Below, in pieces: positions 1-64,000 of a stretch of 64,000 nt of DNA. Below the pieces are notes generated by a model. The model worked only from the letters and a program-made list of their open reading frames with translations. It had not been told where the DNA came from and ran no database searches. Position 1 is the first letter of the stretch. Every line of letters begins with the position of its first letter. The stretch comes from Candidatus Hydrogenedentota bacterium (GTDB lineage: Bacteria; Hydrogenedentota; Hydrogenedentia; Hydrogenedentales; JAEUWI01): NCBI GenBank assembly GCA_034669905.1, contig JAXMOL010000030.1:1-64000 (forward strand). The letters run 5' to 3'. The translations under genes were made by a program, and so were the position numbers.

Positions 1-1625
1 GTGCGGTGCATCCGTTGAATGGGCCGTTACTTCGCGGTCCACTCGTTACCCCACGTGGCCTTCTGCGCGAAGGCAGTCCTTGTGGGACGGTATCGCGCCA
101 GAGCAACGCAGATATTTCAGGCATACGTCGCGCCATCCCAGCCACTCCGCCGTTACACGCACCACGCCAACGCGCGTTCCTGTCCCGGTGGCCGTAGACA
201 AGCCCACTCAATGAACCCATCACAAGACTTAAGGTGAAACACCGCCCCTCTCCCATCGCCCATCTGAGAACGCGGGTGCCACCCTCAAACGGAGGAGCGC
301 AGCGGGGGAAGTTTGTGGGTGCCTTGAATGAGAACCGCCCTGCGGAGGAACGTCCCTGAGTCACGGTGTGCCACCACCCGACCCGTGCCGACCGGCCGCC
401 AGCGCTCCATAAGGTCGTCCCTCGCAATGGCAGGACTCCGTAGGGACTGCCGCGCCCCATGTCGTCTTGAACGTGGCGTGTCGGGATGGCCAGTCCGGTG
501 ACTTTCTTTGGCACTGGAAAACACCGACGGCGGAGGCTGTCCCGTCGTTGGTAGCGCAGGCCCTCCGCCAGCTTCGCCAACGACGGGACAGCCACGCCCG
601 TCTGCGTTTTCGTTATAAACCAGCGACACGATAGGTCCGTCATCGCTTTCATCGAATCGACGTCAAATGGGGCGAGACAGTCCCTGGTAGCATCCACGCT
701 CCATAGAGCCCACTTGTGGGACGGTATCGCGCCAGAGCAACGCAGATATTTCAGGCTTACGTCGCGCCATCCCGGCCACTCCGCCACTACGCGCGCCACG
801 CCAACGCGCGTTCCTGTCCCGGTGGCTGTAGGCAAGCCCGCGCTGTGGAGACACTGGAAATCCGCGATGGAAACACGCCAAGGGCGCAGACATTCGTGTC
901 TGCGATGACAGTAGCGTAGGCGCGACACGATTTCAGTCAGTCTCCCCAACACCCCGTCTCTTCACACAAGGAGCTTGGACACTATTGTCCGAGGCAAGGG
1001 GCACAGAAGAAAATGGCCGCACCCAACCCAGGAAAAGGGGCGAGCATCCCCAACACCTCGTCTCCCCATACTGCCGGGACAGCCTCGCGCATTCACGCGT
1101 GCGGTGCATCCGTTGAATGGGCCGTTACTTCGCGGTCCACTCGTTACCCCACGTGGCCTTCTGCGCGAAGGCAGTCCTTGTGGGACGGTATCGCGCCCGT
1201 GCAACGCAGGTATTCCAAGACGGCGTCGCACCATCCCAGCCACTCCACCATTACACCCGCCACTTCAACGCGCGTTCCTGTCCCGGTGCTGGGACTGTCC
1301 TCGACTTCGTCCCAGACGAAGTTCGGGACTGTACCGGTAGTACGCCACGACGGCAGGCCGCAACGTGTACGCACTCCCAGCCTGGTGGACGCCCTTCAGG
1401 GGGCACAGACAATCCTATCCGCGATAACGGTAGCGGATGCGTGATTTGACTCCCGTCCACCTCACCAAGCCCGGGTCTCCCCATACTACCGGTACAGCCT
1501 CGCGCATCTACGCTTGCCATTCATCCGTTGAATGGGCCGTTACTTCGCGGTCCACTCGTTACCCCACGTGGCCTTCAGCGCGAAGGCAGTCCCAGTGGGA
1601 CTGTCCCGCGCGAAGGCAGTCCCTT
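1..1625. repeat. Cluster of degenerate ~120-230 bp direct repeats (copies ~1-205, 713-839, 1061-1288, 1476-1593) interleaved with palindromic REP-like units
   Basis: A 55-bp core (catccgttgaatgggccg...cacgtggccttc) is identical at 9-63, 1107-1161 and 1522-1576; a second block (cttgtgggacggtatcgcgcc...ttcctgtcccggtg) recurs three times; no convincing CDS. Confidence 0.9.
535..593. repeat. 17-bp perfect inverted repeat
   Basis: ggctgtcccgtcgttgg (535-551) / ccaacgacgggacagcc (577-593). Confidence 0.85.
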
Positions 1626-1728
1626 GACCGGCGGGCCGTCGGCGCTCCATAGATTCGCTCCCCGCAGCGCGAACTTTGAGCGTAGATTCGGAATATAAAG
1701 CGGAGTATAATTTCGCAGCTCAAAATCA

Positions 1729-3351
1729 ATGCCCCGCTGGGGCACGGCAGAAAGGATGATCGATATGTGTAGTATTGAGACTTCGTTGGGGCCTTGGTCC
1801 ACCACCGCACGCCGACTGTTTGGCGCCGCGCTGTGGTGCCTTGTCGTGGTGGAGGGCGTCCCGGCCGCTGACCGCGAATGGATCGGCGGAAGCAATGGCT
1901 TCTGGCATGTGGACAGCAATTGGAGTGGCGGGACGGTTCCCACGCCGGAGGACAATGTCACGATTGACGGCGATGTGGTGGTGACCGTGTCTGACGCCCG
2001 TGTGCTGACGGGTAGTTTCACCCTGTCGGGCAATGCGTTGCTCCAGGTCGATGGTATGGAGGCCGTCTTTAACGCCAATGGACCGACGACGCTCGAGAAT
2101 GGTCGGCTGGCGGTCCTGGGGGGCGGTGAGGCCCAGCTTCCGAATCTCATCACCTACGTGTGGTCCCATTGTGCGGAGAACGCGCTGTTTCACGTTCAGG
2201 ACAGCGGTTCGCTCCTGGCATTGAATGGCCTCCAGACCCTCGAGGTGAACAGCCCCGACTGCACCGACCTGACCTCGACCCTTTTGGTGGCCGGCGGCGG
2301 CCAACTGGAACTGAAAAGTTTGGAACGTATCTCTGCGGAGCATGACCAGGAACTCATCCTGACCTTAACCACGGGGGGGACGGTATCCCTCTCGGCATTG
2401 ACCGAGGTGGACCACCTTTCCATCTTACTCACGTCGGACACGGCCCTTACGCTCCCCCTTCTCCGCGCGGCCACCGACAGCCAGATCACCGTCAATGAGG
2501 GTGCTCGTCTCTCTGCCATCCGTCTTGCCTCCCTCACCGGGTGCCTTGTATCCCTGGGAGGACTGGATGCCTTCGAGGTGCAACTGCTGACGAGCATGAC
2601 GGGCTGTCAGGTCTTCCTCAACAATACGGGTCGGTGGTCGCTCTCCCAACTTACTGAACTCCGCGATTCCTACCTGACCATAGGAGACGGAAGCGTCTTT
2701 TACGCTCCGGCCCTGGAGAGCATCTCCTTCGATGGGGACTATGGGGTTATTTCGACGACCGGCACCGGAACCCTGTCGGCCGCCCAATTAACTACGCTGA
2801 CCAATATGGCCTTTGTGGCCACCGGCGGCTCCATGGTCCAACTACCGAGCGTTACCTCGCTGCATTGGAATCTTTGCGAAGGCGTGGCACTCTTCTCCAC
2901 GTCTGGCGCCGACACGCTCCTTAATTTCTCCGGGTTGCGCACCCTCACGATTGCTACTTCGGGGTGCACCGGCCAGGCCTTTTCGACGACGGCCATCCAG
3001 GGGTCGCAGATCGACCTGAGTGGCCTTACGCAGATGACGGCCCCGACCGGGCAGCGCGTGACCTTCTTCGCGGCCGACAATGGCACGGAGATTGACGTGA
3101 GCGCCCTGAGCAATTATGACGCCACCATTGTAAGTTTTTTCGAACTCAATGGAGGGCGCATTCTGCGCGGCGACTCCACCGGCGGTGAGGGAGAAGGCGA
3201 AGGGGAAGGGGAAGGGGAAGGGGAAAGCCCCCAAGGTTGCCCGGCACCAACGAAGGCAGGGGCCACGACGTCGGCCACCCTGCTGGGAGACGGGTTGATT
3301 GCGGCCCTTCTGCTTTCGGCCCTGGGTATTCGGCGAAAAACCCGAATGTAA
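1729..3351 (+). CDS. Exported surface protein with Leu-rich/beta-solenoid-like repeats, (GE)n linker and C-terminal membrane anchor
   Basis: 540-aa ORF (true start may be slightly downstream); signal-like hydrophobic segment; W-x-G-x-x-x-G-x-W...NWS-GG-x-VP N-terminus; repeated L-x-L-x-x-L-x-x-L units; GEGEGEGEGEGEGE then GC...GD-hydrophobic-RRK tail. Confidence 0.8.
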   Translation: MPRWGTAERMIDMCSIETSLGPWSTTARRLFGAALWCLVVVEGVPAADREWIGGSNGFWHVDSNWSGGTVPTPEDNVTIDGDVVVTVSDARVLTGSFTLSGNALLQVDGMEAVFNANGPTTLENGRLAVLGGGEAQLPNLITYVWSHCAENALFHVQDSGSLLALNGLQTLEVNSPDCTDLTSTLLVAGGGQLELKSLERISAEHDQELILTLTTGGTVSLSALTEVDHLSILLTSDTALTLPLLRAATDSQITVNEGARLSAIRLASLTGCLVSLGGLDAFEVQLLTSMTGCQVFLNNTGRWSLSQLTELRDSYLTIGDGSVFYAPALESISFDGDYGVISTTGTGTLSAAQLTTLTNMAFVATGGSMVQLPSVTSLHWNLCEGVALFSTSGADTLLNFSGLRTLTIATSGCTGQAFSTTAIQGSQIDLSGLTQMTAPTGQRVTFFAADNGTEIDVSALSNYDATIVSFFELNGGRILRGDSTGGEGEGEGEGEGEGESPQGCPAPTKAGATTSATLLGDGLIAALLLSALGIRRKTRM

Positions 3352-3370
3352 TAGCGCAAAGGGATATCGA

Positions 3371-3408
3371 AAAACGGACCACTCCAACCGGGTGGTCCGT
3401 TTCTTTTT
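3371..3408. terminator. Intrinsic terminator between convergent genes, possibly bidirectional
   Basis: aaacggaccac / gtggtccgttt stem with flanking A- and T-tracts. Confidence 0.7.
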
Positions 3409-3430
3409 GTTGTTCTTCTAAAGACGGGCG

Positions 3431-4417
3431 CTATTTCACGGCATCCCGTCGGGCTTTTAGCTCCCGCCAGGTAGTCAGAATAATCCCTTCATCCTTCACC
3501 AGCTGGATCACTTCGGGATCGACCATGACATCGTAGTCAGCCTGACGCGTCGCACCGGAGGACGAAATGGCGTCAAAGTGGTCATCCCGGAGCGTGCAGT
3601 GGACGATCAGCTCGGTCACGCCGGGCTTCAGTTCGCGGATGGTTTCCATGAACATGCGCTTTTTCTCATCATGGGTCTTCCAACTGTACGAGACACCGGT
3701 GGCGTCGTCCAGGACGGGAAGTCCGGCATTCCAAACCTTTTCATGGAGGCCGTCCGCCGTCAGTATTTTCGCGAGGCCCCCTTCATACTTGTTGCTCAGG
3801 TAACCGTTGGGTCCGGTGATGAGAATGGGGATTTGATATTCGATACCGACCGTTACATAGCGCTCGAAGAACGCGGGGTTGGCGAAGAGCGTCCCCATGT
3901 GGGAATCGAGGTGGGTGACCGGCATGCCCATGGCCAGGGCCTTGTCTATTTGGGCCCGTATCTCTTTTTCTACGTCGTCCGCGGTGCCATGTTGAATGAC
4001 ATCACGCACACCATCCCACAGGCAACCCTGCTCATCCACCAAGGACGGCACGGCAGGCTTCCCGGCCACGGGCCCCCACCGGTAATGGTCCCATTCCGAC
4101 GTGAGGGTGAGATGAAGCCCGTTGTCCACCTCCGGATTTTCTTTCAGGTAAGCCAGCCATCCCGGCACCCAGGGGCAGGGCATCATGGTGCTCACCGAGG
4201 TGACCAAACCGCCTTCGATGGCCTTGGCCGTACCCTTATTACCCTCCAGACACATGCCGAGATCGTCGCTGTGAAACATGACTACCCGGGCACCCTCGGG
4301 CCAACCCAAGCGTTCGGCATAGGTTTTCTCCGCCGCGACAGCAGGCCCCTGAAACAACAAACACGCGCCCAACAGGACACCCAACCCCCGCAATCCAACG
4401 TTTTTCATAACAACCAA
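3431..4417 (-). CDS. YdjC/ChbG-family carbohydrate deacetylase, exported
   Basis: HSDDLGM, GLHLTLTSEW and THLDSHMG motifs; signal peptide (probable start 4408). Confidence 0.85.
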   Translation of the reverse strand: MVVMKNVGLRGLGVLLGACLLFQGPAVAAEKTYAERLGWPEGARVVMFHSDDLGMCLEGNKGTAKAIEGGLVTSVSTMMPCPWVPGWLAYLKENPEVDNGLHLTLTSEWDHYRWGPVAGKPAVPSLVDEQGCLWDGVRDVIQHGTADDVEKEIRAQIDKALAMGMPVTHLDSHMGTLFANPAFFERYVTVGIEYQIPILITGPNGYLSNKYEGGLAKILTADGLHEKVWNAGLPVLDDATGVSYSWKTHDEKKRMFMETIRELKPGVTELIVHCTLRDDHFDAISSSGATRQADYDVMVDPEVIQLVKDEGIILTTWRELKARRDAVK

Positions 4418-4631
4418 TCTCCGTAGTTATTCGGCTTTCCATTGAGTCCGACTCCGCTTCGACTTCAGTATAGCAACAGCGCCATCGATAGCACAGCCTC
4501 GCCGCCGCGATCTACCTGTAGTGAGCTCCATTCCCATAACCACAACCGCTAGTCACATCATCCCGCTAGTACAGCATTTCTCCGCTTACACTCTTCCATT
4601 TCTTATGTTTTCTAATTAAATATATGAATGC

Positions 4632-4660
4632 TTGACAAACAATAAAGTCTCTTGTATAAC
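4632..4660 (+). promoter_or_regulatory. Sigma70-type promoter for the DUF1559-like gene
   Basis: TTGACA (4632-4637), 17-bp spacer, TATAAC (4655-4660), with an AT-rich upstream region. Confidence 0.75.
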
Positions 4661-4865
4661 GAAGCTCGGTTTAGTTTGGGGAGCGGCAAGCTTTCGTACA
4701 GGGACTGCAGTGGGATGAGGATCCCGTCCTTTCAATTCGTTTACCCCTCCCCTGCTGGATCCGTGTGGCACCGAATCGAAAGGAGGCGGCCTTTAAGTTT
4801 ACCCACCGGTGCGTTTGTAGTCTTTCTTTGTATTATTACTTTACTATTTAAGAAAGGATTTACAA

Positions 4866-5906
4866 ATGAGTAGCAGAAGCAATCTTCAAGGGAAGCGGGG
4901 ATTCACACTGATTGAATTGCTCGTCGTCATCGCAATTATCGGTATTCTTGCGGCGATCCTCCTTCCAGCACTTGCACGGGCCCGTGAAGCTGCACGGCGT
5001 GCCAGTTGCCAGAACAATCTCAAGCAACACGGTGTCATCTTCAAAATGTTTGCAAACGAAAGCTCGGGCGAACGTTTCCCCCGGCGCGGCACGCGTTTCT
5101 GGAAAACATACGACGATGCGTCGGTCACCGGCGGTGCGGACCTGGAACGTGCCTATGAGCTCGAAGAACTCTATCCCGAATACCTGACCGACCTGCATGT
5201 ACAGTTTTGTCCATCGGATGCCGACTACGGCAAGTCCCAGATTCCTGATTTCGCCTGGGCTCCCAATGGCCTCAAGCTGCACCGCACCATCGGCGCTGGC
5301 TGGGACACGTCGGACGATCCGTACATGAAGAACAAGGTATTCTCTGGAACGGCCAGTGACTACTGCGATCCTTCGGTGTACGATCCGGCCACCGAATGCT
5401 ACTACCACGGTGGCTATTGGTCTTACAATTACTGGGGCTATCTCATTGATGGCAGCTGGTTCAACACGCCCGCCGACTATGCGTGGGTATTTGCGAACAA
5501 TGCAACCATCGGCGCACCAGAGGCGTTGGACCAACGTCAGGCCTCCATGACCGCTGGACGTGGGCACGTCAAGAATCGTGAAAAGGATGCGAATTTCACC
5601 ATGCCTTCTTCCGGTGAAAACGTGACGGCCATGTACATGCGTGAAGGCATCGAACGCTTCACCATTACGGACATCAACAATCCGGCTGCCAGCGCCCGTG
5701 CCCAGTCGGAAGCGGCCGTCATGTGGGATAACTCCTACACCGCCGATGGTGCGGTGGGCGACAACTTCAATCACGTTCCCGGTGGTGCCAATGTACTCTA
5801 CATGGATGGGCACGTGGAGTTTGCGAAGTTCCCGCAGCCGGCAGGCAGCAAGGCCTACATGATGACCTCCGAAGCCCACCAGGACGGCAACGCCTTCGGA
5901 CCGTGA
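4866..5906 (+). CDS. Prepilin-type N-terminal cleavage/methylation protein with DUF1559-like region and H-X9-DG-type C-terminus
   Basis: [46 protein letters not shown]-terminal [18 protein letters not shown]. Confidence 0.92.
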
Positions 5907-6049
5907 TCAACAGTACGAAGTCGAGGCTTAGCACCACTTACTAACGTGTAAGCAGATACTGCCGGGAGTGCCTGGATAGGCACTTCCGGTATTCCGTCCA
6001 ATCGAAACCGGTGACACGCCGCACCGACTTTCCAGAAGGATCTTCTTTT

Positions 6050-6430
6050 ATGCGGGTACATCTGACATTGATCACGCTTTTCTGCACCCTTGCACTGCTC
6101 TCTGGCTGCGGTGGCAAGTCCATTCCGGAAGATCCCGGAATCCCCGAAGGTACCGACTTGCGAGATAATTTCAACCAGGCCATTCTCGATGAAAATGAAA
6201 AAGCGGTCACGGAATTGCTAGCCGCCCAACCGCTCCTGGCGACGGCACCCCACCCCCTGAGTGGGCAATGGCCTATCCACACGGCGGTACGGGTGAACAA
6301 TGAAGCCATCGTAAAACTACTCTTGGATAATGGCGCCGATCCCTTCGTGCTGAATGACGAAGGCGAAACGGCCGAAGATGTGGCCCGAAACGCGGGTTCG
6401 GGGGAGGCCGTACTGGCACTCCTCCAATAG
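6050..6430 (+). CDS. Ankyrin-repeat lipoprotein
   Basis: Lipobox LLSGC; GQWPIHTAV...IVKLLLDNGADP ankyrin motif. Confidence 0.8.
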   Translation: MRVHLTLITLFCTLALLSGCGGKSIPEDPGIPEGTDLRDNFNQAILDENEKAVTELLAAQPLLATAPHPLSGQWPIHTAVRVNNEAIVKLLLDNGADPFVLNDEGETAEDVARNAGSGEAVLALLQ

Positions 6431-6448
6431 TCTGTTCGTGCCTGCAGG

Positions 6449-8590
6449 TCAGTGAACGAGACCGGCCAGGGTATTCTTCGCAACATTGACGACGTAACCC
6501 CAATTATCGCGGGTTGCCTCTTCCAAGGCAGCCCGCGCGTGTTCCGCAGCCTCTCCTACATCCCGCCATGCGATGACGGCAAAAAGTCGCACACTCTGCG
6601 AGGAGTCCGTCAGCGCCCGCACCAGCTCGAACACCGCTGCCTCGTTCTTTCCTTCTGACCAATCCACCACCGCGTGCGCGGCGGCCACCCGCACCACGGC
6701 GCTGGGATCCGCCAGACATGCTTCAAAGGATGTTGTCCACGACGGCGTGCGCCGCTCCGGGGACACCCATCGATGGAGCAGAACCAGGGCCCAATACCGC
6801 ATGGCCGCCTCCGGGTGCTTCAACGTATTGAGATAAAATTCCACGGAATCATCGGCCTCGAAGTCCCGGCCACGCAATGCCCTGAGTTCGGCCAAGAGCG
6901 TTTCGTGTTGCTCCCGATCTACCGGATGAGAGGCCACGTTGCCTTCGGGTGGCGCGTATCGCGCCCCCGGGTCAATCGTCACTTCGGCGCTGTCCTTGAA
7001 TCCAATACGGTGGCCACGGGCCTGCAGCACCATCCCATCTTCTAGCGGAAGGGGGTTAGCGTAGAGATGCCAGGCCCCGACAGGCTCCTTTTCCCAACGG
7101 TAGGTGATAGAGGCCCCCGGGGTGGCCGATTCCAGGTGCAACCGTCCATCCTGAATGCGGGCAACTGGCGGGGCTGTAACCATCACGCCGTTCTGTTCGC
7201 GCCACCCATCCATCTCGGGTTCCGGAATCAGCCCTACGTCGTGGGTCGCTGCCATCCAGGCTTCATGGGCGCCACGCAGCCGAAGGAGGTCCGCGCGATA
7301 GGCCGGGTCATGGACCAGGTTGTTGAGTTCATGGGGATCAGCCTCTACGTCGTACAGCTCTTCCAGGGGCTTTCGCTCGGCAAACCAGCGTGCCTGCGCC
7401 GGCGTCAGCTTCCCCTCCCTATGCAATTGACGCAGGTCCTGTAACATGGGCATCTCGTTCATATAGTCGATGTCCTGGGCGTAGGTCACGTAGGGCATAT
7501 AGTTGCGAAAATAGCGAAAGCGCTGGTCCCGCACGGTACGTATCAGGTCGTAGGCTTCATCCATACGATCCCGGGCACCGTAGATATAATCGCGGGCGGG
7601 CGCGGCCGCCGCACCGAGAAAGGGCTGGCCCTGCAGGTGCGCCGGTATGGGAAGGTTGGCCAAGGAAAGCAGGGTCGGTGCAAAGTCGAGGAAACATACG
7701 AGGTCATCATTGACCCCCGGTGCGAGTCGCTCCGGCGCTTTCGGCAAGGCATGGGCCCGCCACTTTTCCGGCACGTGAATCAGCAGGGGAACCCGGGTAC
7801 CTGATTCATAGAGCCAGCGCTTCCCCCGGGTGAGCCCCCGACCATGGTCGCCCCAGAACCAGACGATGGTATCCTCCGCGAGCCCATCGGCTTCAAGTTG
7901 GCGCAGGGTCTCCCCCACCTGCCGGTCCATGAGGGTGATGATGTCGTAATACTGGGCCCAGTCCCGGCGCGTTGCCGGGGTATCGGCATGATAGGGCGGC
8001 ACGGGGGCTTCAGCGGGGTCATGGCGGTCTGACCCGAGGGCCTCAATTTCCGCCAGCCGCTTCGGGTCCCGACTCCGCACCTGGCTCTCGTGGCATACCG
8101 TGAAATTCATGACCGAAAAGAAGGGGGCGCCCGCCGGCCGATTGCGCCAGTGGGCCTTGCCGTTGCTTTCGTCCCACGCGCTCGCGGGGGGCGAAAACTG
8201 ATAATCGGTCTTCCGGTTGTTCGTGCAATAGTAGCCCGCCGCCCGCAGGTATTCGGTAAAGCACTTCACCCCTGCCGGCGGAACGCCCTTACACCGCATG
8301 TGGTGGGTGCCGATGCTCGTGGGGTACATACCGGTAATGATGCCCGAGCGGGTGGGTGCACAGACCCCCGAATGGGAATAGGCCCGGTCGTAGCGGACCG
8401 CCTTCTCTGCGAAGGCATCGATGTGGGGCGTCGTGGCATAGCTATCCCCATAACAGCCGAGGTCGGGGCTGATATCTTCGGCACTGATCCACAGGATGTT
8501 GGGCCCCTTCTCTTGTGCGGCAACGGTTTTTGCCGCTGTGAGCAGGGCCAGGGAGGCGAGACCGGTTTTCAGAAAGCTTCGACGGCGCAT
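6449..8590 (-). CDS. Tat-exported sulfatase with C-terminal HEAT-like repeats
   Basis: MRRRSFLK Tat motif; PNILWISAED, CAPTR, GDHG, EELYD; HEAT-like tail (ORF track start 8662). Confidence 0.9.
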   Translation of the reverse strand: MRRRSFLKTGLASLALLTAAKTVAAQEKGPNILWISAEDISPDLGCYGDSYATTPHIDAFAEKAVRYDRAYSHSGVCAPTRSGIITGMYPTSIGTHHMRCKGVPPAGVKCFTEYLRAAGYYCTNNRKTDYQFSPPASAWDESNGKAHWRNRPAGAPFFSVMNFTVCHESQVRSRDPKRLAEIEALGSDRHDPAEAPVPPYHADTPATRRDWAQYYDIITLMDRQVGETLRQLEADGLAEDTIVWFWGDHGRGLTRGKRWLYESGTRVPLLIHVPEKWRAHALPKAPERLAPGVNDDLVCFLDFAPTLLSLANLPIPAHLQGQPFLGAAAAPARDYIYGARDRMDEAYDLIRTVRDQRFRYFRNYMPYVTYAQDIDYMNEMPMLQDLRQLHREGKLTPAQARWFAERKPLEELYDVEADPHELNNLVHDPAYRADLLRLRGAHEAWMAATHDVGLIPEPEMDGWREQNGVMVTAPPVARIQDGRLHLESATPGASITYRWEKEPVGAWHLYANPLPLEDGMVLQARGHRIGFKDSAEVTIDPGARYAPPEGNVASHPVDREQHETLLAELRALRGRDFEADDSVEFYLNTLKHPEAAMRYWALVLLHRWVSPERRTPSWTTSFEACLADPSAVVRVAAAHAVVDWSEGKNEAAVFELVRALTDSSQSVRLFAVIAWRDVGEAAEHARAALEEATRDNWGYVVNVAKNTLAGLVH

Positions 8591-8757
8591 AGTGACATTC
8601 TCTCCAGGTTGGTGCCTGACACACGATACGAAAGCCCGTCGCAGGTTGCAAGCAGTTTCCATTCTAAATTCCTCGTTCCCACGTGCTACTATACCCCGCG
8701 CGGTTTACGGGGGGGCATCCCCGCCGCTGAGAGAGCAACAAAACCCCACAGGATAGT

Positions 8758-10227
8758 TTGATGAAAGACGTGTATCGTTTCTTGGCCTTTGATTTGGGTG
8801 CAGAGAGTGGCCGTGCTGTATTGGGAACCCTTCAAGACGGGAAAATCGGATTGGAAGAAATCCACCGCTTCCGGACGGAGGGTCTGGTCATGCTGGGCCG
8901 TCGCCAATGGGACCTGGCCCGTATCTACGAGGAAATGATTACCGCCCTCTCCACCTGTGCCCGGGAACACACCCGCGATATCGACGCCATCGCCATCGAT
9001 ACCTGGGGCGTGGATTTTGGCCTGCTGGACAGTGAAGGCCACGTCCTCGCCAATCCCGTCCACTATCGCGACAAGCGGACCGAGGGCATGTTTGACGCGG
9101 CCTACGCCAAGGTGCCGAAGGAAGAAATCTATCATGCCACGGGGATCCAGTTTCTCCCCTTTAATACGAGTTTTCAGTTACTTTCCCTGGTGGAGGCAAA
9201 ATCGCCCCAGCTCGCCGCCGCGAAAGACTTGCTCCTCATGGGCGACCTCCTGGCCTACCTGCTCTGCGGGACCAAGGCCTGTGAATACACCAATGCCTCG
9301 ACCACCCAGCTCCTCGACCCCCACACCCGCACGTGGAATGATGACCTCATCGCGCGGCTGGGTATCCCCCGGGAGATTCTTTCAGAGCCGGTTGCCCCGG
9401 GAACCAACCTGGGCAAGCTGCTGCCAGAAGTCGCCGAACTCACGGGCATGAACCCCAACACCCCCGTCATCGCACCGGGCACCCACGACACAGCGTCGGC
9501 GGTGGTGGCGGTGCCTGTCGCAGGTGAAACGACCAACTGGTCCTACCTTTCCAGCGGCACGTGGTCCCTCCTCGGTGCGGAACTCGACGAGCCCTGCATC
9601 ACCGATGCGAGTATGGCCCAGGACTTCACCAACGAAGGTGGGGTCGGCGGCAAGATACGTTTCCTGAAAAACATCTTCGGGCTGTGGCTCGTGCAGGAGT
9701 GTCGGCGCACGTGGGAACGACAGGAAGGCTCGACCCTCAATTACAGCGCCATCACCCAGGATGCCGCCGAGAGCGAAGCCTTCCGCTCCATCATCAACCT
9801 CGACGATCCCCGTCTCTTTGCGCCGGACGATATGCCCCGGCTCATCCAGGAAATCTGTAAGGAGACCGGCCAGCCCATCCCGGAAACCCATGGTCAGATT
9901 ATCCGCTGCGCCCTGGAAAGCCTGGCCATTAAATACCGCCAGACCCTCCAGGCGCTGGACGAAACCCTGGGACGCAAGACGGAAGTGCTCCACATCATTG
10001 GTGGCGGCACGCAGAACAAGCTGCTGAACCAGATGACCGCCGACGCCTGTGGCATCCCCGTCGTTACGGGTCCCATCGAGGCGACGGTACTGGGCAACAT
10101 TGGCGTGCAGGCCATGGCCGTAGGCGCGCTGGATAGTTTGGCAGCGGTGAGGAAAGTAATTGGGGACAGTTTTACCCTCAATCACTACACGCCGAAGAAT
10201 ACGGAAAAGTGGGCGACGTTTAAGTAG
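8758..10227 (+). CDS. rhaB: Rhamnulokinase / FGGY-family sugar kinase
   Basis: AFDLGAESGR, IDTWGVDF, THDTASA, SSGTWSLLG, FTNEGG motifs. Confidence 0.85.
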   Translation: MMKDVYRFLAFDLGAESGRAVLGTLQDGKIGLEEIHRFRTEGLVMLGRRQWDLARIYEEMITALSTCAREHTRDIDAIAIDTWGVDFGLLDSEGHVLANPVHYRDKRTEGMFDAAYAKVPKEEIYHATGIQFLPFNTSFQLLSLVEAKSPQLAAAKDLLLMGDLLAYLLCGTKACEYTNASTTQLLDPHTRTWNDDLIARLGIPREILSEPVAPGTNLGKLLPEVAELTGMNPNTPVIAPGTHDTASAVVAVPVAGETTNWSYLSSGTWSLLGAELDEPCITDASMAQDFTNEGGVGGKIRFLKNIFGLWLVQECRRTWERQEGSTLNYSAITQDAAESEAFRSIINLDDPRLFAPDDMPRLIQEICKETGQPIPETHGQIIRCALESLAIKYRQTLQALDETLGRKTEVLHIIGGGTQNKLLNQMTADACGIPVVTGPIEATVLGNIGVQAMAVGALDSLAAVRKVIGDSFTLNHYTPKNTEKWATFK

Positions 10228-10533
10228 GGATTGGTATCCCCCTCCCAGCATACGCAAATTACAGGTTTGGCGTTTTCGTGCGCACTCACACCCGTAAAGC
10301 CGCTCGTGCCTCCCCTCTGTAAGGGTCCACGACGCGCCTTAGGTGGGTGGCACCCTACCTGTATGCATTGTGACGTTTGCTGTGGATGGGCTCAGAATGG
10401 GCGTGTCGATTTCCGACACGACGTACTGCCGGTACAGCCTCGCGCGTTGGGGCGGGCGAGCACACTGCGTAGCGCATGCTGAAGCCAGAGTCCACGTTGC
10501 AGGCGATGGTCGACTTTCGCGCCGAGGCAGTCC

Positions 10534-12501
10534 CTACAGATCCATGGATTCCGCGAGCAACTCCGCCACATCTTTCACCGCCACTTCCTCGTGGCCTTCC
10601 TTCTTGACGCCATCGCTCATCATGGTCATGCAGAAGGGGCAGGCCGTCGCCACGGTCGTTGCGCCGGTCGCCAGGGCTTCTTTCGCGCGCTCTGTGTTGA
10701 TGTTGGTGCCGATGGTTTCTTCCATCCACATGCGGCCCCCACCCGCGCCACAGCAAAAACTGTTTTCGCGGTTGCGCGGCATCTCGGTGGCCCCCGCGCC
10801 GTGGGCCGCCTGAATTAAATCCCGCGGGGCATCAGCCACGTCGTTGTAGCGGGCGAGGTAGCAGGAATCGTGGTAGGTCGCGGCGGCGGCGTTCAGGGCC
10901 GGTTTCTTCGGGGTCAGCTTTCCCGTCTTGATGAGGTCTTGCAGTAACTCGGTGTGATGAATGACTTCGAAGTCCCCTCCCACCTGGGGAAACTCGCTCT
11001 TGATGCTGTTAAAGCAATGGGGACAGGCCGTGACCACCTTCTTCACGCCGTAGCCCTTCATGGTCTCCACGTTGGTCGTGGCCATCTCCTGGGCCAGCAT
11101 CTCATTGCCTATGCGCTTGGCACTGTCGCCGGTGCAGCTTTCTTCTTCACCCAGGATCCCAAACTTCACGCCGGCCTCCTGCAGCAACTTGCTGAAGGCG
11201 ACGGTCACCTTCTGGTAGCGCTGGTCATAGGAGCCCGCGCAGCCCACGAAAAAGAGGTATTCCACGTCGGCATCCTCGGCCAGGGTCTTCACCCCCACGG
11301 CTTCCGCCCACTTGCCCCGCTCGGCCTGGGGCAGTCCCCAGGGGTTGGACTGGGTCTCCACATTGCGGAGGGCGCCCTGGGCTTCCTCGGGGAATTCACC
11401 TTCCATGAGGACCCGGCCCTGGCGGATGCCAATCAACTTGCTCATGGGCTGGATTTCCACGGGGCACGCCTCTTCGCAGGCGAAACAGGAGGTGCAAGAC
11501 CAGAGCACGTCTTCGGAAATGACGTCACCAAAAAGTGCTGCTTTCGGTTCCGCCACGGAGTCCTTCAATAGCGCGGGCCCTTCGGCGAAAAGATGGGCCT
11601 TGAGATCGAGAACTACCTTTTTCGGACTCAGGGGCTTCCCTGTGTTGTAGGCCGGGCAGGCCTCCTGGCAACGTCCGCATTCGGTGCAGGCGGTCAGGTC
11701 GAGCAATTCCTTGGCGGTAAAGTCGGTGATCTTCAGGATACCGAACTGCTCGGCGTCTTCGTCTTCCAGGTCGAGGTTTGGAATCCGCCCCTTGATGCGT
11801 TCTTCACGAAAGAAGAGGTTGGGAAGGGCCGTGACCACATGGAGGTGTTTGGAGTAGGGAATGTAGGCCAGAAAACCCAGGACCACGAGATTGTGGAGCC
11901 AATGGAAGACGCCGTATGCGATGGGATAGGCGCCCTTCCCCACCGGTCCGTCGCCCAAGGTCAGTGCCCGAAGCCCATCGGCAATGGGGGTAAACCCCGG
12001 TTTGTCCGTGATGACCTGGAGGGCATAGAAGGCGACAATGAGTACCGTGATGAGGCCCAGGATGACGAGGGCATCGACGGTGTGGGACAGGGGCCCTTCG
12101 AGACGCTTCGGCTTCGTCACCAGGCGACGCCACAGGGCCGCCCCGATGGCGAGCAACACGAGGGCACCGATGAAATCCTGGGAAGTATTCATGAACCAAT
12201 AGATGGGCCCCAGGAATGAAAAACTGAAGGGGGCGTAAAGTCCACTGACGAGTCCTTCGATGGTGCCGAAGGTGAGCACGAAGAAGCCCCAGAAAATGAA
12301 GGCGTGGCCCAGGCCCGAGGGTTTCCGCAGGACGAGCTTCTGTCCGAAGCCCTTGACGGCCAGGTCGGCGATGCGACGGGGCAGCGCGTCCAATCCCAGG
12401 GTGCCCTGTCCCAGATTCACCCACCGATAGACCTGCCACAGACGGTGAAAAAAGACGGCGTGGGCCGCGACGATCAGGATTAGAAGGAGAAGAGCGCTCA
12501 T
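10534..12501 (-). CDS. Membrane-bound Fe-S oxidoreductase (FadF/HdrD-like, CCG domains)
   Basis: N-terminal TM helices; CTECGRCQEACP and CTSCFACEEACP ferredoxin motifs; ACPHC, YHDSC, CCGAGGG, ACPFC. Confidence 0.9.
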   Translation of the reverse strand: MSALLLLILIVAAHAVFFHRLWQVYRWVNLGQGTLGLDALPRRIADLAVKGFGQKLVLRKPSGLGHAFIFWGFFVLTFGTIEGLVSGLYAPFSFSFLGPIYWFMNTSQDFIGALVLLAIGAALWRRLVTKPKRLEGPLSHTVDALVILGLITVLIVAFYALQVITDKPGFTPIADGLRALTLGDGPVGKGAYPIAYGVFHWLHNLVVLGFLAYIPYSKHLHVVTALPNLFFREERIKGRIPNLDLEDEDAEQFGILKITDFTAKELLDLTACTECGRCQEACPAYNTGKPLSPKKVVLDLKAHLFAEGPALLKDSVAEPKAALFGDVISEDVLWSCTSCFACEEACPVEIQPMSKLIGIRQGRVLMEGEFPEEAQGALRNVETQSNPWGLPQAERGKWAEAVGVKTLAEDADVEYLFFVGCAGSYDQRYQKVTVAFSKLLQEAGVKFGILGEEESCTGDSAKRIGNEMLAQEMATTNVETMKGYGVKKVVTACPHCFNSIKSEFPQVGGDFEVIHHTELLQDLIKTGKLTPKKPALNAAAATYHDSCYLARYNDVADAPRDLIQAAHGAGATEMPRNRENSFCCGAGGGRMWMEETIGTNINTERAKEALATGATTVATACPFCMTMMSDGVKKEGHEEVAVKDVAELLAESMDL

Positions 12502-12539
12502 CGTGTTTTCAATCCTATCGATAAAAACGGAATTTACTC

Positions 12540-12804
12540 AACCACGAATAAACACGAATTCACACGAATCTTATTGACCGCAGGCATGGCAGAAACCCCA
12601 AAAGTACTTCTACGCGGTTAGTCGTAGTATTGCCGTGTCCTTCAGTGCCTTCCGTGGTCAATTGAGTTAGACGCGACCTAACTCTGTCAGATGGTAGTAG
12701 GAATTCACCGAAATGACAACGACACCCGAGTAGCGAATGATGTGGCACTTAGCGTCATACGCTCAATCGTTCTTATTCGTGTAAATTCGTGTTCATTCGT
12801 GGTT
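12540..12804. repeat. 30-bp imperfect inverted repeat built from CACGAAT units (REP-like)
   Basis: aaccacgaataaacacgaattcacacgaat (12540-12569) vs attcgtgtaaattcgtgttcattcgtggtt (12775-12804), 2 mismatches. Confidence 0.85.
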
Positions 12805-12826
12805 CAAAAACGTTCCCGTCGTTCGT

Positions 12827-13789
12827 TCAGCCTTTGGCCTGTTTTACGGCCTCGGTGAGCAGGGGACAAATCTCAAACAAGTCCCCCACGATGCCGTAAT
12901 CACAAATCTTGAAGATATTGGCCTGGGGGTCTTTGTTGATGGCGACGATAACCCGCGAAGTCCGCATGCCCGCCTGGTGCTGAATCGCACCGGAAATGCC
13001 ACAGGCCACATAGACATCGGGACTGACGACTTTGCCGGTTTGTCCGACTTGGTGGGAATGGTGAATCCATCCCGCATCCACCACGGCGCGGCTCGCCCCG
13101 AAGGCGGCTCCCATGGCGGTGGCGAGGGCTTCCACCACGGGCAGATGCTCGGGACCACCGACACCCCGCCCTGCGGACACGACGATCTTCGCCTCGGTCA
13201 GCTCGACGGTGCCCGTGGCCGCTTCAGCCGCTTCTTTCAACACGGTGCGCAACGATACCGAGGGCATATCCCGGTGTAGCACCTCCGGCGCCCCGTCGCC
13301 GGACCGTACGACGGCCGTCACATTGGGACGGAGGGAAAGCATGGCCGGCGAATCATTGATAATGACATCAGAGACCACCTTGCCGGCATAGACCGGCTTC
13401 GTCGCATGGACGCCATTTTCCCACCGGCATCCGATGGCATCCTGAACAAGCTCTACGCCCAGACGGGCGGCCACCGAGGCACACAACTCTTTTCCCAGGG
13501 CCGAGGCCGAGCCGATAATCACCGTAGCGCCCAGTTCTTCCACGAGGTCACGCACGATGGGAACATAGGCATCATTGGAATAGTGGCCGAGGTCGCTGTG
13601 CTCGTAGGCATAGACCGATTTAATGCCAAAGCCCTTTAGGTCGGCTGCCTGGTCGGCGAGGGATTGCCCGATGTATACCGCGTTAAGTTCCAGGCCCGAT
13701 GCCCGGGCGATCGCAGCGGCTGCCGTGGCAACTTCCAGGGCGCTGGGTTTCAACGTGCCCCGTTGCTCCAGTAACACCAATACACTCAT
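12827..13789 (-). CDS. etfA: Electron transfer flavoprotein subunit alpha
   Basis: GASRAVVDAGW, QVGQTGKVV, GISGAIQHQAGM, AINKDP motifs. Confidence 0.95.
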   Translation of the reverse strand: MSVLVLLEQRGTLKPSALEVATAAAAIARASGLELNAVYIGQSLADQAADLKGFGIKSVYAYEHSDLGHYSNDAYVPIVRDLVEELGATVIIGSASALGKELCASVAARLGVELVQDAIGCRWENGVHATKPVYAGKVVSDVIINDSPAMLSLRPNVTAVVRSGDGAPEVLHRDMPSVSLRTVLKEAAEAATGTVELTEAKIVVSAGRGVGGPEHLPVVEALATAMGAAFGASRAVVDAGWIHHSHQVGQTGKVVSPDVYVACGISGAIQHQAGMRTSRVIVAINKDPQANIFKICDYGIVGDLFEICPLLTEAVKQAKG

Positions 13790-13842
13790 CGATATGTCCT
13801 TGCTGATAGACGTTCACGATACGACACGAAAAGAATCGTGTT

Positions 13843-13926
13843 GTCATCCCTGCGAAGGCGGGGAGCCAGCCGTGTCGTGGGGGGTGATCTCGACTCTTCC
13901 TGGATCCCCACCTTCGTGGGAATGAC
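13843..13926. repeat. REP-like inverted repeat pair
   Basis: gtcatccctgcgaaggcggggagcca / tggatccccaccttcgtgggaatgac. Confidence 0.8.
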
Positions 13927-13993
13927 GTCGTGGCCCATCGCCCTATGTAAACGTATAGACTCGTTTGATTCGATTGTACGACCGGAGAATCGG

Positions 13994-14770
13994 CTAGAGA
14001 ACTTTTTCGTCTTCCTTCAGCACCTGCACCAAGGCCGCCACCTGGCTGGCACTGTCACCTTCCAGGAGTTTGTTCAGGCGCTCCTGGCGGGGCAGGCTCA
14101 TCTGGGTAACCGTCACCTTGGCGGCGAGGTCGGCGGCGTTGAGCCCCAAATCAACGAGGGACTTTTCATCCAGGGGCTTCTTCTTCGCCTTCATGATATT
14201 GGGGAGCTTGGGATAATCCGGTTTGTTGATGCCCTTTTCGGTGGTGAACACCGCGGGCAGGGGCACCTCTAAGGTGAGCAGTCCCCCCTCAATCTCCCGA
14301 TCCACCGTGGCGGTCGTGCCTTCGAGCGCAAAACGGGTGACCACAGACGCATGGGACCAGCCCAGCAACTCCGCGACCCGCTCAGGAATCTGAGAGCCGT
14401 CATCGTCTACGGCCTGCTTTCCGGCGAAGACGACATCGGGGGCTTCTTCGCGGACCACGGCGGACAGGGCCTCCGCAATACCGCGGTGCCCCAGGTTGCT
14501 GACCCCATCCCCCGTAATCAGGATGGCCCGGTCGGCACCCATGGCCAACGCGGTGAGCAGCTTTTCCTTGTCTTCGGGGGGGCCCAGGGTCACCACCACG
14601 ACATCGCCACCCGTCGCCCCTTTGAGGTTTACCGCTTCTTGCACGGCATGCTCATCGTAGGGACTCATGACGAATTTCAGGCGACTCGTATCGACGCCCG
14701 TTTGCGCCGTGTTGATCTCAAACACCGATGCCGTATCCGGCACCCGCTTAATCAGTACAACTGACTTCAC
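13994..14770 (-). CDS. etfB: Electron transfer flavoprotein subunit beta
   Basis: IKRVPD, ALAMGAD, AGKQAVDDD, REIEGG, IMKAKKKP motifs. Confidence 0.95.
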   Translation of the reverse strand: MKSVVLIKRVPDTASVFEINTAQTGVDTSRLKFVMSPYDEHAVQEAVNLKGATGGDVVVVTLGPPEDKEKLLTALAMGADRAILITGDGVSNLGHRGIAEALSAVVREEAPDVVFAGKQAVDDDGSQIPERVAELLGWSHASVVTRFALEGTTATVDREIEGGLLTLEVPLPAVFTTEKGINKPDYPKLPNIMKAKKKPLDEKSLVDLGLNAADLAAKVTVTQMSLPRQERLNKLLEGDSASQVAALVQVLKEDEKVL

Positions 14771-14828
14771 CGTTGCTCCTCCATTACCTCAACAGCCAGC
14801 CCCATCCCGCCGTGCTGCGACGGCCCCA

Positions 14829-15305
14829 TCAGTCCGATGGGTTGTCTTTTTCTACCCGACGCATGTACATGACCTTCCACTCGCCGGCCTGGCACACCTT
14901 ACCCCGCTGATTGGTCACCTTGATATCAAAGACAATCAGGCCCGAATCGGGTTTGCGTGTCGGATGCTTCTCTTTGACCGTTTGGGTCACCCGGATGGTG
15001 TCACCGATGAGAATCGGGCGCTTGAATTCCCACGAAATCCCCAACCAGGCAATCAGCATGTGCTGCTGTGCGCCGGGATTGCGGGTCACGAGACCGGAAC
15101 TGACCGACAGACCGAGCATTCCGTGGGCGATGCGCTGCCCGAAATGCATACTGGCTGCATACTCTTCGTCGGTGTGAATACGGTTGTAATCACCGGACAC
15201 ACCGGCAAAATTGACGATATCCGCCTCCGTGATGGTACGCCCGGGGGTGAGCGCACTGTCGTCCACATTCAGATCTTCGTAGTAGATACCGTCTACAGTT
15301 TCCAC
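14829..15305 (-). CDS. MaoC-family (hotdog) dehydratase
   Basis: RTITEAD...FAGVSGDYNRIH...IAHG motif. Confidence 0.9.
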   Translation of the reverse strand: METVDGIYYEDLNVDDSALTPGRTITEADIVNFAGVSGDYNRIHTDEEYAASMHFGQRIAHGMLGLSVSSGLVTRNPGAQQHMLIAWLGISWEFKRPILIGDTIRVTQTVKEKHPTRKPDSGLIVFDIKVTNQRGKVCQAGEWKVMYMRRVEKDNPSD

Positions 15306-15410
15306 GAAATACTCCTCTTATACCTGACACTAAGTCGGCCAGTGTAGCACTGGTACGGTGAACCGTCAACCCGGTGGCGTGGAAACGCCACAAAGCTTAT
15401 AAGCACGCTG

Positions 15411-16595
15411 CTACCGCGTGCCCCGATAGAACTCCGACAAGCCCCGGGCCAGGATACGGCCCGACTCCACATTCTCTTCTTTTGTATACAACGCACCGGC
15501 ACCTTCACAGAGAAAGCCCGAGATTCCAAATTGCTTGTGGGGACCGCCAGACCAATAGGTGCCATTGGCCTCATTGGTCCGCGCCTTCAACGGAATAATC
15601 AGCCCGGTGGGGTCGAGGCGATGCAAAATGGCCTCAAACTCCTCGACGGAGCCCACTTTCGTACCGAATTCCGGACCGGGACGCACCAGGGGTTCCACGT
15701 TGCCGCCCCAGGTGTGCATACTCCAGATGGAGGTCACCGGTGCCTCACCGGCCATGAGCCCTTCCAGATCTTTTTGTACCAGATAGGCTTCGTGGGCCTG
15801 CTTTTCTTCATCGGCACCACCCTCAAAATAGGAGCGGTTCATATCGATGCCCTGCTGATTCACGCGATACCAGCCATTGGAAGGTGCGTCGGGACTCATG
15901 AAGGGGACGACGTGAAATATCATTCGGTCGCGACAGTCCGCCCCCGCATCACTCAAAAGCCACTCCATCAGGCCGACGATGCGCCAGTGGGAATTGAACT
16001 CGCCCGGATGTTGGTTGGACACGTGGTGTACCCAGCGATTGGCCCGGGGCGTGGCGCTTTTTGCACCCGTGATTTCGAAGCGCCAGAGATCCCGGCCGCC
16101 GAGAGACGTGCCGAGCTTGACGGCCTGCACATCGGGGTGGGCTTCCCACTGCGCCTTGAACCGCAAGAAATCGTCGTAGGAAAACGGTACCTGATGCCCC
16201 ACATAGACGGTGTCTTCGGTGAAGGTAGGAAACACCAGCGTGTCATCGGTCTTGGAGCCCTTCCGCCCCTTCTCCCACTGCACGGGATGCCAGTTTACCT
16301 GGTCATAGGAATAGGAGTAGAAGTATTCGTTGAACTGATACGACCCGCCCACGGGGAAGGAAACGTCCAGCGTCAGATTGTTTCCCTTGGCATGACGCAG
16401 GATAGTGAACTGGGCCTTGTTCGACCAGGTCGGCTGGTTGGGGGCATGACCGAGGGTCATCTTGAAATGGTTGGTATCGACCGCCTCAATACGTGCCCCG
16501 GCGGAACCCAAGGGCCCCTCCACCGTGAAATCGTCTACCTCAAGCGTCTGTGCCCCACTGATAACCGCAAGACAAAGGGAAAGCAAAACAGACAT
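15411..16595 (-). CDS. M14-like zinc carboxypeptidase, exported
   Basis: QHPGE, DMNR, SMHT motifs; signal peptide. Confidence 0.75.
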   Translation of the reverse strand: MSVLLSLCLAVISGAQTLEVDDFTVEGPLGSAGARIEAVDTNHFKMTLGHAPNQPTWSNKAQFTILRHAKGNNLTLDVSFPVGGSYQFNEYFYSYSYDQVNWHPVQWEKGRKGSKTDDTLVFPTFTEDTVYVGHQVPFSYDDFLRFKAQWEAHPDVQAVKLGTSLGGRDLWRFEITGAKSATPRANRWVHHVSNQHPGEFNSHWRIVGLMEWLLSDAGADCRDRMIFHVVPFMSPDAPSNGWYRVNQQGIDMNRSYFEGGADEEKQAHEAYLVQKDLEGLMAGEAPVTSIWSMHTWGGNVEPLVRPGPEFGTKVGSVEEFEAILHRLDPTGLIIPLKARTNEANGTYWSGGPHKQFGISGFLCEGAGALYTKEENVESGRILARGLSEFYRGTR

Positions 16596-16702
16596 AACAG
16601 ACTCCTGAAGATGGTTTCGTAGGTGAAGCGCGCCATTATAGCGAAACTTTCACCCCGGTGCGACCCCGCCACCCCGAGGGCGGCGACGGGCATAGACCCG
16701 CG

Positions 16703-18574
16703 TCAGGCCGCCTTCTTCTCCTTCGCCTGCTGTTTTTCCATCCAATCCCGCCATTTCTTGATGTATTTATCCCGCCCTTCACCCGGTTTTGAACGGCCAA
16801 GTGGCGATTTGGGGTCCACATTCTGAATGCGTCCCGTCAGTTCATTGAGGGTAAATCCGAGGCGGGCCAACACGTAGGGCGCCGTTTCCTCACGAAACAG
16901 GGCAAACACGGTTTCCACCTGTTCCGGAGCCACCGTACGGGTCAGTCCGTAGGCCGCGCGCTCCCGGATCGCCGCCGCAGTATCCGTCGCCTTCAGGAGA
17001 TCGAGATAGAGTTGGGTCGCCGCTTCCGGATCACCGTGAAAGTGGAGGGCCCCAATCAAGGCGACGCGTGTATAGGAGTCTTGCCCGGAATCACGCACCG
17101 TCGCCACCACGGTTTCAGTAGCCGTCGGATCCATGGCAATTTCCAGGGCACGTGCAATTTCACGCCGAACATGCAAGTCGGCGTCATTCAGATAGGGCAA
17201 CAGGGATTCGGAGACCGTCGCGGAGCCAATTTGACGAATCGCGGTGGCAGCCGCCTGACGCAGCGCCGGGTCTTCTTCCGACAGGAAGGCCACGAGCTTG
17301 GGGGCCGCGGGCAGGTAGCTCATGCCGCCCAGCTCCACCACCGCCTCACGCAGCGCCTCCCCTTCGGCACCGTCGAGTTTCGCCATCACCGATTGGGGGA
17401 CAGCCTCATCCCGCCAGATCACGTGGTAGTCGATTTCGATGATGGCTTCCGTTTCTTTCGACCAGCAGAAGGTCCGGAACCATACCCGATCATCCCCCAT
17501 GTGGAAGACGGTGTAGGTGGGCTGGTCGTAGGGTTTGCCATGGTCATTTACCGCCGTGAACCAGTCGGGATAGTTGGCCCCAATGTCCCCGCCATTGACG
17601 AGGTAAAGGGTTCCCTTCTCATCGTCCCGCTTGCCGGCGCGAATCGAATGGAGCCGTTCGTAAATGTGGGTGTGCCCCGCCAGGTCCAAGGTCACATTAT
17701 GGCGATCCAGCGCATCCGCGAGGGGCTTGAAGGTAGAGGTCCCCATCTCCTTGCGCTTGTCGTTGGGGGACGCGTAACCGGTGCAATACACGGGGAAGTG
17801 GTGGGCCGCAATCTTCCATTGGGCATCTTGTTCCGGCAGATTTTTATCCAGCCATTCCACCGTCGCGGCACCGGCCGTCTGCTCAAAGGAAATAAGCGAA
17901 AAATGGGTGTTGCCCCACGTAAAGTCGGCAAAGGGCTCCCCGTCACCAGGCAGCTCATGGTATTGGGCAAACCAATCCTGCTCCGGGTCGAAGATCTGTG
18001 AGCCTTCGTGATTGCCCCGCGCCGTCACCATCCAGAGATGGTCGGTGAGGGTCTTGAAGCGGTCGAAATGCTCCGGCCACTGTTCGTACGTGTGCCCATT
18101 GGGAACCAAGTCCCCCATCGTGAGGTAAAACTCGGGCTTCCACTGTGCCGCGTGGGCCTGCATCTTTGTTTCTTCCCAACGATTGCTCCAACGGCGGGAA
18201 TCGCCAATCAACACAAAGGTGATGGGCCGGGCCGTCGCGGGTGCGGTGGTGAAGGTAGACTTTTGGACATCATCCCCACAACGGACTTCGTAGTGGTAGG
18301 TGCTCTCGGCCTTGAGTCCCGTTACGCGGACGCGATGGATGGTCGCCTCGGTTTCCCCGGAGGCCTTCATGCCGAGTGTGGCGTCCGTTCCATAGGCCAC
18401 GACGCCGACCTCGGGTTCTTTACTCTCCCAGATGAGGGTAACACTGTCCTGGGTTATGTTGTTCAGGTGGGGCGGGATGTAGAATGCTTGTTCGGCATGG
18501 GCCACCGCTCCCAGCATTCCCCACACCGCTGCCAGCAACAGACAACCGGCAGAAAAACGTGATGACAACAACAT
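16703..18574 (-). CDS. Purple-acid-phosphatase-type metallophosphoesterase with FN3-like N-domain and C-terminal HEAT-like repeats
   Basis: GDS, GDL, GNHE, GHTHIYER motifs; HEAT-like C-terminus. Confidence 0.85.
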   Translation of the reverse strand: MLLSSRFSAGCLLLAAVWGMLGAVAHAEQAFYIPPHLNNITQDSVTLIWESKEPEVGVVAYGTDATLGMKASGETEATIHRVRVTGLKAESTYHYEVRCGDDVQKSTFTTAPATARPITFVLIGDSRRWSNRWEETKMQAHAAQWKPEFYLTMGDLVPNGHTYEQWPEHFDRFKTLTDHLWMVTARGNHEGSQIFDPEQDWFAQYHELPGDGEPFADFTWGNTHFSLISFEQTAGAATVEWLDKNLPEQDAQWKIAAHHFPVYCTGYASPNDKRKEMGTSTFKPLADALDRHNVTLDLAGHTHIYERLHSIRAGKRDDEKGTLYLVNGGDIGANYPDWFTAVNDHGKPYDQPTYTVFHMGDDRVWFRTFCWSKETEAIIEIDYHVIWRDEAVPQSVMAKLDGAEGEALREAVVELGGMSYLPAAPKLVAFLSEEDPALRQAAATAIRQIGSATVSESLLPYLNDADLHVRREIARALEIAMDPTATETVVATVRDSGQDSYTRVALIGALHFHGDPEAATQLYLDLLKATDTAAAIRERAAYGLTRTVAPEQVETVFALFREETAPYVLARLGFTLNELTGRIQNVDPKSPLGRSKPGEGRDKYIKKWRDWMEKQQAKEKKAA

Positions 18575-18679
18575 GGACCTATCTCCTCACAAAAGTCGAT
18601 TCATCGCGGCTCAAGAACCCCCCGAGTATAACAAAAAGCGCACAAAACCGCTCGTTGCGGTAGCCGACATCTTGCGGTA

Positions 18680-20161
18680 GTGGAATCCCGCTCGGCATAC
18701 TGGGCGAATTGTCTACAGCCCCGGAAGGAATCACTCATGGTTGCATGTTGTCGTATCGTCATCGTGTGGGGCTTAGCGTGGGCTTCTGCCGTCCTCGCCG
18801 CGCCGCCCAATGTGCTCTTCATTATCTCCGATGACCTCAGTGCCGAGGCGCTGTCAAGCTATGGCAACGTCCAGTGTAAAACGCCCCACATCGACCGGCT
18901 GGCTGAGAAGGGGGTTCGTTTTACCCGGGCCTATTCCCAATACCCCGTCTGTGGTCCTTCCCGTGCCGCCCTCATGTCCGGCATGTATCCGCCCGCCCTT
19001 GGCGTGATGAGCAACGGCGGCTCCGACCACTTCACCGAACGCCTTGGCACACGGCCCTCCCTCGCACAGCATTTCAAATCCAGCGGTTACTACACCGCGC
19101 GGGTGAGTAAGATTTATCACATGCGTGTGCCCGGCGATATCACGGCCGGGGTCGACGGGCCGGACCACCTCGCCTCGTGGACCGAGCGTTTCAACTGCCA
19201 GGGCCCCGAGTGGATGAGTAAAGGCACCCACGAACATTGGACGAATGAGAAGCTCAATCGGGACCCCAACAAGCACTATGGCCTGGGCTTCGGCGGGGCC
19301 TTCTATGTGGTGAAGGGCGACACGGATGGCGCGGAGCAGCCCGACGTGCAGGCGGCCACGAAGGCCATTTCGTTGCTGGAAGCCCACCAGGAAAAGCCCT
19401 TCTTCCTGGCTGTCGGTTTGGTACGGCCTCATGTACCGCTGGTGGCACCGGCGGCCTATTACGACCCCTACCCCGCCGAAGCGATGAAGTTGCCCGCCCA
19501 GATTCCCGGCGACTGGGACGACATTCCCAAAGCGGGCATTACCAAAAACAGCGCCGCTATCGGCATGGACACCGCCGAATCGAAGCAGGCCGTGCTCAGC
19601 GCCTACTATGCGTCGGTCGCCTTCATGGATGCTCAGGTAGGTCGCATGGTGGATGCGCTGGACCGCTTGGGACTGCGGGAGAATACCATCGTGGTCTTCA
19701 CGAGCGACCATGGCTATCACCTTGGGGAGCACGAGTTCTGGCAGAAGATGAGTCTCCACGAAGAGTCCGTGCGCATCCCGCTGATTATTAATGCCCCGCG
19801 GACGGCCCCTGCGGTGACCGACAGCCTCGCCCAGCAGATTGACCTCTACCCCACCCTCGCGGAACTGGCGGGGCTGGAAACGCCTGACCATCTCCAAGGG
19901 AGGAGCCTCGCCCCCGTACTGAAATCGCCCGACACGGTGGTTCATGAGGCGGTCTACACCTGCATGCGCAAAGACCACCTCCTCACCACGAAGCGCTGGT
20001 CCTACATCCGCTACGGAGACGATACCGAAGAATTGTACGACCTGGAGAAAGACCCGCGACAGTTTTTTAATCTGGCCGGGGAGGCCGCCTATGGGGATGT
20101 GCTGGATGGACTACGCCAACAGCTGGAGGCGAAGCGGACGGCCATGGCATCTTCGAAGTAG
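18680..20161 (+). CDS. Sulfatase (iduronate-2-sulfatase-like)
   Basis: PNVLFIISDD, CGPSR, RPHVP, SDHGYHLGEH motifs; start probably 18737. Confidence 0.9.
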   Translation: MESRSAYWANCLQPRKESLMVACCRIVIVWGLAWASAVLAAPPNVLFIISDDLSAEALSSYGNVQCKTPHIDRLAEKGVRFTRAYSQYPVCGPSRAALMSGMYPPALGVMSNGGSDHFTERLGTRPSLAQHFKSSGYYTARVSKIYHMRVPGDITAGVDGPDHLASWTERFNCQGPEWMSKGTHEHWTNEKLNRDPNKHYGLGFGGAFYVVKGDTDGAEQPDVQAATKAISLLEAHQEKPFFLAVGLVRPHVPLVAPAAYYDPYPAEAMKLPAQIPGDWDDIPKAGITKNSAAIGMDTAESKQAVLSAYYASVAFMDAQVGRMVDALDRLGLRENTIVVFTSDHGYHLGEHEFWQKMSLHEESVRIPLIINAPRTAPAVTDSLAQQIDLYPTLAELAGLETPDHLQGRSLAPVLKSPDTVVHEAVYTCMRKDHLLTTKRWSYIRYGDDTEELYDLEKDPRQFFNLAGEAAYGDVLDGLRQQLEAKRTAMASSK

Positions 20162-20320
20162 GCGAAGAGACTAGTCGTGCCACGTCCACGACGCGCCACG
20201 GGGAAAAGTACCGAACCCATCTGCTATATACCTTTACAACGCGAACACTTTCACCCTTCCAAACGCAAATCTCGCACGTATTTTCTAGCGGGACAACTCC
20301 GTCTCCTCGGACCTTATCTG

Positions 20321-20983
20321 CTACTTGGCCGCCCGCTCAACCGCTTCCCGGGCCGTTACGAAGCCCTCCATGCGCTCGCGCCCCAAGATGGCTTCCAAAC
20401 GGTCCAGCAATTCCAGGAAACGACCGTGGTCGGCATATTCACCGAATGCCCATTCGGACGCCAGAAAGTGATCGTGACGATATTCGCTGCCGTCTTGGAG
20501 CAAGAAGTTCAGCTGAACGACCGGGGTCGATTCCTCCACACCGGGTTGCTGCATCAGCTGCTCCGAAAGGGAGAGGCTCTTCACGTCCTCCTCCGTGAAA
20601 CGAACCGTTTCTGTAACGGGCATTGCCACGTTCTCTCGGTAGGCGTAGGGCCGTGTGGAATCTACCCGAACCCGGAATCTGTCTTCAAAGCAGAGATAGT
20701 AAAGACTGTCAATTCGCAGCGCAACGGGTACCGGAAATACCGAAAGCCACACGGCAGGCCAATATATCCAAATCGCAACAGGAACTATCAGCGCCCAGAG
20801 CAATGAGAATTCAGACGCAAGCGCTACAAACGCCACGAGAAGAATGGCCACAATGCGAACGATACTACTCCCCCGCTTAAAAAATCCGTGCCAACTGGGA
20901 TCCCCCCACGTCATCGGACCATAGTCGATTCGACTCCCCCAAAACTCTTCCGGCGGATTATTCTTGTCCCACGGTTCAGGCAT
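20321..20983 (-). CDS. Hypothetical membrane protein
   Basis: Two TM segments and a soluble C-terminus; start uncertain (ORF track extends to 21085). Confidence 0.55.
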   Translation of the reverse strand: MPEPWDKNNPPEEFWGSRIDYGPMTWGDPSWHGFFKRGSSIVRIVAILLVAFVALASEFSLLWALIVPVAIWIYWPAVWLSVFPVPVALRIDSLYYLCFEDRFRVRVDSTRPYAYRENVAMPVTETVRFTEEDVKSLSLSEQLMQQPGVEESTPVVQLNFLLQDGSEYRHDHFLASEWAFGEYADHGRFLELLDRLEAILGRERMEGFVTAREAVERAAK

Positions 20984-21256
20984 ATGCCCCCCTTTCACTG
21001 TTTCGAGATAGGGCAATATACCACGAATTGGCAATAGAATCGCCCCGTCTCGAACCGGTGGCCGTCGTTGACCTGCGGGGGCCATAGGCGAAACACTATA
21101 TTCGTAGACGTGGCACGAGGAAATTACTCAACCCATACGCTGTGTGTTCTGAATCTATAACCCGCCCGGGTTTTGTTCCCCCACCCCATGCCTGTAGAAT
21201 GGGCCCCGAAGTGAACGCGAGGAATCGCACCCCCTTACCTGCGGAAAGAGTTTCTT

Positions 21257-22606
21257 ATGCCAACCTATTGCCGGTATCTGATGAGCCCGTGGCACCTGCG
21301 CCCCCTGTTGGCAGTAGCCCTCGTGCTGCTGCCCCTATGCTTCGCAAGCCTCACCGCGCAGGGACAGGTAGCAACACCGGCCGACGCCACGACGGTCGCC
21401 TCGGCCGAAAGGGTCCACGAGCCGGTGCCCGTACCCCAGGCCGATGAACGCACCATGCAACGCTACCGCTCGGGCAATGTGCTCTGGTTTGGCTCCCAGT
21501 TGATGGGACTCGGCCTCCCCCTGCTCTTCCTCTTCACCGGCTGGTCGGCCCGCATTCGTGACGTGGCCACCCGCTGGGGCAAGAAGTGGTTCTTCATCGT
21601 CGTTTTCTACTTCGTCCTCCTTTCGCTGGCCATGGCCATCTTCGAATTGCCCTGGGCCTTTTATACGGAATACATCCGGGAGCATGCCTATGGCCTCTCC
21701 AACCAGACCCTGACGAAATGGATTACGGACACGGTCATTTCCCTGACCATCGGCCTCTTCATCGGCGCGTTGATTATCTGGATTCCCTACCTCCTGCTGA
21801 AAAAGAGTCCCAAGCGGTGGTGGCTCTACACCGGCATGCTCATACTTCCCTTCCTCATTCTCCAGGTCTTCATTACGCCCATCTGGATCGCCCCTCTCTT
21901 TAACGATTTCGGACCCATGAACGACAAGGCCCTGGAAGCGAAAATACTCGCCCTGGCCGAGCGCTCGGGCATCGAAGGGGCCCGGGTCTTTGAAGTCGCC
22001 AAGAGCGAAGACACCAAGGCCGTGAACGCCTACGTGACGGGATTTGGCGACACGAAGCGCATTGTCCTGTGGGACACGGCCATCGAAAAGTTGGCGGAAG
22101 ACGAGCTGCTCTTTGTCATGGGCCACGAGATGGGCCACTTCGTGATGAACCACGTAGTACGCTTTATCGCCATCGCCTTCTTCGTCACCTTCGCCTCCCT
22201 CTACCTCATCCATCGCCTCTCCGGCGCGCTTATACGCCGCTACGGCACGCGGTGGGGATTCACGGAGCTTTCCGACGTGGCCTCTCTCCCTCTCATCATG
22301 GTCATGATGGGGGCCTTCACGCTCATCGTCATGCCCCTTATCTATGGCGTGACCCGTTACCACGAACACGAAGCAGACCGATTCGGACTGGAACTCACCC
22401 ACCTCAACCACGCTGCAGCCACCGGCTTTGTCACCCTGCAGAAAGAAAACCTCGCCAACCCTGACCCCGGCTGGGTCTATATGCTCTTCCGCAGCAGCCA
22501 CCCCAGCATCGCCCAGCGCATCCGCTTCTTCAACAGCTACCGGCCCTGGGAATCGGGCGAATCCCTGAAATATGAACACCTCTTCAGCAGCCCGGAGACG
22601 CCATAA
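21257..22606 (+). CDS. M48 (Ste24-like) membrane metalloprotease
   Basis: NAYVTG, HEMGH, EHEAD, SHPSIAQRI motifs; multiple TMs. Confidence 0.92.
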   Translation: MPTYCRYLMSPWHLRPLLAVALVLLPLCFASLTAQGQVATPADATTVASAERVHEPVPVPQADERTMQRYRSGNVLWFGSQLMGLGLPLLFLFTGWSARIRDVATRWGKKWFFIVVFYFVLLSLAMAIFELPWAFYTEYIREHAYGLSNQTLTKWITDTVISLTIGLFIGALIIWIPYLLLKKSPKRWWLYTGMLILPFLILQVFITPIWIAPLFNDFGPMNDKALEAKILALAERSGIEGARVFEVAKSEDTKAVNAYVTGFGDTKRIVLWDTAIEKLAEDELLFVMGHEMGHFVMNHVVRFIAIAFFVTFASLYLIHRLSGALIRRYGTRWGFTELSDVASLPLIMVMMGAFTLIVMPLIYGVTRYHEHEADRFGLELTHLNHAAATGFVTLQKENLANPDPGWVYMLFRSSHPSIAQRIRFFNSYRPWESGESLKYEHLFSSPETP

Positions 22607-22608
22607 GC

Positions 22609-23082
22609 ATGACCGACGAAAGCACCCCTGTGCCCCATATTTATATCGACGCCGACGGCTGTCCCGTAAAAGATGAAACCTACAAAGTCGCCCAGCGCTA
22701 TGACCTGCCCGTCACGGTCGTGGCCAATCAGTGGATGCAGACACCCCCCAGCGACCGAATCACCATGAAGGTCGTGGGTGATGGATTCGATGAGGCCGAC
22801 GACTGGATCGTGGAGCACTGCGGGGAGAACGACATTGTCATCGCCATCGACATCCCCCTCGCGGACCGCTGTCTGAAAAAAGGCGCGCGTGTGCTCGGCT
22901 ACAAGGGACGGGTCTTCACCCTGGAAGGCATCGGCGACGCCCTGGCCAACCGGGAAATCGCCGCCAACCTCCGCGACGCGGGCGTCATGACCGGTGGCCC
23001 GGCCCCCTTCGACAAAAAAGACCGGGGCCGATACCTGCAGGCCCTCGATGCCCTGATCCACGCCGCGCGCAAGGGGCGGTAG
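22609..23082 (+). CDS. YaiI/YqxD-family protein
   Basis: IYIDADGCPVK, ADDWI, DIPLA, TGGPAPF motifs. Confidence 0.92.
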   Translation: MTDESTPVPHIYIDADGCPVKDETYKVAQRYDLPVTVVANQWMQTPPSDRITMKVVGDGFDEADDWIVEHCGENDIVIAIDIPLADRCLKKGARVLGYKGRVFTLEGIGDALANREIAANLRDAGVMTGGPAPFDKKDRGRYLQALDALIHAARKGR

Positions 23083-23106
23083 ACGAGGCCACAAAAAGTA
23101 ATCTCC

Positions 23107-23582
23107 GGGTGCCACCCTCAAGCAGCGAAGCAGCTTGTAGGCGAAGGGCAGTGCGGTGGCTCAGAAAGCAGTCTCAGGGTGCCACCCTCAAGCAGAGGAG
23201 CGCAGCGGGGGAGCTTGTGGGTGAGGGGTTTCGTACGTACCCATAAGTCATGGAGTGGCAGCGAAAGTCGCCGTTGAATTAAAACAAACTCCCCTCCTCG
23301 GAGGGGCTGGGGGTGGGTCACGTCTTGAAAACAATTCTTAACCCACCCCTAATCCGCCACGGCGCATCTGCGACCCTCCCAGGAGGGGAATAAGAATTCC
23401 GAACCAACCCAATTCTATTCATTACGTAGAGTCTTGTACCCTCCCCGCGCAAGGTCCGCTGACGGTGCCTCAAAAAGCAGTCGCAGGGTGCCACCCTCAA
23501 GCAGAGGAGCGCAGCGGGGGAGCTTGTGGGTGAGGGGTTTCGTACGTATCCATAAGTCATGGAGTGGCAGCGAAAGTCGCCG
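23107..23582. repeat. Two ~118-bp direct repeats flanking an inverted-repeat REP-like unit
   Basis: ~23156-23273 and ~23464-23582 near-identical (gggtgccaccctcaagcagaggagcgcagcggggg...); partial copies at 23107 and 274-321; tcccctcctcggagggg...ccctcccaggagggga at 23290-23390. Confidence 0.88.
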
Positions 23583-23777
23583 GTGGTTTATCACGCAAGG
23601 TCCTGTGCCTTCCGCATGCACGCACCCTCCTGCGGCGCGACGTTGACCCGTCAGTCGCGTTTTGGGGGTCGCACGGCCCGATTGGATGCCTCGAATGATT
23701 TCCGGGCCCATGAAACCTTTACCGCCAGCCCGGTATTAGAGTAGTGTCCTGCGCAGAAGAAACCGAGGGAGCACCCA

Positions 23778-24485
23778 ATGGGCACACCAACTATCCGCAA
23801 CGGAATTCACTGTCTCGCAACACTGGCATGTGTCGGTGCTTTGGCTTCATCGGCTGTTGCGGACGCGCCACAAGCCAATACCGTTGCGCCCCCTTGGCAT
23901 ACCTCGACGGCGCCGGAAGCGACGTGGGGAAACGTGCCGGGCTTGGCGGAAGCCGCGCCCGACTCGAAAGGGCGTGGGGGCCGTTGGTGGTGGCCCCGTC
24001 TCCCGCAGTATGACGCGAAGGAACCCACCCTGGGCAATCGCGGCCGTGTTTTCGGGGCCTGGGAGCCGCCGAAGCCGCCGACCGTGACCGTCTTTCATCC
24101 GCCCCTGCCGCCGGTGTCAGAGCCGCGCACCATCATCTGTACTTCGGTTGTCCTCAATAACATTCTCTTCGACTTCGACAAGACGACGCTGAAGCCGGAA
24201 GGCAAGGCGGAAATCGACAAGCTGGTGAGGGAGATGCAGAAGTTTATGAAGGACACCCTGGTTTGCATCGGGCATACCGATGATGTGGGGTCCCCAGAGT
24301 ACAACATGGCCCTTGGAGAAAAACGGGCCATGGCGGTGAAAAACTACATGGTGGAGAGCGGCATCGCAGCGGAACGAATCGCCATCAGGAGTATGGGGGA
24401 AAGCCAACCTGCGGTCCCCAACGACTCCCGGCCCAACCGGGCGCTGAACCGGCGGGTGGTGTTTGAACTGACCGTCGGAAATTGA
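23778..24485 (+). CDS. OmpA-family peptidoglycan-binding protein
   Basis: ILFDFDK, GHTDDVGSPEYNMALGEKRA, NRRV motifs. Confidence 0.9.
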   Translation: MGTPTIRNGIHCLATLACVGALASSAVADAPQANTVAPPWHTSTAPEATWGNVPGLAEAAPDSKGRGGRWWWPRLPQYDAKEPTLGNRGRVFGAWEPPKPPTVTVFHPPLPPVSEPRTIICTSVVLNNILFDFDKTTLKPEGKAEIDKLVREMQKFMKDTLVCIGHTDDVGSPEYNMALGEKRAMAVKNYMVESGIAAERIAIRSMGESQPAVPNDSRPNRALNRRVVFELTVGN

Positions 24486-24876
24486 GTGACCTGGTTCGTG
24501 CCGCGCCATATCGAGGAAGGCTGCTTCAAGCGCCTGGGTTGCGAGGTGCATCCTGATGACCGAAGGTGCGCCAAAGTGGGTTGGCCTTCCAGGCTGACAA
24601 AATGTGCCCACGATTCACCCGGTAGCGTGAGGTTCTGAAACGTCCGCTATCCGCTCCCGAGGTAGTTGCCTACGTAGGCACCCGGCTCCTGCGGATAGTT
24701 GGAGCGAGCGACATGACAGGTCGCTGACGCGCCGGAGGCGGGCTGGAAGCCTATCCCACTTTGGAGGCTGCCGGTACTGTCGCGTTTCATTTGCTATGTG
24801 ATGTCGGCCACTTCGAGGACCAATCCGTCCCGTTGCCGGGTCCTTCTTCATCCACGCAGCACGATACAGGGCATTC

Positions 24877-25701
24877 CTACGGCCACTCCACCCGGCGGAA
24901 CTTCTCCACCATCTTCCCGTCTTCCTCGCTGAAGCCTTTGGCCCACGCACGAATCCCCGCCAGCGTTTCGTCGCTCATATCGGGCGAATACTTGTCGATA
25001 GCCGGCTCAAACTGACTCACGTGGGCGGCCGCCGCCTTCACCTTGTCTTCGAAGACCTTCGTGATATCGATGGTCACGTTGGTGTCCGTGGAGTAGTAAT
25101 AATAGGCCAGGGGCACGTGGTAGGGCTTGAGCTTATCCACCAGCAGATGCTGCGGATAATACAGATGCCACTCCGACGCAATAAAGGCGTCCTGCGTGAT
25201 GAAGGCCGCCATTCGGTGGTCGGTCTTGTGCCACCGCTCGTGCTCACTGCCGGGGTCGACGGTGAAGACCGCATCGGGGCGATGCCGTTTCATTTCCTTC
25301 GCCACTTCTCCCCGGAGGCGCTGGGGGTCGGCGTATTCCAGGTTGCCATCTTCATAGCCCAGCCACGTAATGTTCTCCTTGGGAATCCCCAGAATCTTAC
25401 AGGCCTTCTCCTGCTCCGCCTTACGAATGCGCGCGAGGCGTTCGCTCGTCATTTCCAGGTCTCGCGAGCCTTTGTCGTCGTTGGTGAACACCACCACCTG
25501 CACGTTGTTCCCATTGTCCGCCAGGATTTTCATGATGCCGCCGCACCCGAAGGTGTCGTCATCGGGGTGGGGCGTAAATATCAGGACCGTCTTCCCCTTC
25601 CAGGTCTCGATGGGTTCCGAGAGCGGTGCTTCGGCCATGGCCGAACACACGTTTCCCAGCAGGAGAATAAAAACGGCGCAAACGGTGTTTCGTGTAGACA
25701 T
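24877..25701 (-). CDS. PIG-L/LmbE-family deacetylase
   Basis: PHPDD and HKTDH motifs; signal peptide. Confidence 0.9.
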   Translation of the reverse strand: MSTRNTVCAVFILLLGNVCSAMAEAPLSEPIETWKGKTVLIFTPHPDDDTFGCGGIMKILADNGNNVQVVVFTNDDKGSRDLEMTSERLARIRKAEQEKACKILGIPKENITWLGYEDGNLEYADPQRLRGEVAKEMKRHRPDAVFTVDPGSEHERWHKTDHRMAAFITQDAFIASEWHLYYPQHLLVDKLKPYHVPLAYYYYSTDTNVTIDITKVFEDKVKAAAAHVSQFEPAIDKYSPDMSDETLAGIRAWAKGFSEEDGKMVEKFRRVEWP

Positions 25702-25836
25702 GTGTCAATCCCTTTCCCGTTGGTGTCCTTCCAGTATAGGTCGGAAGGCCCGGTCAATAGCAAAAGGCCCGCCACCCTCGAGAAAGGCACTTGTTGTACC
25801 CCATGCCCGCCATCACCCGGCGGCTCAAGGAAGCCC

Positions 25837-26370
25837 ATGAAAGAACTCATTTACTACACCGCCACCTCGCTGGATGGCTTTACCGCAGGTCGCAAGGGCG
25901 ACCACAGTCTCTTCGTCAAACACGGCGCTTCCACCACCCGCCGCGAAACGGACCTCCCCCACGTCGACACCATCATCCTCTGTCGCCAATCCTATGAGGC
26001 CGGTTATGGCTATGGACTCCGCCCCGGCCAGCCCCTCTGCGAAGGACTGGTCCACTATATCTACTCCAACTCCCTCCGCTTCGACGCCGCCCACCCCGAC
26101 GTCCACGTCCTCTCTCCCTGCATCGAAAACATCGCCCAACGAAAAGCCGAGGGCGACGGGGCCATTTATCTCTACGGTGGTGGCTACTTCGCCGGATGGC
26201 TCCTGGAAAACGGCCTCATCGACACGGTGAAACTCCGCATCAACCCTGCCATCGTGGGGGACGGCGAGCGCATATTCGGACAATCGCCCCAGTCGGCCCG
26301 CCTCGAACTCGTCGAATCCCAGCCCGACGAAGGCGGAGTCTTCCTCAACACCTACCGCGTGTTAAACTAG
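25837..26370 (+). CDS. Dihydrofolate reductase/RibD C-terminal family protein
   Basis: YYTATSLDGF, IYLYGGG, GLID...INPAIVGDG; ATG at 25837 lies within the longer ORF-track frame. Confidence 0.85.
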   Translation: MKELIYYTATSLDGFTAGRKGDHSLFVKHGASTTRRETDLPHVDTIILCRQSYEAGYGYGLRPGQPLCEGLVHYIYSNSLRFDAAHPDVHVLSPCIENIAQRKAEGDGAIYLYGGGYFAGWLLENGLIDTVKLRINPAIVGDGERIFGQSPQSARLELVESQPDEGGVFLNTYRVLN

Positions 26371-26446
26371 GCCCACCGAAGGACGAGCTTCCCCCGGCGG
26401 ATAGGCCGCCCCCTCGCCCGACGGCAACCCCATTGGAGTACTCACT

Positions 26447-26818
26447 ATGCTGAAAAACGCCGCCTTTGGCGCCCTCTGTTTCCTTATCGGAATGACCACC
26501 TACGCCCTGGCCCAGACCCAGGCCGAGATGAATCAGGAGGCCAAGACCGATCTCGAGATCGCCGACGCCGAACTGAACAAGGTCTACAAAGCCCTCCGTG
26601 CCAAACTCAGCGACGACGGAAAGACCCGCCTGAAAGAAGTCCAGCTCATCTGGCTCAAATACCGCGACAAGAACGCAGCATTCGAAGCCTCCCTCTACGA
26701 AGGCGGCAGCATCGCCCCCATGGTCCACGCCGGCTCCCTCACCACCTCCACCGTCCTCCGCACCGAACAACTCAAAGGCATGTTCGCCGAAGGCTACGAA
26801 GAAGATAGCCTGCCCTGA
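26447..26818 (+). CDS. LprI/DUF1311-family exported protein
   Basis: QTQAEMN...ADAELNKVY...QLIWLKYRD motif. Confidence 0.85.
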   Translation: MLKNAAFGALCFLIGMTTYALAQTQAEMNQEAKTDLEIADAELNKVYKALRAKLSDDGKTRLKEVQLIWLKYRDKNAAFEASLYEGGSIAPMVHAGSLTTSTVLRTEQLKGMFAEGYEEDSLP

Positions 26819-26850
26819 GCACGGACCCGCCCCCCGACAGTCCCCCCCCA

Positions 26851-26882
26851 CACCCTTCTGCAACGCGCGAAGGGTGTTTTTT
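26851..26882 (+). terminator. Intrinsic terminator
   Basis: cacccttc / gaagggtg stem followed by a T-tract. Confidence 0.6.
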
Positions 26883-27204
26883 GTTGTGGCGGGGCACAAT
26901 CTCCTGCAAATAAAAGGCCCCGAGTATCAGACAAGGGTTAAACGTAGTTGAACGGAATCTCATCCAGGCGAATTCTAAGTGTTACCCGGTAACACTTTGC
27001 ATGTTTGAGCCAGCGTTCTCAGTCCAGGCAGCAGAATTATTTCGCATAGCCCCCATTACCAGTGTTCAGCGTTGGACTCCATTGTTTGGACACTAGCGCG
27101 TGTTTCTGAAGTGTATCCGTGTCGGGATAATGCCATCGGACCGACGGCGCTCCACAGAGACGGAGCCTTGGTGTCTCCCGGGCAGCGGTTAGGACTAACC
27201 GAAC

Positions 27205-27235
27205 AAAAAATCCCCGTTGGAAAACCAACGGGGAT
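27205..27235 (-). terminator. Intrinsic terminator, probably the original tRNA-Pro terminator
   Basis: 11-bp stem atccccgttgg/ccaacggggat with a minus-strand T-tract, just downstream of the tRNA 3' fragment. Confidence 0.75.
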
Positions 27236-27248
27236 GAAGTAACCGGTA

Positions 27249-27302
27249 TATATTGGTCGGGGTGGTAGGATTCGAACCTACGGCCCCCTGCTCCCAAAGC
27301 AG
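27249..27302 (-). repeat. att site: duplicated 3' part of tRNA-Pro (54 bp)
   Basis: Identical to 37354-37407 (tatattggtcggggtggtaggattcgaacctacggccccctgctcccaaagcag). Confidence 0.96.
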
Positions 27303-27445
27303 TCAAATAGACAGTACAGCTACGACACTAAGTGTCTTTGTTGCAAGGTTTTATAACTCTATCAGACTTTACCCTTCATTGCAAGTATTACCTTCATTTT
27401 GGGGGTGTTTTGGACCATTTCGGGTACCATACCCGGATCGTCTAT

Positions 27446-27904
27446 TTACCATCCACCCCGAAAAGCGCGGGGCTCGTAGCTCCGGACCCATCGCCGAATT
27501 GGGGTACGGGACGGCCGTTTCTGCGCCTCGATTTCCTCTGGCGATAATTGCCATTTACGTAACACAACCACTGATTTAGTTGCGTTATCTGATTCGTTAC
27601 TGTGTGTTTCGTTGTCATCCTCGGCGAACGCGTCAAAGATGATCTCTGTCAGTTCCTCGCGGTCGCCACTTGTCGGCAATCCCAAATTGGTAGCCACCTC
27701 GCGCAATTCCTCGTCGCTCAGCGCATTTAGGTCTACTTCCTCATGGTCTGTATCGACTGAGGGGGAGTTTTCGTCACACGCGGCAACCTCGTGCGTTTTG
27801 CGTGCTTTCCAGGCCGCAACCTTGCACCTGTCATCACAGAATTTCCTTCGACGGCCTGTTTTTGGCTGTTCCAGCGGTTTTTCACAGTGCTGGCAAGTAT
27901 CCAT
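27446..27904 (-). CDS. Small Zn-finger plus SAP/HeH-like putative DNA-binding protein
   Basis: CQHC...GRRRKFCDDRC; DLNALSDEELREVATNLGLPTSGDREEL. Confidence 0.7.
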   Translation of the reverse strand: MDTCQHCEKPLEQPKTGRRRKFCDDRCKVAAWKARKTHEVAACDENSPSVDTDHEEVDLNALSDEELREVATNLGLPTSGDREELTEIIFDAFAEDDNETHSNESDNATKSVVVLRKWQLSPEEIEAQKRPSRTPIRRWVRSYEPRAFRGGW

Positions 27905-28063
27905 GGATTTGGTCCTTTCGTCTCGGCTCCAGCCCCCCCGGGGGGACTAACAGTGCAACAAATACCCGCAGTGCGTCGTCTGACCGACCTCTACCCTCCC
28001 CCGGGGGGGGACCCGTCGCCTTTTGGGGCGCTCAGGCCCCCCGATCCGGGGTGTTTCGTGGCC

Positions 28064-28537
28064 TCACGCGGTCGGTGTGGCCATGGTTCGTGCGGTTTGG
28101 CCCTGGTGGCAGGGTGCGCCATGCACGGGATGGGGTGCGCGGGCCTTCTGCACGGTGCGGGCTTCCAGTGCACGTAACCGCTCGCATGGCTCTATCGGTT
28201 CAAGGGCCAGATCCAGCGCGGCGGAATTGGTCGCCCTCATTCCATGGACCAGGTACAGCGCCACGATACGGCGTGTGCGTGCTACCCCATCCAAGCCCAG
28301 CGCCACGGTGACCACCTGGGCCATGCGCCTATGCTGTTCGCCTCGGTTACGGCTCGCCTGCCTTGCGAGGTACCAGGCGGCCTTCAGGCGGTCTTGAAGT
28401 TGTTCCCGTGTCGGGGCCCCGCCATCGACCGGGAAAGAGTCATGGAAGGCAACCAGGGCGTCTTGGGCTTCGGGCGATATCTGGTGTTTGCACTCTTCGA
28501 AGTGTTGGATCACTTCCTCACGGCTTCGAAAGTTCAT
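28064..28537 (-). CDS. Hypothetical protein
   Basis: ATG overlaps the rep stop (TGATG at 28535-28539), preceded by GGAGGT. Confidence 0.6.
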   Translation of the reverse strand: MNFRSREEVIQHFEECKHQISPEAQDALVAFHDSFPVDGGAPTREQLQDRLKAAWYLARQASRNRGEQHRRMAQVVTVALGLDGVARTRRIVALYLVHGMRATNSAALDLALEPIEPCERLRALEARTVQKARAPHPVHGAPCHQGQTARTMATPTA

Positions 28538-29541
28538 CAATGCACCTCCTTCGGCTTGGCAGGCAACCGCACGCCACGGGACTCCAGATGCTTTTTGCAC
28601 TTGTTCGCAATGTAGGCCCCGGGCTTGTTTAGCGTTCCCAGCCCTTTCACCTCTCGGGCTTGAGGGTCCTTGCATTGCTCGACGTACTCGACAGCCTCAA
28701 AGAGCACACCAACCCCGTCGTGAGCCTTCATCAGCCCGCCCACCTCCTTCCACCATGCACGGTAGTGCTCTGGATCGTCTGCAGCCTTTCGAAGCCGTCG
28801 CCAAAGCTCAGTGCCGTGGTGCTTCGAAAGGACCGACTCCGACAAATCCGAAACCGATGAAATCGCCGAATCCGACCGACCGACCGAATCCGACCTTCCC
28901 CCTGGTTCAGGGTTTGGCCTGGGCTTTGGCTTGTCACGTGGTCCGGGCTCGGTTCGGCTCGGTATCGGTATCGGCAAGGTATCGGTATCGGTATCGGTAT
29001 CGGTAGGCGCGTTTCCGCGCGGAAACGCGCGATTCCGCGCGCGGCTGTTTTCCGGTGGGTTTTCCGGGCTATCTGGTGGCGTATCCTGGGGGTTTCCTGG
29101 GCCTGAATCGGAGGGCGGATCACCCCCTGGATTGTCCATCATTTTCTTGTAGTCTCGCTCAATTTCCGCCCGATCTTTCGTATGGATCCGGGTCAACTTC
29201 GGGATGGAACCATCCGCGAAAAAGGCGCGGGACTTCACGAGGGCATTGTGTACCGAGTCTTCGCAATGTTCCGCCCAATCATGGACAATCAACCTGTGCC
29301 TGTCGTCACGGTCCAACCAGTTACGGTTAACAAGGGCCTCAATCAATTCGCCTGGGTCGCCGTCGTACTCGAGGCCCATTGCTAACTCTTCGTCTGTAAA
29401 CTTCCCTATGTTGCCCGCTGGTGTGTTTCGCGCTGTAAAGTCCCACATGAGTTGCAGTAGACCCACAGCGGCATATAGGGGAAGGTTCAGATCCTTCTTC
29501 AGGAGTTGAAACTTCATGAGGCTGTCAGTGCCTTTTTTCAT
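28537..29541 (-). CDS. Phage-type replication initiator / replisome-organizer-like protein
   Basis: N-terminal wHTH-like region (AVGLLQLMW...ELIEALV..WL...IVHDW), low-complexity DTDTDTDT linker, helical C-terminus (NKPGAYI); strong SD. Confidence 0.65.
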   Translation of the reverse strand: MKKGTDSLMKFQLLKKDLNLPLYAAVGLLQLMWDFTARNTPAGNIGKFTDEELAMGLEYDGDPGELIEALVNRNWLDRDDRHRLIVHDWAEHCEDSVHNALVKSRAFFADGSIPKLTRIHTKDRAEIERDYKKMMDNPGGDPPSDSGPGNPQDTPPDSPENPPENSRARNRAFPRGNAPTDTDTDTDTLPIPIPSRTEPGPRDKPKPRPNPEPGGRSDSVGRSDSAISSVSDLSESVLSKHHGTELWRRLRKAADDPEHYRAWWKEVGGLMKAHDGVGVLFEAVEYVEQCKDPQAREVKGLGTLNKPGAYIANKCKKHLESRGVRLPAKPKEVH

Positions 29542-29734
29542 AGATCAACCTCCTCTCCTGTTGACTTTCGCCCCTGATTTAGAGTAGTATCTATCTCACG
29601 GCTCTGTTGCAAGATTCGTTGCCCGCCCAATCGTTTCGCGACGGTTGCGGCGGGCGGTCCTTTTCTGGGGTACATTTCGTTTCCTTAGGGTTCTCTCTGG
29701 CCAGACAGAATTTAGGAAATGGCCTGGAAGCCGT

Positions 29735-31336
29735 CTACAGGACTTCACGGGCCTGTGCGGGGTTTCCCCCTGGGTTTCGCTGATTGGAGCCCTTACCGGC
29801 CGATTTCAGGGCCGCCGTGTTTTCCCTGAGCGCTTGGGTCATTTCTCCCACCCCCTCCTTCAGGCCCTCGGTGTCAACGGGGAATTCAGCACGGGCCGCT
29901 TCCACATCGAAGGTCCGGGCACGGGTGGCCTTCAATCGCTCCAATTGTGCGGGGGAATACGTGCCGGCATTGTATGGCGAATTATTCTCGAGTCGCTCCA
30001 AGTCCCGTTGCCTGCGGAACTCAAACAGATCCCGCAACATTTCATCGCGCAGCGGGCCCGGCGCCGTGTTTCGGATTTCACCAATGCGGCCGCGCTCGAG
30101 AGTCTGCCGGCTCCCTATACCGCCCAACACACGACCAAAAAATGCACCCCAGCTATTCTGGTCTTCGCCCGTGTGCAGCTGCACAGCCAGGGCACCAAGA
30201 TCCTGATTTCGGGAGAATTTCGAAAGCATAGTTTGCGGGGCTGTGTCGTTGGCAATGTTTGGGGCGTTTTCCCGGAGTTTTGCATTGATCGCATTCAGTT
30301 CCTGCATTTTCGTGACCGGGTCTTCCAGGCGCTTGGCGATAATTTCCACCGCCTTGCTCGTGTCGCCTGAAATTTTCCCAAGGTCCTCGATAGACCCGGA
30401 AACTTCGTCAATGCTGGAAGCCAAATTTTGAGCCGTGACAATACTTTGCTTGCCGAACAAGTCGATCATCTCGCCCTTGCTGGACTTGAAAAGCTCTTTC
30501 AGCTGGACCAGCTTTTCTTGATAACTTCCCGTCAGTTGGATGCCCTTCTTCTGGGCCTCCTCCATGATCAGGAAAACGTTTCGTAGTCCGGTGAAGGTTT
30601 TCTCAATGGAGCCGGTTTTGAGGGTGGACCCAATCACCGTGCCCAACACCTCGTCAAGGGTGACGCCCACCACGTCCCCCGCACTGGCTAATTCAGGAAG
30701 CCGTGTTGCCAGGTCTTCAAAGCTCAGGCGTGCCTTGTCCTGGGTGTACATAAGTTTGTTCAAAAGCTCGGTGACGTTCTCCACTTCCCCGCCATAGATC
30801 TGGTATGAGGAAGTAAGCAGGTTTTGGGCGGTTACCAGGTCACCCCCCGTGGCCTTCGAAAGGTCTTTCATAGCCTGCCCGAGATCCCCTCGTACCGCAT
30901 CGGAAAGGTTCCCGGTGCCGGATGTCAGATCAAACAGTGCCTGGGCTCCTTGGGCCGCTGTCACATCCAAAGCCGACGACAGCAACACGACCTCCCTACG
31001 CAACCGGGCCAGATCGCCGGCGTTGTCGCCCAGACTCGAAAGAGGTACGATCGCCTTTTCGAGTTCGAGCTGCTTAGCATCGATGGCCTGGGCGGTCTGA
31101 TTGACTTTGCCCAACCCGGCGGCCGCTGCCCCAAGTCCGGCCAGGCCTGCCACGCCCATTAATACACTGCGCCCCAAGCCTTTCATAGTCATGGCGGTCG
31201 CTTGGCCTTCCCGGCGCAAACCGCGCATGCCGTTCCGGGTGTCGCGAAACACGGCTTTGGTAGTTGCCCGCACTCCGGACGTATTGCCCGTTTCAAAATT
31301 CATTTTGACAGTAGTGTCGCCCTTGGACGTACTCAT
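29735..31336 (-). CDS. Phage tail tape-measure protein (TP901-like core)
   Basis: 533 aa, Ala/Gly/Leu-rich and helical; AQALFDL.SG, LSKATGGDL..AQNLL, SFEDLA..LP.LA..G..VGV.LDE, TGLRNVF pattern. Confidence 0.8.
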   Translation of the reverse strand: MSTSKGDTTVKMNFETGNTSGVRATTKAVFRDTRNGMRGLRREGQATAMTMKGLGRSVLMGVAGLAGLGAAAAGLGKVNQTAQAIDAKQLELEKAIVPLSSLGDNAGDLARLRREVVLLSSALDVTAAQGAQALFDLTSGTGNLSDAVRGDLGQAMKDLSKATGGDLVTAQNLLTSSYQIYGGEVENVTELLNKLMYTQDKARLSFEDLATRLPELASAGDVVGVTLDEVLGTVIGSTLKTGSIEKTFTGLRNVFLIMEEAQKKGIQLTGSYQEKLVQLKELFKSSKGEMIDLFGKQSIVTAQNLASSIDEVSGSIEDLGKISGDTSKAVEIIAKRLEDPVTKMQELNAINAKLRENAPNIANDTAPQTMLSKFSRNQDLGALAVQLHTGEDQNSWGAFFGRVLGGIGSRQTLERGRIGEIRNTAPGPLRDEMLRDLFEFRRQRDLERLENNSPYNAGTYSPAQLERLKATRARTFDVEAARAEFPVDTEGLKEGVGEMTQALRENTAALKSAGKGSNQRNPGGNPAQAREVL

Positions 31337-31534
31337 TCACTTCCTTTCAGTTTCGCGCCAAACTTGCGCTACGTATTTCCAAAATCCCAAACGCTCACGG
31401 CCATCGCGGGCGGTCTTGCAGAACTGGTCAGCACGGGCTGTTTTGTCTGCCCATCGCTTCGACGTGGCCGCGATCCAGTCCAGCCAGGGCCGGGGCAGTC
31501 GCCACAGGATGGCCTCAACAATCTTCCAGAGCAT
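31337..31534 (-). CDS. Small Trp-rich basic hypothetical protein (65 aa)
   Basis: ATG coupled to the upstream stop (TGATG at 31532-31536); its stop abuts the TMP start. Confidence 0.55.
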   Translation of the reverse strand: MLWKIVEAILWRLPRPWLDWIAATSKRWADKTARADQFCKTARDGRERLGFWKYVAQVWRETERK

Positions 31535-31863
31535 CAAAGCCCTTCCCGTTCCAGGCGGGCGGCCGCACGGGTGGCCGCCTCGGTACGTTCGGCGTTGGTT
31601 CGGTGCGGGGCAATCTCGGGCCGGGTTTCGCCGTCCTTCAACTGAAAATACGCGACATCCTGATCGGCGATCTCCTTGAAGAACTCCGAAGCCTTGGACG
31701 CATCCACAAACAACCTCTTCCCCACCCGTTGATGAGGTAGGCGCACCTGTTGTCCATTGCGCGTTTTGATGCCCTTTCGACACCAACGCCAGATCGTTGA
31801 TGGGGCGGGATCCCCTGGTACCAATTTCGCAAACTCGCCAATTGTGACCATGTTCGACTTCAT
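31534..31863 (-). CDS. Excisionase/AlpA-like HTH protein (DUF1580-like)
   Basis: PAPSTIWRWCRKG...VRLPHQRVGKRLF motif. Confidence 0.75.
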   Translation of the reverse strand: MKSNMVTIGEFAKLVPGDPAPSTIWRWCRKGIKTRNGQQVRLPHQRVGKRLFVDASKASEFFKEIADQDVAYFQLKDGETRPEIAPHRTNAERTEAATRAAARLEREGL

Positions 31864-31984
31864 TGCAAAACTTCTCCATTTCTTGTTTTTGTTGCATCGT
31901 TCGATTTTTTAAAACCGGGTGGACCGCGGCCCACCCGGCCCCTGAAGGAGGGACAGCATCACAGGCTGTCGCCACAAAAAAGGA

Positions 31985-33130
31985 CTATTGACCCACGCTT
32001 GCCCAACCGGCGCGGTGGTCGATGGTGGTACCACCGAAAACGCTCTTGACCTTCCAGGTCAGCACGTCGGATTGAATCCAAGCGGCATTTGAGGATCCCC
32101 GGTCAGGCACGGTCACCTGGGGGAAGTCGTACCCGGCGAGGGTGCCGAACTCACCGGCGGGAATATTCGCCGGATCCGTGAACAGCGCCCACGAGGTCGC
32201 TCCTTTCGTACCGGAGGTCACGAGGGACGGGATCCACGGGTTGACCAGCAACTGAATGTTGAGGTCCGCAAGCACGTTACGGGTGCCCATCCGTTCTGGG
32301 GTTCCGCTACCAGACCCCGAAGTATCCACGGGATAAACGAGGTTGATGGAGTTGAGGATTTCCATGGCAAGCAACTGCAGGGCGGGGGGCACCATAAGGT
32401 ACTTGGGTTGTGCCACGATGGGATCGCCGTCCGGGTCGGTATATGCGAGCATTTGACCAACCGCGGTGCGCAGATTCTCCACGCTCAAGGGAAGCGAGGA
32501 TACCCCGCTTGGCTGGGCATCAAAGAACGCGTCAACCGGGCCGTCTGCACCGAAATACAGGGAGCTCAAAAACGCTTCTAGCGTCCTAATCAGGGCACGG
32601 GCCATACGCATTGGCATGGTCTCGAATACCCGAACGGGGTCATTCGCCAGGGCCTCTTCGGTCGCCTGAAATAAGGCACCGTACTTGATGACTTTGTAGG
32701 TGTCGGTCTGGCTTTGCTCCAAACTGATCTGCCCATACTCGGCACCCTCCCGAACAATAGGAAGGGTGGTCTCCAGGCCATCAAAGCGGATAGCCTCAAC
32801 AGGTCCGAATGTGGGGATCCCTCGGCGCACCCGGACGATGTTTTCCATGACGCGGGGCGTGTGAGTGTACAGGGCTTGCAGTTCGCGGGCGGTCACGTCG
32901 GCAGTGAGAAGCGCAGCGCTCCCGGTGGTGGTGGCAAAACATTGCCGAATGCGTTCAGCACGACGGCGAGGATCGCCACCATTGCCAAAGAGCAGATCAG
33001 CGGCGGCGGCCAGTTCCGCTTCAGAGAATTGGCTCTGTCGCCGGGCATCCTCGGCGGCCCATCCTTGGGCGAGTTCTAAAAGTTCAGGCATTACGACGGG
33101 TCTCCTTAGGAGGTTTTGATCTTCACGCAA
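31985..33130 (-). CDS. Major capsid protein (Mu gpT-like, HK97 fold)
   Basis: VREGAEY, KYGALFQATEEALAND, PKYLMVPPAL, WKVKSVFGG..IDHR; start may be 33090. Confidence 0.85.
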   Translation of the reverse strand: MREDQNLLRRPVVMPELLELAQGWAAEDARRQSQFSEAELAAAADLLFGNGGDPRRRAERIRQCFATTTGSAALLTADVTARELQALYTHTPRVMENIVRVRRGIPTFGPVEAIRFDGLETTLPIVREGAEYGQISLEQSQTDTYKVIKYGALFQATEEALANDPVRVFETMPMRMARALIRTLEAFLSSLYFGADGPVDAFFDAQPSGVSSLPLSVENLRTAVGQMLAYTDPDGDPIVAQPKYLMVPPALQLLAMEILNSINLVYPVDTSGSGSGTPERMGTRNVLADLNIQLLVNPWIPSLVTSGTKGATSWALFTDPANIPAGEFGTLAGYDFPQVTVPDRGSSNAAWIQSDVLTWKVKSVFGGTTIDHRAGWASVGQ

Positions 33131-33531
33131 ATATTGGACGCGGACGCGGATCCGGACAGGGCGTTAAGCGCGTACCCGAAAAGGGTGTGGCCGCTGGTCG
33201 CATCGACTGACAGCACGGCGGTGCTATCGTCAATGTAGACCGCATCACCAACGGCAACGTCTTCCGTGCCTTGGTCGTCAGAGGCCACGACAGGCAGCGA
33301 AAATACCCCGCTGGTCTGTAGCACCAAGTCCGCATCGTTTCCGGTGGGCTCGGTGACCACGACACCAACCAGGCCACCCACGATGGCGGCATCACCCAGT
33401 TGAGGGGGATCATTGGGTGCGGTGACTACGTTTTCATTCAATGTCAGCTTGGACCCGCCTTGTGTCGGGGCTGGGCTGATTTCCCGGCCAGCCGTTGCGC
33501 CGGTCGGATAATATGCGGTGGGGTATCCCAT
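33106..33531 (-). CDS. DUF2190-like capsid decoration/cement protein
   Basis: GDAAIVGGLVGVV, GVFSLP, VGDAVYID, FGYAL motifs; directly upstream of the MCP. Confidence 0.75.
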   Translation of the reverse strand: MGYPTAYYPTGATAGREISPAPTQGGSKLTLNENVVTAPNDPPQLGDAAIVGGLVGVVVTEPTGNDADLVLQTSGVFSLPVVASDDQGTEDVAVGDAVYIDDSTAVLSVDATSGHTLFGYALNALSGSASASNICVKIKTS

Positions 33532-34577
33532 CAGGTTCCTTTCTTCGCGGCCGATTCGGCCATTTTGCGGGCGGTGGCTTCGGGAAATCCGAGTCGCTGA
33601 AACCGGCCAAAAAACACATCTTCCAGTTGCCCCGGATTGGGCGCACGGCCCGGATATTCGCGGGGCTCAGCGGACTCCAGTTGAATCTTTTCTGATTCGG
33701 CCTCAAGCTCGAGCAGCAAATTGCTTCGTTCGCTCAACGCGATCAGTTCTTCCAAAAAATCATCGTAGGCCATGCCGGTTTCAATGGCATGGAAGGCAAA
33801 CCCGTTCGGGTGTTTCTTCGTGCTCTGGAAGTGCTGAGGCTTGCACTTGGACAGCATCTTCGTGATGCGGTCCCGCTCTGCCATGACGGCAGCTGGAACG
33901 TCTCCCCCGTCTGGCTTGTGGTGGGGCCCAACATTAAGGCCTAGAACTTTTGCTTGGTGGTTCAGGGCCACTTGGGCGCGCTCCACGAAGTCCGGGTTCT
34001 GCAGGGCTTTGCGGAGCCCCACCATAAGATCGGCGGAAAATTGTAGTCCCTCGATGGGCTGGGCGAATAGGCCATCACCCGACGCGGGTTCGTCGACCAG
34101 GTCAACCGCATGCAGGGCATCGACCCGAAGCACTGGCAACAGGGGCGCCCCGCCATCGTCGAACCCTTCACGCTCCACGATGTCAGCACTGACCACCATA
34201 CTGCTACCCAGCATTGTGGGGTGGTCCGTGGCCATACGCTGGATGTGCGCAAGCATGGCCGGGTTGCTCGCATCGCTCAGATGCAGATCAGCCAATACAT
34301 AATCGCCCGCTCTTCGGAAGTTTTGACGCACTCCGCAAAATGTGCCCAGCGAGTCGGTACACATAGACGGGTGCCCAAAGCGGGACTTGATCCCATCGGG
34401 CGCGGCGTTGCCTAACGCTACAACCTGCTCGAGGGTGGTTTCGTCGATGATTACCCCGTGACCAGTGGCAGGGCCCAGCATACAAATTTGTGTGCCGTGC
34501 AGGATGCCGGGTGCATCGCTGTTCGGCTTCATGGCACCCGTGGGCAGGGCTGGCGTCTCGAAAGTGAAACGGGTCAT
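33531..34577 (-). CDS. Putative prohead protease with scaffold-like C-terminus
   Basis: KSRFGHP, ADLHL, LGSSMVV, LHAVDLVDEPA motifs; position before the decoration and MCP genes. Confidence 0.7.
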   Translation of the reverse strand: MTRFTFETPALPTGAMKPNSDAPGILHGTQICMLGPATGHGVIIDETTLEQVVALGNAAPDGIKSRFGHPSMCTDSLGTFCGVRQNFRRAGDYVLADLHLSDASNPAMLAHIQRMATDHPTMLGSSMVVSADIVEREGFDDGGAPLLPVLRVDALHAVDLVDEPASGDGLFAQPIEGLQFSADLMVGLRKALQNPDFVERAQVALNHQAKVLGLNVGPHHKPDGGDVPAAVMAERDRITKMLSKCKPQHFQSTKKHPNGFAFHAIETGMAYDDFLEELIALSERSNLLLELEAESEKIQLESAEPREYPGRAPNPGQLEDVFFGRFQRLGFPEATARKMAESAAKKGT

Positions 34578-35251
34578 TCAGCAGCGGCCTCCAGGGCGTC
34601 ACGTTTGCTCTGGGCTACCTGTCCGGCAAGGAACTGTGCCGAGTTTTCGAAACTCGGGATCGGCGTCACAAACCGCCCGCATTCGCCCCAAAAATCAGGC
34701 CAGCCATCCGTGCCAGTCACAGCGGCCAGTGCGATTTGAGCGAGTTCCAGCGGGTCGGTGAAGGCCTGCCCGGCGTCAATCGTGGTTAAAGCGTCGTAAA
34801 ATTGTTGGCGTGGTTCTTCGCACGCCCAATCCCGAACCCACCCATCGAGGGCGACGGCGAGCAATTCTCGATAGAGGGCTTTCTCCAGACTCCACGACGC
34901 GGCCGTCTTCAAATTAACAATTCGGCTCAATGTCGCCGGGTCCACTCCCAAGCGTCTGGCGAGTTCCCGCTGTCGAATTCCAAGGGCCGATGCGGCCATT
35001 TTGAATCGGATCGCGGAAACCTCCTTCGCGGCCTGCAGTCGCCACTCAAGGGCAAACGGCCCATGCGGGTGGCCTGATTCGATGGCGGCCCGGTTAACCG
35101 CATCCTGGGCCGCGCCGGCCTTTTGGCCGAACGGACTCGTTGCGGTCAGTCCAACAACGGCGTTTGGGAAGGTCTCCCGGAAAATTTCCAAGTCAGTCAT
35201 AAATCGCCTTTCAAAGTGATCCGTATCATTGGCTCGTGCAATTTGTACCAA
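34574..35251 (-). CDS. XRE-like HTH regulator
   Basis: LGIRQRELARRLGVDPATLSRIVN; ATGA overlap with the protease gene; start may be 35200. Confidence 0.75.
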   Translation of the reverse strand: MVQIARANDTDHFERRFMTDLEIFRETFPNAVVGLTATSPFGQKAGAAQDAVNRAAIESGHPHGPFALEWRLQAAKEVSAIRFKMAASALGIRQRELARRLGVDPATLSRIVNLKTAASWSLEKALYRELLAVALDGWVRDWACEEPRQQFYDALTTIDAGQAFTDPLELAQIALAAVTGTDGWPDFWGECGRFVTPIPSFENSAQFLAGQVAQSKRDALEAAAE

Positions 35252-35287
35252 AAGCCTAACACAGCAAAACTCTGCTGTGCTGTGCCA

Positions 35288-35369
35288 ATGTGAAATATAT
35301 TTCCGTTTTCAATGATTAATTTTTGGCCTGTTCCACATTGGAACCCAAAAACAGAAATATATTTCACAT
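35288..35369. promoter_or_regulatory. Pair of palindromic operator-like sites
   Basis: GAAATATATTTC at 35292-35303 and 35354-35365, within a 16-bp inverted repeat in an AT-rich intergenic region. Confidence 0.65.
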
Positions 35370-35553
35370 CCCATAAAACACACGGTTTGTTTTTCCTCGT
35401 AAAACGAAAAACGCCACGGAACGAAACCTCCAAAAGTGAGGTACGTTCCATGGCGAGGCCTAACACGATGTGACGTGTTTTTTTGTTTGGCGTGGCGTGG
35501 GGTTTCGGCCTAGCGGCCGCTATGTCTGTCTGGTATACACCTGAAGAAGGGGT

Positions 35554-35886
35554 TTATTCGGCAGTGCTCAACCGCCGCATTCCCCGCATGGCAGGGGACC
35601 GAAAGCGATCACGGGTACGCGTCAGGCGGTGCCCACATTTAATGCACTTTGTGGGTGCAACATAACCCGAATTGATATGTTCCGAATCAGACACCCCGGG
35701 CATATTCAGTTTCCCGCACGCGGAGCACGTCCGCAGCGCGCTTTCACAGTCAGTTACACCTCGAGCCTGTCGGGCTTTGTGGCCCAGTTCGTTGGCGAGG
35801 TAGTCCGCCAGGCTTTTCCCGGCTTCCTTGGCCTGGGCCTGGAAGGTGGTTGCATTCTGTTCGCTCAGTTCGATACTTACTCGCAT
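35554..35886 (-). CDS. Ribbon-helix-helix-like N-terminus plus Zn-ribbon protein
   Basis: MRVSIELSE...AKEAGKSLADYL; CSAC and CIKC motifs. Confidence 0.6.
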   Translation of the reverse strand: MRVSIELSEQNATTFQAQAKEAGKSLADYLANELGHKARQARGVTDCESALRTCSACGKLNMPGVSDSEHINSGYVAPTKCIKCGHRLTRTRDRFRSPAMRGMRRLSTAE

Positions 35887-36044
35887 TGGTTTTCCTTTCG
35901 AAAGCGTGCCGGCACCCGTGGTACAATGACCTTCTGTCGGTGGTGCAAACCGCTTTCATTGTGACCCTCGGGCGTGTCCGCGCTCGGGGGTCGTTCGATT
36001 TAAGCCAGGCAGAACACCCACCCGGCGAATGGCATAGTTCAGAA

Positions 36045-37193
36045 TCAGCCCAATTCCTTCGCGATTTCCAGGGCCAGGGCCTCGTTTTTCTCCGCGTAGA
36101 GCTCCGATGTGTCTACCCGGCTATGACCTAACGCAATCGACGCGGCCTCGAGTCCGGATTGTTTCCGCACCTCGGTGCCGTGGTTGTGCCTCAGTCGGTG
36201 AGGGTGCCAATGGGGCACACCCGCCTTCACACATGCCCGACGAATGGCCCGGGCGTATGAATAGCGGTCGTAGCTCTCGCTTAGCGTGCGGGTGGTCTTC
36301 CTGGGGTTCGGCTTCTGATTCTTTCGGCGGTGGGTAGTCGCTTGGGCCGCCCTCTCCCGTGCCGCATCTTTTGGGCTGAATAGATAGGCGGACACAGGAC
36401 GATCCTGCAGGAAGGGACGGATCACGGCCTGGGCGCGGGGTCCGAAGTACAACGTGCGGCGCTTCCCTCGGTGGGCGGACTTGTGCCGGTCCAGGCGCAC
36501 AGTCCAGACTTCCCCGGAAGTATCCAGGTCCACGGGGCGCAAATAGCAGATCTCAGATGTCCGGGCACCGGTGAGTAGTTGCAGCTGAATCAGGGCCCAG
36601 ACTTGGCGGGATACGTGGGGCTCTACCGCTTCCACATGGGCCATGGGCACCGGTAACACCTTTTGGGGTTCCCGTGCCTGGGTCCGGCCCGCTTTCAACC
36701 CTTCCACGGCGTCCAGGGCCGTAAGGGTCTGGGGGTTGACCAACTCATGGGACACCCCCCACCGAAAGATTGCCTTAGTGATGGATGTTTTCTTGTTGGC
36801 CGTGGTTCGGGCGGCACCCTCCGCGATCCAGTGCTCACGCAATGCGCGCAATGCCAGGGGCCCGAAGGCTTCGCACTGGTCCGAACCGTACAAGCGGCGA
36901 ATATCGCGGATTACGCCACGGATCACGCCAATGTGGGTGCCCTCTTGATCATAGAACTCCTTTGCATAGGTCCAGTACCGTTCCAGGAGTTCGACTATCA
37001 GGAGGCCTTCGGCGGGGGCGGGAAGGTTCCGACCACAGGCCAACCACTCCTGAATGACACGGTCGTAGTTGGCCTGAACGTCTGGGGAATCCGACCGGCC
37101 AAGGTATTTTCGTCGGCCGTTCAGATTGACGTAGTATTGCCCGGAAGCCTTGTGAAGGCGCATTTCGGGGATTGTGGGGCGGCGGCCGCTCAT
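36045..37193 (-). CDS. int: Tyrosine recombinase (integrase)
   Basis: LLTGARTSE (R), HK, HPHRLRH, LGHS, ELY catalytic motifs; adjacent to the tRNA att site. Confidence 0.95.
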   Translation of the reverse strand: MSGRRPTIPEMRLHKASGQYYVNLNGRRKYLGRSDSPDVQANYDRVIQEWLACGRNLPAPAEGLLIVELLERYWTYAKEFYDQEGTHIGVIRGVIRDIRRLYGSDQCEAFGPLALRALREHWIAEGAARTTANKKTSITKAIFRWGVSHELVNPQTLTALDAVEGLKAGRTQAREPQKVLPVPMAHVEAVEPHVSRQVWALIQLQLLTGARTSEICYLRPVDLDTSGEVWTVRLDRHKSAHRGKRRTLYFGPRAQAVIRPFLQDRPVSAYLFSPKDAARERAAQATTHRRKNQKPNPRKTTRTLSESYDRYSYARAIRRACVKAGVPHWHPHRLRHNHGTEVRKQSGLEAASIALGHSRVDTSELYAEKNEALALEIAKELG

Positions 37194-37358
37194 TGGGCCG
37201 GTCCAGGATCAGTAATCTGGTGGTGGGACTGCTCTTGACAGGTATCCACGGTACGACTCCCGTTTTCCGGGTATATACCCGAAAAACCGTTGTAGTGTCG
37301 CACCGCCAATGCTGGCGGGTAACCTGTCTAAGTGACTGATTCGACTGGATTTGTATAT

Positions 37359-37436
37359 TGGTCGGGGTGGTAGGATTCGAACCTACGGCCCCCTGCTCCC
37401 AAAGCAGGTGCGCTAACCGGACTGCGCCACACCCCG
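37359..37436 (-). tRNA. tRNA-Pro (TGG)
   Basis: CGGGGTGTGGCGCAGTCCGGTTAGCGCACCTGCTTTGGGAGCAGG...GTTCGAATCC...CCCCGACCA cloverleaf with CCA end. Confidence 0.97.
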
Positions 37437-37680
37437 ACCGGGGAAGAGGAAGTATAGCATAGCGTCCGCGCTGGAACCAACATCCGTGACGGATTCTTTT
37501 CCTGCCTGTGAGTCCTTTCCCCGACGCCGTCCCACCGCGCTGGTTGTGCCGCAGGGGCCGGATTCTCTATGCTGTGCTTGGTGTGTTGGTCCGTCGTGCT
37601 CCCCCCTGGAACCGGGGGCCTTTCGGGCGGCCTTCCCCACCGGTTTTCACTGCTTTTCACCACCCACGCAGGGAGTCGTC

Positions 37681-39720
37681 GTGCGTTCCAATGAATCGTC
37701 TCCGGGGGAGTACCCCGCCTGGTCTGCCGCAGGCATGGCCCTGTTTTTCCTTTATCTGGAGTCGCTGAAGGCCATGCGGTCCTCCCAGTGGAGTGGCCTG
37801 CTGCCGAGCGATTGGCTGGGCGTCGGAATGACCGGGCTGTTCTATGCCCTCTTAGTCTGGGCGCTGGTGGTGGGCATTCGTCGGGGGACTTCAGGGTTGG
37901 GCCTTCGCGTTCCGGGCTGCGCCCTGTTTGTCGCCGGGACGGTCCTTTGGGGCCTCTTGAGCACGCACCGGGAGGAAACCCCCACGCTGGATGACGGCAT
38001 TGTGGCGGTCGTACTGGCGGGCTTCAGCTTCGCCCTGTGGTTGGGCAACAGAACGGGGCGCTATTCGGAGGCCCAACTGGGTGGCGCGCTGATCGTCCTC
38101 TGGCTTTCGGGGCTCGCAGCCCTTCATGGTGCGGGGCACTATTTCCTTTTCAGTCCCCACCGTGCCCGGGAGGTCACCCTCTTCCCCGCCCTGTGGCTCG
38201 CGCCCGTGGGCCTTGGGCTGGCAACCGTGCTGTGCTGGAAATCCCGAACGTCGTTGCTGGCCGTGGGCGGCGTGGTCGGGGTGGCGACGCCCCTGCTGGC
38301 CGTGTTCGCCCTCCTTTATACGCCTGCGCGCGATGATGGGGCGCAACAGCCCAATATGGTCTTCCTCATCAGCGACACGCTCCGGGCCGATTATTGCAGT
38401 GTCTACGGCGGCGACGTGCCCACGCCACGGCTGGAAGCCATGGCCGATTCGGGCACCCGCTTTGACCGGCACTATGCCCTCTCCCCCTGGACCCTCCCCT
38501 CCATGACGGGGCTCTTCTCTTCCCAGTACCCCAAATCCCTCACGCCCGATTCCGATCATGAGGCGTGGATCCTCCAGATGAATCAGTATGAGGTGGACTA
38601 CGACACGCCGACCCTCCCCATGCGCCTGGAGGAAGCGGGGTATCGGACGGGCGCCTTCACGGCGAACGCTTTTCTCCCCGTCGTGCCCGGCATGATGTTT
38701 GGCTATCAGGACCGGGCGAGTGCCCATCCCATCCTCCTGGAAGACAACGGCTATTTCAATCAGCTCCCCTTCCTCAGTGCGGCGCTCCGGGCCTGGTGTC
38801 CCGTGTTGGTGGACATTCGCCCTCACAACACGACCCACGATCTTGATCACTACGCCCGGGCCTTCATCCGCCGCCACCGGGACAAGCCTTTCTTCCTGTG
38901 GATTCACTACATCGATCCCCACGCACCCTATGATCCCCCGGAAGATCTGCGGCGGGTGACCGAAGGGCCCTGGCCCTTCTTTCATCCCTATGTGGGCGGC
39001 GAAGCTTGGGGCATTCCCATCCTCGGTAAGAACTTTTCCGTCGCGCAGCCCGATCAGGACTATGTCCGCTCGCTCTACGAGGGGGAAGTGGCCTATATCG
39101 ATGGCTTCGTGGGCCGCATTCAAGATGCCCTCACCGAGGCGGGCATTGCCGAAAAGACGCTCTTCTGCTTTACCTCCGACCACGGCGAAGAACTCTGGGA
39201 CCATGGTGGCTGGGGCCACGGTCAATCGCTCTATGACGAGATGATTCGGGTGCCGCTCATTGTGGCCGGACCCGGCATCGCGTCCCAGGTCGTTTCCGAA
39301 CCGGTGTCGGCCATTGACCTCGTGCCGACCCTGGCGGACTTGCTGGACGTCGCGCCTGCCGACACCTGGCAGGGCACGAGCCTGGGCCCTGTGCTGCGGG
39401 GTGATGCCACCGTGCCGCCGGACCGGCCCGTGTTTTCCCACGGGACGAGTAATAAGTCTACAGAAAATCCCCAACACATGGTGGTGGTCGGCGACTACAA
39501 ACTCATCCGCATGGCAGGGTCCGACCGGGTATCCCTCTACGACCTCGCAACTGACCCGGGCGAAACGAAGGACGTGGCAGCCGCCCACCCGGAAGTGGTG
39601 GCACGTCTCACCACCCTGTTGGATGAATGGCTCGCCAGTTTCCCGGCCTACTTTGACGAGGCCCCGGCCGAGTTCAATCGGGAGATGGAACAGGGCCTCG
39701 AAGGCATGGGGTATCTCTAA
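37681..39720 (+). CDS. Membrane-anchored sulfatase-like protein (multi-TM N-terminus)
   Basis: Several TMs, then PNMVFLISDTLRAD, SPWTLPS, DPHAPY, SDHGEE; start uncertain (ORF track 37486). Confidence 0.85.
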   Translation: MRSNESSPGEYPAWSAAGMALFFLYLESLKAMRSSQWSGLLPSDWLGVGMTGLFYALLVWALVVGIRRGTSGLGLRVPGCALFVAGTVLWGLLSTHREETPTLDDGIVAVVLAGFSFALWLGNRTGRYSEAQLGGALIVLWLSGLAALHGAGHYFLFSPHRAREVTLFPALWLAPVGLGLATVLCWKSRTSLLAVGGVVGVATPLLAVFALLYTPARDDGAQQPNMVFLISDTLRADYCSVYGGDVPTPRLEAMADSGTRFDRHYALSPWTLPSMTGLFSSQYPKSLTPDSDHEAWILQMNQYEVDYDTPTLPMRLEEAGYRTGAFTANAFLPVVPGMMFGYQDRASAHPILLEDNGYFNQLPFLSAALRAWCPVLVDIRPHNTTHDLDHYARAFIRRHRDKPFFLWIHYIDPHAPYDPPEDLRRVTEGPWPFFHPYVGGEAWGIPILGKNFSVAQPDQDYVRSLYEGEVAYIDGFVGRIQDALTEAGIAEKTLFCFTSDHGEELWDHGGWGHGQSLYDEMIRVPLIVAGPGIASQVVSEPVSAIDLVPTLADLLDVAPADTWQGTSLGPVLRGDATVPPDRPVFSHGTSNKSTENPQHMVVVGDYKLIRMAGSDRVSLYDLATDPGETKDVAAAHPEVVARLTTLLDEWLASFPAYFDEAPAEFNREMEQGLEGMGYL

Positions 39721-39875
39721 GGTCACCTGTCCGCATCGCCCGTGGGCCTTGCTTATCGACTGCGTTGGCCCTACAATATGGCACGAATACCTGACTCAGG
39801 AAGGGCCGTACCTGTACTCCACAGGACCCACCCGGCCATCCCCCCTATGTACATTTCAGCGGAAGGAAATCATCC

Positions 39876-40913
39876 ATGGCAACGAAGAAAATTCGCGTTG
39901 GCATCATTGGCTGTGGCGCCATTGCCGAACGTTTGCACATCCCCGACTACGCCGCCTGTGACCAGGCCGAACTGGTTGCATTCTGTGACAACGACAAGAA
40001 GCGCGCCAAGGCTATCGCCGAAAAATTTGCGCCAGATGCAGCGGTCTACAATGACTACAAGGCCCTGCTCAAGAACGAAGACGTAGACGCCGTTTCGGTG
40101 TGCATGCCCAACAAGTTCCACGGCATCTGCAGCATCGACGCGGCCAAGGCCGGCAAGCACGTCCTCGTCGAAAAGCCCATGGCCATGAGCCTGGCCGAGG
40201 CCAAGAAGATGGTCGCCGCCGCCAAGAAGGCCAAGGTGCATTTGCTGGTCAACCAGAGCATGCGCAACTACCCGGCCCACAAGAAGGCCCGCGAAATCAT
40301 CGCCAGCGGCTTCCTCGGTAAGGTGCTCCATGTAAGCGGCATGTGCGGACACGAAGGCCCCGAAGTATGGGCCCCCAACGCCAAGTGGTTCTTCAAAAAG
40401 AAAGACGCCCGCTTTGGTGCCATGGCCGATCTCGGTGTGCACAAGGCCGATGCCATCCGCTATATCACCGGCAAAGAGATTAGCGAAATCCGCGCCTTCT
40501 CGGGCACCCTCGAGAAAAAGGGCACGGACCTGGAAGACAACTTTGTTTCCTCCTTTACCTTTAAGGACGGCGGCATGGGCTCCCTCGCGGCCTCCTGGAC
40601 GGTCAAGGGCGGCATGACCAACTACACCATCGTCCACTGTGAAAAGGGCACGCTGGAAGTCTTGCTCCATCCCGACAAACCCCTGGTGGCCCGACTGCAC
40701 GATCCCCTTTCGGAAATCGTCTTCACCCTGCCGGAAGCCCCGATCCTCTATAAGGACTCCTGGGGACTCGACATTGGTGGCGCCTTCATCCGCGCCATCC
40801 TCGGCGAAGAAGAGCCCTTCTGCACGGGTGAAGAGGGCCTGAAGAGTCTGGCCGTCATCCTCGCCGCCGAAAAAGCTGCCGATACAGGCAAATCGGTCAA
40901 GGTCACGGTATAA
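39876..40913 (+). CDS. Gfo/Idh/MocA-family oxidoreductase
   Basis: GIIGCGAIA, HVLVEKPMA, DLGVH motifs. Confidence 0.93.
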   Translation: MATKKIRVGIIGCGAIAERLHIPDYAACDQAELVAFCDNDKKRAKAIAEKFAPDAAVYNDYKALLKNEDVDAVSVCMPNKFHGICSIDAAKAGKHVLVEKPMAMSLAEAKKMVAAAKKAKVHLLVNQSMRNYPAHKKAREIIASGFLGKVLHVSGMCGHEGPEVWAPNAKWFFKKKDARFGAMADLGVHKADAIRYITGKEISEIRAFSGTLEKKGTDLEDNFVSSFTFKDGGMGSLAASWTVKGGMTNYTIVHCEKGTLEVLLHPDKPLVARLHDPLSEIVFTLPEAPILYKDSWGLDIGGAFIRAILGEEEPFCTGEEGLKSLAVILAAEKAADTGKSVKVTV

Positions 40914-41044
40914 TAGGTCTATGACACGCCGGTGGCCGTCGTGCGGGCGGCTGCCGGTGTTGTTTTTTTCGGGCATGGGGACACGAACCTGGCCGCCTGT
41001 CAGGGCCGCCCATTCCCACCAGCAATCGGGTATATAGAAACTAC

Positions 41045-42139
41045 ATGACTACAAAAACTTTGACAGTCGCCCTCGGCGATCGGGCCTACCCCATTCACCT
41101 GGGCACCGGCATCCTCTCCCAACTGGCCGAAATGGTGCGCAAGAGCGGCGTCGCGGGCACCATCGGCATCGTAACCGACTCCAACGTGGGCCCCCTCTAC
41201 GGCGACCAGGTATGCGCTGCCCTCCAGGCGGCCGGTTTTAAGACCGTGCTTCACACCACGCCTGCCGGCGAACCCCACAAACGCATGGCCACGGTGGAAG
41301 CCATCTGCGGCACCTTTCTGGAAGGCGGACTCGACCGCACCAGTCTCATCGTGGCCCTGGGTGGCGGTGTGGTCGGTGACGTGGCGGGTTACGTGGCGGC
41401 CTCCTTCATGCGGGGCATTCCCTTCATCCAGGTGCCGACCACCATTGTCGCCCAGGTGGATTCCAGCGTCGGCGGTAAGACCGGGGTCAATCATCCCCTG
41501 GGTAAAAACACCATTGGCGCTTTCCACCAGCCCCTGGGCGTACTCATCGATATGACGTTGCTCCAGTCCCTGCCGGAACGGGAGTTGCGGGCGGGCCTGG
41601 CGGAGGCCATCAAGCATGGCATCATCGCCGACGAGACGCTCTTTCAATTTATGGAAGACCACGCTGCGGCAATCCTCGCAAAAGACCAGGAAGCCCTGGC
41701 CGTACCCATCTTAAAGTCCTGTGAAATTAAGTCGGCTGTTGTCGCCGCTGATGAAAAAGAGCACGGTGCGCGGGCCAACCTGAATTATGGCCACACCTTT
41801 GGCCATGCGATTGAGTCCGTCACCCGCTATGAAACCTTCCTGCACGGCGAAGCCATTGCCCTGGGCATGGTGGCCGCCGGTGCCCTCTCCCGGGAGCTGG
41901 GCCTGGTCGATGATGGCTTTGTGGCGCGTCAACGCGCTATCTTTGAGGCCTATGGCCTTCCGGTCACGTGGGATGCCTTGCCCATGGACGAAGTAATTCA
42001 GGCCATGCAGAAAGATAAAAAAGTGCGTGCAGGTACCTTGAAATTTATTGTGGCGGATCGCATGGGGCACGTCATCCATCGGACCGATATCACGGAAGCC
42101 CAGGTTCGCGTCGCCTTGTCGGCCATCTCGGGCCAGTAA
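41045..42139 (+). CDS. aroB: 3-dehydroquinate synthase
   Basis: GGGVVGD, QVDSSVGGKTGVN, LNYGHTFGHAIE, HGEA motifs. Confidence 0.97.
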   Translation: MTTKTLTVALGDRAYPIHLGTGILSQLAEMVRKSGVAGTIGIVTDSNVGPLYGDQVCAALQAAGFKTVLHTTPAGEPHKRMATVEAICGTFLEGGLDRTSLIVALGGGVVGDVAGYVAASFMRGIPFIQVPTTIVAQVDSSVGGKTGVNHPLGKNTIGAFHQPLGVLIDMTLLQSLPERELRAGLAEAIKHGIIADETLFQFMEDHAAAILAKDQEALAVPILKSCEIKSAVVAADEKEHGARANLNYGHTFGHAIESVTRYETFLHGEAIALGMVAAGALSRELGLVDDGFVARQRAIFEAYGLPVTWDALPMDEVIQAMQKDKKVRAGTLKFIVADRMGHVIHRTDITEAQVRVALSAISGQ

Positions 42140-42155
42140 CCAGAAGGAATGCGTC

Positions 42156-42980
42156 ATGGTCTTTGGTGGCGAGAATGCGGACAGCTATTACGATGAAGGG
42201 GTGACAGCCAGCATGAAGGGCGAGGTGGTCCAGGCCGTGCGTCACTTCAAGAAAGCGATGCAGCTTGACCCCTATCACGTATCCAGTTGTCACCAGCTCG
42301 GCAAGTGTTATGTGCGCCTGGGACGCTTGCAGGATGCCGTCGAGTGTTTCTATCGCGCCATCAAGGCCCGACCCAACCCGATTCCCCCCCGCCTCGATTT
42401 GGGCTTTGCGCTCCTGGAGGGCGGCAATGCCGAGCGTGCTGAGGTCGCTTTCAATGAAGTGATGGAACGGAAGCCCGAAAACGCCAAGGCCCTGTTAGGC
42501 CTCGCCGGGTGTGCCTTTCAGAAGGGCGAATGGGATCAGGCCTATCTGCTGGTGGGCCAGGTGCTCGATCAGGGTGCCGCCAGCTTTTCCGCCCTGTACC
42601 TGAGGGGCCGCGCCGCCCGTTTGGCCGGGTTTATCACCGACAGCAATGAAGCCTTTGAATCGGCCGACGGCCTTTTGGAGAAGCTCATTGAAGGCAACCC
42701 CGAGCAACCCGAGGGCTACTACCTCCGTGGTGAACTCTGCTTCGCCCAGGAGAATTTTGCCGCCGCGCTGGATGCCTACCAACAGGCCGAATCCCGCCTC
42801 GTTGCGGACGCCCACTATTACACCTACGGCGAGCACTTCGATCAGATTGGCGTGTTGGGGAAACGGGCCATGTGCCTCTTCCGTCTGGACCGCAAGGACG
42901 AAGCCCGCGCGCTGGGTGAGGCCATCCAGGAACACGACCCGGAAAACCGTATTGCGGCCATGCTGACCCAGTCTGACTGA
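42156..42980 (+). CDS. TPR-repeat protein
   Basis: Tandem TPR-like repeats across the ORF. Confidence 0.85.
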   Translation: MVFGGENADSYYDEGVTASMKGEVVQAVRHFKKAMQLDPYHVSSCHQLGKCYVRLGRLQDAVECFYRAIKARPNPIPPRLDLGFALLEGGNAERAEVAFNEVMERKPENAKALLGLAGCAFQKGEWDQAYLLVGQVLDQGAASFSALYLRGRAARLAGFITDSNEAFESADGLLEKLIEGNPEQPEGYYLRGELCFAQENFAAALDAYQQAESRLVADAHYYTYGEHFDQIGVLGKRAMCLFRLDRKDEARALGEAIQEHDPENRIAAMLTQSD

Positions 42981-42988
42981 GGGCACCC

Positions 42989-43639
42989 ATGAGCGAAATC
43001 AACATCCAACTGGTGCGGGAATTCTTCGAGCTCAACCGGTTTCGCGTGTTGACCCACTGGCAACATGACGACGAGCAGCGCCGGGGCGTGGAAAGTGGAC
43101 TGCTCCTCTTTGTCGAGCAGGTAGGACCCGAAGTCCAGGAAACCCCGCCCTTCCTGTTGCAACAACACGATCTCCATCGGCTTCATCGGGCCGTGGTCGA
43201 GGTTCGCGCCTGGCACGGGGACAAATTCTATCCCTCCGTGGTGGAGTCCAGCCCCATCCTGGGCCACGTGGCCTCGCCGGAAGTTCGGTCCCTCGCCCAG
43301 TCGGTTTTCGGCGTTGATGCCTTTGCATCGGTGCTGGTCATCTCCGAGCTACCCACCTCCCTCGAGCCACGAAACCGCACCATCGCCCTCCTGAAAGACC
43401 TGGGCGTCCAGCACATCGTCGAATTCGGCACCATGCTCGCCTCCATGCTGGAACAACTCAGCCCCCAAAGCAATTACGCGCCGTCGCAAACGCTCCAGAC
43501 CCTGCGCCTCCTCAAGCGCTATGATTTGGTACGCCGACAGCAACTCGAATTCCGATTTCCCATGGAGCCTATGCCACCGTCGGTGGATTCGACGGTGGAT
43601 ACGACGATGGATGAGAGTAAAGCGGATTTCGACAAGTAA
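42989..43639 (+). CDS. Hypothetical protein
   Basis: 216-aa ORF in operon context with plausible RBS. Confidence 0.7.
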   Translation: MSEINIQLVREFFELNRFRVLTHWQHDDEQRRGVESGLLLFVEQVGPEVQETPPFLLQQHDLHRLHRAVVEVRAWHGDKFYPSVVESSPILGHVASPEVRSLAQSVFGVDAFASVLVISELPTSLEPRNRTIALLKDLGVQHIVEFGTMLASMLEQLSPQSNYAPSQTLQTLRLLKRYDLVRRQQLEFRFPMEPMPPSVDSTVDTTMDESKADFDK

Positions 43640-43683
43640 GTTCTGGTAGCCGTTGACATACCGGAAACATGGGGACCGCACAA

Positions 43684-44043
43684 ATGACAGAATACTTAAA
43701 AGCTCTCTGTGCACTCGGAGACAGCCGTCGATTCATACAGAAAATGCCGGAATCAGTTCGTCGTCAACTCGGGTATACGCTCTTCCAGGTCCAATCCGGC
43801 AATTCACCCAGAGGTCTTCAAGAATTGAAAGGGTTTTCTGTCGCCGTACAGGAAATACGATTGCGACATGATAAAGAGTCCTATCGGGCGATCTTTACCG
43901 TGGCGCTCGGAAATACGGTATACTTACTACACGCGTTCCATAAGAAGTCCAAGAGTGGTATTGCTACACCCAAACACGAAATTGAAATAATTCGAAAAAG
44001 GCTTAAAGAGGCGGAACGGCTGGAGGCAGAACGAAATGGATAG
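43684..44043 (+). CDS. RelE/HigB-like (Gp49/DUF891) toxin
   Basis: EIR...SYRAIF...VYLLHAFHKKSKSGIATPKHEI motif; start uncertain (ORF track 43669). Confidence 0.85.
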   Translation: MTEYLKALCALGDSRRFIQKMPESVRRQLGYTLFQVQSGNSPRGLQELKGFSVAVQEIRLRHDKESYRAIFTVALGNTVYLLHAFHKKSKSGIATPKHEIEIIRKRLKEAERLEAERNG

Positions 44044-44344
44044 TTCAGAATCTATCTATAACATTTTTGAAACGTTGGGCCTTGAGAATGCCGAAGCGCT
44101 CATGGCCGTCTCCGTGCTGGCTTCCAAAATAGTTAAAGCGAAAGAAGCCCGTGGTCTTTCCGACACCGAAGCCGCTGAATTGGCCGGTTGCACACCGATG
44201 CGAATCGACCAGATTTGCCGCGCGGACTTGGACGGGTTCACGATTGACGAACTGTGCCGCTACCTCGTCTCACTCGGGCAAAATGTCCATATAGCGGTGG
44301 AATCTTCCGATGCAAGCGGAGCGCACCTGCGCGTGGTGGGATAA
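44036..44344 (+). CDS. XRE/HigA-like antitoxin
   Basis: NIFETLGL, HTH region, FTIDEL..YL..LG; overlaps the toxin stop. Confidence 0.8.
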   Translation: MDSSESIYNIFETLGLENAEALMAVSVLASKIVKAKEARGLSDTEAAELAGCTPMRIDQICRADLDGFTIDELCRYLVSLGQNVHIAVESSDASGAHLRVVG

Positions 44345-44468
44345 GACGACTTTCCAACACGCAAGGCTGCCGCACGTAGTTCGTAGACATGCCGCCCCCT
44401 GACAACGACAAACGGCACGGCTCCCAGCTGGGAACCGTGCCGTAAAATATGTCGAGAATCAAGCGTGT

Positions 44469-45530
44469 TTACCGGGGAATGAAACTCGTGTTCGCCTTCA
44501 GGCCCTCGATCCACGTCGCGATCAGCTTGGACGCGTTCTCCACGTCTTTCAGGGAAACCAACTCCACCGGTGTGTGCATGTAGCGGTTGGGGATGCCGAT
44601 GAGTCCCGTCGCCACACCACCCCGGCTCAACTGCATGGCGTTGGCATCCGTTCCCGTTCCCCGTGGCATGGCCAAGGGCTGCAGGGGAATCTTCGCCTTC
44701 TTGGCCGCATCCAGGATGCCCTTGTGCACCACCGGATTGATGTTGGGACCCCGGCTGATGATGGGTCCCGCACCGATAGCGGTCTCGCCATAGCGCTCCC
44801 CTTCTCCCCGGGGGTGGTCCGTCGCCCAGGCTACGTCTACCGCGAGGCCGGCATGGGGCTGACACCCATAGGCACTCGTCGTGGCACCGCGAAGGCCAAT
44901 CTCTTCCTGCACGGTGGTCACGGCGTACACGGCCACGTTAATTTTTTTCTTGGCCAGGAGGCGCACGGCCTCGAGAATAACAAAGGCACCCACGCGATCA
45001 TCGAGGGCACGGGCCACCACCATGTCATTACGCAGCTCCTGGTAGCCCACGTCGATGGTGATGGGGTCACCGATACCAATAACCTTTTCGGCGTCCTTCT
45101 TATCCTTCGCACCAATATCGATCCACATCTCGTGCATCTCGAGGGCCTTATTCCGATCATCCGGGGGCGTCAGGTGGATGGCCTTACGGCCGATAACGCC
45201 GGATACGGGACCCTTGGCACCATGGACCGTGATGCGCTGGCCACCGAGAACGGCGCTGTCCACACCGCCAATAGGGACAAATCCGGCGAAGCCGTTGGCA
45301 TCGATGGTGTTGACCATGAGGCCGATTTCGTCCACGTGTCCGGCGAGCATGATACGCAGATCCGCCCCTTTATTCAGTACGTGATACTGGTTGCCATGGA
45401 CATCTTTGTAGATTTCGCCCGCGAAGGGCTCCATGTACTTTTTACAGACCCGCTGGATTTTTTCCTCAAATCCCGAGGGGCTGGGTGTGGCTAAGAGTTT
45501 CTTCAGAAAATCAAGCGATTCTTTACGCAT
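44469..45530 (-). CDS. M42-family aminopeptidase
   Basis: PSGFE, GHVDEIG, ALDDR, QEEIG, GTDA, RYMHTPVE motifs. Confidence 0.93.
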   Translation of the reverse strand: MRKESLDFLKKLLATPSPSGFEEKIQRVCKKYMEPFAGEIYKDVHGNQYHVLNKGADLRIMLAGHVDEIGLMVNTIDANGFAGFVPIGGVDSAVLGGQRITVHGAKGPVSGVIGRKAIHLTPPDDRNKALEMHEMWIDIGAKDKKDAEKVIGIGDPITIDVGYQELRNDMVVARALDDRVGAFVILEAVRLLAKKKINVAVYAVTTVQEEIGLRGATTSAYGCQPHAGLAVDVAWATDHPRGEGERYGETAIGAGPIISRGPNINPVVHKGILDAAKKAKIPLQPLAMPRGTGTDANAMQLSRGGVATGLIGIPNRYMHTPVELVSLKDVENASKLIATWIEGLKANTSFIPR

Positions 45531-45609
45531 TACGGCATTCTCCTTCCGCGATTGAAGGCCCTATGGTACCGAAGGCACCAGGGTGATTGCATGTTGACCG
45601 AAATTGGAG

Positions 45610-46668
45610 TCAAAGGGGGGTGTAGTCGGAATCGCCGGTGCACTGGAGTACCCAGCCGGTGAGCAGCTCAATGCAGCTCGCCACATCGTGAAGACAAACC
45701 ATCTCCACGGCTGTGTGCATATAGCGATTGGGAATGCCCATATCCAGGGTCGCCACCCCACCGCGGGTCCGCTGCAGGGCACTGGCGTCGGTCCCGTCGG
45801 CATCGGGCTCGGCACGAAACTGAAGAGGGATGGCATTCTGTTTGGCCACCCCCTGGAACTCCGCCAGCAATTGGGGATTTACCCCCGCACCACGGGCGAG
45901 AATGGGCCCGGCAGACAAGGCGGTTTCCCCCCAACGTGCGCCATCGGCGTGCGGGTGATCGGTGGCGAAGTTCACATCGAGGTTAATGGCGACTTGCGGG
46001 TCGCAGTGGTAGCCACTCGTCTTCGCACCGCGCAGCCCCACCTCTTCCTGGACGGAAGTTACGCCCACCACATCCACCGCCAATTTCCGCCGGGACAATC
46101 GCTTCAAGGTCTCCATCAGGATAAACACCCCGATGCGATTGTCCAGGCCCCGGGCAGCCACACGGTCATTGCGCAGCCAGGTCACGGGGGTATCGAGGAC
46201 AAGCGTGTCTCCAATGGAGACCAACCTGGCGGCTTCCTTTTTGCTGCGGGCGCCAATGTCCACCCAGAGCTTGTCGACTGCGACGGCTTCCGGCTTGGCG
46301 TCCGGGGAGCGAAAGTGAATGGGGCGGCACCCGATAACGCCCGGCACATTCCCGATGCGTACCCGCTGCCCCTGGAGGGTACTGCCATCCACCCCGCCGA
46401 TTGGGGAAATCCGTAGAAAGCCGTTGGCGTCGATCCCCCGCACCATGAGTCCAATTTCGTCGCAATGGGCACACAACATGACCCGAGGCCTGCCCTCGTG
46501 GGGCAGGGGATAATATTGGTTGCCGTGCACGTCCCGATAAATACCGCGTACCGAAGTACGAAGCTGCCGGGTCAGGTGCGCCTGAACCAGCCCCTCCTCT
46601 CCCGACGGGCTGGCCAGGGAAAGCAATTGGGCCAGGCGTTTTCGGGCCGACGCTTTCATGCCGGACAC
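45610..46668 (-). CDS. M42-family aminopeptidase (paralog)
   Basis: AHCDEIG, GLDNR, QEEVG, GTDA, RYMHTAVE motifs. Confidence 0.92.
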   Translation of the reverse strand: MSGMKASARKRLAQLLSLASPSGEEGLVQAHLTRQLRTSVRGIYRDVHGNQYYPLPHEGRPRVMLCAHCDEIGLMVRGIDANGFLRISPIGGVDGSTLQGQRVRIGNVPGVIGCRPIHFRSPDAKPEAVAVDKLWVDIGARSKKEAARLVSIGDTLVLDTPVTWLRNDRVAARGLDNRIGVFILMETLKRLSRRKLAVDVVGVTSVQEEVGLRGAKTSGYHCDPQVAINLDVNFATDHPHADGARWGETALSAGPILARGAGVNPQLLAEFQGVAKQNAIPLQFRAEPDADGTDASALQRTRGGVATLDMGIPNRYMHTAVEMVCLHDVASCIELLTGWVLQCTGDSDYTPL

Positions 46669-47012
46669 ACCGAAATCTGCATGCGTTGGATTACCATGGA
46701 ACCAGGGGGCCCTTCTTCTCAGCCTACTTTGCCGTTGATCAGGCTTTCTTTCGTCTCGATTTTGGATTCCGAAATGGTATTGACGGTATCACTCGCCGGA
46801 CGGGGGGGACGGGTAACGGTCCTTACATGCTTCATCATTTTCTCCTGCCATGAATATACAGCGCGTCGCTGTTGGTTGCGTTTCTTCCCAGCACTTGGAT
46901 AGTATCACCAAAGGTGCGGGCAGATGCCAGCTTCATCCCAGGAAACTTCAACACCGCTGGTCCCTCCGCACCTGAGGACTCCCCGATTGTCTGGAAAGGT
47001 GTTTGCACTCCG

Positions 47013-49268
47013 ATGAAGTATAAGTATGCGGGATATATCAGCACGCTCCTGGAGCAGCCCGATCCGGAACTACGCGACCAGTTGGAGCACGTGGAATTTT
47101 CCGCCGACGATTTCGTTGATTGGAATCTCGTAGACAACGAAGCCGACTCCGAGTGGAAGGTCATTCCGGCGGAGCGGGACAAGTCGGAGAACGGCGTTCG
47201 CCTGACCGGCCACTTTGAGGGCGTACGGCAGATTGACAACCTCTCTCCCGACGAGCCTAGTTTCTGGGTCGCCCTCAGCTCCCGGCGCTGGCAGAATGAC
47301 CGGCTGCCCATCGACCTTTCCCGATTCCCCATTGCGGAGATTACCTACCGGTGCCGCTCCGTTTCCGCCCGCCCCTCGTGGGTCTTAGGCTACGACGGCG
47401 GCACCCACTTCGACGGCCTCGAACCCACGGACACCGTGCAAACCATTGCGCGGCTCATCCAGTACAATGGCTTCCCCACAGAAATCGACACGATCACCTT
47501 TCGCCTCTATGCCAACCGGCGGCAGACCGAATCCATGGAGATTCTCTCCGTCCGTTTCCGGGCCATGTCGGAGGCCGAGCGCATGGCCTGTGCGGCCGCA
47601 CGGGATGCCCGCTTCGAGCACGGCGAACCGCCCCAATATCCTTTGCTCGATGAATTCATGCCACTGGGTGTCAGCATGAAGGCCGGCACGTCGAAGCGAA
47701 TGGCCGAGTGCATGGAAATGTCTTTTCGTGACTACTGGCGGCTGGCCCTCGAAGATGTGGCCCGCCATCACCACAACGCCGTGGCTATTGAAGAAATTGG
47801 CGACCTCAGTCAATCCGAGTGGAGGGAGATCCTCGGACTGGCCGAGTCTTATGGAATCCGCGTATTGGCCCACCACGACTGGGCGGAAGATGCCTTCGCA
47901 GCTGATCCGCAGGCCCTGGTAGACCGCGATATCCGTCCCTATGCGGATTCCCCAGCGCTCCTCGGCTGGGCCATTCGCAACGAACCCCCGGCCCACTCCT
48001 TCAACATGCACGTGGAAGCCCAGACCCTTATCCGAAAGGCGGATCCCAATCACCCCGTGGTGGCCATCATGCGGGAGCCCAATTCGCTTCCCCTCTTTGC
48101 CCCCCACTTTCCGGTCTCCGGCATCACCCACTTTAAATCCCATGTGCCGTGGGAACTCGGAAAAACGATTCGGGCCCACATTGACCAAATGGGCGGCCAA
48201 CATCTCTGGGTGGTGGCACCGGCCTTTGTGTACACCACCGAAACCCCCGAGTGGAATACCAGCCCCGAAATGCGGCTCATGATTAATCTGGCCTTCGCCC
48301 ATGGCGCCCGCGGCTGGTTTGCCTTTACCTATCATAATGACCCCATCTGGGTCGAAGGCAACACCCAACGCTCACTGACCGGACCCTTCCTGAATTTCAG
48401 CGACAATTGGTCTGAGCTGAGCCACCGTATGGAGCGCTTTTACGCCCTCACGCCCCTGGCTCTGAATGCCCGCCCCATGGACTCCCCCCCGGAATACGAC
48501 TTCAAAATCACCTGGGAAGACCACGACAAGTCACTCCGCCCGGCCGATTTACCCGCCATCCAGTGGAATTGGCTGGCCGGGCCGGACTTTCAGTTGGTCT
48601 ATGTAATCAGCAATGAGTTGAACGAAGTCACGACCGTAAACCTGGAAGTGCCCGACACCTTCAGCAAGGGCCTCGAAGTCTATGACATGACGGACTTTGT
48701 GCGTAGTCGCAACTGGCAACCCTCGGCCCACCGGCGCCACCTGGAGATGTTTCCAGGCCAGGGCCAGATCCTGCTGGTCGCGGAACCCGATGTCTGCGAG
48801 CGACTGCGAGACGACATCATCCAACGCCTCCAGGAAGATGATCAGCGCCAGGTAGCCATAAACCTCGGTCTCGCCAGACGTTACAACCTGGACGTTGCCG
48901 CAATCCAGCGTAGCATTCGCCAGATCGGCACCCGGGCACCGATCCAGGATGCCCAAACCACCCTGGAAGCCAAAGAAGAATTGGTCAACCTGCTCTACAA
49001 AGCCCCGGAGCTTTCCGCAGCACAGAGTACCCTGACCAAAGCGGGAGCCGCCTTGTGTGCCTGCGACGGGGCCCTGTGCCGTCTGATCGGCAATGGCCAG
49101 ATGGACCGTGCACGGGACATGGGGATCAACGTCTTGCCCCTCGCCCGGAAGGCCGCCGCCCTGCGACTTCAGCTCCGCCGGGGGCAGGCCTGTGAGGTCC
49201 TGGGGGAAGCCGAAGCGTTGAGCCAGCAAACCCTTACGCTGTTGGACCAGATTCGGGCCATCCGCTGA
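47013..49268 (+). CDS. Large hypothetical protein, possible glycoside-hydrolase-like TIM barrel
   Basis: ~750 aa; LLGWAIRNEP and AFAHGARGWFAFTY segments; start uncertain (ORF track 46872). Confidence 0.7.
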   Translation: MKYKYAGYISTLLEQPDPELRDQLEHVEFSADDFVDWNLVDNEADSEWKVIPAERDKSENGVRLTGHFEGVRQIDNLSPDEPSFWVALSSRRWQNDRLPIDLSRFPIAEITYRCRSVSARPSWVLGYDGGTHFDGLEPTDTVQTIARLIQYNGFPTEIDTITFRLYANRRQTESMEILSVRFRAMSEAERMACAAARDARFEHGEPPQYPLLDEFMPLGVSMKAGTSKRMAECMEMSFRDYWRLALEDVARHHHNAVAIEEIGDLSQSEWREILGLAESYGIRVLAHHDWAEDAFAADPQALVDRDIRPYADSPALLGWAIRNEPPAHSFNMHVEAQTLIRKADPNHPVVAIMREPNSLPLFAPHFPVSGITHFKSHVPWELGKTIRAHIDQMGGQHLWVVAPAFVYTTETPEWNTSPEMRLMINLAFAHGARGWFAFTYHNDPIWVEGNTQRSLTGPFLNFSDNWSELSHRMERFYALTPLALNARPMDSPPEYDFKITWEDHDKSLRPADLPAIQWNWLAGPDFQLVYVISNELNEVTTVNLEVPDTFSKGLEVYDMTDFVRSRNWQPSAHRRHLEMFPGQGQILLVAEPDVCERLRDDIIQRLQEDDQRQVAINLGLARRYNLDVAAIQRSIRQIGTRAPIQDAQTTLEAKEELVNLLYKAPELSAAQSTLTKAGAALCACDGALCRLIGNGQMDRARDMGINVLPLARKAAALRLQLRRGQACEVLGEAEALSQQTLTLLDQIRAIR

Positions 49269-49323
49269 TTCCCGTCCCAAACATCCCAACTACCCTCTAC
49301 GTGGAATCTTACGGGGATGTACG

Positions 49324-49353
49324 TTGACTTGGCCTGAGACCAGTTGATATACT
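49324..49353 (+). promoter_or_regulatory. Putative sigma70 promoter of the tRNA-Gln-prs operon
   Basis: TTGACT, 18-bp spacer, TATACT with an extended -10 TG. Confidence 0.55.
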
Positions 49354-49453
49354 CCTCACTCCCTCAGCGCTCCAACGTGGCCCTGTGTGAACAGGATGTC
49401 GTGTGGGAGTGTTTTCAGGTCCGTAAGAGCCAGGTAATTCGGCTGGACCCTAC

Positions 49454-49528
49454 AGGGGCGTGGCCAAGTGGTAAGGCACCTGCTTTTGGTGCAGGGTATC
49501 GTAGGTTCGAATCCTACCGCCCCTGCCA
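49454..49528 (+). tRNA. tRNA-Gln (TTG)
   Basis: AGGGGCGTGGCCAAGTGGTAAGGCACCTGCTTTTGGTGCAGG...GTTCGAATCC...CGCCCCTGCCA. Confidence 0.96.
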
Positions 49529-49552
49529 TTTTTTCTCCGTCTGGAGGATTGT

Positions 49553-50533
49553 GTGGTAAAAAGGATCAGCGATTCCGTGGCATATACGAGCGACATGAAA
49601 GTCTTTAGTGGCGGGGCTTCCGAAGCCCTCACCCTCGGGATCTGTGAACATCTGGACTGTGCCCCGGCACGGGCCAGTGTGGGACGCTTTTCCGATGGCG
49701 AAATTCGGGTCCAGATCGCAGACAACATTCGTGGCCGGGACGTATTTCTGGTAAACAGTACCTCCCCCCCGGTCAATCGGCACCTGATGGAATTGCTCAT
49801 CATGATCGATGCCGCCAAACGGGCGTCGGCAGAGCGCATTACGGCGGTCATGCCCTATTATGGTTACGCCCGTCAGGACCGGAAAGACAAGGCCCGGGTA
49901 CCGATTACGGCCAAACTGGTCGCCAACCTGCTCACGGCAGCCGGCGCAGATCGCGTTTTGACCGTCGACCTGCACTGCGGCCAGATCCAGGGTTTTTTTG
50001 ATATCCCCGTAGACCATCTCTCAGCAGAAGTGGTGTTCGTAAATCACCTTAAGAACCAACACTCCCTGCAGGAAAAACTGATGGTTGTGTCGCCCGATAC
50101 CGGTAGCGTAGGGCGCGCTCGGGAATTCGCCAACCGCCTCGGCGTTCCCCTGGCCATCGTCGACAAACGACGGCCCAAAGAGAACGTCGCGGAAGTGATG
50201 AATATTATCGGTGATGTCAAGGGCGTGAACGCCCTCATTTTTGACGACATGATTGATACGGCGGGCACCCTCGCCAAGGCCGCGAAAGCCATTAAGGAAC
50301 ATGGTGCGTTGTCCGTGCGTGCATGCGCGACGCACCCCGTGTTCAGTGGCCCGGCCCTGGACAATATAGAGCATTCGGAACTGGAAGAAATACTGGTGTG
50401 CGATTCAATTCCCCTGACGGAAAAGGCCCAGAGCAACCCGAAAATTCGGGTACTCTCCCTCGCCGCGTTGATCGGGGAAGCTATTCGCAGAGTCCACAAG
50501 GATGAATCCGTCAGCAATCTGTTTAAGAACTGA
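49553..50533 (+). CDS. prs: Ribose-phosphate pyrophosphokinase
   Basis: FSDGE, PYYGYARQDRK, DLH..QIQGFF, DDMIDTAGT motifs. Confidence 0.97.
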   Translation: MVKRISDSVAYTSDMKVFSGGASEALTLGICEHLDCAPARASVGRFSDGEIRVQIADNIRGRDVFLVNSTSPPVNRHLMELLIMIDAAKRASAERITAVMPYYGYARQDRKDKARVPITAKLVANLLTAAGADRVLTVDLHCGQIQGFFDIPVDHLSAEVVFVNHLKNQHSLQEKLMVVSPDTGSVGRAREFANRLGVPLAIVDKRRPKENVAEVMNIIGDVKGVNALIFDDMIDTAGTLAKAAKAIKEHGALSVRACATHPVFSGPALDNIEHSELEEILVCDSIPLTEKAQSNPKIRVLSLAALIGEAIRRVHKDESVSNLFKN

Positions 50534-50558
50534 CTGAGATTCGGAGGCATAACAAGTC

Positions 50559-51191
50559 ATGGAAATGCAATCGATTAAAGTAACGACCCGGACCGAGACC
50601 GGAAAAGGTCCCGCCCGCCGCAAACGCGTTGTAGGCGACATCCCCGCGGTGGTCTATGGTGAAGGTGCCGGTTCGGTCCCTATCGTGATCAACGCGAAGG
50701 ACTTCGACACCCTCGTCCATGGCAGTCACGGCGAGCACGCCGTGGTACAGCTCGAGGTCGAAGACAAGCCGGAACTCAATGGTCCGATCATGATCAAAGA
50801 CGTTCAGCACCACCCTATCAAGAACCAGATTATGCACGCTGACTTTCAGCGTATTAAGCTGGACAAGCCTGTTCAGACCATTCTGCCCATCAACTTGACG
50901 GGTCACTGCGTAGGTCTGGTTGAGGGCGGTGTGCCCGATCAGCAGTTGCGCGAACTGGAAATTGAGTGTCTCCCCCTGGATACGCCCGTTCAGTTCGACG
51001 TGGACATCACCGACGTCGCCATTGGCGGTCGGGTTCACGTTTCCGACCTGACCGCGCCCGAAGGCGTCAAGATCCTGACCGAAGGCGACCGCACGATTAT
51101 CGCCATCCACGCACCGCGTGTCGCTAGCAGCACAGGTGACGATGCGGAAGAAGTGGCTGAAGAAGCTGCTACGGAGGAAGCTGAAGCGTAA
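50559..51191 (+). CDS. rplY: 50S ribosomal protein L25/Ctc
   Basis: GKGPARR...IPAVVYG, HADF; prs-rplY-pth synteny. Confidence 0.95.
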   Translation: MEMQSIKVTTRTETGKGPARRKRVVGDIPAVVYGEGAGSVPIVINAKDFDTLVHGSHGEHAVVQLEVEDKPELNGPIMIKDVQHHPIKNQIMHADFQRIKLDKPVQTILPINLTGHCVGLVEGGVPDQQLRELEIECLPLDTPVQFDVDITDVAIGGRVHVSDLTAPEGVKILTEGDRTIIAIHAPRVASSTGDDAEEVAEEAATEEAEA

Positions 51192-51239
51192 TTCACGCTT
51201 TACTTCCCCCCCATCGTTGAGATTGGCTGGCGCATCCTT

Positions 51240-51797
51240 ATGAAAGTCATTGCAGGACTGGGAAATCCCGGTTCCGGTTACAAGAACACCCGTCATAATC
51301 TGGGATTCATGGTGGTGGATCGGTTGGCCGAGATGCTGAACGTCACCTTTGATCGCGAAAAGCATCAGGGACTGATCAGCCAGACCGCCTATCGTGGTGA
51401 AAAGCTGTTACTGGTTAAACCCCAGACCTTTATGAATCGCAGTGGCGACTGTATCGCGCGCCTTTGCCGCAATACGATATACGATCCGGCGGATCTGCTG
51501 GTCATTGTGGATGATATCAATCTCCCCCTGGAAAAAATTCGCCTCCGGGCCGGGGGGAGTGCCGGTGGACACAATGGCCTGAAATCCGTCATTGAACGTA
51601 TGGGAAGCCGCGATTATCATCGGATGCGCATGGGCGTAGGTGATGATAGACGCAAGGGTGATCTTGCCGATTACGTGCTCGCCAAGTTTCTCCCGGATGA
51701 ACGGGAGGCCTTAAGTGCCTCTATCGACCGGGGAGCGGAAGCGGCGCTGTTTTGGGCCACCCAGGGCATCAGCGCCGCGATGAATGAGTTTAATTGA
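51240..51797 (+). CDS. pth: Peptidyl-tRNA hydrolase
   Basis: GLGNPG..Y..TRHN.GF, KPQTFMN.SG, GGHNGLKS motifs. Confidence 0.97.
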   Translation: MKVIAGLGNPGSGYKNTRHNLGFMVVDRLAEMLNVTFDREKHQGLISQTAYRGEKLLLVKPQTFMNRSGDCIARLCRNTIYDPADLLVIVDDINLPLEKIRLRAGGSAGGHNGLKSVIERMGSRDYHRMRMGVGDDRRKGDLADYVLAKFLPDEREALSASIDRGAEAALFWATQGISAAMNEFN

Positions 51798-51846
51798 TCC
51801 TTGATGCTGCGCCGTCTCTGGCGCATATTGCAGGGAGGAATGGGAT

Positions 51847-52359
51847 ATGGAGCAAATGAAGAAGCACACGATTAGCGTACTCGTGGAAAACCATTTTGGT
51901 GTGCTTGCACGGGTCTCCGGCCTGTTCAGTGCCCGTGGCTATAACATTATCAGCCTCTGCGTCGGCGAGACGATGGACCCCTCCATCTCCCGCATGACCG
52001 TGGTCGTCCGTGGCGACGACAACGTGCTGTTCCAGATGATACAGCAGTTAAACAAGCTCGTGGACGTGATTGAAGTATCCGACCTCACGGCCTCCTCTTT
52101 CGTGGAGCGTGAACTGGTACTCATCAAGGTGAATGTAGAAAAAGAGCAGCGCGGTGAAGTGGTGGAGATCGCCTCTATTTTCCGCGCCAACGTGGTCGAT
52201 GTGGGCCCCGATTCCCTCACCGTAGAGGTAACCGGCGCCGAAGGCAAAGTATCTGCCTGTATCGACATGCTCCGCCCCTATGCGATTTCCGAATTGGTCC
52301 GCTCGGGAGAAATCGCCATTGAGCGGGCCCCGAAACGACATTGCAGTTTACCCGAATAA
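51847..52359 (+). CDS. ilvN: Acetolactate synthase small (regulatory) subunit
   Basis: HTISVLVEN.FGVL.RV.GLFSARGYNI.SL; ERELVLIKV. Confidence 0.95.
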   Translation: MEQMKKHTISVLVENHFGVLARVSGLFSARGYNIISLCVGETMDPSISRMTVVVRGDDNVLFQMIQQLNKLVDVIEVSDLTASSFVERELVLIKVNVEKEQRGEVVEIASIFRANVVDVGPDSLTVEVTGAEGKVSACIDMLRPYAISELVRSGEIAIERAPKRHCSLPE

Positions 52360-52536
52360 ACGGTATGATCAGGTAATGAGTTTTTTGGCGAGAGCACGCA
52401 TGAGGATTGACACGCAAGACAGGCTGGAAGCCCCTCGGCAACCCGTTTGTTGTCGTGCATCTATATGCGCCGTTCTTCCGGACTCGGTGCAGCCGCTGGT
52501 TTCCAGCGCGCAGCCTGATGAGGAAGCGATTGCTAC

Positions 52537-52566
52537 AACCGCAGCTTAAGGGCTGCGGTTTTTTTG
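52537..52566 (+). terminator. Intrinsic terminator
   Basis: aaccgcagc / gctgcggtt stem followed by a T-tract. Confidence 0.8.
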
Positions 52567-52638
52567 TGCCCCTGAGCAGGGTAAGACAGGTTGTAAAGAA
52601 GCGCAATTTCGGTTGAACTGGCGCGGAGGCGTAGACCA

Positions 52639-53373
52639 TTGAAAAAACTATTAGAGCTACAGAATCTCGACCTGCAAATTGAGAAATTTCGCGCACGGGA
52701 AACCGAGATACCCAAGCAGAAGAACAAATTCGATATCCACCGGAAGCGGCTGGCAGACGAATTGAAAGAGAGCGAGGATAAATTCAAGGGCCTCCAGCTG
52801 GAGCAGCGCGAGTGCGAAAGCGAAGTAGCTGCAAAGCAGGAAGAGATTAAGAAAAAAGAGACCGCCCTCCTCGCGGTCAAAAAGAATGAAGAATACCAGG
52901 CGCTCCTCCATGAGATGGAAATGCTTAAGAAGCAGATTGGCATCAAAGAGGAGCGCATCCTGACTATCATGGAAGAAATGGATGACGCCCGGACCTGTTT
53001 CGAGGAAGATAAACAGCGTATTGCGGGCGAACAGGCCGAAATCGCCGCCGAATGTGATAAGATCGACGCCGAACTGGCCGTCGCCGTCTCTGAGCGAAAA
53101 GCCCTGGAAGAACGGCGGAAGCCCCTGGTGGAGCAGATTGATCCGACGTTCATTCGCAAGTATGATCGCATCCGACGCGCCAAGAAAACCGGTGCGGCCC
53201 TGGTGCCCCTTCAGGGGGAATCCTGCTCTGGCTGCTTCATGGGCATTACGGCCCAGAATGTAAACCAGATTCTTGGTGGCGAATTCTTGCCCTGTCATCA
53301 TTGCGGGCGGCTCGTATACTATGCCCCCCGGGTTGAAGAAGAAACTGCAGAAGTGTCGAAAGGAGGGCTATGA
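52639..53373 (+). CDS. Coiled-coil C4-type zinc-ribbon protein (DUF164-like)
   Basis: Long coiled coil; C-terminal CSGC...CHHCGR; TTG start. Confidence 0.88.
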   Translation: MKKLLELQNLDLQIEKFRARETEIPKQKNKFDIHRKRLADELKESEDKFKGLQLEQRECESEVAAKQEEIKKKETALLAVKKNEEYQALLHEMEMLKKQIGIKEERILTIMEEMDDARTCFEEDKQRIAGEQAEIAAECDKIDAELAVAVSERKALEERRKPLVEQIDPTFIRKYDRIRRAKKTGAALVPLQGESCSGCFMGITAQNVNQILGGEFLPCHHCGRLVYYAPRVEEETAEVSKGGL

Positions 53374-53376
53374 CCC

Positions 53377-54309
53377 GTGGCTTTTTTTAAGCGCACGCCG
53401 TTTGGCCGAAAGAAACGAACCCAGAGTGCCGTACCCGATGGTCTCTGGAAGAAATGCGATGGCTGCAAACAAACCGTCTACCAGCCGGACATCAAAGAAA
53501 ATATGTACGTCTGCCCCCAATGCGCCCATCACTATCGCATTGGCTCCCGTGATCGTATCGATATTCTGGTTGATACGGGTTCCTTTACCGAGACCCACAC
53601 CAACATTACCGCCGCGGATCCCCTGGAGTTTGCAGTGGGTAAGGAAACCTATACGCAGCGCATCGATCGGGCCCGCAAACAGTCGGGACTCAATGAAGCC
53701 CTCGTGACCGGACTCGCCGCCATCGAGGGGGTACGTTGTGCCATTGGCTGCATGGACTCTTCCTTTGTCATGGCAAGCATGGGCTCGGCCGTTGGCGAAA
53801 AGTTCTCCCGACTCGTGGGAGACGCGATCGCCCATGAAGTGCCGCTCATCGTCTTCGCGGCATCCGGTGGCGCCCGTATGCAGGAAGGCATTCTGGCCCT
53901 CATGCAAATGGCCAAGACGGCAGATGCCGTACGCCAGATCAACGAAGCCGGGCTCCCCTTCATCGTGGTGCAGACCGACCCCACTTCCGGTGGTGTATTT
54001 GCCAGTTTCGCCAATCTCGGCGACATTACCATTGCCGAGCCCAAGGCCTATATCGGATTCGCCGGCGCACGACTCATCGAGGGTGCGTTCAAGATTAAGC
54101 TGCCCGATGGGTTCCAGCGGGCCGAGTACCAGCGTGACAACGGGTTTGTGGACCACATCGTGCCCCGTACCGAGATGCGGGCTCATCTTGGAAAGCTCCT
54201 GCGCTACCTGGCACCCAAGGCCGATGAAGATCTGAAAGATTACGTCCCCGAAAAGGTGGAAGAACCTGATCTCGCTGCCGCCACATCGGAGTCAGAAGCA
54301 GAGGCATGA
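53377..54309 (+). CDS. accD: Acetyl-CoA carboxylase carboxyltransferase beta
   Basis: GLWKKC Zn finger, SGGARMQEG, LMQMAKT, IGFAG.R.IE motifs. Confidence 0.96.
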   Translation: MAFFKRTPFGRKKRTQSAVPDGLWKKCDGCKQTVYQPDIKENMYVCPQCAHHYRIGSRDRIDILVDTGSFTETHTNITAADPLEFAVGKETYTQRIDRARKQSGLNEALVTGLAAIEGVRCAIGCMDSSFVMASMGSAVGEKFSRLVGDAIAHEVPLIVFAASGGARMQEGILALMQMAKTADAVRQINEAGLPFIVVQTDPTSGGVFASFANLGDITIAEPKAYIGFAGARLIEGAFKIKLPDGFQRAEYQRDNGFVDHIVPRTEMRAHLGKLLRYLAPKADEDLKDYVPEKVEEPDLAAATSESEAEA

Positions 54310-55604
54310 CCACCATCACAACGGCACGGCCGCACACCCCCCTGCGGCAGTACCTATTCGATTTGACCCTGCACGGAATCAAGCTGGGCCTGGATAATAT
54401 CCAGGCCCTTCTTCGTGCTGCCGACGCGCCCCACCTCGCCTACCCGACGATTCACATCGGTGGCACCAATGGAAAGGGCAGCGTCGTCGCCCTCTTGTCC
54501 GCCATGTTGAGCGACGCAGGCTATCGGGTTGGCCGTTTCACCAGCCCCCATCTCATCGACGTATCCGAGCGCTTCCTCATCAATGGCGAACCCATCACCG
54601 AGGTCGATCTGGAAGAAAACATACGCTTCTTTCAAGACGTCGCCACGTCGATGCCCCAATGCCCCACCTTCTTCGAGATGAACACGGCCATCGCCTTTCG
54701 GCACTTCGCCCAACAACGGGTAGATGTGGCCCTCATCGAAGTGGGGATGGGCGGGCGCTTCGACAGCACCAATGTTGTGCAGCCCATCGCCACCGCCATC
54801 ACCAACATCGATCTGGAGCATACCGCCTTCCTCGGGAATACCATCACCGCTATCGCGGGAGAAAAAGCCGGGATTATCAAGGCCGGTGTACCGGTGATTA
54901 CCGCCGAGTGTCAGGAGGAAGCCCTCTCGGTCTTTCGAAAGACGGCCGCAGGGCTCAAGGCACCCCTGCACGAAGTGGGCCGGGATATCGCGTTCGAATG
55001 CAGTGGCTCACCCTGGGCTCAGCGCATGGATTACCACAGCCCCACGCTCACCCTGACCGCCGCACCCCTCGGGCTGCCGGGAGCCTACCAGGGAGCCAAC
55101 GCGGCCGTGGCCATCGCGGTAGCAGAACAGCTCGCAGCGACCTTTCCCAACCTCAACGAACAATCCATCCTGGCGGGATTGCAGAAGGCTTCCTGGCCCT
55201 GTCGCCTCGAACGGGTCCTCGACCTCCCTCCCACCTTCATTGATGTGGCCCACAATGAAGCGGGTGCACAGCGCCTCGCGGACCACCTGGATGAGTGCGT
55301 AATGGTTTTTGCAGCATCTTCCGACAAAGACGCGGCCGCTATGCTGCGCGCCCTTCAGCCCAAGGCGAAGCACCTGCTCCTTACCCGCTTCGAAGGGAAA
55401 CGGGCCGCATCAACCGCGGCCTTGTCCGCCCACCTCACACCGGGAAGCTACGTCGTGCACCCCGCCCTGCCGGAAGCGATTGAGGCGGGTCTGGCCTTGG
55501 CGGATGAATCCTGCCCCCTCCTGATTACGGGCTCCATCTACGCCGCAGGAGAAGCCCGGGAGTACCTGATCCAACACCACGGCGCGACCCCCTTGCAGTT
55601 CTGA
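54306..55604 (+). CDS. folC: Folylpolyglutamate synthase/dihydrofolate synthase
   Basis: GTNGKGS, FTSPHL, EVGMGGRFDSTNV, DVAHN motifs. Confidence 0.96.
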   Translation: MTTITTARPHTPLRQYLFDLTLHGIKLGLDNIQALLRAADAPHLAYPTIHIGGTNGKGSVVALLSAMLSDAGYRVGRFTSPHLIDVSERFLINGEPITEVDLEENIRFFQDVATSMPQCPTFFEMNTAIAFRHFAQQRVDVALIEVGMGGRFDSTNVVQPIATAITNIDLEHTAFLGNTITAIAGEKAGIIKAGVPVITAECQEEALSVFRKTAAGLKAPLHEVGRDIAFECSGSPWAQRMDYHSPTLTLTAAPLGLPGAYQGANAAVAIAVAEQLAATFPNLNEQSILAGLQKASWPCRLERVLDLPPTFIDVAHNEAGAQRLADHLDECVMVFAASSDKDAAAMLRALQPKAKHLLLTRFEGKRAASTAALSAHLTPGSYVVHPALPEAIEAGLALADESCPLLITGSIYAAGEAREYLIQHHGATPLQF

Positions 55605-55619
55605 CCGGCCTGGCGCCCC

Positions 55620-57407
55620 TCAGTCTTTCGCGAGGCAAATCAGTTTCTGACCCGGGTGAGGGTTGGCCGGGCTTTCCGACGTAATCACATTGAGCCGTTT
55701 ATCCTCGGTGATGACCAACAGGGGGATGGCGTCGGGGTTCTGCACCTTGAATTCTTTGAAGGTAAAGGCGTCCGTCAGGGGCGTCACCTTAATCTTCGCA
55801 CCGCCCCAGATGCGCTCTGAAAGCATCCGGAAGGGCACATCCTCGCCAAAGAGAATGCGGCCCCGGAGGTGGCGTGGCAACTCCGCTTCATCATGCCGCT
55901 TGCCCGGGGCGTTTTCCATCCCCATCTGGTAGGTTTCGCTTCGGCCAAAGACTTCGGCAAAGTGCAGGGTAGCCAGGGCATTGACCGTGTAGTTGCCCGT
56001 CAACGCCAAGACCCGACCCATGCGGTCGAGGGGCAGTTCATCGAGGAGACGTTCCGAAAGGGCATCCCCAAAGTGCGCCGGGATACCGTCCTGTCGGGCC
56101 ACGGTTATGTTCCGCCAGTTGCTGTCCACCAGCAGCACATCAAAGCCCTCTTTCATGAGGACCTGGGCCAACTGTCGGGCGGGCGCGTGAGCTCCAATAA
56201 TGACCGAGCCCTGGGGATTGTCAATGGCCAGTTTCAGCCGTTTCGCCAGGGGCCCCGCCGTTAGGCCATAGACGAGCACCGTAATAGCGATTACGAGAAA
56301 CGTCGCCGGCACCATGCGCTCGGCACCCGCATGGCCGCTTTCGGCCAGAGAAAGGGCAAAGACCGAGGTCACGGCCGCCGCCACGATACCCCGGGGCGCC
56401 ATCCAGCAGAGAAAGATGCGCTCTGCCCGGGTCAGGGCCGTGCCAAGCGTACAAAAGTAGATAGACAGGGGCCGCGCCACGAATATCAGCACCAGCGCGA
56501 AGGCCACGCCGCCAAAGCCCAGCTCCCGCAGGGTCATCAAATCCAGTCGAGCAGAGAGCAACACAAACAAGACCGCCAAGAGGAGCACCCGCAGGTTTTC
56601 CTTGAACTCGACGAGATGACGAATAGATACCTTGTTCTGGTTTGCCAGCCAAACCCCCATGATGGTGACCGTGAGCAGGCCCGATTCGTGCATCAGGGTA
56701 TTGGAGAGGGCGAAGGCACCGAGGGCCATGGCGAGGCTTACCGCGACATGGAGCATCTCGGGAATCCAATAGCGACGAATCAAGAGCACCAGTGTGTTCG
56801 CGCCCAGAATGCCCAGGCCCAGCCCAATCACCAGGGTCTTGATAACGCCCAGAATGACCCCTGAGGTCGCATGGTCCGGACTCGAATTAATGGCTTCATA
56901 GACCAATACGGCGAGACTGGCCCCCACCGGGTCGATCATGATACCTTCCCACTTCAACAGGGGCCCCACCTTGCCCGTGGGCCGGATATGCCGCAGTAGC
57001 GGGCCAATGACCGTCGGACCGGTCACCACGAGAATCGCGCCCAGCAGTAAGGAGACCGACCAGGAAAGGTCCAGCAGGTAGTGGGCCGCCAGCGCGCTGA
57101 TAATCCAGGTCGCCACGACGCCCACACTGACCAGACGCCAGAACACGGCACTCACCCCGGACAATTCCCGGAAACGAAGGGTCAATCCCCCTTCAAAGAG
57201 GATAAGGGCCACACACACCGACACGAGGGGCAGCAGCAAATCACCGAAGAGCTTGTCCGGCTGTACCCACCCCAGGATAGGCCCCGCCACCAGGCCGGAC
57301 GCCAGGAGAAAGAGGATGGAGGGAATCTTGATGCGCCACCCAATCCATTGGGCCGCAATACCAAGCACAATAAGTAACGTCAATTGAATAAGATGATTGT
57401 CTTCCAT
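55620..57407 (-). CDS. NhaP-type cation:proton antiporter with C-terminal TrkA-N-like domain
   Basis: ILFEGG, VTGPTVI.P, EG...DP.G, APRGIVAAA motifs; ORF track start 57500. Confidence 0.9.
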   Translation of the reverse strand: MEDNHLIQLTLLIVLGIAAQWIGWRIKIPSILFLLASGLVAGPILGWVQPDKLFGDLLLPLVSVCVALILFEGGLTLRFRELSGVSAVFWRLVSVGVVATWIISALAAHYLLDLSWSVSLLLGAILVVTGPTVIGPLLRHIRPTGKVGPLLKWEGIMIDPVGASLAVLVYEAINSSPDHATSGVILGVIKTLVIGLGLGILGANTLVLLIRRYWIPEMLHVAVSLAMALGAFALSNTLMHESGLLTVTIMGVWLANQNKVSIRHLVEFKENLRVLLLAVLFVLLSARLDLMTLRELGFGGVAFALVLIFVARPLSIYFCTLGTALTRAERIFLCWMAPRGIVAAAVTSVFALSLAESGHAGAERMVPATFLVIAITVLVYGLTAGPLAKRLKLAIDNPQGSVIIGAHAPARQLAQVLMKEGFDVLLVDSNWRNITVARQDGIPAHFGDALSERLLDELPLDRMGRVLALTGNYTVNALATLHFAEVFGRSETYQMGMENAPGKRHDEAELPRHLRGRILFGEDVPFRMLSERIWGGAKIKVTPLTDAFTFKEFKVQNPDAIPLLVITEDKRLNVITSESPANPHPGQKLICLAKD

Positions 57408-57704
57408 ATAAAGACCTGTATCGTTGGAGAAAGGCCACGGCAGAGCCTCCAACCCGGAACGCCCCCGTCCGCGACCGTGTAAAGCATAAAACAATGACAC
57501 CCCGGACGCAACTTGACAAATATTCGAATACGCTGACGCTTCTGGAGAGGAGGCGATCTACGGGCCGGGCCAACCACGAAAAGGCGCATGGAGGGAAGGG
57601 CATTCGGCCATTTGCAAACAAAATGCGCGAATGTCCCTTGAAATGGCCCCCACTCGTCGTATAGTTATCAGTGGCCATTGAACCAGTCAAAGGAGATACG
57701 TCCC

Positions 57705-58181
57705 ATGGAATTCATTACGATTCCGGAACCCCAGATTATGGAAAGCGAACACAAAACCATTGCCGGGCTCGTTTCGACCTACTTGTTTACCGACTGTGGT
57801 GCCATCCCGGCGCAGTGGGCGCGCTTCAACGCCCTGCGGACGCAGATTCCCCATCAAATCGACGGGGCCACCTATGGGGTCTGTTGCATGGCAGACGCAC
57901 CCGGCACAATGAATTACTACGCGGGAGTTGGCGTGACCAATACCACGGGGCTCCCCGAAGAATTTGAAACGGTGACCCTTCCGGGCGCACGGTATGCGTG
58001 CTTCCGTTGCGACCACCACATCGCGGAGATTCAGCGGGTGATCCACACGGTATGGAATCAATGGCTGCCAGGGTCGGGTTATCGCCCGGGCAACGCGCCG
58101 AGTTTTGAACGTTATACCCAATCCTACGACCCCGAAACGGGCGGAGGCGGTTTTGAAATATGGATCCCTATCGCCTCCTGA
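57705..58181 (+). CDS. GyrI-like effector-binding domain protein
   Basis: IPAQW, YYAGV, YACF, WLP.SGY, FERY, EIWIP motifs. Confidence 0.88.
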   Translation: MEFITIPEPQIMESEHKTIAGLVSTYLFTDCGAIPAQWARFNALRTQIPHQIDGATYGVCCMADAPGTMNYYAGVGVTNTTGLPEEFETVTLPGARYACFRCDHHIAEIQRVIHTVWNQWLPGSGYRPGNAPSFERYTQSYDPETGGGGFEIWIPIAS

Positions 58182-58213
58182 ATGCTCACCCCCACGTGCA
58201 GAAAGCCTAACCC

Positions 58214-59395
58214 ATGAATACCATGCATCGCGACGACTGGCAAACGGCCCTTGGCCGACACATCGAAAACGGAAGCCTGCCGGGTCTGGTTGCCCTGCGC
58301 GCCCAGGGAAAGCAGATCGAGGTCTATACGGCGGGCGCCCTGTCCCTTACGGACCCCACCCCCATGGCCCGGGATACGCTATTCCGTATCGCCTCCATGA
58401 CCAAACCGATCGCCGCCGCCGCGGCTATGATGCTCGTGGATGAGGGCGCCCTCTCGCTGGATGACCCGGTCGACCATTGGCTCCCCGAGTTGGCCGACCG
58501 GAGGGTCTTACGTGCCCTCGATGGCCCGTTGGACGAGACGGTTCCCGCCCATCGCCCTTTGACTGCCCGGGATCTGCTGACGATGCGTATGGGATTGGGT
58601 TATATCCTGGCCCGTTCCGATGACTACCCCATCCAGCACGCCATCAAGGACCTGAACATCCTCCAGGGCATGCCCCGACTTCAGGAATGGCCCGACCCGG
58701 ACACGTGGATCGCAGGCGTTGGCACGTTGCCGCTCATGGCCCAACCCGGGGAGCGCTGGATGTATGATCTGTCTCTCGAGGTCCTGAGCGTGCTGATTGG
58801 CCGTGTGAGTGGCCACGCATTGGGCGACTTCCTGGAACAGCGCCTCTTCGGCCCCCTGGGAATGAAGGATACGGGCTTCTACGTGCCCCCGGACAAGCTA
58901 TCCCGGCTCGCCACCGCCTATGAAGGCGCCCCTTCGGGTGAAGGCCTCCAGGTCTACGACACACCGGAGGACGGCGGTTGGTCCCGCATGCCGCGCTTTC
59001 ACTCTGCGGCTGCAGGCCTTGTATCTACCGCCGACGACTACCGGGCCTTTCTCCAACTTCTCTTAGACAACGGAGTCGCCGAAGGCACCCGTCTCCTTTC
59101 CGAGGAATCGGTGACCCTCATGCGCCAGGACCACCTCACCGAGGCACAGCGAAAGGCCAACCAGCTATTTCTCGGTGCCCACAGTGGTTGGGGCTTTGGC
59201 CTCGCCGTCAATCGGGAAGTCGGCCCGACCGGAGAGCGGCCAGGAAGATTCGGGTGGACCGGCGGCATCGGCACGACCGCCTTTGCCGACCCCGACGGGA
59301 AGCGCATCGGAATTCTGCTGACCCAACGCCTCCTCGACACGCCCCGGCCTCCGGAAGTTTTTGATGATTTCTGGAAAGGCTTCTACGACACCTGA
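58214..59395 (+). CDS. Beta-lactamase-family serine hydrolase/esterase
   Basis: FRIASMTK, QPGERWMY, PLGMKDTGF, GWTG motifs. Confidence 0.92.
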   Translation: MNTMHRDDWQTALGRHIENGSLPGLVALRAQGKQIEVYTAGALSLTDPTPMARDTLFRIASMTKPIAAAAAMMLVDEGALSLDDPVDHWLPELADRRVLRALDGPLDETVPAHRPLTARDLLTMRMGLGYILARSDDYPIQHAIKDLNILQGMPRLQEWPDPDTWIAGVGTLPLMAQPGERWMYDLSLEVLSVLIGRVSGHALGDFLEQRLFGPLGMKDTGFYVPPDKLSRLATAYEGAPSGEGLQVYDTPEDGGWSRMPRFHSAAAGLVSTADDYRAFLQLLLDNGVAEGTRLLSEESVTLMRQDHLTEAQRKANQLFLGAHSGWGFGLAVNREVGPTGERPGRFGWTGGIGTTAFADPDGKRIGILLTQRLLDTPRPPEVFDDFWKGFYDT

Positions 59396-59454
59396 GTCCC
59401 CTCCACCGAACGGTCTGTTTGGCGCCAAATCGCGCGGGTGACTATAAGCTTGGT

Positions 59455-60816
59455 ATGATGCCCGCGAAAAAACGCAGCCAATCACCGTGTGGAGTATCCC
59501 CCTTGTCCAGTGACCCCGATCCATCTGCTCCCCCGTCTCGCCCCCATGTCCTCATTATTGGCGGTGGCTTCGCGGGGCTGTCCTGTGCCCTGGCCCTGAA
59601 GCACGTACCCGTTCGTGTCACCTTGATCGACCGGCGGAATTTTCATCTCTTTCAACCCCTGTTGTACCAGGTCGCCACCGGTGGCCTGTCCCCCGCCAAC
59701 ATCGCAACGCCACTCCGAAAGGTCTTGAGCCGATACGGAAACACCCGCGTGCTATTGGGCGAAGTGGCGCATATCGACACCACGGCGAAACAGGTCGGTC
59801 TCAATGGCTTCCAACTGGATTATGACTATCTGGTCGTCGCAACGGGTTCGGGCCATCATTATTTCGGGAACGATGAATGGGAAACCCATGCCCCCGGCCT
59901 GAAGACCATAGAAGATGCAACACGGATTCGGCACGAGGTCTTAAAAGCCTTCGAGTTGGCCGAGCGCGAAAACGATCCCGACGTTGTGCAACACTACCTG
60001 ACTTTTGCCATTGTAGGCGCGGGCCCCACCGGGGTGGAGTTGGCCGGTGCCATCAGCGAAATCGCCCGCCACACGCTTCGGCACGAATTCCGTACCATCA
60101 AGCCGGAAGACGCCCGCATTGTCTTGTTGGAACATGCCGATAGAGTCCTGCCCCCCTATCCGCACGCCCTCTCGGACGACGCCCGCAGGATGCTCACCGA
60201 ACTCGGCGTCGAAGTCCAGACCGGCGTCAAGGTCACGGGCATTACGGCGGAGCAGGTGCACGTGGAAACCGCAGACGGCCCCGAAACGATCAACGCAAAA
60301 ACGGTACTCTGGGCAGCCGGTGTGGCCGCATCCCCCCTGGGTAGAATGCTCGTCGAGGGCGCCGATGACGCATTGGCCCACGGAGGCCGGGTCCGGGTCA
60401 ATCAATTTCTCGCGCTGCCCAGGCACCCCGAGGTCTTTGTGGTGGGTGACCTCGCCTTCGCCCTGGATGCCGACGAAGCGCCCCTGCCCGGTGTCGCCCC
60501 GGTAGCCGCCCAGCAGGGCAAGTATGTGGCCAAACACATTGCCGCACGGCTACGCGGCGAAGCGGTGGAGCCCTTCCACTATTTTGACGCGGGGATGGCC
60601 TCGACCATCGGACGGGGGAAGGCGGTGGCCGTGATTTTCGGACGTCCCCTGCGCGGCGGTGTGGCGTGGCTGGCCTGGCTCTTCATCCATCTCATGAAAC
60701 TGGTGAGCTTTGAAAACCGGGTCCTCGTCTTCATGCAGTGGGCCTGGAATTACACCACCCGCAACCGCAGTGCCCGGCTCATTACGGGCGAGGAACACGA
60801 CAGCAACGACCGCTGA
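59455..60816 (+). CDS. ndh: Type II NADH dehydrogenase
   Basis: IIGGGFAG, FQPLLYQVATG, VGAGPTGVELAG, WAAGV, VGD motifs; start uncertain. Confidence 0.9.
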   Translation: MMPAKKRSQSPCGVSPLSSDPDPSAPPSRPHVLIIGGGFAGLSCALALKHVPVRVTLIDRRNFHLFQPLLYQVATGGLSPANIATPLRKVLSRYGNTRVLLGEVAHIDTTAKQVGLNGFQLDYDYLVVATGSGHHYFGNDEWETHAPGLKTIEDATRIRHEVLKAFELAERENDPDVVQHYLTFAIVGAGPTGVELAGAISEIARHTLRHEFRTIKPEDARIVLLEHADRVLPPYPHALSDDARRMLTELGVEVQTGVKVTGITAEQVHVETADGPETINAKTVLWAAGVAASPLGRMLVEGADDALAHGGRVRVNQFLALPRHPEVFVVGDLAFALDADEAPLPGVAPVAAQQGKYVAKHIAARLRGEAVEPFHYFDAGMASTIGRGKAVAVIFGRPLRGGVAWLAWLFIHLMKLVSFENRVLVFMQWAWNYTTRNRSARLITGEEHDSNDR

Positions 60817-60837
60817 ACATCCGGTCTCCAGGTGGAC

Positions 60838-61134
60838 TCAATTCGGGCAGAAGCGGTGATAGCGCCCACGTATAAACATGGTAAACATACGTGGCACGTA
60901 GGGGTGTTTCACCTCTTCCCCACTCGGATCGAGTTCCAGGTTTTCCTCCGCCACATAGGTCTCGGCCCCCCCATGGACCAGCACGTGATACCACGGCTGT
61001 TCCCGATCGGGCTGGGTGCGGTTTCTCAGGTACCACTCATCGGGCGCACTGCACCCATCGTCCGCCTGGGCAATCACACCCCGGTAATCGTAGCGCTTGT
61101 GATGAACCACTTCGCCCACTTGAAACTGAGCCAT
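60838..61134 (-). CDS. hspQ: Heat shock protein HspQ (YccV-like)
   Basis: FQVGEVVHHKRYDYRGVI, QPWYHVLV, TYVAEENL motifs. Confidence 0.9.
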   Translation of the reverse strand: MAQFQVGEVVHHKRYDYRGVIAQADDGCSAPDEWYLRNRTQPDREQPWYHVLVHGGAETYVAEENLELDPSGEEVKHPYVPRMFTMFIRGRYHRFCPN

Positions 61135-61644
61135 GGCACAACTCCTTCGCCTGCTCGGCTTTCCCAAGGCACCGGCCCCGAGCAATGCGCCCGCCGGGGT
61201 CTCTTACCCGGGGGAATTAAGGAACCGCTGCCTGGGTTCCGCCCACCGGAATGCCTCGTCTTTCCTTATTGTACCCCGAAGTCTGCAATACGTTTCCATT
61301 CCCGCTCCTGCCCCCCCTGTCCTCACCGCACGGGTTTATTCGTTGTTTGAGTAGGACCACGGGGTCGGCCCCCAATCACCCGAAGCTAAACCGTTGCCAT
61401 CGTGCCACTTAGGAATACAGTAACGACAGGACATCCCGTCGGTAAGCTCCGACAAGAAAACGAAAGATTCATCTTGGTACACCCGGAAGACCGTGCTATT
61501 CTGGGACTGGCGCCGATTAGTCTGGTTTGGTCGCCAGCAGCGTAGTCAGAACCCAACGAAGCACCCGGAACGGCCCTACCTTACGGGGAGTATGGTTGGA
61601 CACGTCCGGCACAACGGCCACTTGGCCATCGCAGGAGCAATAGT

Positions 61645-62193
61645 ATGATCAAGAAACTGGCAGCAGGTCTTGGCGCATTGGTGATCATTCTGGTGATCGT
61701 AATCGCACTTCAACCCCCATCGTTCCAGGTGGAGCGGAGCATCCAGATCGCCGCACCGCCCACAACACCTTTTTCCCTGATAAACAATTTTCACCATTGG
61801 GAGCAGTGGTCTCCCTGGGCCAAGTTGGACCCCGCCATGGAAACCACCTACGAAGGCCCTGAGTCGGGCGTGGGCGCAGTTTATCGGTGGAGCGGAAACG
61901 GTGATGTGGGCGAAGGCCAAATGACCATCACCGAAAGCACCCCGGGCGAGAAAATCGTCCTTTCCCTCGAATTTAAGAAACCCTTTGAAGCCCAGAATAC
62001 CACCGTATTTCTCTTCGTGGCCGACGGAAACACCACAACCCTGGTATGGCGCATGGAAGGCACCAATAACTTCATCGGGAAAGCCATGGGGCTTGTGATG
62101 AATATGGACGCCATGATTGGCGAGAGCTTTGAGCAGGGACTCGCCGAACTCAAGGTCATCTCCGAGACCACCAACCCAACGCCGGCCGAATAG
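61645..62193 (+). CDS. SRPBCC/polyketide-cyclase-family protein
   Basis: VERSI.I.A, W..WSPW..LDP, GVGA.Y.W.GN motifs. Confidence 0.9.
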   Translation: MIKKLAAGLGALVIILVIVIALQPPSFQVERSIQIAAPPTTPFSLINNFHHWEQWSPWAKLDPAMETTYEGPESGVGAVYRWSGNGDVGEGQMTITESTPGEKIVLSLEFKKPFEAQNTTVFLFVADGNTTTLVWRMEGTNNFIGKAMGLVMNMDAMIGESFEQGLAELKVISETTNPTPAE

Positions 62194-62223
62194 CCGAACA
62201 CACCGCAAGGGAGCGAAATCACC

Positions 62224-62649
62224 ATGCCGGACTCCACCCCAGACACACCAGGAAACAGCAAGATGCAATGGGCGGGCTATCTGCTCAGCGCCATTCCGGT
62301 GCTTATGTTACTCATGAGTGCCATCATGAAGATATCCAAGAATGCCATGGTCATGGAGGGCATGCCCCAAATGGGCTACCCCGTCGCGCTGGCCGTTCCC
62401 ATTGGTGTCGTCGAATTGCTCTGCACCATCCTCTACCTCGTCCCCCGCACCTCGGTACTGGGAGCCATCCTCCTTACCGGCTATCTCGGTGGTGCAACCG
62501 CCACCCACGTGCGCATCCAAGAACCCTTCGTGGGCCCGGTAATCTTCGGAATTCTACTCTGGGGCGGCCTGTTCTTGCGGGACGCACACATTCGCGCCCT
62601 GATCCCCTTCCGCAAACCCCAACCCACGAATAGCACGGAGAAAAACTAA
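62224..62649 (+). CDS. DoxX-like membrane protein
   Basis: PRTSVLGAILLTGYLGGA.ATH motif. Confidence 0.88.
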   Translation: MPDSTPDTPGNSKMQWAGYLLSAIPVLMLLMSAIMKISKNAMVMEGMPQMGYPVALAVPIGVVELLCTILYLVPRTSVLGAILLTGYLGGATATHVRIQEPFVGPVIFGILLWGGLFLRDAHIRALIPFRKPQPTNSTEKN

Positions 62650-62654
62650 TCCCC

Positions 62655-63113
62655 ATGGCACCCTATGAACTGGCTATTACCCGACTCATCGACGCCCCAA
62701 GGGAGCGTATCTTTGCCGCCTGGACCGACCCGGAGCAGTTGAAACAATGGTTTGCCCCGCAACCGATCACCACCCCGGAGTGTGAAATGGACCCACGGCC
62801 CGGAGGTATCTTTCGTACCCTCATGCGCGGTGAGGATGGCACCGAATACCCGGGCACCGGCGTCTTCCTGGAAGTGGTGGCACCGGAACGGATCGTATTT
62901 ACAGACGCCTTTCTCCCGGGCTGGATCCCGGCAGAAAAGCCCTTCATGACCGCCATCATCACGATGGAAGAGGAGGAAGGAAAAACCCGCTACACCGCGC
63001 GGGTCCGCCATTGGAACGAAGAGGATCTCAAGCAACACGAAGCCATGAATTTTCATGAAGGATGGGGAACGTGCATCGACCAGCTGGTAACCCTGGTTGC
63101 GCGCCCTGACTAA
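62655..63113 (+). CDS. SRPBCC/AHSA1-family protein
   Basis: R.IDAPRE.IF.AWTDPE.LKQWF.P, GW..CIDQL motifs. Confidence 0.9.
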   Translation: MAPYELAITRLIDAPRERIFAAWTDPEQLKQWFAPQPITTPECEMDPRPGGIFRTLMRGEDGTEYPGTGVFLEVVAPERIVFTDAFLPGWIPAEKPFMTAIITMEEEEGKTRYTARVRHWNEEDLKQHEAMNFHEGWGTCIDQLVTLVARPD

Positions 63114-63152
63114 CACTCGCCGACGTACTATCTCCTGGAAAGGAACTGCCCC

Positions 63153-63572
63153 ATGAAAGTCGAAGCCTATTTGTTTTTTAACGGTCGTTGTGAAGAGGCC
63201 ATTGCCTTTTACAAGACCGCGATCGATGCCCAGGTGGCCATGCTCATGCGATTCAACGAAATGCCAGAACCCCGGGAAGAAGGCGCGATTCCACCAGGCA
63301 TGGATGACAAGATCATGCACGCCACCCTGCGTATCGGTGAAACGATGATGATGGCTTCGGATGGCTATTGTCAGGAAACGGCCAAATTCGATGGGTTTTC
63401 GCTTCATATTGAGGCCGCCACCAAAGAAGAGGCCGAACGGCTGTTCAACGGCCTGGGTGACGGGGGCACCGTCACGATGCCCCTGGAGGAGACTTTCTGG
63501 TCCCCCTACTTTGGCATGGTGACCGACAAATTTGGCGTGAACTGGATGGTTGATGTCGCTCAGCCGGTCTAG
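63153..63572 (+). CDS. VOC/PhnB-family protein
   Basis: YLFFNGRCEEA..FY, IMHA, ETFWSP.FGM.TDKFG..WM motifs. Confidence 0.92.
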   Translation: MKVEAYLFFNGRCEEAIAFYKTAIDAQVAMLMRFNEMPEPREEGAIPPGMDDKIMHATLRIGETMMMASDGYCQETAKFDGFSLHIEAATKEEAERLFNGLGDGGTVTMPLEETFWSPYFGMVTDKFGVNWMVDVAQPV

Positions 63573-63750
63573 AAACATTTGGCGACTCGGTTCGGGCGGG
63601 CACGTGATTTACTCCGTGCCCGCTCCGTTTGCTCAAGGTTCATGGAGCACAGGTCTTGAGTGGTCCTGCCTGTACGGGGCACAATAGGGCGAGTACGATT
63701 TTTCGGGGCTGATCGCTGCCCCCACAACCCCAATCACCTCGGAGATACCC

Positions 63751-64000
63751 ATGAACAAGACCCTCCTGATACGCCTCTTTCAACCCACTCCCCAGAATAA
63801 CGCCGCCTCTACCGCCCTGCTCCTGCTTCGCCTCGTTGCGGGACTCGCCTTCGTCTACCACGGCTGGGGAAAAATTCAGGCGCCCTTCAGCTGGATGGGA
63901 CCCGACGCATCGGTGCCCGGCATCTTCCAGTTTCTCGCGGCCCTGTCTGAATTTGGTGGAGGAATCGCCTGGATGGTTGGCCTGGTGACGCCTCTGGCCA
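63751..64000 (+). CDS. DoxX-family membrane protein (truncated by window end)
   Basis: Read manually from ATG 63751: ...LLLLRLVAGLAFVYHGWGKI...LSEFGGG. Confidence 0.8.
   Translation, partial: MNKTLLIRLFQPTPQNNAASTALLLLRLVAGLAFVYHGWGKIQAPFSWMGPDASVPGIFQFLAALSEFGGGIAWMVGLVTPLA

Follow-up and report, generated by a model that had tools for sequence, protein, structure and literature searches.

A likely phage satellite in a Hydrogenedentota genome carries its own head genes and a tape-measure protein of ordinary length

Our data show that a 64,000-nucleotide stretch of a Candidatus Hydrogenedentota bacterium genome (contig JAXMOL010000030.1, positions 1 to 64,000; hereafter the window) contains a 10.1-kb integrated element, likely a phage satellite, and that the gene at 29735-31336 within it encodes a tape-measure protein (TMP). 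We consider it probable that this satellite assembles a small shell from its own genes, takes portal, terminase and tail components from a cos-type siphophage and puts its own TMP in place of the helper's.

An earlier note on this DNA had described the gene as a 533-aa TMP-like ORF, and profile searches bear this out. The frame on the minus strand is intact; PF10145 (PhageMin_Tail) matches residues 120-293 in a Pfam scan (E 8.9e-11, 42.5 bits against a curated cut-off of 33.2), and several TMP families in PHROG match as well, with phrog_28 the best (E 6.7e-14). AlphaFold, given 70 homologues, predicts an all-helical structure (mean pLDDT 87), with a confident compact helical unit at residues ~85-340, and residues 58-76 form a Gly/Ala-rich hydrophobic stretch (mean hydropathy 1.8). 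The named top matches in a Foldseek search of the model against viral models were tape-measure or minor tail proteins, and a search against solved structures gave none at E<=0.001. The profiles thus establish the identity of the protein, and the predicted fold supports it.

The element spans 10,105 bp between perfect 54-bp direct repeats (100% identical), one copy of which lies inside tRNA-Pro(TGG), and all of its genes share a single coding strand (Table 1). Of the 135 genomes of the phylum searched with the TMP, two gave strong matches, both among the eight others of the genus, and one outside it gave a weak match. Both strong matches (loci L009 in genome G069 and L010 in genome G066) sit in the same module, in the order protease, cement, capsid, small ORF, TMP. 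L009 measures 10,548 bp between 55-nt repeats (96% identical) at tRNA-Val and shares the whole layout. L010 measures ~10.95 kb between 23-nt imperfect repeats; its integrase gave no tblastn match to that of the 10.1-kb element, its replication genes also differ, and its zinc-finger gene precedes the module rather than following it. The three similar element sizes suggest a capsid-volume limit. One capsid match and one TMP match lie on contigs that are both 8,967 long, a weak hint of a fourth copy. Another TMP match, from a metagenome scan (L008, E 8e-5), was dropped as weak and unrelated-looking, in a chemotaxis-type context.

Table 1. Features of the 10.1-kb element, in window positions
Feature	Position	Strand	Evidence
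tRNA-Pro(TGG), integration target	37359..37436	(-)	ARAGORN
att core, tRNA-side copy, 54 bp	37354..37407		100% direct repeat, spacing 10,105 bp
Tyrosine integrase, 382 aa	36045..37193	(-)	PF00589 E 1.5e-16; 58% identity to L009 integrase
110-aa ribbon-helix-helix/zinc-ribbon-like ORF	35554..35886	(-)	weak Pfam matches only; no tblastn match in L009/L010
22-bp inverted repeat in gap before XRE gene, possible operator	35288..35369		arms 95% complementary
XRE-type HTH regulator, likely start ATG 35200	34574..35251	(-)	PF01381 E 6.5e-6; alignment
Prohead protease with scaffold-like C-terminus, 348 aa	33531..34577	(-)	via L010 homologue; conserved His69/Ser126
Capsid cement/decoration protein, 141 aa	33106..33531	(-)	PF09956 E 5.2e-12; phrog_122
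Major capsid protein, likely start ATG 33091	31985..33130	(-)	PF25209 E 1.2e-31
Excisionase-like HTH protein, 109 aa	31534..31863	(-)	weak: DUF1580 E 4e-4
65-aa ORF abutting TMP start, candidate TMP partner	31337..31534	(-)	kept in 3/3 elements; no family
Tape-measure protein (TMP), 533 aa	29735..31336	(-)	uninterrupted ORF; profiles, AlphaFold model, Foldseek
Replication initiator (rep), 334 aa	28537..29541	(-)	phrog_9474 E 6.6e-14; 44% to L009
157-aa ORF, function unassigned	28064..28537	(-)	no family or Atlas match; no tblastn match in L009/L010
Conserved non-coding block, putative cos-type packaging site	27941..28027	(-)	76% over 87 nt with L009
Zinc-finger + SAP-like DNA-binding protein, 152 aa	27446..27904	(-)	PF02037 E 4.9e-5, just below cut-off
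att core, far copy, 54 bp	27249..27302		100% direct repeat

An XRE-type regulator lies directly upstream of the head module in all three elements. The 348-aa protease/scaffold copy of the 10.1-kb element matched no family in Pfam or PHROG; its L010 homologue matches the head maturation protease family phrog_15531 (E 1.7e-6), and His69 and Ser126, which we take to be the catalytic pair, are conserved in an alignment of the three elements. The major capsid protein shares 61-68% identity with those of L009 and L010 and 34-35% with the prophage capsids of L020 and L021; PDB sequence searches with protease and capsid returned nothing relevant. The TMP gene closes this conserved protease/scaffold-cement-capsid-TMP module and so, contrary to the earlier note, is not isolated. 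The note was right that tube, chaperone and baseplate neighbours are lacking: none of the 14 element ORFs scanned against Pfam and PHROG matched such families. Nor did portal, large terminase, neck, head-tail adaptor or connector families match any of these 14 ORFs or the ORFs scanned in L009 and L010. A promoter scan came out at chance level. In L009, an ORF after rep resembles the 157-aa ORF by eye.

Codon comparisons show that the element TMP is under purifying selection. The frame is intact in all three elements, and the three TMP pairs have pN of 0.39-0.44 and saturated pS of 0.75-0.82, with second codon positions 60-64% and third positions 28-33% identical; because dS is saturated in every pair, dN/dS cannot be expressed as a number. 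The protease has a similar pattern and the capsid is more conserved. Since the same genes have been kept or lost in all three elements while synonymous sites became saturated, the module is under selection and not decaying. The element is thus small, bounded by att repeats and equipped with an integrase, a regulator and a gene for replication, and its incomplete virion gene set is conserved over independent copies, three of three; it is likely a phage satellite.

The same comparison bears on a second explanation, that the element is a decayed prophage which has lost its portal, terminase and tail genes and retains the TMP as a leftover. The head genes and TMP do keep phage order, and decay does occur in the family, since genome G068 holds a true remnant (2.9 kb at tRNA-Leu, which retains just a broken piece of capsid at 56-73% identity). 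Excision was also not seen in four low-depth, contig-only runs from one study, possibly the one that yielded the window, where contigs report presence only: read depth over the element resembled that of its flanks, and no att joint was found, which counts against the satellite reading as well. Yet the missing and the intact gene sets are identical in three of three elements that have saturated synonymous sites and different integration sites, one of the three has another integrase and replicon, and att repeats are still 100% and 96% identical. These points make decay very unlikely.

The earlier note had called the TMP short and proposed that it might template short (~80 nm), satellite-specific tails. 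By the note's figure, tail length amounts to ~0.15 nm per TMP residue, hence the ~80 nm. A protein search with the TMP gave 28 matches including the query (457-706 aa), and a profile search gave 146 clusters at E<=1e-30. The 30 closest proteins are 522-706 aa long (median 642); among 132 more distant proteins, those with 400 aa or more (125) have a median of 623 aa, and 33 do not exceed 533 aa. A narrower TMP alignment recovered seven IMG/VR loci, all in tail-gene contexts, whose complete TMPs measure 504, 500, 732 and 710 aa, and prophage TMPs of the phylum measure 550, 549 and 481 aa (the last two remote, E ~1e-11). At 533 aa the protein is therefore ordinary for its subfamily, in which phage relatives have 500-732 aa. 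We dropped the idea of a shortened tail, as the nearest TMPs in complete tail operons measure 500, 504, 550, 710 and 732 aa. In PLEs, a 95-aa TMP difference corresponds to 10 nm of tail, as described in PMC12987554; by that ratio, 533 aa against 500 aa would make a tail a few nm longer, not shorter. The satellite's tail could thus be as long as its helper's, or longer. The other part of the proposal stands better: a satellite-specific tail built on its own TMP is the best reading. Neither of the outcomes that the note had named as refuting it, a missing TMP profile match and relaxed selection or frameshifts, was observed: the profile match comes with an intact, selected frame in all three elements.

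In a quick tree of 48 rows, computed without four remote TMP-like proteins and L040/L041, the three element TMPs fall into one 23-row clade (SH-aLRT 99) that includes none of the seven phage-context TMPs; gene context is known for three members of the clade, all from one genus. Both ends of the protein are conserved within the clade, and insertions as long as ~170 aa occur among the N-terminal helices, the pattern expected of a ruler. A C-terminal motif, drawn from these same proteins, is present in 31 of the 36 closest proteins, in 1 of 132 others and in none of nine phage-context TMPs. The satellite TMP is only ~30% identical to any of the phage TMPs examined, and this distance, together with the absence of the C-terminal motif from those phage TMPs, counts against the substitution of a helper TMP.

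A different role for the protein would be that of an internal ejection or pilot protein, carried in the satellite head or serving a tailless or short-tailed particle, with no ruler function. Its operon partners are head genes only, the compact helical unit at residues ~85-340 would suit such a role, and the hydrophobic residues 58-76 could enter a membrane; a survey of small HK97-fold elements without a portal (PMC13669383) describes elements that also lack tail genes, one of them with a TMP-annotated ORF. However, models of phage TMPs resemble the element TMP model, relatives of the protein follow tube and chaperone genes in genuine tail operons, and the cos-like site described below points to packaging through a portal and terminase. 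We regard this role as quite unlikely.

Between the excisionase-like gene and the TMP gene lies a 65-aa ORF that the earlier note had overlooked, so the earlier placement of the TMP between an excisionase-like gene and rep holds for rep downstream and for the xis-like gene upstream, though not as immediate neighbour. It overlaps the stop of the xis-like gene, its own end lies one base ahead of the TMP start, and homologues abut the TMP in L009 and L010. Leave-one-out HMMs recovered each homologue among six-frame decoys (E 2.6e-13, 3.6e-14 and 1.6e-5), and across 135 genomes the profile found the three elements and one weak match (E 0.005). The 65-aa protein matched nothing in Pfam or PHROG, and its profile found nothing at E<0.9 in 18 other phage and satellite loci and no likeness to the helper-type chaperone. 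We also considered the xis-like 109-aa protein as a TMP chaperone and set it aside, as it is unlike the helper-type chaperone. Its gene has a homologue in L009 (phrog_66 excisionase, E 1e-3), and we found none in L010. Neither ORF upstream of the TMP is thus a recognisable chaperone by sequence, and a chaperone of new sequence is possible. In L010, too, where no xis-like gene was found, the 65-aa gene adjoins that of the TMP, and its position makes the 65-aa protein the best candidate partner of the TMP.

The apparent lack of a chaperone in the element raises the possibility that the TMP acts as a decoy, soaking up helper chaperones or tail tips and spoiling helper tails while satellite heads use ordinary helper tails. 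An element lacking its own chaperone would have to vie with the helper for that of the helper, the TMP C-terminus is unlike that of every phage TMP examined, and interference with tail assembly is a known defence, as reported in PMC11364771. Against this, the full length of the TMP is under selection, both ends included, and an element without tail genes would itself pay for spoiled tails. In PLE11, moreover, interference is ascribed to a separate 80-aa protein and the TMP is structural (PMC12987554). We consider a decoy unlikely.

Besides the att end, the sole non-coding match between the element and L009 is the block at 27941-28027 (87 nt, 76% identity, E 1.5e-11). The zinc-finger/SAP gene follows the cos-like block in the position of terS or rpp in all three elements. 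Its product has four cysteines that are invariant among the elements; it matched no TerS family in Pfam or PHROG, and an Atlas search gave no usable match. The same opening heptamer occurs in the gap in each element, at 110, 121 and 191 bp upstream of the zinc-finger gene. It also occurs 30 nt before the lambda right end, where it is presumably cosQ, and in prophage G081, where terS follows it at a distance of 121 bp. The cosQ element is 7 bp long and highly conserved (PMC4669245). Among ten GpA loci, one has the heptamer before terS, one a variant and one nothing in 195 nt; the other seven have no usable stretch or other genes. The short pattern was matched in 24 of 100 shuffles and is not significant alone. 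A cos pattern built from two elements found no match in IMG/VR, and in 135 genomes it found its two source elements and one match in G026, against two control matches. By its likeness in layout, we interpret 27941-28027 as a putative lambda-type cos site.

A candidate helper type is a cos-type siphophage like L044 and L045. These complete phages carry relatives of the TMP (29-32% identical) and, in the gene between portal and cement, of the protease (34% and 31%), and L044 has a lambda-type portal. A 300-aa gene of phages of this type folds like the tail tubes of T5 and P74-26, with a T5-like two-domain arrangement (Foldseek E 5.9e-8), and in five of five loci the next gene has a poly-A run at its end, followed by a conserved -1 frame, as is typical of G/GT chaperones. 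The element's capsid resembles the L020/L021 prophage type (34-35%) more than the L044/L045 type, so the module is a mosaic, a point against the predicted fit of the satellite shell to such a helper's portal.

Of the 135 genomes of the phylum, 5 have the tube family (four of them were in the alignment), 12 have the GpA terminase and four have both; neither was found in the eight other genomes of the genus. The host genome itself (95.7% complete) gave no match to the terminase profiles PF05876, PF03237, phrog_15, PF03354, PF04466 and PF17289, and no lambda-type portal, and a tblastn with 11 element proteins found none of them there a second time. IMG/VR returned nothing for the TMP, its close alignment or the capsid, and no GenBank phage matched the TMP, so that no helper for the 10.1-kb element was found in its own genome, the genus genomes, IMG/VR or GenBank phages.

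A separate chromosomal portal-capsid-Dit cluster is present throughout the phylum. Conceivably the helper is such a domesticated phage-like cluster of the host (portal, head, adaptor-like gene, Dit), to which the satellite supplies the TMP: the cluster is syntenic in the genome itself and in five of five other fetched genomes and has no TMP match, and apart from the element TMP nothing in the genome matches PF10145 or phrog_28. But neither the cluster nor the element has a recognisable tube or terminase, the portal is Mu-like and not lambda-like, and the cluster's head module has no similarity to that of the element (best E 0.058). We give this explanation almost no credence.

Returning to the satellite that borrows from a siphophage, helper infection would trigger excision and Rep-driven replication of the element. 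Protease/scaffold, capsid and cement would then assemble a shell of P4 size, about 45 nm, around the helper portal. The helper's lambda-type terminase would make its cut in the cos-like block, where the zinc-finger/SAP protein, encoded in the terS/rpp position, might guide it. Portal, terminase, neck, tube, chaperones and tail tip would all come from the helper. Helper G/GT chaperones would load the satellite TMP, and the resulting chimeric tail would measure some 80 nm, close to the length of the helper's tail. If a factor gives the satellite TMP preference over that of the helper, the best candidate is the 65-aa protein. The satellite would probably gain an injection apparatus and tail supply of its own, rather than a shorter tail. 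Tentatively, and with considerable doubt, the element may stand for an undescribed class of satellite, defined by its own shell on a borrowed portal, a cos mimic with a zinc-finger/SAP adaptor, its own TMP swapped into helper tails without its own chaperone, and a 65-aa selector that would let the satellite TMP prevail.

Satellites with a TMP have been described in several hosts. The PLEs of Vibrio cholerae are, like this element, integrated satellites with their own TMP, which in PLEs is only ~20% identical to the helper's; the PLE TMP is incorporated into chimeric tails, and its deletion lowers transduction by 96-99.9% (PMC12987554). PLE11 also has a small protein, Rta (80 aa), that acts on tail assembly, and our element has a small protein of 65 aa beside its TMP, but PLEs as presented there differ in carrying tmp with a chaperone, in using helper capsid proteins, in having a contractile tail and in their Vibrio host (PMC12987554). 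The element has its own shell, no recognisable chaperone and a likely non-contractile helper; these are comparisons by description and not of protein sequence.

EPIPs of Mycolicibacterium aichiense, in our analysis, come closest to the element in gene content. They are ~11 kb long, and their published gene list includes scaffold, major capsid and TMP and does not name portal, large terminase or tube (PMC12822802). The list also has small terminase, adaptor, stopper and serine integrase (PMC12822802), where the element has a tyrosine integrase, protease, cement and Rep and no neck genes, in another phylum. EPIP particles have small heads and tails of altered length by EM (PMC12822802).

Like the element, cf-PICIs have their own capsid and protease, integrase-regulator-replication genes and, as described, no tail tube (PMC10085698), and some encode a putative TMP (PMC12987554). 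The portal, large terminase, head-tail adaptor and connector that define cf-PICIs (PMC10085698) were not found in the element. Gram-negative cos-PICIs with Rpp share the order of a cos copy and then a DNA-binding gene ~100 bp on in the terS position, and are packaged by the helper's lambda-type terminase (PMC9026076). Their Rpp is a TerS-homologous winged helix (PMC9026076), whereas the element's gene encodes a zinc-finger/SAP-like protein and the element has its own shell and TMP besides. F5 satellites of coliphage SUSP1 resemble the element in having a TMP and, as reported, no tube, portal or terminase, and differ in having a baseplate gene and no capsid genes (10.64898/2026.10.15.759431).

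The satellite family of the element is apparently undescribed, and TMP-carrying satellites have already been published (PLE, EPIP, some cf-PICIs, F5): the combination and the host are new, and the concept is not. Our literature search, with subscription journals, figures and preprint supplements outside its range, found no description of the family. A shell without portal, terminase and neck departs from the cf-PICI core (PMC10085698), so such elements are likely to be filed as broken prophages.

Vibrio PLEs are the only satellites in which tape-measure piracy is proven, and how the helper TMP is displaced is stated there as unknown (PMC12987554). An element this small, evolved independently in a remote uncultured phylum, leaves the TMP and one 65-aa gene as the candidates, and indicates that a shorter tail need not be the purpose of owning a TMP. 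The TMP is a host-defence target and a determinant of the injection route, as described in PMC13190303, and a TMP of its own could therefore let the satellite enter cells that stop its helper.

Beyond the focal element, a satellite-like element with its own capsid module and tape-measure protein (TMP), we identified a second satellite-like element in G091, another Hydrogenedentota genome. It carries an integrase interrupted by an IS, an xis-like gene and an XRE gene, together with a 649-aa protease-capsid fusion, a 499-aa TMP-like gene and a neck-like gene. It also encodes a primase, and gave no match to portal, terminase or tube. A remnant of the focal element family in G068 retains a broken fragment of the capsid gene, and the two cargo ORFs it also holds are unrelated.

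Phage-related loci outside the focal element.
Feature	Location	Strand	Site or further loci
Satellite-like element, about 12.3 kb	L023:11416-20000 + L024:1-3800 (G091)		46-nt repeats at tRNA-Lys
Remnant of focal element family, 2.9 kb	L022:10485-13512 (G068)		at tRNA-Leu
Siphophage type	L007, L038, L040, L041, L044, L045		
Phage-derived chromosomal cluster	G000:C50 about 13100-21800 = L039:1121-9815	minus	L079-L083

TMP-like genes of 500-540 aa without a tube were found in three more small contexts, the extent of each limited by contig ends. In L028 (G109) the gene lies with a primase, a ClpP-type protease and a cos-like heptamer; in L043 (G096) it comes after terS-like and neck-like ORFs; and in L042, a second element in G069, it adjoins an integrase-like ORF and its product ends in the C-terminal motif of the focal TMP clade. 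All three are related to other phage TMPs, and this suggests repeated capture of TMP genes. In the siphophage type that includes L044 and L045, the candidate helper type, portal and terminase are both lambda-like, and the tube resembles that of T5 in having two domains. The chaperone of this type is frameshifting and 230-300 aa long, and its TMP measures 480-550 aa; a PHROG search with its tube and chaperone returned no informative match.

Elsewhere in the window, a two-gene pair (43669-44344) looks by sequence like what we take to be a RelE/Gp49-type toxin and HTH antitoxin. Loose contig ends are numerous at 24560-24740 in all four low-depth, contig-only sequencing runs, the pattern expected of a dispersed repeat element.

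The window's own genome (G000) also holds a chromosomal cluster, which at L039 consists of Mu-like portal, protease-like gene, two unknown genes, cement, capsid, adaptor-like gene, Dit, one unknown gene, SNase-domain protein, structural-like protein and small ORF. We saw no integrase, terminase, TMP or tube in it, and a literature search found no paper on the cluster. Synteny is kept in all five other genomes fetched, one of them from another order, with identities of 63-80% for portal and 65-88% for capsid. PF25209 matches occur in 113 of the 135 genomes of the phylum, and most likely represent this cluster's capsid, as checked in 6. The cluster has the look of a domesticated particle shared across the phylum, perhaps a GTA-like one.
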